A program made the translations under genes and the position numbers. A stretch of DNA of 47,591 nt, filler included, from Jimgerdemannia flammicorona (lineage: Eukaryota), in assembly GCA_003990765.1 (NCBI GenBank). It is 2 parts of 2 records of this genome, joined end to end, with 100 filler letters (N's around TTAATTAATTAA, not from the genome) between each part and the next. Parts side by side here need not be neighbours in the genome. Positions count along the whole stretch, not along the records: positions 1 to 23,750 come from RBNJ01001070.1; 1 more part is not named here. The stretch is one strand, 5' to 3'. Positions within the stretch are counted from its first letter, which is position 1. Every line of letters begins with the position of its first letter. Positions 1-47,591 of the stretch are shown piece after piece. The notes under the pieces were generated by a model. It saw only the letters and a list, made by a program, of their open reading frames with translations, ran no database searches and was not told the DNA's origin.

Positions 1-14
1 AAAAAAGAGGCAAT

Positions 15-218
15 AGAGTGGCTGCTAATAGGATATGATGGGGAATCTTGAAAAAAAAAAAGATGTGATGGCTGATGGTAGTGCTATGTAGGGGGACTGG
101 CAGGGGCAGATGGATCTGACTGATAGTATAATAGACCTAGTAGTAGCTCTATTACTTAAGAAATTAATTTCAGAGTTTGTAGTAATATTGTACTTCTGGA
201 GCTTGGTAGTGATAGTGT
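15..218 (+). pseudogene. LINE ORF1 fragment (same family as 7161-12995)
   Basis: Aligns by eye to ~7550-7740 (…CTATTACTTAAGAAATTAATTTCAGAGTTTGTAGTAATATTGTACTTCTGGAGCTTGG vs …CCATTACTCAAAAAATTGATCTTGGCATTCGTGATTACACTGTACTTCTGGGGCTTAG). Ends approximate. Confidence 0.8.
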
Positions 219-606
219 GGTATACTATACTATTATGTATAAAAGAAAACTAAAGTACCAAACTCAAACTAAAATGAGAAGAACTCTATCTCATCTATTA
301 AAGGTTCATAAACCACACTTATTAACTCAAGACCAAGATATACTGTAACTATATAAGATCTTATTACTTAGCAGAAGCAAAACACATTTGAACAACTCTG
401 TTTACTCTATCTGTATCACCTCTATTGGAGAATGACAGATACTTCATCTGAACTCAAGAAAGCTGACATTGTTAAAACCAATCTCAAGTCCATTCATATA
501 ACAGATATTACTACTAGAAATTGCTTTAAATTATAGAAAATATCATTTCCAAGAGGTTCAAACCCCCAGCTATGGCAATGAGAGCCCTCACCCTAGACAA
601 GAATAA
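219..606 (+). pseudogene. Gypsy-like integrase tail and downstream region, copy A
   Basis: Paralogous to ~5610-5985 and ~38140-38545; the last of these directly continues a recognisable integrase core. Confidence 0.7.
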
Positions 607-2670
607 TGTAAGCACACAACCTCCAAGCCACTGAAATTACACATCACCCTCTGAACAAGCCACTGAAATCACATGCAACCTCTGAACAAATCTGAAAATC
701 ACCTGCTTGATCATGAAGCTGAGTCAAACTGAAGTCACAGCGCACAAAGCTGAGTCAATATGAAGTCACAGAATACAAGATTTACACAAACAGAATCTTA
801 CCAATCAGGACCAAATGCATATATACCGAACACTGAGATGTGTTGAATTGGAGAACCAAAACAAATAACAACCACAACTTCCAAACATACAAATATGACC
901 ACTGAGATCTACAACTATATCTGTGCTGACATTTGGAATGCCATTGTCAACCAAGCCACACCCCCTCTGCCCCTCATGAATATCCATAGTCTAGCACCCC
1001 TCTACTTTGTGGAAGCCTGATGGAACACCCTGAATATACTTAGTGAGGCCCACCAAATCGGACAAATCTCAAGCTACTATCAGATCAGCCACCTCCTGGA
1101 AGACATGGTTGAACACCACCATGATACAGACATTACCCAGATGTCTCAACACCAGAAGCTCATCGCCCACAAACATTGAGAACTCTTCTACGAGTATAGC
1201 ACTGTTATTCCCTGCCTCCGAGTTACCACCAGTGAAATGGTTGCTACCCTGTCCTATGGCCAAATTGATAACATGATACAAGAACTCAACCATAAGTACC
1301 TTGAGTACGTCGAAACCACAGACAGAACCTTCCCACACCCCAATGATCATATCTTGCAAATGCCCCAAGTTGGATACACCATGAAGGATATCTATAATAT
1401 AATCCACTTTGATGAAGATGAAGCAGAAGACAATGATCCCTCTGATGCCGATATGACCTCTAGCCAAGGATCTCTGCCAACCCAGATCACTCTGCCAACC
1501 TTGCTGATGAACTTACAACAGTTCATAACAGCATATGAGACTTATTGGGACAATGATCACTGGCATGAATACCAACCCGCATTCACCCCCGATTACTTCA
1601 ACTACAATGAAGAGACCGGAGAACACAACCTGTACCTCCAGATAACTCTCGAGATCAAACCAACCACTCCACTACCTGAGTACGAGTGACATGAACCACA
1701 GCTGCCAGCTTACTACAATCCTGCAACTCATAGTGCTGTAACCTATAGAAGGTATGCAGACAGCGAATTCAATGAAAGTGAAGACAATACACCCATCCTT
1801 CGTCCACCAATACCTTATCTAGCCTATGAGACAGATGATGCTATCCTGTGGGATGGAGACAAAGTCCCAATGTATTACTACCTTAGTGAACAAGGAAAAG
1901 TAATCTGCGAACCACTCTTCCTAGATGACTACTTTATCAGAGATGATGTCATTGATGGTAATGTCATCGAGGACTATCCAGACAGTACCTAAACTCATAA
2001 TTAGCCTAACAGTCATAGTATAGTTAGATTAGCTTTGTATGACGTGACTGTGAACTGACTCAGCAGTCAGATGATCTCTTGACATGTCAGATCACACTTA
2101 TACTATGTGACTGCATTCTGACTCAGCAAGGCACTTAGTGCTACATCCATATCTAGCATAGTTCAGATAGCCTCTCACTAGTATAAATACCCCCTCCCCC
2201 AGACCTCAGAATCTCAGACTCGAACACACAAGAACATTTCTGAATACTTCCCCACAATATCCCTTCATACAAACTACTCCTAGTATAGCAATATCATGAA
2301 TAGCAAATAAACCTATTCAATAACCCACAAACCACTCTTAAGTAAATCCACTCCCTGTTAGGTCCCACTCCTAACCCTGTCATGAAATTTCCTAATTGAG
2401 TAATGTCTGCAGCAATATACCAATTCAACTAAGCTGGTCTTAGTTTCTTAAAATTCCTGAAATATAAAGAATTCTGAACATTCAGAATAAGTTCAAAAAA
2501 GGACTTTGGTTGAGACATTAATCTAATCTCAAAATCAATAAGTATAGAGGATATATTTTATATAAAATTAATCTTGATCTAAAGAAAACAGTCTTCTAGA
2601 ATATCCAGAACTTCTAGAAAATACTCTCAGAACTATATAACAGTACTTTTATAAATAATTCTCTTATACA
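607..2670 (+). mobile_element. Long (~2 kb) LTR-like unit, copy A
   Basis: Starts TGTAAG, and the same start follows a polypurine tract at 41155 on the minus strand. TATAAATA at ~2182, AATAAA at 2306-2311. Ends CTTATACA (CTTACA at 13277-13282 in copy B). No TSD found. Confidence 0.6.
895..1992 (+). pseudogene. ~365-codon acidic ORF of unknown function inside the LTR-like unit
   Basis: One frame from ATG 895 to TAA 1990-1992, broken only by three TGA codons (1018, 1177, 1687) that fit CGA>TGA. Includes track ORF 1237..1689. C-terminus is repeated at ~6150-6210. Confidence 0.65.
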
Positions 2671-2924
2671 ACTAGTAGAAGGTAGATTGTCTTCTTATAG
2701 ATAATTGGTAGGATTGAGCTAATAGTCTTTAACCACTATTCATCTTAAGAGTATGCAGCTATAGATATAATAGATAAACTTTCCCAATCTAAGTAGTATA
2801 GCATAGAACTATCTGATCATTTCTACTATCAGTACTCTGGTCAAGAGGGTGTTCTCTGATAGAAAGGAACTTATTTTCTCTAAGAGATATATACTCAATA
2901 TTGAGGCAATCTAGACTTATATAT

Positions 2925-4402
2925 ATAATATAAGTATATAGTTATGTGAACCCTTGGCTCAGAACTTCATACTGCTAGATAGTGCTAGAGAAGACTTGCT
3001 CTTTATTGAGCCTCAGGAGTCTTAGCTTGAATATTTGTTAAAACAGATCAGTATCTAATCAATTCTTCTATTTCATAAGCAACCCTCACTCTGTTATAGA
3101 AATAGTCAAGTACTTATCTCATACAGTATACTAAATTATACCAAGAATATATATAGCTATACCAAGAGTACTACTAAACTAGTTTGCTATTTACTCCAGC
3201 AATTTGCTCAAAGATCTCTAGATTATAGCTACTATTATTATACAGACTATATTATACTTATGTATAACTTACTCTTAAACTTTACTTCTGAAATTCTAAT
3301 ATGAATATAGTATTCTGTATATTGTTAGATATTTTTAAAAAGTTATCAAGTATATAGAATTTAGAAAAATCAAGAAACCCACTTTTTGTCAATATTGTCT
3401 TATATCTAATTTTCATCTAAATTTCCTCTCCTTGCTTATTATACTCTCTTTTTCCCACTACCTAATATTTGATATAATCCTTACAAATCTCATTAATAGT
3501 GGTAAAGTTCTTTACTATAGAGACTTCTTATTGCTATTATAACTATCTCTACATTTATTAATAATAATATAGTTCTCTTCATCATTGAAGACTTCTGCTG
3601 ATCAGTGGATTTCTTAGTTGAGAATGATTGGTTTTGATTTAAATATTGATCTTTAAGTCTTAATAGTCAAGCTGGTATTATTTATATTAAATAACTTACT
3701 CTCAAACATTTTCAATTTATCGGAAGCTAGACATAATTGAACTTGAATTATTTTGAATTCTCCTCTATAGTAGAACTGAGTCTTAATCTGAAAATTGAGT
3801 TATGAGTCATATACAAGTTTGGACAAATTTTTTTTTTAAAAAAGATTGAGTTACATATAGTCGAGTTATATAAGAATACTCATAAAGACTTACTTCTATT
3901 CCTTTTAAGATCTCTACTATATAATATACTGACTCAATAGCTTAGTCACTAAAGATATACATATCTTGAATTATTCTTTAGTCTTTTATCATCTTAATCA
4001 GATATTGTAAATGAAGTCAGCAGATCTCACTATAGAGTTGTAGACTCTAAGAAAAAAAAAGAAAAAAAAAATTTCAGCTCTAGTAAAATCAGTCATTCTG
4101 TAATAAAAATATATCATGCAATTGTAACCTATATCTACTATTAGCTACTCTACAAAGACTATATATATATAGTTATGAGATTGATGAATTCTGAGATCTG
4201 AAGGATTTCTATAAATTTTTATCAGAACTTTCTCCTATTATCATCATTACTATCATCACTATTATCACTATTATTACTATTATTACCATTATTACTATCT
4301 TTGATGAGTAGCTTGTATACTATCTATATGAGAAATAATTTAACATTGTTAGCTAAAAGTATTTTTCTATCTTAAATATTCTCTCTTTTGATAATTATTG
4401 AG
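2925..4402 (-). pseudogene. Hypermutated, 3'-truncated copy of the TET/JBP-like cargo gene
   Basis: Reverse complement aligns with ~15250-17045 (e.g. 2927-2979 vs 16990-17042; ~3440-3590 vs ~16315-16460; ~3870-4050 vs ~15590-15770). Confidence 0.8.
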
Positions 4403-4475
4403 TAAGATAGAATAGAATAAAATATAATATATAAGAGAATTAGTATTACTATTTATTTATTTGTAGACCTACCAG

Positions 4476-5031
4476 TAGTACTCTAAATGAGTCAATTTAA
4501 TCTAGATAGATTTGAATTAGATTCAAATTGAATCCCATCTAGATTGATTCAAATCAACTATTATTTTGATTTCTAAATTAGACAATTAAATATTTACATC
4601 AATAACTCAATGAATAATCATCCAATTTTGATAATCTTAGTATTATTTGAAAACCTTTAATAAGACCTTTCTAATGATTTTAAGAATATTAAAATCAGAT
4701 TACATATTGCCAAACTATTAAGGAAAATGTTCTTTTGAAGAAATTTCCAAAATTGGTAAGTCAGACATTTTCCTTAATAACTCAGCAATATATAATACAA
4801 TTTCAATGCTCTTAATATCATTAAAAAGGCCTTATTAAGGACTTTCAAATAATACTAAGATCATCAAATCTGGATAATTATTTATTGAGTTATTGATATA
4901 ATTATTTAATTATTTAATTTGAGAATCAAAACAATAGTTGATTTGAATCAATTTAGATGAGATTTAAATTCCATCCAAGTTGATCTAGATGAGATTTAAA
5001 TCTAATCTGGATTAGCTTATTTGGAGTACTA
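4476..5031. mobile_element. Non-autonomous hAT MITE, fold-back
   Basis: TIRs TAGTACTCTAAAT… / …ATTTGGAGTACTA. 8-bp TSD CCTACCAG/TCTATCAG (two C>T). Long internal inverted arms. Paralog of 6442-6980. Confidence 0.85.
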
Positions 5032-5393
5032 TCTATCAGTAGGTAAGATAGAGTGTATAAGATAAAATAATTAATATAAGTAAATTAATTAATTTATTCA
5101 ATTTATCTAAATTAATTATCCTACTGATTGATTGGATGGATAAAATGAGTAGAATAGTATTAAATGAGTAATATAATGAGATGAGACAAGACTATATCAA
5201 ATTAAAAGAGGTGAAGAAGAAAGTATAGTGAAAGATACTAGATTGAGTAATAGAGGATATTGGAATAAGTAGTAAAGAGTACTAGAATGAGCAGTAATCC
5301 CCCCCCCTCTCCCAAAAAGGAGTATTAGAAAGACAGGAAGACAGGGTAAGATTTTGAACTATATAATAAGAAGAATTCTAAAAGCTCTGAACC

Positions 5394-5465
5394 TGTAAGC
5401 ATACAACCTCCAAGCCACTAAAATTACATATCATCCTCAGAACCAATTTGAAAATCACATGCAAG
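5394..5465 (+). repeat. 5' end fragment of the TGTAAG LTR-like unit
   Basis: TGTAAGCATACAACCTCCAAGCCACTAAAATTAC matches the sequence from 607 onward. Confidence 0.75.
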
Positions 5466-5469
5466 ACTA

Positions 5470-6150
5470 CAAAACAAGTTACTGAAGAGATTATCTAGTT
5501 ATACAAAATACACCAGCAAGCACAAGAACCTACTACCAAGATACAAGAATACCAGAAGAAGTACTATAACCATAAGACTGACTCTATACCTCTACAACTA
5601 GTTTTGATATACCATACTATTATAAAAAGAAACTAAAGTACTAAACTCAAACTAAGATGAAAAAAACCTCTCTTATCTATCAAAGGTTCATAAACTACAC
5701 TTATCAACTAAAGACCAAAATACACTACAACTATACAAAGACCTAATTACTTAGCAGAAGCAAAATACATTTGAATAATACTGTTTGCTCTATCTGTATC
5801 ACCTCTATTGAAGAATGATAGATACTTTATCTGAACTCAAGAAAGCTAACATTATTGAAACCAATCTCAAGCCCATCTACATGATAGATATTACTATTAG
5901 AAATTACCTCAGATTACAGAAAATATCATTTCTGAGAGGTTTGAACCCCCAGCTATGATATTAAGAGCCCTTGCCCTAGATAAGGATGGCCAGTCCTTGC
6001 AAATACATTAGTAGTTAAAAAAAAAAGAGAACCAAGACCTGTTATTCTTGTATAACTACTACCACCAAGGATAGCCTTAATTTTACAAGAGATAGAGATG
6101 ATGATACCTTTGAAACTAATGATATCAGAAGTCAGAAAACTGCTCAGACT
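5470..6150 (+). pseudogene. Gypsy-like integrase tail and downstream region, copy B
   Basis: Colinear with ~37995-38715 and with 219-606. Confidence 0.7.
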
Positions 6151-6441
6151 TTGTCAGAGATTATGTCATCAATAGTAATATCATCAAAGACTACCCAGAC
6201 AGCATCTAAATCTATAAATAGCTTAGCAGTTATAGTATAGTTAGATTAGCCTTATATGATATGACTGTAAACTGACTCAGCAGTCAGATAATCTCTTGAT
6301 ATGTCAGATCACACTTATACCATTCTGACTCAGTAAGGCACTAAGTGCTACATCTATATTCAGAATAGTTCAGATAGCCTCTCACTAGTATAAATACCCT
6401 CTCTCCCAGACCTCAGAATCTCAGACTTGAACAATCCAAAC

Positions 6442-6980
6442 TAGTGCTCCAAATGAGTCAATTTGGATGAGATTCAGATGGATTCAAATCAACCATTGTT
6501 TTGATTTCCAAATTAGACAATTAAATATTTACATCAATAACTCAATGAATAATCATCCAAATTTGATGATCTTGATGTCGTTTGAAAGCCCTTAATAAGG
6601 CCTTTCTAATGATACTAAGAATATTAAAATCGGATTACACATTACCTAGATATTAAGGAAAATGTTCTATTTGATGAAATTTCCAAAATCAGCAAATTGA
6701 AGAATTTCCAAAATTGGTAATTCAGATGTTTTCCTTCATAACTCAGCAATGCATGATCCGATTTCAATGTTCTTGATATCATTTGATAGGCCTTATTAAG
6801 GGCTTTCAAATGACACCAAGATCATCAAATTTGGATGATTATTAATTGAGTTATTGATGTAAACATTTAATTGTCTAATTTGGAAATCAAAACAATGATT
6901 GATTTGAATCTATCTGGATGGGATTCAATCCAAATCAATCCAAATCCAATCTGGATTAAATTGACTTATTAGGAGCACTA
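6442..6980. mobile_element. Non-autonomous hAT MITE, fold-back
   Basis: TIRs TAGTGCTCCAAATGAGTCAATTT / AAATTGACTTATTAGGAGCACTA. 8-bp TSD ATCCAAAC/ATCCAAAT. About 200-bp internal inverted arms. Absent from the paralogous site at ~2225. Confidence 0.9.
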
Positions 6981-7215
6981 ATCCAAATACAACTTCTGAG
7001 TACTTCTCCACAATATCCCTTTACATAACTACTCCTAGTATAGTAATATCATAAATAGCAAATAAATTTATTTAATAATCCACAAACTTCTTTTAAGTAA
7101 ATCTGCTCCCCATTAGGTCCCACTCCTAACCCAGTCATGAAATTTCCTAATTGGCAGTACCATTCAGGTTACACAACCTTTGGAAGGCACTTACAATAGA
7201 AAAGAGACTAACAAT

Positions 7216-9238
7216 ATGGTGACTGACAGGCAATCTGAGGTGCATACTGAGCAGGGTGGCCTAAGTACTTTTGAATGGCAGCAGATGGAGAGGGGCCCGG
7301 GCCTGGGGGGGAGCATGAGGGAGCTGCTGGCAGGAGGATGCAGAAGAGATAGAGGTATTGGTGACAGACAAGGGTCTGGGAGAGTGAGCTTTGTAGAGAT
7401 GGTGAAGGGGAGGCAGCAGGTATCAGGGCTGGAGGGCTGGCTGAGGAGGGCAAGGAGACTAAGAAGGTAGTGGCACATGGGGGAGTAGCCCTTGGAAAGG
7501 AGGGCAGTAGAGCTGGGGGAGTAGTAGCTGGGGGGAGTGTGACTGCTAATAATGACAGGACTGCTAATCTGGAAAAAAATCCAGATGTAACAGCTGTTGG
7601 CAAGGCTGAGTGGCTGAGGCTTGGAAGACAAGGAGATTTGGCAGATGGTATGATGGGCCTGGTGGTGGCCCCATTACTCAAAAAATTGATCTTGGCATTC
7701 GTGATTACACTGTACTTCTGGGGCTTAGTGGTAATAGTGAAAATGATGCTGGGGCTTATCACTAAGCAGGTGGCAGAAGCTACATCAGTGAAGTTTTTGA
7801 AGGGACTGGAGGGTGTGGAGGTGGGTTTTGAGGAGGCTGAGCTGCTGGAGGAGGTATTGAAGATTGGGTTGGTGATTGGAGAGGTGTGTGTTCCGATGGC
7901 GAGGTATCTGAAATGGGATCCAAGAGTGGTCCAACTGCTGGTGAAAGAAGTACCCATGGTAATGGTAATAGAGATGAGAAAGAGAGTTGAGGATGTTATG
8001 GCAGAGTATGGAGAGGTAGTGGATATCAGATTCAGGGTCTGGAAAGAGACCTTGCTCAGGACTGGAGATGTGGATGTGAGGATTCAGCTAGCTGAGAAAG
8101 AGGCTACTGGGAAGGCAAGAAACTGGCCTTCAGTGATGGTCTGAGGAGCAATCTTGTGCAAGGTGATGAGGGTGAAAGGAAGTGAAGAGGAGGAAGAGGA
8201 TTTATTGGAAGCACTGGAAGAATTGGATGGTGCTGTGGAGTGGTGAGCAAAGGCTTGAAAGGCTTTCATAGAGTCAATGCACCTGGAGGTGGTGGATGGA
8301 AAGAGGATTCAAGTGGACAAGGTGTAGTGGGAAAGGGCTCAGGGGCATAAGAGACAGAAGGATCTGCTGGCTAAACTGGGGAGAAGACCACAGGAGGATG
8401 TGAGCAAGATAATAGGTATGGAAGAGGCCAAAACGAGTATCTGGGCTGACGAGAGAAGTGGGAATGCCAGAAAGGAGACAGGGAAGGTGAAGGAGGTGAA
8501 GATTATTGACCCATATGCTGATGGCACCTTGGAGGTTTGGATGAGGTCTGGGAGGATTCCCCCACTCCTTCTCCTCTTATCAGACGAGGCCCAGCTTCCA
8601 GAAACAAGATGGTGGAGGACGTGACAATGCTGGGGACCCATCAGGTGAAATTCAGCATTCTAGAGGTGATGAATGAGGGACATGTGGTGGTGGCCAGAGA
8701 GGAGGAACTGGTGGATATCCCGGAGGTGTGGGATGAGGCTGTGAGTACTGGAGCTGACACCACAATGTTGGATAGAGAGAGACTGGTGACCCCTAGAGGG
8801 AAGGAGGTGGGAAACCTACTTTGGATGTACAGGATGATGAATAACCTGGCAGCAGAGGAGTTGGGGGAGGTGGACTTGTGAGTGATGGGTGATGAGCACT
8901 AGGCATAGATTTTGCAGGGGGATGGAGTGATGATGGCACTGAAGGTAGAAATTCTCACAGTATATCTGGAGGAGAAAGGATATGAGGTAGATAAGGAGTG
9001 GGAGGCGGAGATAGTGGTTGTCACTGGGGAGAGGGCTGAGTACTATTGGAATAAGCATCATAGATTGCAGCTTTGGCAGGAGGCTTGCATTGGGTACTGG
9101 GAGGAGTTTGAGAAGAAGGCAGATAAGGAGATGAATGAGCTGTTGGCTGGTTTAGAGGCTCAGAGGGCTGAAGAGGAAGAGGTGATGGCAGAACATAATC
9201 TGGACACAACACAGGAGGAGATGAGTATAGAGCAGTAG
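7216..9238 (+). pseudogene. LINE ORF1, copy 1
   Basis: Fragmented homolog of 19301-21331 with stops and frameshifts. Confidence 0.85.
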
Positions 9239-9268
9239 AGATCGACTGATAACAAATTATATTTCTTT

Positions 9269-12200
9269 ATGAACAGTACAACTAACATTTTTTCTTTGAA
9301 TGTGAATGGGCTATGGGGTGCTGTTAGACATAGGAACATTTTTATTTGGCTGAAGGGATTGGAGGCTGATCTCTTTCTCTTGCAGGATTTCTGGTATGAG
9401 GATGACTCTGATAGAATGGACAAAAGAATGGGGTGGCATAGTGATTTGAAATGGCAAGGTCAGGATTCTGGTTCAGAAAGGCAGAGGGGAGATAAGAGAT
9501 GTGAGGAGCTGGGGGGAGAGGCTGGTCTGGGGTGAATGGATTTATGCAGGCTGGGAGCCAGTTACAGTTGACTCCTATTACTGCCCTACTATAAGGGGGG
9601 AGCATGTAGATTGGGTGAAGGGTCTCCAGGAGAGTGGGATCCTGGCAGAGGCTGGAGTGGATATGCTTGGGGGAGATTTCAATATGGTTCAGAATATACA
9701 GATGGATAGAACTGATAGAGGATGGGGTGCTGAGAGCAGGAGTGGGGGGCTGGTGGTATGGGAGGAAGTTGAAAGACTAGGAGCACTAGTAGATGCTGGT
9801 AGAGAGTACTGGGGGGATAGGAGGATATTTATGCATTAGGCTGGAGGCCTGGGGATAAGAATCAACTGGATTCTGATAGCCAACTGTTGGGGCCAAGATG
9901 TTTAAAAGTTGCTAGAGGTGGATTGGTGTCCATAGTTGGATCACTGGGGCCTTTTGGGACAGGGGTGCTTTGGGGGAAGTGGGGATGGGTCTGGACATTG
10001 ATACCTAAATTCCTCCTTGTTAGATGATGAGTTCCGGTGGGAGGAGTGGGCTAAAGACATTCAGCTGAGGGTGGAGAACTGGTGGCAGGAAGGTGCCTCA
10101 ATTGGGGTTCGGTAGATGAGAATGAAAGAGATGGCCAGGATGTCCTAGAGTGAGGCTGACAAGGTGGCAGGGAAGCAGTGATGGCAGAGAGTGCACTGGG
10201 CTTCTACTAGATTGGCTAGGCTTCTGGAGGAGTGGGTGAGACTGGTGATGGTGGAGGGAGAAGAAGATTAGAGAGTAATGAGGGTGAAGATGGAGGTTGG
10301 GGAACTACAACAGGTGCTGTGGGAAGAGGAAGAGGCAAGGGTGCATAGCTTGGTGGCATGGCTTCATTGGCAGGGGCTGGAGAAAGAGGAGAGGCCTTCC
10401 CAGTCTCTCACAAAGACCCTTAGGGTGAGAAGGGTACAGCAACAGTGGGAAGGGGTACTTGACTCAGATGGTATACTAGTACATGGTGTACAGGATATTC
10501 TTGGATTACTGAAGGAGCGATGGAGTAAATTGTGGAGTGAGGAGGGAGGGTGGGGCAGATGCTACTGCCATTGACCAAATATTAGAGGATTGACACTCAC
10601 GACAAGTTGTGGAACTAGGTGACCTGGTGATGCCTGTAAAGGAGGATGAGATCCACCAGATTCTTGCCACGACAGCCTCAGGTACAGCACCTGGAGAGGA
10701 TGACCTACCCTGGGACTTCTGGAAGTGAATGGTTGGAGTCCCAGGTGTGATGGGAGAGTTGATGGCATTGTGTGACTCTATACTGCAGACAGAGAGATGG
10801 GTGGGGGAGCAGGATCTTGGGCTGGTGATGCTGCTTTATAAGAACAAAGGAAGGTGAGAGGATTGGAAAAACTGGCAGCCAATAATGTTGCTAGATATGG
10901 ACAGAAAGTTGGTGACTAAGGTGGTGGTCATGAGGCTACAGAAGGTAGTCCAGCAAGTTGTAGGGGTTGAGCAGCAGGAATTTGTAGGTGGTTGGCTCAT
11001 TAGAGATAGCACAGCCTGGGTACATGGAGTTATTGAAGAGGCTAGAGCCTGTGGACTGGTTGGGCATCTAGTCTTCTTAGACCAGGAGAAGGCTTATGAC
11101 TGGGTGTGACAAGTCTGGCTGGCAAAAGTATTGAATAAAATGGGAGTTCCAATCTAATTTCGGTCAGCAATGATCAGCCTACTGGAAGGGAGTAGGGCTG
11201 CACTCTTGTGTAATGGGCATAGAGGGGTAGTATTCTCTCTGGGTAGGGGGGTGCCCCAGGGGGACCCACTGTCCCCCATCTTGTATACTCTTTCCCTAGA
11301 ACCTCTAATGGACAGAACTAGGCAGAGGATAGTGGGGCTCTCCATCTATAGCATTGGGTGGAAAGTTGGGGCCTTTGCAGATGACATGGTGGTTGGTTTG
11401 GGATCAATTGCTGATGTTGAGGAGCTTAAGAAGATAGTGGAGTAGTATAAGGAGAACTCTGGGGTGAAGCTGAATTGGTACAAGTGTGAAACAATAGTGC
11501 TAGGCAATGGCCTGGTGAGAGGTGAAGTTATAGGAATAATTGTCCCTACTGGTGAGGCAGTGTGGTACTTGGGCATCTATTTGTTAGTCTATGGGTCAGT
11601 TCTGCCCAGGCTTTGGTGAGAGCAGCAAATTGGAATTTGGGAGGAGGACTTGCGGGGTTGAGGGAAGACACTTTTCTCTGGTGGGACGGGTCTTGATTTT
11701 GAATGTATATTGGCTGCCGAAGCTGTGGTATTTGGCTTATCATCTGGACTTCCCAGCCTAGGTGGTGAAGAGATTGGTGAAGGTGGCCAAGGGATGGATT
11801 TGGACTGGCAGATGGAGCCAGATTGGTTGGGAGACCTTATCCCTACCAGTGGCAAGAGGTGGTCTTGGGCTGGTGGACTTTCTCAAATGACTACACTACT
11901 TGAGGGCATGGTGGTTTAAGAGGGTGGTGGAGTTGCAAGGAGGGAGTTAGGTTCCCCTGCTGCAGAAGGTCTGAGAGAGGCAGTCATTACCAAGAGACTC
12001 AACTGGTGATCTTCTCTCATTGGTTGAACTTCAGAATACTGCACAATTGCAATATAGAGATTTCTGGTGGGGGATAGTGGAGGGGGCATACCGCATTGGT
12101 ATTTGCTGGCAGGGGAATGAGGGGGAGGAGGCTTGAGACCCAGTGATATAGAGATGGGATGACATACTGCTGGGCAGCATGCCTTTACTTAAGTTCGATG

Positions 12201-12919
12201 TTGGTGATGGAATAGAATGCCAAAGGGGACCAGGCCAGGATCTGTGGCCTAGCAGTTGGCAAGGAGTGGGAATTGGAGAAGAGTGGGACTGGTATGGTGT
12301 TTGGATCTGGAGTGCCACAGTATGGAAATGAATGCCACCAAAGTACTGGGTGGTCTGGTAGTGCATGCTGAGGAGGAATGTGATGCTCAACTTCTGCTCA
12401 GGGCACCTTATCATAGATGGTTGCTTTGACTGTAAGGAGTGCTACAATGTAGAGCAGGAAGGGGACTTTGTACAGATGCCAGAACATTGGCTAGGAGAGT
12501 GCGAGGTATTGGGAGACTTTTGGTGGGTCATTGAAGACCACTTGGGGGTAAGGCATAGGAGAGATGAAGTACAGGGGAGGTGGGAGAACTTGAGGGATCG
12601 ATTGGTAGGAGGGGTAGAAAAGGAGTAGATTACCTTAGGTTGGGTATTGGCTATTTGGATTGGGATGGCTGGTCACTGGCTATTTGTTTTTGAGGATGAG
12701 AGGTGACAGAGCTTGGGGAGCTGGTTGTTGTGGTGGCAGAGACTTATGGAAGACACCTTGACAGATTGGTGGCTTGATTGGGGGCTGTAGGGGGGTCAGA
12801 GGCACCACTTGGTGGAGAAAATCTGTAGACAGAGTGGTGGAAGAGTTGGAGTTATTGGTGAGAGGGTGATCTTTATTTGTGAAGGGGTGGAGAGGGGCTC
12901 CCCTATGGGGATCAGATAG
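9269..12919 (+). pseudogene. LINE ORF2 (APE endonuclease, reverse transcriptase, C-terminal Cys/His finger), copy 1
   Basis: Motifs SLNVNGL, LLQD, GGDFN, DQEKAYD, GVPQGDPLSP, FADD and CxxC…EHWLGEC; many premature stops. Confidence 0.92.
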
Positions 12920-13681
12920 TAGGTAGTGATATTGTATACTTATTCATAGACTGGTAATAAAGACGGAGTCCAAGTGACTATAAAAAAAAAAAAAATGAAA
13001 TTTCCTAATTGGGTATTGTCTGCAGTGATATGTCAATTCAATTAAGCTGGTCTTAGTTTCTTGAACTTCCTGAAATACAGAAAATCCTGAATATCTAAAA
13101 CTAGTCTAAAAAAGGACTTTAGTTGAGACATCAACTCAATTTTGAAATCAATAAGTGTAGAGAATATACTCTATATGAAATTGATCTTAATCTTAAGAAA
13201 ACAGTCTTCCAGAATATCCAGAACTTCCAGAAAACCCTTTCAGAACTACATAATGATTATCTTAACAAGTAACTCTCTTACAACTTAGTAGTAGTAGTTT
13301 ATAATCCAATTCTGCTTCAAGATGCTTTCTCATCTCATTACAAACACCTCTAAAAATTCTTATAAGTTGGTATAAAGCCCAACCTCTGAACTGAAATTTA
13401 TCCCAAACTATCTGACAATCTGGAGAGAATTGAACCTAATATATAAGGACAATTTGACCTCTACATTAGGACAAACTTCATTCAAAGAAAGAAGTACTCC
13501 AATTAAACTAGCAGATAGACAAAACTCTATTTACTGAACTCCTTACTCTATACCCCACAAGTCAAGATGAAGAAGGTCTTATAGAAGCCTTCTTTATTCT
13601 TCTCAACAAGAGTTTTGTCAGCTCCACAAATCTGAGTGACCTAGGATAACTAGCAGCAGTCTTTCTAGCCTTAGTTCCTTA

Positions 13682-14790
13682 TAGTGCTCCAAATGAATGG
13701 AGTTGATCCAGATGAGATTCGATTCAGATTCATCATGTGATGAATTTGAATTAACTCAGATTGGTCTTGTAATCTGATCCAGATGGATCAATCCAGATAG
13801 ATCAATCTGGATCAATCCAGATGGATTGAAATCTTTGGTGATATCATTCTTTCTTTTGTTCATTTTGCTCTTGTTTTTTTTTTTCCTGCCACACTTTGGT
13901 GACATCACCCTTTCCTTTGTTCTCTCTCTTTTTTTTGTTCTTTTTCTTTATTCTTTCCTGCCACATTATGAGCAAACAAAACAGCAGCCCTTAATTTGTA
14001 CATTGGTCCAGTCTACTCATTTTTCACTCTGCAATGATTGTTAAAAGAGAAGTATTCAAGGTGGAAATGCACTCTCTGCTGATAATATTAGATTCTTTCT
14101 CATATAGGCAGTATACAAGCTGTTCATCGAGAGCCAAAGGGGTGACAGCAGTGGTGATGGCAATGGTAATGGTGATAGCAATGGTGATGGTGATGGCAGG
14201 GATGAGGGTGAATTCTAGTAACAACTCACAGCAGCCCTTTGGACCTTGGAATTCACAGATCTCACAGCTATATATGTGGCAGCCTTTTTGGAGCAGCCAG
14301 TAGTAGATATAGATTGCTCTTTTCTGCCACTAATTTTTACTTGTTTAAATTCCCCCAGCATGACCTGATTCATCTCATGCTCTTCTTAGGGTCTACAGCT
14401 CTATGGTAAGATCTGCCAACTTTATTTGCAACATCTGGTCAAGATGAAGAAAGATTGGAGAACATTGCAGAGTATACCTTTGGTGGCTGAGCTATTAAGT
14501 CAATGCATTGCATAGCAGAGGTCTCAAAAGGAATAGAAGCAAGCCTTCATGAGCAATCTTATGCAACTTATATAACTTGTCGATATGTAACTCATCAACA
14601 TACAGCTCACTCACTCACTCACTCATGCTCTTTTTCTGAAATACCCATCTCTGTATTTTATTTAATTTCATTTTTTATGTGGTCTCCTCCTAAAAAACAC
14701 CTACACCCACATATAACTCACCTGCATGCAACTTACCCACACACAACCCATCCACACACAATCTGTCCACATGCAACCCATCCACATACT
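13682..14790 (+). mobile_element. hAT element left end with partial cargo gene, truncated
   Basis: Starts TAGTGCTCCAAAT with ATCCAGAT subterminal repeats. Colinear with 14791-~16000 and ends exactly where the next copy starts. Confidence 0.75.
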
Positions 14791-14879
14791 TAGTGCTCCA
14801 AACAGATGGAGTTGATCCAGATGAGATTTAATTCAGATTCATTATGTGGTAGATTCAAATCAACTCAGATTGGTCTCAT

Positions 14880-15023
14880 GATCTGATCCAGATTGATCTA
14901 GATTGATCCAGATTGATCCATCCAGATTGATCCATCCAGATTGATCTAGATTGGTCCATCCGGATTGGTCCATCTGGATTGGTCCATCCAGATTGGTCCA
15001 TCCAGATTGATCCATCCAGATTG
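14880..15023. repeat. Subterminal tandem array of (A)TCCAGATTG(G/A), 10/14-bp units
   Basis: Directly visible. A shorter related array is at ~13775-13828. Confidence 0.85.
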
Positions 15024-15252
15024 AAATCTTTGGTGACATCACCCTTTCTTTTGTTCATTTTGCTCTTGTTTTTTTTTTCTTACCATACTTTGGTGACATC
15101 ACCCTTTCCTTTTGCTCCCTCTCTTCTTTTGTTCTTTTCTTTGTTCTTTTTCTTTGTTCTTTTTCTTTGTTCTTTCCTGCCACATCACAAGCAAATAAAA
15201 CAGCAGCCCTTAATTCATACATTGGTCCAGTCTACTCATTTTTTACCCTACA

Positions 15253-17343
15253 ATGATCATCAAAAGAGGGAGTATTCAAGGTGGAAATGCACTCTCTGCT
15301 AATAATGTTAGATTATTTCTCATATGGACAGCACACAAGCTGCTCATTGAGAGCTAAAGGAGTGATGGCAGTGGTGGTGGTGATGGTGATGGTGATGGTG
15401 GGGATGAGGGAGAATTCTGGCAACAACTCATGATGGTCCTTCAGACCTCAGAATTCACAGACCTCACAGCTATATATGCAGCAGCCTTTTTGGAGCAGCT
15501 GATAGTAGATGTAGGTTGCTCACTCAGCCACCACTTGTTTACTTGTGTTTATTTAAACTTCACCAGCATGACTTAATTCACCTCATACTTTTCTTAGGAT
15601 CCACAACTCTATGGCAAGATCTGCTAACTTTATTCACAACATCTGGTCAAGATGAAGAAAGGCTGGCAGATGTTGCAGGGCATGCCTTTGGTGGCTGAGC
15701 TGTTGAGTCAATATATTGTATGGTGGAGGTCTCAAAAGGAACAGAAACAAGCCTTTATGAGCAATCTTGTGCAACTCATGCAACTTATCAGCATGCAACT
15801 CATCAGTATGCAACTCATCGGCATGTAGCTCACTCACTCACTCACTTATGCTCTTTTTCTGAAATACTCATCTCCATGTTTTATTTAATTTCATTTTTAC
15901 ATGGTCTCCCCCTAAAAAACACCTACAGCCGCACACAACCCACCCACACACAACCCACCTGTATACAACCTGCCCACATGCAACCTGCCTGCACACAACC
16001 CATCCACATGCAACCTGCCCACAACCTGCCTGCATGCAACCCACCTGCACACAACTTGCCTGCATGCAACCCATCTGCACACAACCCATCTGCATACTTA
16101 TTTTGGTCTCTCAGATCAGGGCTCAGTTCCATTGGAAAGGAGAGTTCAAAGTTACCTGAGTTCAACTACATCCAGCATCTGATCAAATAGAGAAATTTGA
16201 GGGCAAGATGTTCAGCATGAGCAGTACTAGCATCATCATCAAGGCTTGGGGGTCTACATTCGAATCAGAGCCAATCATACTCGACCAAGGGGTCCATTGG
16301 CCAGCAGGAGTAACCAATGATGAAAGAACTATATCTTTATTAATGAATGTGGAGAGGTGGTTGTGATGGTGGTAAGGAACCTCTATGGCAATGAGCTTCA
16401 CTGCCACATCAATGAGATTTGTGAGGATTGCATCAAATACTAGGTGGCAGGAAAGAGGGGGTGAAAAAAGCAAGGAGGGGGGGTTTGGATGAGAATTGAG
16501 TATACTGCAACACTGGTGAAGAGTGGGTTCTGGAGTTCCAAAATCCCCCACACTCATCTCCCTTTTTTTTTAACCCCTCTCCAGATAAATCACACTCTTC
16601 ACCAATATACTCTTTTTGATACAATTCCAGGGATGCACAAGATTCTGTACCCCTACCAGAACTTTAGAAGTACCATCAAAGAGCAAACTGCACGTGAGTA
16701 TGACGTGGCCTGTGCAGTGATAGCAGCTATGATCTGGGGTTCTTTGAGCAGATTGGTAGAGCGTACGGCAGGCCAGCTTGGTAGTGATCTTGGTGCAGCT
16801 GTACATATATTTTTGGCACAATTTAGTGTGCCATATGAGGTGAGGAGCTCCACTTTTTCAGAGTGCTACAGCCTGGGGGGTTTCTGCCCCCCTACATGCA
16901 AAAAGGACTGACTAGTTGCCATCTGTTTTGGCAGGTTTCCAAGCCAGAGCTCCCAGGACTGGACCAAGAGCAGGCATCCACCAGTACAACCTGGCAGTAT
17001 GAGGTCCTGGGCCAAGGGTTCACCCAACTGTATGCTCACATCATATCAGGATACATCAGGCACAACCTTTCTCTGCCCACACACACAGACAACAATGTCA
17101 TCCCGATAATGTTTTACATCCGGAAAGGAAGGACCCAACCTGGGAGAATGCAGTAGAGTCTGGTATAACCTCACCTACAGTTTCGGGGTCCCATTTGTGG
17201 CCAATATAGCTGTTCTATTCCAACCACATAACCACCATGGCACCATCACCTTTGAGGAGAGCTTGGACACAACAGTTGTCACACTCACAATAGATAATAG
17301 GCTCATCAAGGCCTGGGACCGGTGGGTGGAGCAGTTTTTGTGA
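15253..17343 (+). pseudogene. Multi-exon TET/JBP-like 2OG-Fe(II) dioxygenase (degenerate)
   Basis: ATG at 15253; GT-AG intron 15511-15597; acceptors at 16114 and 16584. C-terminal SGYIRHNLSLPTHTDNN (HxD at 17082-17090) and, after a frameshift, VWYNLTYSFGVPFVANIAVLFQPHNHHGTIT…RLIKAWDRWVEQFL* (HGT at 17236-17244). The family call rests on motif recognition only. Confidence 0.6.
15925..16095. repeat. Intronic ~15-bp minisatellite (CACACAACCCA/TGCCTG-like)
   Basis: Visible tandem units; related tract at ~14700-14790. Absent from the minus-strand gene copy. Confidence 0.8.
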
Positions 17344-17644
17344 GGGTTAGGCAATCTTTTGCAAGAGTTAGGCAGCCATTTTGTGTGGGTTAGGCAGCTA
17401 TTTTGTGTAGATTGGGCAAGTCTTATGTGGGCTGATTGCCTCTTATGTAGTACTAGCTTAGCTATTATGCAGGGCCCTACTAGCCCCTTGGCCCTGCTCT
17501 GTAGTACCACCAGTACAATACTGTGGCATAGGGCTGGGGTGCCCATGGGACCCAAACTGGTAACTTCAACTGCCAGAAACATCCTCCAACTGCCAGAAGC
17601 ACCCTCTGACTGCCAGAAGTACCCTCCACCCTGGACTCCTTGGT

Positions 17645-18110
17645 GGCTTGGAGCTGCTCCTATGCTGCTAGCAGAGGGCCACAAATTTTGTGTGCTTCCT
17701 CCGCCTGCCCCATCTGTCCTGGATACTTGCGGCTTGGGGCTACCCCTTGCTGCTGGCAGAGGGCTGCAAATTTTGCATGCTCCCTCTGCTGACTCTATGC
17801 CTGCCAACCCACCAACTGATCCTGCCCACTGATCCAGGCACTGACAGCTTGGGGCTGCCCCTCACTGCTGGTGGAGGGCTGCAAATTTTGCATGCTCCCT
17901 CTGCTTACCCCCTTGACCCAGACACTTGCAGCTTGGGGCTGCCCCTTGCTACCAGTGGAGGGCCACAAATTTTGCATGCTCCCTCCACTGACCCACCAAC
18001 CTGGCCACCAACCTGCCCACCAACCTGCCCACCGACCCAGGTACTGGCAGCTTGGGACTGCCCCTTGCTGCTGGCTGAGGGCTGCAAATATTGCGCACTC
18101 CCTCTGCTGC
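17645..18110. repeat. About five copies of a ~62-bp GC-rich hairpin-containing repeat
   Basis: Consensus GCTTGGGGCTGCCCCTTGCTGCTGGCAGAGGGCTGCAAATTTTGCATGCTCCCTCTGCT at ~17645, ~17730, ~17846, ~17930 and ~18049. Confidence 0.85.
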
Positions 18111-18258
18111 TGCTGCCAACCCCACCCCACTTGGGCCACAAACTCTGGGCCAAGTCCTCAGGTTTTTTTTTCCTTTTTTATTATTTTGAAAGGTATTAAT
18201 TTGAAAGATATTAAATATTCCACAAGGCCAACCAACTTATCCATGGAGCTGCTGAATT

Positions 18259-19160
18259 TTAGCAGCCCAAGCCCCACCAAGACTTCAGACACATATATGC
18301 TCAGATTGTCTCAGCATTCAGCGCATACCTCTTTGGAGCAATGAGGTCCACCCTATCTGAGAACACCTGCTTGACAGGAGTACTGGAGGCAGGAATTGCC
18401 AAGTAGTCCCAAGCCATACCATACAGGCTGGGGAAGTCTATTTGATGCAGCTGCACACCCCAATGGGTAGAGTGGTGGTTAGATTGGTAGGTTAAATTAA
18501 CCCAATGCCCACCTGACAATGCCCACCTGACAACCTACCTTCCACCAGTTGAGCACCTCTGCACCCTCCAGCAGGACCATGCAGTCACTGGCAAGGTAAA
18601 TGGTAAGTTTGTCTATTGACGGCAGCTCTTCCACTAATGGCTCCCTCTTCCTCTTTCTGCTGAAGTAAATGTGAGATAGGAGGGAATCCTCAGTATATTC
18701 GTCTGGACTTCAGCTGGAACCTTGCAGTGGTGTGTAGTTTTTCCAGTATACTTCAATTACGGCCTGCTTGGTTCTCTCAATGAAGTGCTGCTCCCAGCTC
18801 TGATCTTTATGGTATTGTAGCTTTAAGCATAGGTCCAGCACTGTTCAAAGAAAAGGAGAGTGAGTTTTTGCAGAGTTTCCTCTATTTTGGAAGGGGTAAT
18901 GGCCACATGCCAACATCAACATACCTGTACTGATTGAGTATACAGCGGTATCTGTTTGGAAGTAGTATTTCCTGAGCTTGCTTAGAGCAACCTCCATGAC
19001 ATCTCTCTGATCTGGGCTTAACTATAAATCACTGCAATCCTCCAGCCTGTCCTTGAGCTTGTCCTCTAGCTGGTCAATCAGAAGATTGTATACTGGTATC
19101 ACAGAGCTTATTGTCAAGGTTGTTTGTTTGACTATATTCTTTGTACAATCATCAAAACAC
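18259..19160 (-). pseudogene. hAT transposase, C-terminal part including dimerization domain
   Basis: Spliced product …TISSVIPVYNLLIDQLED…STVLD(LC)LKLQY…LNWWK|LHQIDFPSLYGMAWDYLAIPASSTPVKQVFS…MCLKSWW. GT-AG introns at 18924-18841 and 18538-18451. Confidence 0.9.
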
Positions 19161-19300
19161 TGGCAGTTATATGTAGTAAGATATTGCATTGTGCAGAGGC
19201 AGACAAAATGAGCATGAACATCTTTCTCCGATAACATTCAGGTTACACAACCCTTTGGCAACACTTTTGATACAGTTTTTGGAGAAAAGCTACTAGTATC

Positions 19301-21331
19301 ATGGCGACCAACAAGCATCCAGAGGTGCATACTGGACAGGGTGGCCCTGGAGCATTTGAATGGCAGCAAGTGGGGAGAGGCCCTGGCCTGGGGGAAAGTA
19401 GGAGGGGCCTGCTGGTGGGGGGCCGTGGTGGAAGAGGGGGCGGAGCTGGAAGTCAAGGGTCTGGCAGAGTGAGCTTTGTGGAGAAGGTAAAGGGGGGTCA
19501 GCAGGGAGCAGGACTGGAGAGCTGGCTGAGAGGGGGGAAGGTACCGGTGATAGCTTCCAGGCAGCAACCTCTTGGGGGTGCCTCTCTGGAGGGCCATAGG
19601 AGTGGAGCTGGGGGGGTAGCGGCTGGGGCAGGGACTGCTGATGGGGGTGTGATGGGTGATCTGAAAAAAAATCTAGATGAGACTGCTGATGGTGAGCCGA
19701 ACTGTGGGAAGGACATGAGGCCCAGGGACCTGGTGGATGGTGTAACGGGACTGGTGGTGGCCCCGTTACTCAAGAAGTCGATCTCGGCATTCGCAGTCAT
19801 GCTGTGCTTCCGGGGCTTAGCAGTGATGGCAAAAATGGTATTAGGGCTTATCGCTAAGCAGGTGGCGGGAGCAGCTTCGGTGAAGTTTCTGAAGGGACTG
19901 AAGGGGGTGGAGGTGGGATTTGAGGAGGTAGAACCACTGGAGGAGGCGCTGAAGGTTGGGTTAGTGGTTGGGGAGGTATACGTTCCAATGGCAAGGTGTT
20001 TGAAATGGGATCCGAGGGTGGTCCAACTGCTGGTGAAAGGAGTACCCACAGTGATGGCAATGGAGACAAGGAAGAGAGTGGAGGATGTCATGGCAGAGTA
20101 TGGAGAGGTGGTGGATATCAGATTCAGGGTCTGGGAAGAGACCATGCTCAGGACTGGGGATGTGGATGTGAGGATTCAGCTGGCTGGGAAAGAGGCTACC
20201 GGGAAAATGAGGGACTGGCCTTCAGTATTGGTCTGGGGGGCTTTCCTGTGCAAGGTGACGCAGGTGAAAGGAAGTGAAGAAGAGGAGGAAGATTTATTGG
20301 AAGTGCTGGAGGAGCTGGATGGGGCTGTGGAACGGCAAGCTAAGGCCTGGAAGACTTTCGAGAAGTCGACGCTCCTGGAGGTGGTGGATGGAAAGAGGAT
20401 TCAAGTGGACAAGGTGTAGTGGGAAAGGGCTCAGGGGCGGAAGAGGCAGAAGGATTTGCTGGCTAAGCTGGGGGGTGGACAACAGAAGAATGCGAGCATG
20501 AATATGGATACAGAAGGGGCCAGTGCGAGTGTCTGGGCTGGTGAGAGGAGTGGGAACGAAGGAGCAGGGTCAGGGAAGGTGAAGGAGGTGAAGATTAGAG
20601 ACCTATATGCTGATGGCACCTTGGAGATTTGGGATGATGGCTGGGAGAACTCCCCCACCCCTTCCCCTCTAATCAGGTGGGGCCCGGCTTCCAGGAACAA
20701 GCCTGGGGAGGACGTGATGATGCTGGGAACCCAGCAGGTGAAATTCAGCATTCCGGAGGTGTTGGATGGGGACCAAGTAGTGGTGGCAGGGGAGGAGGAA
20801 CTGGTGGATGTCCTGGAGGTGTGGGATGAGGACGTGAGTATGGGAGCGGACACCACGATACTGGATGGAGGGAGGCTGGCGACCCCTGGTGGAAAGGAGG
20901 TGGGGAACCTACTTTGGATATACCAGATGATGAATAACCTGGCAGCAGAAGAGCTGGGGGAGGTGGACTTGCGTGGGATGGGTGATGAGCACTGGACAAG
21001 AATCTTGTAGGGGGAAGGAGTGGCGATGGCGCTGAAGGTGGAAATTCTCGTGGTGTATCTGGAGGAGGAAGGGTATGAGGTGGATAAGGAGAGGGAGGCG
21101 GAGTTGGCGGTGGTTGCTGGGGAGAAGGCTGAGTACTGTTGGAACAGGCATCATGGGTTGCAGCTTTGGCAGGAGGCTTGCATCGAGTACCAAGAGGAGT
21201 TTGAGGAGAAGGCTGATGAGGAGATGAATGAGCTATTGGCTGGACTGGAGGCTCAGAGGGCTGAAGAGGAGGAGGTGATGGCTGAACATAATCTGGACAC
21301 AGCACAGGAGAAGCGGGGCATAGAGCAGTAG
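19301..21331 (+). pseudogene. LINE ORF1, copy 2 (~676 codons, two in-frame TAG stops)
   Basis: Track ORFs 19301..20419, 20456..21010 and 21020..21331 share one frame. Confidence 0.88.
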
Positions 21332-21361
21332 AGATTGATTGAGAACCAACCATATTTTATT

Positions 21362-23750
21362 ATGAACAGTACAACCAATATTTTTTCTTTGAACGTGAAT
21401 GGGCTAAGGGGCACAGTTAGACACAGGAACATTTTTCTTTGGTTGAAGGGATTGGAGGCCGATCTCTTCCTCTTGCAGGATGTCAGGTGTGAGGATGACG
21501 CTGATAGGATGGAATGGACTAAGGAATGGGGTGGTATGGTGATTTGGAATAGCAAGGTTGGGATTCTGGTTCAGAAAGGCAGAGGGGAGATAAAGGATGT
21601 GAGGAGCTGGGGGGAGAGACTGGTCTGGGGTGAGTGGATTCGAGCAGGTTGGGAGCCAGTCACAGTTGGCTCCTGTTACTACCCTGCGGTGTAGGGGGAG
21701 CATGTGGATTGGGTGAAAGGGCTCCTGGAGAGTGGGATCCTTGCTGAAGCTGGGTTGGATATGCTTGGAGGAGATTTCAATATGGTTCGAGATGTCCGGT
21801 TAGATAGAACTGATGGAGGACAGAGTGTGGAGAGCAGGAGTGGGGGGTTAGCAATGTGGGAGGAGGTTGAAAGGCTAGGAGCACTGGTGGATGCTGGTAG
21901 GGAGCACTGGGGGGATAGGAGAGTATATACGCATTGGGCTGGAGGTCTGGGGACAAGGATTGACTGGATTCTGATGGCCGACTGTTGGAGCCATGATGTC
22001 TGGAAGGTGATAGAGGTAGAATGATATCTGTGGTCAGATCACTGAGGCCTCTTGGGACAGGGGTGTTTTGGGGGAAGTGGAGATGGGCCTGGACATTGGC
22101 ACCTGAATTCCTCCTTGTTGGATGATGAGGTCCGGTGGGAGGAGTGGGCGAAAGACATTCAGCTGAAGGTGGCGAATTGGCGGCAGAAAGGGGCCGCGAT
22201 TGGGGTTCAGTGGATGAGGATGAAAGAGATGGCCAGGATGTATTGGAGCGAGGTTGGCAGAGTGGCTGGGAAGCAGCGAAGGCAGAAAGTGCATTGGGCT
22301 TCTACTAGATTGGCTAGGCTCCTGGAGGAGTGGGCGAGACTGGCTGCAGTGGAGGGAGAAGAGGATTGAAGAATAACGAGGGTGAGGATGGAGGTTGGGG
22401 AACTGCAACAGGTGCTACGGGAAGAGGAAGAGTCAAGGGTGCAAGGCCTGGTGGCATGGCTTCGTTGGCAGGGGGTGGAGGAAGGGGAAAGGCCTTCCAA
22501 GTATCTCACAAGGACACTTTGAGCAAGAAGGGTACAGCAGCGGTGGGAAGGGGTACTTGACTCAGATGATGTACTAGTGCATGGTGTACAGGACATCCTT
22601 GGAACGCTGAAGGCACGATGGAGTGGATTGTAGAGTGAGGAGGAGGGTGGGGCAGATGCTACAGCCATTGATCAAACATTAGAAGATTGGTACCCACCAC
22701 GAGCTGAGGGACTAGGTGACCTAGTGATGCCTGTAAAGGAGGATGAGATCCACCAGGTTCTTGTCACGACAGCCTCGAGCACGGCGCCTGGGGAGGATGG
22801 CCTCCCCTGGGATTTCTGGAAGCGAATGGTTGGAGTCCTGGGCATATTGGGGGAGTTGACAGCACTGTGTGACTCTATATTGCAGTCAGGGAGATGGGTG
22901 GGGGAGCAAGACCTTGGGCTGGTGATGCTGCTTTATAAGAACAAGGGAAGGCGAGAGGATTGGAAGAACTGGCGGCTGATAATATTGCTAGATATGGATA
23001 GGAAGTTGGTGACTAAGTTGGTAGTCACAAGGCTACAGAAGGTGGCCCAGCAAATTGTGGGTGTTGAACAGAGGGGCTTCATAGGGGGTCGGCTCATTAG
23101 AGATGGCATGGCCTGGGTACATGGAGTTATTGAAGGTGCTTGAACCTGTGGACTGGATGGGCGTCTTGTCTTCTTGGATCAGGAGAAGGCTTATGACCGG
23201 ATGCAGCAAGTCTGGCTGGCGAAAGTATTAGATAGAATTGGAGTTCTGGCCCCATTTCGGTCGGTGATAGTCAGCCTACTGGAAAGGAGTAGGGCTGCGC
23301 TCATGTGCAATGGGCATCGAGGGGTGGCTTTCCCTCTGGGTAAGGGAGTGCCCCAGGGGGACCCACTGTCCCCCGTTTTGTATGCTCTTTCCTTGGAACC
23401 TCTCATGGACAGGATTCAGTGGAGGATCATGGGGCTCTCTATCTATGGAGTTGGCTGGAAGGTTGGAGCCTTTGCGGATGATATGGTGGTTGGTTTGGGA
23501 GTGACTGCGGATGTTGAGGAGCTCCAGAAGACAGTGGAGTGGTATGAGGCGAACTCTGGGGCAAAGCTGAATTGGCACAAGTACGAAACAATGGTGCTGG
23601 GCAATGGCTTGGTGGGCAGAGAAGTTATTGGAACAATTGTCCCCACCAGAGAGGCAGTGCGGTACTTGGGCATCTATTTGTCGGTCTATGGGTCTGTTTT
23701 GCCCAGGCTGTGGTGGGAGCAGAGGATTGGAATTTGGGAGGAGGACCTGC
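21362..23750 (+). pseudogene. LINE ORF2, copy 2 (APE and RT, truncated by gap)
   Basis: MNSTTNIFSLNVNGLRG, GGDFN, SDH, APGEDG, GVPQGDPLSP, FADD, RYLG. Confidence 0.92.
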
Positions 23751-23850
23751 NNNNNNNNNNNNNNNNNNNNNNNNNNNNNNNNNNNNNNNNNNNNTTAATT
23801 AATTAANNNNNNNNNNNNNNNNNNNNNNNNNNNNNNNNNNNNNNNNNNNN
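23751..23850. other. Artificial assembly linker
   Basis: 44 N, TTAATTAATTAA (stops in all six frames), 44 N. Confidence 0.97.
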
Positions 23851-23861
23851 AAAAAGAGAAA

Positions 23862-26800
23862 GTGAAGGGGAGACAGCAGGTGTTAGGGCTGGAGGACTGG
23901 CTGAGGAAGAGCAAGGAGACTGAGAAGGCAGCAGTGCATGGGGGAGTAGCCCTTAGAAGAGGGAGCAGTGGAGCTGAGGGAGTAGTGGCTAGGGAGAGTG
24001 TGACTGCTGATGGCAATGGAACTGCCAATCTGAAAAAAAATCCAGATATAACAGCTGATAGTGAGGCTGAGTGGTTGAGGCTTAGAAGACAAGGAGATTT
24101 GGTGGATGGCATGATGGGCCTAGTGGTGGCTCCATTACTCAAAAAATCAATCTTGGTATTTATGATTATACTGTACTTCTGGAGCTTAGTGGTGATGGTG
24201 AAAATGGTGCTGGGGCTTATAGCTAAGCAGGTAGTAGGAGCTGCATCAGTGAAGTTTTTGAAGGGACTGAAGGGTGTGGAGGTGGGTTTTGAGGAAGCTG
24301 AGCTACTGGAGGAGGCACTGAAGATTGAGTTGGTAGTTGGGGAGGTGTGTATTCTGATAGCACAGTGTCTGAAATGGGATCTGAGGGTGGTCCAACTGCT
24401 GGTGAAAGGACTGCCCATGGTGACAGTGGGGGAGATGAGAAAGAGAGTGGAGGAAGTCATGGCAGAATATGGAGAGGTGGTGGATATTAGATTCAGGGTC
24501 TGGGAAGGAACCTTGCTCAGAACTAGTGACATGGATGTGAGGATTCAGCTGGTGGGGAAAGAAGCTACTGGGAAGATGAGGGACTGATCTTTGGTAATGG
24601 TCTGGGGAGTATTTCTGTGCAAGGTGACAAGGGTGAAGAGAAGTGAGGAGGAGGAAGAGGATTTATTGGAGGTGCTCAAAGAATTGAGTGGTGCTGTGGA
24701 GTAGTGAGCAGAGGCTTAAAAGGCCTTTGTAGAGTCAATGCACTTGGAGGTGGTGGATAGAAAGCAGATCCGAGTGGACAAGGTGCAGTGGGAAAGGGCT
24801 CAGGAGCATAAGAGACAGAAGGATCTGCTAGCTAAACTGGAAGGTAGACCACTGGAGGATGCAAGCAAGATGATGGGCATGGAGGGGGCCAAAGCGAGTG
24901 CCTGGGCTAGCAAGAGGGGTGGGAATGCCAGAAAGAAGACTGGGAAGGAGAAGGAGGTAAAGGTTAATGACCTGTATGCTGATGATATCTTTAAGGTTTG
25001 GGAAGAGGCCTGGGAGGACTCCCCCATCCTTTCTCTTCTTATCAGGCAAGGCCCAGCTTCCAGAAATAAGATAGTGGAGGACATGATAATTCTGAGGGCC
25101 CAACAGGTGAAATTCGGAGTTCCAGAGGTGACCAATGGGGGACATGGGGTGGCAGCCAGAGAGGAGGAACTGGTGGATGTCTCAGAGGTATAGGATGAGG
25201 CTGCGAGTACTGGAGCTGACACTACAATGCTGGATGGAGAGAGGCCAGTGACCCCTGGAGGGAAGGAGGTGAGGAACCTACTTTGGATATGCAGGATGAT
25301 GAATAACCTGGTGGCAGAAGAGTTGGGGGAGGTGGACTTGTGAATAATGGGTGATGAGCACTGGGTATGGATATTATAGTGGGATGGAGTGATGATGGCA
25401 CTGAAGACAGAAATTCTTATGGTGTATCTGGAGGAGGAGGGGTATGAAGTGGACAAGAAGCAGGAGGCAGAGATGGCAGTTGTCACTAGGGAGAGGGTTG
25501 AATACTACTGGAACAAGTGTTATGAATTACAGCTTTGGCAGGAGGCTTGTATTGAGTACCAGGAGGAGTTTGAGGAGAAGGCAGATGGGGAGATGAATGA
25601 GCTGCTGGCTGGATTGGAGGCTCAGAGGGCTGAAGAGGAGAAGGTGATGGCAGAACATAATCTGGACATAGCATAGAAGGAGATGAATATGGAGTAGTAG
25701 AGATTGACTAATAACAAAATATATTCATTATGAATAGTACAACCAACATTTTTTCTTTGAATGTGAATGGATTACGGGGTGCTGTTAGATGGAGGAACAT
25801 TTTTACTTGGCTGAAGGGATTGGAGGCTGATCTCTTCCTATTGCAGGATGTCAGGTGTGAGGTTGACTCAGATAGGATGAAATGGACAAAGGAATGGGAA
25901 GACATGGTGATTTGGAAAGGCAAGGTCAGGATTCTGGTTCAGAAGAGCAGAGGGGAGATAAGAGATGTGGGGAGCTAGAGAGAGAGGCTGGTCTGGGGTG
26001 AGTGGATTTGTGCAGGCTGGGAGCCAGTTACAGTTGGCTTCTATTACTGCCCTGCTGTATGGGGTGAGCATGTAAATTGGGTGAAGGGTCTACAGGAGAG
26101 TGGAATCCTTACAGAGGCTGGGGTGGATATGCTTGGGGGAGATTTCAATATGGTTTGGGATATACTGATGGATAGCACAGATGGAGGACAGGGTGCTGAG
26201 AGCAGGAGCAGGGGACTGGTAATGTGGGAGGAAGTAGAAAGACTTAGTGCACTAGTAGATACAGGTAGGGAGTACTGGGGAGATAGGAGGGTTTATACGC
26301 ATTGGGCTGGGGGCCTGGGGACTAAGATTGACTGGATTCTGACAGCCAGCTGCTGGGGCCAAGATGTTTGGATGTTGCTGGAGGTAGAATGGTACCCATG
26401 GTCAGATCACTGGGGCCTTTTGGGACAGGGGTGCTTTGGGGGAAGTGGAGATGGGCCTAGACATTGGCACCTAAATTCCTCTTTGTTAGATGACAAGTCC
26501 TGGTGGAATAAGTGGGCTAAAGACATTCAGCTGAGGGTGGAGAACTGGCAACAGGAAGGTGCCTCAATTGGGGTTTGGTGGATGAAGATGAAAGAGATGG
26601 CCAGGATTTACTGGAGTGAGGCTGGCAGGGAGGTGGGGAAGTAGAGAAGGCGAAGAGTGCAGTGGGCTTCTACTAGATTGACTAGGCTTCTGGAGGAGTG
26701 GGCAAGACTGGCAATATTAGAAGAAGAAGAAGATTGGAGAGTATTGAGGGTAAAGATGGAGGTTGGGGAACTACAATAAGTGCTGCGGGAAGAGGAAGAG

Positions 26801-29445
26801 GTAAGGGTGCAAAGCTTGGTGATATGGCTTCATTGGCAGGTGCTGGAGGAAAGAGAGAGGCCTTCCAAGTTTCTCATGAGGGCCCTTAGGGCAAGAAGAG
26901 TATAGCAATGATGGGAAGGGGTACTCGACTTGGATGGTGTGCTAGTGCATGGGGTGCAGGACATTCTTGGATTATTGAAGAAATGCTGGAGCAGATTGTG
27001 GAGTAAGGAGGAGGGTGGGGCAGATGCTGCTACCATTGACTGAATATTGGAGGATTGGCACCCACCACAGATAGAGGGGCTAGATGACCTGGTGATGTCT
27101 GTAAAGGAGAATGAGATCCACCAGGTTCTTACTGCAATAACCCCAGGTATGGTACCTGGAGAGGATGGTCTGCCCTGGGACTTCTGGAAGCAAATGGTTG
27201 GAGTTCTAGGTGTGATGAGAGAGATGATGGCATTGTATGACTTTATATTACAGACAGAGAGATGGGTGGGGGAGCAGGATCTTGGACTGGTGATGCTGCT
27301 TTATAAGAACAAAGGAAGATGAGAGGATTGGAAGAACTGGAGGCTGATAATGTTGCTAGATATAGACAGAAAGTTGGTGACTAAGGTGGTAGTTGCAAGA
27401 CTACAGAAGGTGGCCCAGCAAGTCATGGGTGTTGAGCAGAGGGGATTTGTAGGTGGTTAGCTCATTAGAGATGGTACAGCCTGGGTATATGGAGTTATTG
27501 AAGGGGCAAGAGCCTGTGGACTAGATGGGCATCTAGTCTTCTTGGACCAGGAGAAGGCTTACAACCAGATGCAATGAGTCTGGCTGGCAAAGGTATTGGA
27601 TAGAACAGGGGTTCTATATCAATTTCAGTCAGCAATGGTCAGCCTACTGGAAGGGAGTAGGGCTGCACCCATGTGTAATGGACATAGAGGGGTAGCATTC
27701 CCCCTGGGTAGGAGGGTGCTCCAGGGGGACCCACTGTCCCCCATTTTGTATGCCCTTTCTCTGAAACCCCTAATGGACAAAATTAGGTGGAGGATAGCAG
27801 GGCTCTCTATCTATGAAATTGGGTGGAAAGTTGGGGCCTTTGTGGATAACATAGTGGTTGGGTTGGGATCAATTGTGGATGTTGAGGAGCTCAAGAAGAC
27901 AGTGGAGTGGTATGAGGAGAACTCTGGGACTAAGCTGAATTGATACAAGTGTAAAACAATGGTACTAGGCAATAGCCTAATGAGGGGAGAAGTTATAGAA
28001 ACAATTGTCCCCACCAGTGAGGCAGTGTGGTACTTGGGCATCTATTTGTCAGTCTATGGGTTAGTTCTGCCCAGGCTTTGGTGGGAGTAGAGGATTGTAA
28101 TCTGGGAGAAGGACCTATGGGGTTGGAGGGGAAGACACTTTTCTCTGGCAGGGCGGGTCTCAATTTTGAATGTATATTGGCTGCCGAAGCTGTGGTATTT
28201 GGCTTATCATCTGGACTTCCCAGTCTGGGTGGTGAAGAGATTGATGAAGGTGGTAAAGGGATGGATTTGGGCTAGCAGATAGAGTCAGATTGATTGAGAG
28301 ACCTTGTCCCTACCAGTGACAAGAGGTGGTCTTGGGCTGGTGGACTTTCCCCAATGACTACACTGCTTGAGGGCATGGTGGCTAAAGAGGGTGATGGAGT
28401 TGCAAGGGAGTGATTGGATTCCCCTGCTGCAGAAGATCTGGGAGAGGCAGATATTGCTGAGAGGCTCAACTGGTAATCTCTTCTCATTGGTTGGACTTCA
28501 GAACACTGAACAATTGTGATATAAAGAATTCTGGTGGGGGATAGTGGAGGGGGTGCACTGCATTGGTATTCGCTGACAGGAGAATGAGGGGGAGGTGGCT
28601 TGGGACCTGGTGATGTAGAGATGAGATAGTATACTGCTGGGTGGCATTCCTTTAATTGAGTTTAATATTGGTGATAGAGTGGAATACCAAAGGGGACTGG
28701 ACCAGGATCTGTAGCCTAGCAGTTGGCAAGGAGTTGGAATTGGAGAAGAGTGGAACTAGTAGAGTGTTTGGACCTGGAGTGCTGCAGTATATAAGTGGAT
28801 GCCACCGAAGTACTGGGTGGTCTGGTGGCACATGCTGAGGAGGAATGTAATGTTCAACTTCTGCTCAGGGCACCTTATCATAGGGGGTTACTTCGACTGT
28901 GAGGAGTGCCATAATGTAGAGCAGGAAGGGGACTTTGTACAGATGCCAGAATATTGGCTAGAAGAGTGCGAGATGTTGGGGGACTTTTGGTGGGCTATCG
29001 GAGACCACCTGGGGGTGAGATGTAGCAGAGGTGAAGTATGAGGGAGGTGAGAGGACTTGAGGGATCAATTGGTAGAGGGAGTAGGAAAGGAATGGCTTAT
29101 CTTAGGCTGGGCATTAGCTATTTGGATGGGGCTGGCCAGTTACTGGCTCTTTGTTTTTGAGGATGGGAGGAGACAGAGCTTGAAGAGCCAGTTGTTATGG
29201 TGGCAGAGTTTTATGGAAGACACCTTGACAGGCTGGTGGCTTGGTTGGGGGCTGCAGAGTGGTCAGAGGTACTGCTTAGTGAAAAAAATCTATAGACAGA
29301 GTGGTGGGAGAGTTGGAGTCATTGGTGAGAGGATGGTCTTTATTCATAAGGAGGTGGGGAGGGGCTCTCCTATGGGGATTGGGTAGTAGGTGGTAATATT
29401 GTATACTTATTTATGGACTGGTAATAAAGATAGAGTCCAAGTGAC

Positions 29446-29481
<36 letters not shown>
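23862..29481 (+). mobile_element. LINE copy 3 (5'-truncated, degenerate; ORF1 to ~25700, ORF2 25730-29386)
   Basis: Colinear with copy 1; ends GGTAATAAAGATAGAGTCCAAGTGACTAT plus poly(A) 29449-29481. Confidence 0.92.
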
Positions 29482-29483
<2 letters not shown>

Positions 29484-31269
29484 AAAAGAAAAAGCAAAAG
29501 AACACTCTAGCATTTAGAAAGAGTTTACAAAAGAGTATATAGAGAATGGAGACATCACTAGAGTCAAATGTAATCACTGTAAAATGACATATAAGTTTAT
29601 TAGTGGCTCTACAATAAATCTACAAGTACATTTTGATAAATTTCACAAAAGTTGTCAAGCAGGAGCAATAGAATCATTTTTCTCAAAAGTATGGTTTTTT
29701 TTTTTTTCTTATTAATTTATTACTATTTTTCTTTTATATTAAATAGCCAAGATTTTCTATGAAATTATTTCAAGATATACTTATTTACTAAATTATCTAT
29801 GACAGTTAACCTCCCACAGTTGTTGAGAATTCAGAGCTAAGAGATGTTTTTTGTCTTCTGAAACTAGATATTACTATTCCTTCTGCTGGAACTATATAAA
29901 GTGAAATTAAACTAGCCTTTCAACAGAATCATAATGCTGTCAAAATTACACTACAGGTAAGATTAATATTTAACTTTGAATATTAATTTCAATATTTTGA
30001 ATTAATCTCATTTCAATTTAATTTATTTCAAAATAGAATATACCAGGTTGAATATCCTTCACTGTTGACACATGGACATCATCAAATATGTACATATTTC
30101 TTGGAATTAATGCATATTGGATTTGTCAAAATTGGTAACTCAATTGTATATTGATTGATTTTATTAAGCTGTCAAGATCTCATTCTGGCAAAAATCTTGC
30201 TAGTGCCTTTGGGAGCTGTGTTTGAGATTTTGGTATATAGACAAAGGTATGTAAAGAGTGAGTGAGCCTTTTAAAAGAGGTTTTCAAAAAAGATCAGGTT
30301 TTCAAAAAAGATCAAAAGATCAGATTTTTGAAAATGGTTGTTTTTGAAAAAGCTCAGATTTTTGAAAAAGGTTGGGTTTTCAAAAAGGTCAGATTTTCAA
30401 AAAAGGTTGAGTTTTTAATAAAGGTTGGGTTTTTAAAAAATAGTTATCTTATATTTCAAATTATCAATTTTTCACTCTAGATTTTGGCTATAACAATAGA
30501 CAATATATCCAACAACAATACATTTTTTTAAACAATTGGAATGGAGTTCAATCATAGCCTCAACTATCAGCCAATATAATATGTATACTGCATGACTCAT
30601 ATTATTAATTTGGCTGTTCAAGCCTTTTTAATATATCTGAAGGCTGATGATGATGGAGAAATGATTTTAAGTCTTTGAATAAGTATCATCAAGATCCAGT
30701 CATTACCACAGCATTGTAAGAGATTTATTGTACAATGTAAAGCCTATGGAATCAACAATCTAAAGGAACTTATTTTGGATGTTAAGACTCAGTGGAATTT
30801 GACATATTCAATAATTGAATGGATCATCAAATTATTAGAGGTAATTATATTTAATTATATTTAATTTGTTGAATAATATGGGTCTGTTATACCTGAGTCT
30901 AATCTAATGAATTAATTTTTATTAATAGTCCTTAAATTCAACAGTTATAGCTGATAAAGATTTGCAACAATATGTTATTAGAGATTGTACTTGGCAGTTG
31001 CTAAAAGATATTATTTTGGTGTTATTTTTAACATACAATAGATCTTGCAACTCAGCAAAAATATTCAACAATTTATTCTACTATTCTGATTTACAACTTT
31101 CTACTAGATATATTGAAGGATAATGACCAAGTAATTTGAAATCATATAGCAGAACCAGAAGAAACTGAAGAGCCAAATACTCTCATTCAACAGGTACTAA
31201 TAGTAGTTATTGATAAGTTGAAGAAATACTATTCAATGACAGATCATCCAATTTATTATATTGATACTG
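29482..31269 (+). pseudogene. hAT transposase with BED zinc finger, intron-containing, 3' part lost
   Basis: KCNHCK…HFDKFH BED finger; SFTVDTWTS; ITIDN; CMTHIINLAVQ; DVKTQWNLTY; DKLKKYY. Introns at 29689-29746, 29957-30036, 30247-30480 and 30841-30928. Confidence 0.9.
30268..30440. repeat. Intronic tandem GGTTTT(C/TG)AAAAA repeat
   Basis: Roughly 18-bp units inside intron 30247-30480. Confidence 0.7.
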
Positions 31270-31290
31270 ATAAGTAAATATTTTGAACAA

Positions 31291-38720
<7,430 letters not shown>

Positions 38721-39243
38721 CACTAGTTACAAGTTGTGACTTAATTATGACTCATCTTGATTAGAAAATGATTTGTATCTAAACTCATAATAACTCATAA
38801 TGACTCTGGTGATATATATACTACTGCAAGTCAGGTGACTCTATACTCTGGACTAAAGAAGAAGACTCTCAAGATATAAAAGAAGTATTAAGAGAAGAAG
38901 TATAAAGCATTAACTACAAATAAGAAACTTACTACAAAAATAAAATATCTGTTATCTGCTAAACAGTAAGATCAAGAAGCTACTCTGGTCTATTAGTTTA
39001 AGAATACATATTTACTAATATCAAGAGAGCAATGAAATTACATACAAGAAGAACTCCTAGTCTGAACCTCTATATAAGAGACTTCTACTACTATACTCTC
39101 AACTGCTAAGAAATAGAGACAAAAATCACTGCCACTACTGAGTATCATTGAATATAGCAAGAATATGAGATGTGATATCACCTCTACCAAAAGTTCATAT
39201 AAGCCAGCTCTTAAGAAATTACAGATACCATATATGTATATAG

Positions 39244-39701
39244 TGTAACGTAGCGGACGCTTACTCTTGAAAGTACGTCGGATTTCTGTATCTTGAAAAC
39301 TTGACTGTTCTGACTCTCGCAGAGTCTCTTGAAGTGGCAGGGGAAGGGTGGGTGAGTTCGAAGTGTATCTGCCCGCAGGCTTACTAGTTCCTTTGCTATC
39401 TCTTTGCTTTGAACTATTTCAATCTGAGGTTTATTCACTCGAAGATACTGGGTTATTTATACAAGTTTGCTAGCTATGAGAGGGTGGCTAAGTAATAAAT
39501 GAGTCATTTGGACTTTGTCGAAACATTTAGACAATGTCTAAATGCTATGCTAAATCGGGGTATTCGATTTGGATAATGTCTAAAATTTAGACAATGTCAA
39601 AATCGAGGACTGCTAACTATGATGCTATACTACTTTGGGAATGGGTGCGATCAAGTGTCTATTCCCTATTTCCTTCTTCCAAATCTGGCTGTACTGTCAC
39701 A
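39244..39701 (-). mobile_element. Solo LTR (458 bp)
   Basis: TGT…ACA termini, 4-bp TSD ATAG, TATAAATA and AATAAA on the minus strand at ~39460 and ~39432. CpG-rich relative to its flanks. Confidence 0.75.
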
Positions 39702-40090
39702 ATAGACAGACATAAATAGAAATTGGTCAAAAGAGTCCACCAGATCTTCAGATATACACTCTGAGTTATTTCTAATCTGAAATATATCAAAGTTTCTGAT
39801 ATTTAATAACTAATAAGCTACTCTATAGACTATTTCAAGAAAATGATTACAGAAGTGACCCAATCTATTATTATAGTTAAGAGTGATAAAATTCAAGATC
39901 TTTGGAACTTCATTCTAAAGGACAATCTAGACCAATTTATCTATAGTCTGATTACACTATTTCAAGGCCCTCTCTTGAGAGTCTACTATCTTCAGAATTC
40001 TATAGATATTCCCTACTTTGTAGATGACCTCACTATTGACTAGAGATCTCAAGAGCAGAAGGATCTTGTATTCTTTGATGACATCATTCC

Positions 40091-40451
40091 TAGTGCTCTC
40101 AATGAATTGAATTAAATCAAAGGTCCAATTTGATTCAATTCAAATTGAATTGAAGGCTAATTTAATTTGAGGTCTGATTCAAACAGTATTTTTCAAAATG
40201 TAAAAACTCAACAAATATGTATCCAAATTCAATAATCTTCAGCTTATTAGATTTCCCTAATATAGGGGAATCTAACAAGCTAAAGAATATTGAATTTGGA
40301 TATATATTCATTGAGTTATTACATTTCAAAAAATAGGGTTCAAATCAGACCCTCAATTCAATTTGAATTTGATTTGATTCAAACTTAATTTGATTCAAAT
40401 GACCCTCAATTTGATTTGATTCAAATTAATTCAATTCATTTGAGAGTACTA
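40091..40451. mobile_element. Non-autonomous hAT MITE, fold-back, second family
   Basis: TIRs TAGTGCTCTCAATGAATTGAATT / AATTCAATTCATTTGAGAGTACTA. 8-bp TSD ATCATTCC/ATCACCCC. Palindrome centre near 40260. Confidence 0.85.
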
Positions 40452-40939
40452 ATCACCCCCTCAGATACTTTGGAGAATAATGGCAACCCACTTATTTTAT
40501 TAAAAGATGATATCAATAACTTCCTTTCTTTATTCCCAGAGCACCCAACTGACTTCAGCACAACTGTGGAGGATGCAGAAAATGATTTGGCCAGACTCTC
40601 TGAAGAAAATAAGGAAGAGGATGAGGATGACAAATCTCAGTTATATTGAATTTTAAGATATATCCCTTTAACTTTTTTGCACCTATATTTAGAGGCAATA
40701 TTTTAAAAGTTTATAACTTTTAAAATCATAATAGCTTTTTTAAAAAAAAATTTACCAATAATTTTTTATATAATAATTCTACCTTTGGTAAAAATTTTAC
40801 AAAAAAAAAAAAAAATTGTTTTTAAACAAATTGAGATATATTTTTAACAGAAAAACAATGTTTCAAAAAATCATTTTTTTCAAACTTTAATTTGTCTGCT
40901 AAATGATTTTAAAAGATGATCTTATCTACAAACAAAGAG

Positions 40940-41171
40940 ATATGTATTTGGTCCTAATTGATAAGATTCTATTTATATAAATCTTGTGTTCTGTGACTTC
41001 GTATTGACTCAGCTTTGTGTACTGTAACTTTGGTTTGACTCAGCTTTATGATTGAGCAGGTGATTTTCCAGATTGTTTGGCTATCACATGTGATTTCAGT
41101 GGGTTGTTCAGAGGGTGACATGTGATTTCTGTGGTTTGGAGGTTGTACACTTACAACTCTCTCCTTCTTAG
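40940..41171 (-). mobile_element. Polypurine tract plus truncated start of the TGTAAG LTR
   Basis: Minus strand reads AAGAAGGAGAGAGT-TGTAAG…; 41155-40940 matches ~607-822. Confidence 0.75.
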
Positions 41172-41583
41172 CTTTTGACGTCCTCATCAGAGCCTTTTAA
41201 TTTGTTCTAGTATTATTATACCATTTGGGAGATCAAAAGTCCAGTAAAGTCTATTTTTCTCAGAAAGTGGTATGCTCATAATACAGTTGCCTAATATATT
41301 GAATTTATATATTAAAGGATCATATATTCAATACCATATACCAGAAGTAATTCTGACATCATTCACTACTAGAGAATTTCCTCTAAGGAATCTTCTTAAA
41401 TGTCTATATCTTATTTTCCATCAGTGGTATGGGAAGAATAAGCTTGCTTTTAGTTTTGCTGTTTTTCTAAAGTATCAGTATTCTTTGTCTTATCTTGCTG
41501 AGCTCTTGATTTTTGTTCATGATAATTATAATGTTCAGAAGAGTAATATATAGTATATACTAATAGAAGCAGAGTATTTGGTT

Positions 41584-44500
41584 TTAGTTGTTCAAGGAAT
41601 CATATTCCTGAACTAAGTTAGTAGCATTCTGGAGGTTGGTCTTGGGTTCCCATATTGCATTATAGATCAGGTAACCTTTCCATTTGACAAGATATTCAGA
41701 GTGATTCTTGTGGCCATACTTATTGAGGATTTGTTCAACTTCATATTCTTCTTGATCATTAATAATGATAGATGCAGGTGGTTTGGTAGTCTGGTTTAGA
41801 AATAGCTCATCATTATTCTTATTGTATTGCTTGAGATATTGGACATTAAAGACTGGATAGACTTTAATGATGTCTGGTAGTGCCAATTTTTAGGAGGTCA
41901 GAGAGACTTGTGCAATGACTTTGAATGGTCCAATAAACTTGCTGTTCAGCTTTATAGATGATCTGTGCTTGAGGTTGTCATCTCAGTATCCTCAGATATC
42001 TAGTAGAACTTTTTCTTTGATATCAAAGGTTTCTTATTAGTAGTGTTGGTTAATATACTGTGACTGTTATTCTTGAGCTCATGATAAGTTCTCAATTGTG
42101 ATCTGACTTAGATTATATATTTGAAGTAGGAATTCTTCAATAGCTTCAACTGTGGAGAATTTATCAGTTGTTCAGATAAGTATCAGAGGGGTGTTTGGGT
42201 TTTGTTCAGTGTTGGTGAAGAATGGGATCATTTCAAGAGAGGCTTACTTGCTGTTGTTATAGGTAAACTCGACTGCAGTAAGGTATTCATGCCAATTATC
42301 TTGTCTATAAGAAATATAGTTCCTTAGTATTTGTTCCAGAGTTCAGTTCATTCTTTCAGTTTGGTCATCAGTTTCAGAGTAAAAGGCTGTAGATAGTGCA
42401 AGTTTCATTCCAAGGTGTGCATGGAGGGCTTTTCAAAAATGGCTGGTGAATTTTGGGTCTCAGTCACTAATGATAATCTTAGAAAGACCATGATAGCAGA
42501 AGATGTTGTCAAACAAGAGTGTAGCTATGTCTGGTGCTGTTGTAGTAGTAGTAGTTGACACAAAGTGGGCTTGTTTACTAAGATAGTCTACAAAGATAAT
42601 GATTGCATCTTTCCCATTCTTGGTTCAGGGTAGCTATATAATGAAGTCCATGGAGATTTGTTCCCAATTAGCAGATAGTACCAGGATAGGCCAGGTTTTG
42701 CTAGTATTGAGGACTTATTGCATTGGCAGGCATTACAGGAAGTGATGTAGGTCTTTAGCTGATCTGCCATACAGGGCCAATAGAAGTTCCAGGAGATAAC
42801 TTCATAGCATTTATCAAATCCTAAATGTCCAGCTATAGGGGCATTATGATATTCAAATAGGATAGTCCTTTGGAGGTCTCAGTTGTTTGGAACATACAAT
42901 CTGTTCTTGTAGTAGATAATATCATCCTTTAGTTAGTATTGATGATACTGAGTATACTTGTTAGTATTGTCACTGCTCAGGATTTTCTCAGAGTGCTTGA
43001 GCTTCTTTATCATCCACACAGGCTGTGATAATTTGTTCTATGATAGTGTTGGTAACCAAAGTGAGAGTTTGGATAACTTCTTCAATTGGTGGTCTTGAGA
43101 TTACATTGGTACAGAGTGATACTGGATTTCATAGTTAAAGTTAGTGAGGACTTTTATCCATCTGGCTTGTTTTCAAGAAAGGGTAGCCTGGGTCTTGATG
43201 TTGACTAATGACTTGTGGTCAGTCAATACTGTGAAGTATGCTCCTTTTAGGTATGGTTGCCATTTGATCAGAGTGTCTACAATGGCTAGCATTTCCTTCT
43301 CATGGATTATATAGTTGATTTTGGTATCATTGAACTTATAAGAGTGATAGGCCACAAGGTGTCCTTCTTGCATGAGTACTGCTCCAAGAGCTAGGTTAGA
43401 GGTATTAGTAGTAACTTCATATGGTAGGGCAGGGTTTGCTACTTGAAGTACTGGAGTAGTTATCAAGGTATCCTTCAGTACTTAAAAGGTGGTATCTTAC
43501 TTGGGTCCCTAATTTACAAGATTGTTGAAGTCTTTCTCTTATTTCATAGTTTAGAGCTGTTCCTCTTTCTTGCTGTACTTGGTCATTTGGGTAAGGGCAG
43601 TAGTAATTTTGGCAAAGTTGGCAACAAATCATCTGTAATAGTTTGCTAATCTCAGAAATAACTAGAGGTCTTTTAGCTTCTTGGGTCTGGACCAATCCTT
43701 GATTGCAGAGATTTTGCTGAGATCTACTTTGATTCCATTTGGCATAATAATATATCCAAGGAATTAGATTTCTTTCAGGAGAAATTTACATTTGCTAAGT
43801 TTTGCAAAGAGTTAGTTTTCCTGGAGTTTTAGTAGTACTAGTTCAAGGTGTTCAAGATGTTCTTCTAGGGTTTTGCTGAAGATTAGGATGTTGTCAATGT
43901 AGACAATAATGAATTTGTCTAGGTATGGGTACAGAATGGTGTTCATCAGTATCTAAAAGATTGCAGGAGCATTGGTTAAGCCAAAAGGCATAACCAGAAA
44001 CTCAAAGTGTCTATAGTGAGTTCAGAAGACTGTCTTGTAGATGTCTTCTTCTTTCATAGCAATTTGCCAGTAACCATTTCATGGGTCAAAAGAGCTCATG
44101 AATTGTGGGTTGGTAAGCCTATTGAATATTTCATTGATTCTGAGTAGTGGGCAACAGTTCTTGATGGTCTGTTCATTGAGGTTGCAGTAATCAATACACA
44201 TTTGCAGGTCTTCTTTCTTGACAACAAAGAGAACTGGTATACTATAAGATGATATACCAGGTTTGATGAATTCTTGTTCTAAGAGTTTGTCGATTTCTTT
44301 CTTAAGTGCATCAATTTCTCTTAGAGATATATAGTAGATTGACTTGAAGGCTGGTTTGGCATCTGGGATAGTCTTGATGACATGGTCTACTACTTGTTTA
44401 AGTGGTAGGCCTTTCAGAAGTTTCTTTGAGAATATGTCTCAGAATTTCTGGAATAGGGGTCTAACATGGCTATCAACTTTGGAAAAGTCTTCTTCAGAGT

Positions 44501-45030
44501 TCTCAGGTTCTCCTTTGGATGGGTGGATGGAGATGGCAAAGAGAGGGCATTTCTTGGCCAATTTCTTAAGTTGTAGCTTATTGATGTGGGTGATCTTTGG
44601 TCCAGGGTTACTAGGACTGAGTGGGTCCTTTTTACCTTATAGTTTGAAGTTGTGGTATCCTTTCTTGATAGTCAGAGAATGGTTTACCCAATCAATCATA
44701 GGGTTCTCTTATTTCAACCATGGGGTTCCAAGAATGATTTCATTATCAGAAAGTGATATGATCTGAAGAGTAACATGTACTTGATAGTCACCAATTTAGA
44801 AGGGTAGGTTGTGGACTTCCTTGCTAATAATATGTGAGGTTCCATTAGCTGTAGCAACTGCTTGAGTTTGTTGTACCAGAAAGGTGAAGACCTTGAGTCT
44901 GTTGGCTGTTTCTTTATTTATGAAATTGCCTGAGGCACCACTGTCTATCATAATCTTAACAGGTGCTTGGTTGATAAAAGCTTGAAGTATAAGCAATTTG
45001 TCTGATCCAATAGTGGTGATTTTGGTTATA
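41584..45030 (-). pseudogene. Gypsy pol (protease, RT, RNase H, integrase, chromodomain)
   Basis: [49 protein letters not shown]…EKEMLAIV…TDHKSL; GHLGFDK…CNACQ; GPF; YEVEQIL…YLVKWKGY…WEP. Confidence 0.92.
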
Positions 45031-45212
45031 GGGGCTTTCCTTCTATTGGTTCTTCTTTGAGCCAATTCATTGACACAAGAGAAGCAATCGTCAATCATTT
45101 GGAAAGAGTACATTCCAATGCCATGGAGATATCAGCCACTGGGTACATATCTGTCTTTGATTTTCTTGTAGAATTGTTCTTCCTTGTTTATTATAGGTTG
45201 TGCTGGGGCCTT

Positions 45213-45630
45213 GTTAGATGAGCCAAATCCTTTGGATCCTCAGATAGTGGGCAGTAGTTCAGGAACTTCCTTGACTGTCAGGGTTGACTCAATTTTCTCA
45301 AATAGGATCTGAGCAATGCAGAAACTAATGGAGATCTTGAAGGGTATCCAACTATGATTTTGGATAAGGATGATAATTTTACCTGTATAATCTTCATCAA
45401 TAACTCCTCCTTTTACTGAGAGTCCTTTCACTGCTAGGCTGCTGTGACAGTATATTCTTTCAATATGTCCTTCAGGGATTTGGATACTGATTCCTGTATA
45501 GACTTGCTTGACTTCTCAGTTAGAAACTATAGCTTCTTCAACTACATACAGGTCATATCCGGCTGCTTTTTGACTTTCTTTAGTTGGGGCCTTGGCAGTT
45601 TGTCTTAACTTGACAAGGTCTAGTGTTCTG
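45213..45630 (-). pseudogene. dut: dUTPase domain
   Basis: Trimeric dUTPase motifs in order: AAGYDLY, (H)SSLA, GGVIDEDYTG, IAQILF, (R>stop)GSKGFGSS. Confidence 0.9.
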
Positions 45631-45689
45631 GTAGTCAGGTTATTGAGGTAGTGCAGAGTGGTAACAGTTACTTATGTTGCTGTTCAGGG

Positions 45690-46684
45690 GTTTCGATTGG
45701 GGCAGGCACTGGTCATATATCCTGTCTTTCAGCAATAGAAGCATGCTCTGCTTCTTCAAAGTTCATTTCTTTCTCCAGTGAGTTTTTGAAGATACTTGGT
45801 TAGGTGGGTTCAAGATTTCTGAGTATCTATGAGGTGAATGTGGAGAGAGCTCAGGATACTTCATGCTTGGATTCTTCTTTCTTGATCCAAGTCTTTTCCT
45901 TATTATTGAATTGTCTTTAGGGCAGAATTGGTCTAGCTGTTATGATTTGCTTGACTATAGTCTTGATTCTTGCCAGGTACTATTGTTGGTGATCATAACC
46001 AACTGGGCAGTCTTGTTCTCAGATTTTTCTAGTAAGCCACTCAGGTAGTGTATTGAATAAATGGTCTGCTCTTATACCATTTTGTGCTTCATCATTGGCA
46101 ATATATCCTAGGCCAACAGTGTTCAGGAGTGACTCAAGTTTTTTACAGAAGATTTCAAATTCTTCCTTGCCATATATATCAAATTTAAGATTGCAGAGTT
46201 TTACTCAAGATTCAGTGATTATAGTTTTGCTGTGGTATTGGGAAATCATGAGTTGTTTGAGTCCAGGGGCTACAGGATGGGCTCCATATCCTGGGGCATT
46301 GTTTGCTACATTCTGGGCAACTACCACAGGTCAGGTGTCTCATGTGAGGGGTTTTTCAGGAAGGGTTCACCACCATTCTTTGGCAGATCCTCAGAAGAAT
46401 GTAACAACTCAGTAGACATAGGCTGTAGTTGTAGCAAAGAGTTGTTTCAGAGTGTAGTCTTGATTGTTTATCAAAAGGCAGTCAGCAACTTGCTCATTTG
46501 TCCATTGATTAGCTTCGAAGTTGGTGTCAACTATACTAATGAAGCTCTGGATTTCTTGTACAGTACCATTGAAGGTAGGTAGGCTCAGATTTTTTATTGG
46601 TCAGGTCTGTTTAGCTAAGGTAGTAATGATTGCTGCTATTATGGCTATCTGGGCTGTGAGGTCTAGAATCTGTTGGTTCACCAT
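45690..46684 (-). pseudogene. Gypsy gag with C-terminal zinc knuckle
   Basis: CFYC*KTGYMTSAC (CX2CX4HX4C with H>Y) at ~45702-45744; position upstream of pol. Start codon uncertain. Confidence 0.7.
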
Positions 46685-47073
46685 ATTGTTTGCTAGAGGT
46701 GGTTGAAGTGCTGATAGTAGTGTTACTAGTACTACTTGAGATACTGATGCAGAGTTTGATGGGGTTCTTTGGGTCTGTGTAAGTTACTGGAGTAGTAGTT
46801 GTGGGTCTGGAGTAAGGGCTTGATAGATAGCTGTCTATTGCTATGTAGGTGTATTCTGTTCTGATGGAGGTGTATCTTCTTCGGTGGTGTATTTGGGATC
46901 GAATTTACTGAGATACTTCTCCTCTTCTTCAGTTTGGTCCCTATGTAGTTGGGTTTGCTCAGCATTGAAGTAGACAGAATCAGTTATATGTATATCTGAT
47001 TTTGGATAGACTTAATTCAAAGTCAAGTTCTGGTTTGGTATTGGTTTCAGATTCAGGTAGAGCTATAGCAGGG

Positions 47074-47591
47074 CCCAAGTTCTGGGTAGTGTGGTGGCGT
47101 ATATTGCGGAGGAATGTTATGTTGAACTTCCATGCTGGGCATCTGGTGGATGGGGGTCAGCTGGATTGTGAGGAGTGTTATAATGTTGGGCAGGTTGGGG
47201 GTTTTGAGCAAACGCCTGAACATTGGCTGGGGGAGTGTGAGGTTCTGGGTGACTTTTGGATTGCTGTAGGGGACCGCCTTGGGGTTGAAAGGAAACCAGA
47301 TAGGGAGAGAGGTCGCTGGGATGATCTGGAATCTAGACTTGTGGGAGGGGTTGGCAATCAGTGGCTTACTGTAGGTTGGATTGTGGCAGTGTGGGTGGGG
47401 TTGGCTGGACATTGGCTCTTTGTTTTTGAGGAGGGGCAGCGGCTGGGGCTAGATGCGAAGGTGCTAAGGTGGGAGGAGCTGGTGGGGGATCTGCTGACCG
47501 GATGGTGGGTGGGTTGGGGACCTCAAGGAGGCCGACGTAGAAGTTTAGTGGTGAAGATCTGTGAGCAGAGTAGTGGGAGGGTGGGGATAGT
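47074..47591 (+). mobile_element. 5'-truncated LINE copy 5 (ORF2 C-terminus), running off the window
   Basis: PKFWVVWWRILRRNVMLNF…CEECYNV…PEHWLGEC matches the ORF2 ends of the other copies. Confidence 0.88.

Follow-up and report, generated by a model that had tools for sequence, protein, structure and literature searches.

A decayed hAT transposon of Jimgerdemannia flammicorona with a candidate TET/JBP-like dioxygenase as passenger gene

Ends, transposase and second copy of the element

The window, which is the whole stretch of DNA analysed here (47,591 nucleotides of Jimgerdemannia flammicorona, assembly GCA_003990765.1, two parts with filler between them), contained a hAT-type terminus at position 14791, followed by subterminal repeats, a spliced gene on the plus strand and a convergent hAT transposase fragment. 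All four had been proposed in an earlier sequence-only reading and were recovered. The features were as follows.

2774 to 4400, minus strand: copy 3, AT-rich and heavily decayed (5′ region 4400-3847, gene 3791-2924, C-terminal end of the transposase 2774-2914 on the plus strand)
13682 to 14790, plus strand: partial first copy of the element's 5′ end (TIR TAGTGCTCCAAA, an exact 12-mer, and subterminal region)
14791 to 14802, plus strand: 5′ TIR motif TAGTGCTCCAAA of the main copy; the 12-mer with 0-2 mismatches also ends three MITEs with 8-bp TSDs
14866 to 15024, plus strand: subterminal tandem repeats of unit ATCCAGATTGATCC (TRF: period 14, 8.8 copies, 87% matches, 14906-15024)
15931 to 16097, plus strand: tandem repeats of 15/30/45 bp (CACACAACCCACCT...) just 5′ of the gene, from repeat finding
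16208 to 16420, plus strand: exon 1, opening with its ATG (16208); in the window copy one base is missing behind 16324
16421 to 16630, plus strand: intron 1 (GTGAGG...CCAG), phase 1, from an in-phase GT (16421) to AG (16630)
16631 to 16839, plus strand: exon 2, an open frame matching copy 3 at 41.7% over 60 aa, with 0 listed indel sites
16840 to 16934, plus strand: intron 2 (GTGAGG...GGCAG), phase 0, in-phase GT-AG
16935 to 17343, plus strand: exon 3, the putative dioxygenase core; matched by P0001 (E 2.9e-24, 75% identity) in a single open frame
17336 to 18214, no strand: non-coding tandem-repeat spacer between gene and transposase, holding a 203-bp unit in 2.3 copies at 17646-18108
18301 to 19237, minus strand: hAT transposase converging on the gene, C-terminal third only, with in-frame stops and two apparent introns, cut at about 19232

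The 5′ end of about 1.1 kb was present in tandem duplicate (13682-14787 and 14791-16009, 78-79% identity), and the partial copy from 13682 ended where the second TIR (14791) starts. The motif TAGTGCTCC formed the element start at both 14791 and 13682. As a 9-mer with at most one mismatch it was not enriched in the window (14 matches against 11.8 expected, with at least 14 in 29 of 100 shuffles); five matches were exact. When the 12-mer TAGTGCTCCAAA was searched with at most two mismatches, 7 of its 10 matches fell exactly at repeat boundaries, namely at both 5′ copies of the element, at both ends of the MITEs 4476-5031 and 6442-6980, and at the left end of the MITE 40091-40451. The three MITEs that share the element's terminal motif all had 8-bp TSDs, read directly from the sequence as ATCCAAAC/ATCCAAAT, CCTACCAG/TCTATCAG and ATCATTCC/ATCACCCC. 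These agreed at 7, 6 and 6 of 8 positions, every mismatch being C/T, and one of the three MITEs was missing from a paralogous site. The 8-bp TSDs belong to the MITEs; the TSD of the main element itself is unreadable.

The transposase was identified by a Dimer_Tnp_hAT match (PF05699) at 18301-18534 on the minus strand (E 1.4e-6, 28.4 bits against a Pfam cut-off of 21.4). It is truncated by a LINE-like insertion, with LINE homology beginning at 19232. Only about the last third of the protein was retained; the N-terminus was missing, and the transposase falls short of the complete form with BED finger and catalytic core. No right TIR of the element was found in the window. The interval 14791-19234, earlier taken for the whole element, is thus cut short: it has a left TIR only, and paired TIRs were seen only in the related MITEs. 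A second, decayed hAT transposase at 29518-31274 on the plus strand matched zf-BED weakly (E 0.0021; 18.5 bits, with the cut-off at 20.6). We considered this N-terminal part as the missing half of the element and rejected it, as it is oppositely oriented and about 80 of its codons are also present in the main fragment (18301-19237 against 31032-31274, 43-48% identity).

Copy 3 was collinear with the main copy in the 5′ region, the gene and the convergent transposase end, despite different flanks. Its gene stops at the equivalent of 17045, lacking the catalytic half, and the transposase end adjoins directly. The spacer 17336-18214, in which the ORFs belonged to no Pfam family, was missing from copy 3, and the repeat tract upstream of the gene was just about 55 bp long there. 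Since copy 3 keeps the main copy's order of parts, the gene belongs to the element. In contigs of other samples, too, the gene was joined to this upstream repeat tract, and the data support a hAT element with a passenger gene. LINE-like, LTR and MITE insertions make the region a heavily nested one, the 5′ end is in duplicate and the right TIR is missing from the window, all of which could suggest that gene and hAT parts are different elements, nested by chance among many repeats into an apparent unit. We consider this very improbable. In two copies with different flanks, the 5′ region joins the gene and the gene side joins the end of the transposase, with order and orientation unchanged, and the gene has no TIR or TSD at its own borders.

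A purine/pyrimidine-coded alignment was used to look for the missing 5′ terminus of copy 3 beyond the MITE 4476-5031; its score of 75 was not significant (shuffles: mean 60.7, maximum 89). The motif TAGTGCTAC at 2136 was rejected as the right end of copy 3, as it sits in an LTR-like repeat common to 6148-6433.

The passenger gene and its relatives

The passenger gene spans 16208-17343 on the plus strand and has two GT-AG introns with all junctions in phase; all peptides quoted in the sequence-only reading were present. That reading had foreseen frameshift corrections, and three were needed, each of 1 bp. The window copy has one deletion in exon 1 and two in exon 3 (at about 17120/17121 and within 17147-17158). 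Because of these three frameshifts it is a pseudogene, and with the LINE-truncated transposase the element is dead.

Family copies were recovered from four sequencing runs; all were DNA-type contigs and accordingly showed no joint across the introns. The family was plentiful in some soil samples, with 359 contigs in one run. Twelve indel sites were listed among the copies, two in intron 1, eight in intron 2 and none in exon 2. The remaining two, at the frame breaks 16324 and 17120, each add a single base to the window sequence: a G behind 16324 was found in five contigs of run X1 and two of run X2, and a T behind 17120 was also seen among the copies in the runs. Copy 3 stays in frame through the equivalent of the exon 1 break. 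The reading frame is kept open across many family copies. That the gene is or was coding is supported by the in-phase GT-AG introns, the mainly intronic position of the indels and the open frame of P0001 across exon 3.

Among 1.84 billion representative proteins only two relatives of the gene were found, P0001 and P0002, both metagenome ORFs. Both restore the gene frame and share HTD, a distal HGT 52 residues on, and an Arg; the motifs HTDNN, LHGT and D-x-R-L were kept in the window copy, P0001 and P0002. In exon 3 of the window copy the codons lie at 17082-17090 (HTD), 17236-17238 (distal His), 17299-17301 (conserved Arg) and 17341-17343 (stop). The HxD plus distal His noted earlier therefore stood, as the metal triad H48, D50 and H100 of P0001, with an H-to-H spacing of 52, was kept in all three sequences, corresponding to the HxD/E...H triad of the 2OG-Fe(II) dioxygenase superfamily. 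Protein searches with the exon-3 ORF, the exon-2 ORF or the four-row alignment A2 returned no further relatives. A P0001-based search of metagenome contigs gave 101 pattern matches and no relatives, and the degenerate DNA pattern PTHTDNN(5 codons)FY had no match in metagenome contigs.

Could the gene be a fragment captured from the host, or a relic without catalytic activity, useless to the transposon and linked to the hAT by accidental transduplication? The window copy is a pseudogene, the catalytic half is gone from copy 3, the 2OG-binding Arg is not evident at its canonical place, and two relatives among so many proteins are few. We nevertheless regard such an origin as quite unlikely. Indels among family copies avoid exons (the introns hold 10 of the 12 listed sites), and the metal ligands are retained in a relative that matches the query exon at only 46% identity. 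Together, the exon-avoiding indels and the kept ligands indicate selection on the protein during spread of the family.

Assignment of the dioxygenase to the TET/JBP branch

Profile searches did not place the gene product. Pfam, including PF12851 (Tet_JBP) and PF20515 (2OG-FeII_Oxy_6), gave no match for the exons at E<=1 or for P0001 and P0002 at E<=10, and PHROGs gave no family for the product. The PDB sequences of TET2, NgTET, CcTET and CMD1, the last a protein that uses another co-substrate, were not matched at E<=10 by the profile or the exon pieces. AlphaFold2 on A2 gave a pLDDT of 31.6 and no usable model. An Atlas model (pTM 0.59) had 2OG-Fe(II) families as structural neighbours at TM 0.54-0.63, which we take as a lead only. 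Language-model neighbours were of TET type: the top named neighbour of P0001 was the Tet-like PF20515 (score 0.91, 6 of 30 hits) and that of P0002 was Tet_JBP, PF12851 (0.91, 21 of 30 hits), these scores being leads by the tool's own statement.

When P0002 was searched against phages with tblastn, the best match, at a database E = 4, was a TET/JBP gene of Cooper gp2 type, and three of the five matched records had the same gene (Kozie twice, MO526). The Kozie gene matched Pfam Tet_JBP (E 1.2e-5), adjoins an ADDT gene and is 48% identical to Cooper gp2. The two other matches were due to chance: one lies opposite an annotated CDS, and the gene matched by the other is hypothetical and close to genes for tail-assembly chaperones. 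Aligned by hhalign to seven phage proteins of Cooper gp2 type, A2 gave a probability of 71%, below the usual bar of 90-95%, and E 3.7e-5, a post hoc value since the phage target was picked after the E = 4 match. The alignment covered 65 columns with HxD and HG aligned, and none of 100 column shuffles reached its score (maximum 23.5 against 38.2). Exon 1b and exon 2, compared with the N-terminal part of the phage TET/JBP profile, gave collinear alignments that were not significant (E 0.19 and 0.37). The Cooper gp2 type (Kozie gp1) of Mycobacterium phages was the only family with alignment-based similarity to the gene, and TSG..(S)LP.H.D.N, GG, YGF.VP and L.HG occur in both at the same spacing.

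The 2OG-binding Arg of TET/JBP proteins stands at the start of the last strand and is of R-x-S type. As suspected from the start, this position is not conserved in the family and no R-x-S was found there. The phage Arg (YRIS), 14 residues after the His and absent in this family, fell on a non-conserved D/T position in an extended alignment of low confidence, whereas the conserved Arg of the family stands 21 residues after the His. The gene may therefore be a 2OG-Fe(II) dioxygenase of another branch (prolyl-hydroxylase-like, AlkB-like or orphan), the substrate of which need not be a DNA base. The Atlas structural neighbours, mostly PF13640 and PF13759 together with a "prolyl 4-hydroxylase" cluster of basidiomycetes, would fit this, as would the lack of a Tet_JBP or PF20515 match. 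We judge it unlikely, since both named feature-neighbour sets were TET-type and hhalign aligned both ligands with TET/JBP. In addition, other annotated dioxygenases exist in the phage collection, yet the only matches of the right kind within genes were to TET/JBP genes.

The TET/JBP-like identity of the product is thus weakly to moderately indicated: the conserved HxD, distal His and Arg, the language-model neighbours and the hhalign result with the ligands in register speak for the earlier proposal, and the lack of matches in Pfam, PHROGs and PDB and the unusable AlphaFold2 model speak against it. On balance, we think that 14791-19234 is probably the left portion of a dead DNA transposon of the hAT superfamily, whose family combines a transposase with a passenger gene of about 275-280 codons, interrupted by introns and encoding a very divergent Fe(II)/2-oxoglutarate dioxygenase of the TET/JBP branch.

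Proposed role and comparison with known systems

Judging from its motifs, the intact protein would coordinate Fe(II) by its H-x-D together with the distal His, and might oxidise a modified DNA base, most likely 5-methylcytosine. By analogy with published TET-carrying transposons, such oxidation could relieve methylation-based silencing of the element, or its methylation-driven C>T mutation. The C>T decay earlier noted in this DNA is of methylation type, with a rate of 0.26-0.28 at CpG against 0.03-0.14 elsewhere. With three frameshifts and a LINE-truncated transposase, the window copy can do none of these steps.

In phages, the Cooper-gp2-type gene lies beside amino-acid:DNA transferase genes, a setting that belongs to the thymidine hypermodification pathway. 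A gene of this kind on a hAT element had been thought new, but TET-carrying hAT transposons are already in print: the 2025 paper by Kojima describes hAT7 of the rust fungus Puccinia (PMC12730594). The present element is a further member of these published transposons and no new kind. TET-carrying hAT7 is likewise a fungal hAT-superfamily transposon with a TET/JBP-type gene beside the transposase, and its proposed role, to evade methylation-based silencing or hypermutation of C>T type, is as inferential there as here (PMC12730594). The two may differ in the TSD, which is 7 bp in hAT7 and 8 bp in the MITEs sharing the terminus of this element, and they do differ in gene order: in the three hAT7 families described, TET precedes the transposase and both point the same way (PMC12730594), whereas in both copies here the genes are tail to tail (gene plus, transposase minus).

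The TET/JBP genes linked to Kyakuja/Dileera/Zisupton in basidiomycetes, including CcTET, are also multicopy cargo of fungal DNA transposons (PMC12730594); their transposase superfamily differs from hAT, and PDB CcTET was unmatched at E<=10. The PE-type TET/JBP-like proteins are similarly divergent (HHpred E 1.4 and 19) and were recognised by structure alone; they have HxE and are not reported on hAT (PMC12730594), whereas this family has HxD (HTD). Should the 2OG Arg really be lacking at its canonical place, CMD1 of Chlamydomonas (named in PMC12730594), which did not match the gene product in sequence, may be an analogue as a TET homologue with altered chemistry. More speculatively, the dioxygenase might found a further transposon-borne TET/JBP-like type beside PU, AG and PE, on a hAT lineage with 8-bp TSDs in a soil fungus, with the later-placed Arg replacing the canonical one and the co-substrate used differently or swapped as in CMD1; we give this little credence.

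The window copy is dead and without functional consequence itself. A transposon with its own DNA-demethylating enzyme would represent a counter-defence against methylation-based silencing by the host. The published list of TET-carrying transposons covers 11 transposon lineages in three fungal groups (PMC12730594), and the find would extend it by a lineage of hAT elements and by a dioxygenase that is very divergent. Such cargo can escape family HMMs, and a family that is nearly missing from protein databases yet abundant in some soil samples would constitute an unannotated reservoir.

Repeats and decay in the window

The window consisted of eukaryotic DNA dense in repeats. Pfam searches of 94 ORFs outside the hAT/dioxygenase locus, together with self-comparison, placed the following elements.

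~7155-12995, 19232-23750, 23855-29482 and ~31300-37255: LINE-like elements (RVT_1, poly(A) tails)
41-47 kb, minus strand: Gypsy-type element (protease, RNase H, integrase, chromodomain, dUTPase)
218-2398 and 5605-7153: LTR-like repeat
6442-6980, 4476-5031 and 40091-40451: three small hAT-type MITEs

The LINE-like element at 7155-12995 was full-length, with RVT_1 and a poly(A) tail, and was bordered by a target duplication of 17-18 bp, (A)TGAAATTTCCTAATTGG, at 7137-7154 and 12995-13012. On the sense strand, a strong positive GC skew (0.35-0.55) was common to the four LINE-like copies, and the copy ending near 37255 had as its 3′ end an unusually long, pure poly(A) of ~170 bp (37088-37255). The Gypsy-type pol (41200-45600, minus strand) carried a chromodomain as well as a dUTPase (PF00692, E 1.6e-17).

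Alignment of three LINE copies gave 1007 polarised substitutions, 819 of them transitions; the C>T rate per site was 0.26-0.28 at CpG versus 0.03-0.14 in other contexts. The earlier remark on C>T decay, made from the sequence alone, was therefore correct, and the decay pattern is methylation-like.

A dead hAT element and its termini

The locus from 14791 to ~19232 is genuinely derived from a hAT transposon, although this copy is dead. TAGTGCTCC started at 14791 and likewise at 13682; as a 9-mer with up to one mismatch it was not enriched in the window (14 matches vs. 11.8 expected). Exact copies of the 12-mer TAGTGCTCCAAA were found at 6442, 13682 and 14791, and 7 of its 10 matches with up to two mismatches coincided exactly with repeat boundaries. 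Inverted pairs of this terminus with 8-bp TSDs delimited the three MITEs (361-559 bp, termini TAGTGCTC), the TSDs being ATCCAAAC/ATCCAAAT at 6442-6980, CCTACCAG/TCTATCAG at 4476-5031 and ATCATTCC/ATCACCCC at 40091-40451, with C/T mismatches exclusively. The MITE at 6442-6980 was absent from a paralogous site (2226-2238), which marks it as a true insertion bearing the hallmark TSD of hAT. The hAT-type TIR proposed at 14791 was present as the exact 12-mer, which the three MITEs share with up to two mismatches, and the proposed subterminal repeats were also recovered (period 14, 8.8 copies, 14906-15024).

The 5′ 1.1 kb, including the TIR, was doubled head to tail (13682-14787 vs. 14791-16009, 78% identity). 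Within this region (13682-16110) the first copy ended at the equivalent of ~16102, ~10 bp short of the part common to a decayed minus-strand copy of the element at 2774-4400 (copy 3). The duplication may be a nested insertion or the product of rearrangement or aberrant transposition.

Two transposase fragments were present.

18301-19237, minus strand: C-terminal third of a hAT transposase (Dimer_Tnp_hAT, E 1.4e-6, above cut-off)
29518-31274, plus strand: N-terminal two thirds of another hAT transposase, AT-rich and decayed (weak zf-BED match)

The convergent hAT transposase noted in the sequence-only reading was identified by its dimerisation domain, but only as a C-terminal third, in a frame with in-frame stops and two apparent introns. 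LINE-like family homology begins at 19232, so the transposase gene is truncated at this point and lacks a right TIR beyond it. The fragment at 29518-31274 was ruled out as the missing half, since it overlaps the 18301-19237 fragment at 43-48% identity and must represent a different copy. It had a BED-like finger and, by eye, typical core motifs, and was wedged between two LINE-like insertions. A 203-bp tandem repeat (17646-18108, 2.3 copies, 76% matches), missing from copy 3, filled the spacer between the dioxygenase-like gene and the transposase.

The passenger gene and its linkage to the element

The spliced plus-strand gene was recovered as three exons and two introns, with every junction in phase.

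16208-16420, plus strand: exon 1
16421 (GT) to 16630 (AG), plus strand: intron 1
16631-16839, plus strand: exon 2
16840-16934, plus strand: intron 2
16935-17343, plus strand: exon 3

The need for frameshift corrections was borne out by three 1-bp deletions in the window copy. The base missing after 16324 was present in copy 3 and in seven contigs of other samples, the second deletion was placed at ~17120/17121 by contig comparison, and a third probably lies within 17147-17158, judging from the metagenome protein P0001. The gene region (16100-17400) was compared with contigs of four sequencing runs, three labelled soil metagenome and one a coded organism, and many family copies were recovered. 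In one run (X1), 359 contigs aligned, 48 of them at least 99% alike, 87 at 95-99%, 139 at 90-95% and 85 below 90%. Family contigs mostly had G or C where the window copy has A or T. Among the 12 indel sites listed, out of 16 between family copies and the window, 10 were in introns; the remaining two coincided with the frame breaks, family copies having one extra base at 16324 and one at 17120. Both the exon model and selection on the reading frame are well supported by this distribution.

Copy 3, on the opposite strand and heavily decayed, comprised the 5′ region (4400-3847), the gene (3791-2924) and, directly after it, the C-terminal end of the transposase (2774-2914); therefore ~1.26 kb was lost relative to the main copy. 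Part order and convergent orientation were equal in the two copies while their flanks differed, and contigs of other samples extended from the gene into the identical upstream repeat. Thus the dioxygenase-like gene moves together with the hAT parts. The proposal that it rides on a hAT element was borne out for linkage, in two copies and in contigs; of the paired TIRs that would enclose both genes, only the left end is present in the window.

Two 300-bp stretches, 2382-2681 and 12995-13294, were 81% identical: the former adjoins copy 3 at its transposase end, the latter the main locus at its 5′ TIR end. A hAT of this family is therefore lodged in each of two copies of one host repeat, the two hATs lying in opposite orientation and less than 400 bp from a common point.

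Probable TET/JBP likeness and published relatives

A Pfam scan assigned no family to any exon. A full HMMER scan of exon 3 against 1.84 billion representatives detected two proteins only, P0001 (136 aa, E 2.9e-24, 75% identity) and P0002 (134 aa, E 7e-5, 46% identity), each a singleton ORF; their metagenome contigs measured 823 and 1009 bp. In P0001 exon 3 is one open frame. All three sequences had SGY, PTHTDNN, FY, WY.L.Y.F.VP, LHGT, FEE and LT.D.RL..AWD in common, including H48, D50, H100 and R121 (P0001 numbering), so that the HxD and distal His first read from the window copy were upheld.

Profile searches gave no match to Tet_JBP or Tet-like 2OG-Fe(II) families: at E≤10 neither protein was assigned to any family of Pfam or PHROG, and no TET enzyme sequence of PDB was matched. 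An AlphaFold2 model from a 4-row alignment was unusable, with a pLDDT of 31.6. The ESM Atlas model of P0001 (pTM 0.59) had 2OG-Fe(II) oxygenase neighbours (TM 0.54-0.63). When neighbours were ranked by language-model features, the top named cluster was Tet-like 2OG-FeII_Oxy_6 of Basidiomycota for P0001 (0.91, 6 of 30 hits) and Tet_JBP for P0002 (0.91, 21 of 30 hits), with PF20515 next for P0002 (0.88).

Queried with P0002, tblastn matched 5 of 50,697 phage records at E≤10. Three (Kozie twice, MO526) shared one gene; the other two matches were rejected as chance. The Kozie gene matched Pfam Tet_JBP below cut-off (E 1.2e-5), adjoined an amino-acid:DNA transferase gene, and encoded a protein sharing 48% identity with gp2 of Mycobacterium phage Cooper, which serves as a TET/JBP reference in Kojima 2025 (PMC12730594). 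Aligned by hhalign with seven phage TET/JBP proteins, the family alignment gave a probability of 71% (E 3.7e-5, 65 columns, 35% identity), HxD falling on HRD and HG on HG. None of 100 column shuffles reached this score (maximum 23.5 vs. 38.2; reversed alignment 17.6). Since the target was picked after a database hit, the apparent likeness is supportive, not decisive. Alignments of exons 1 and 2 to the phage profile were non-significant, though collinear with it. In the extended alignment the 2OG-binding Arg of the phages (YRIS) fell on a non-conserved family position, and the conserved Arg of the family is 21 residues past the distal His, so the earlier caveat on this residue persists. The TET/JBP-like reading stood on the Tet-type neighbours and the hhalign result, against the lack of Pfam, PHROG and PDB matches and the Arg position; the passenger gene is probably TET/JBP-like.

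Kojima 2025 reports TET/JBP genes on 11 DNA-transposon lineages, hAT among them, and proposes the same anti-silencing role. There, hAT7 has 7-bp TSDs and is represented by 20 families from six species of Puccinia; the MITEs related to the window element have 8-bp TSDs. In three hAT7 families the TET gene lies upstream and is oriented like the transposase, whereas the two genes are convergent in the window. The extent of divergence also sets the window dioxygenase apart from the published cargo, which includes a PE type so divergent that structure alone reveals its relation to TET. The window family may already appear in Table S1 or Data S1 of that paper. A TET-carrying hAT is a known kind of element, of which the window family is a member that is new or at least unannotated.
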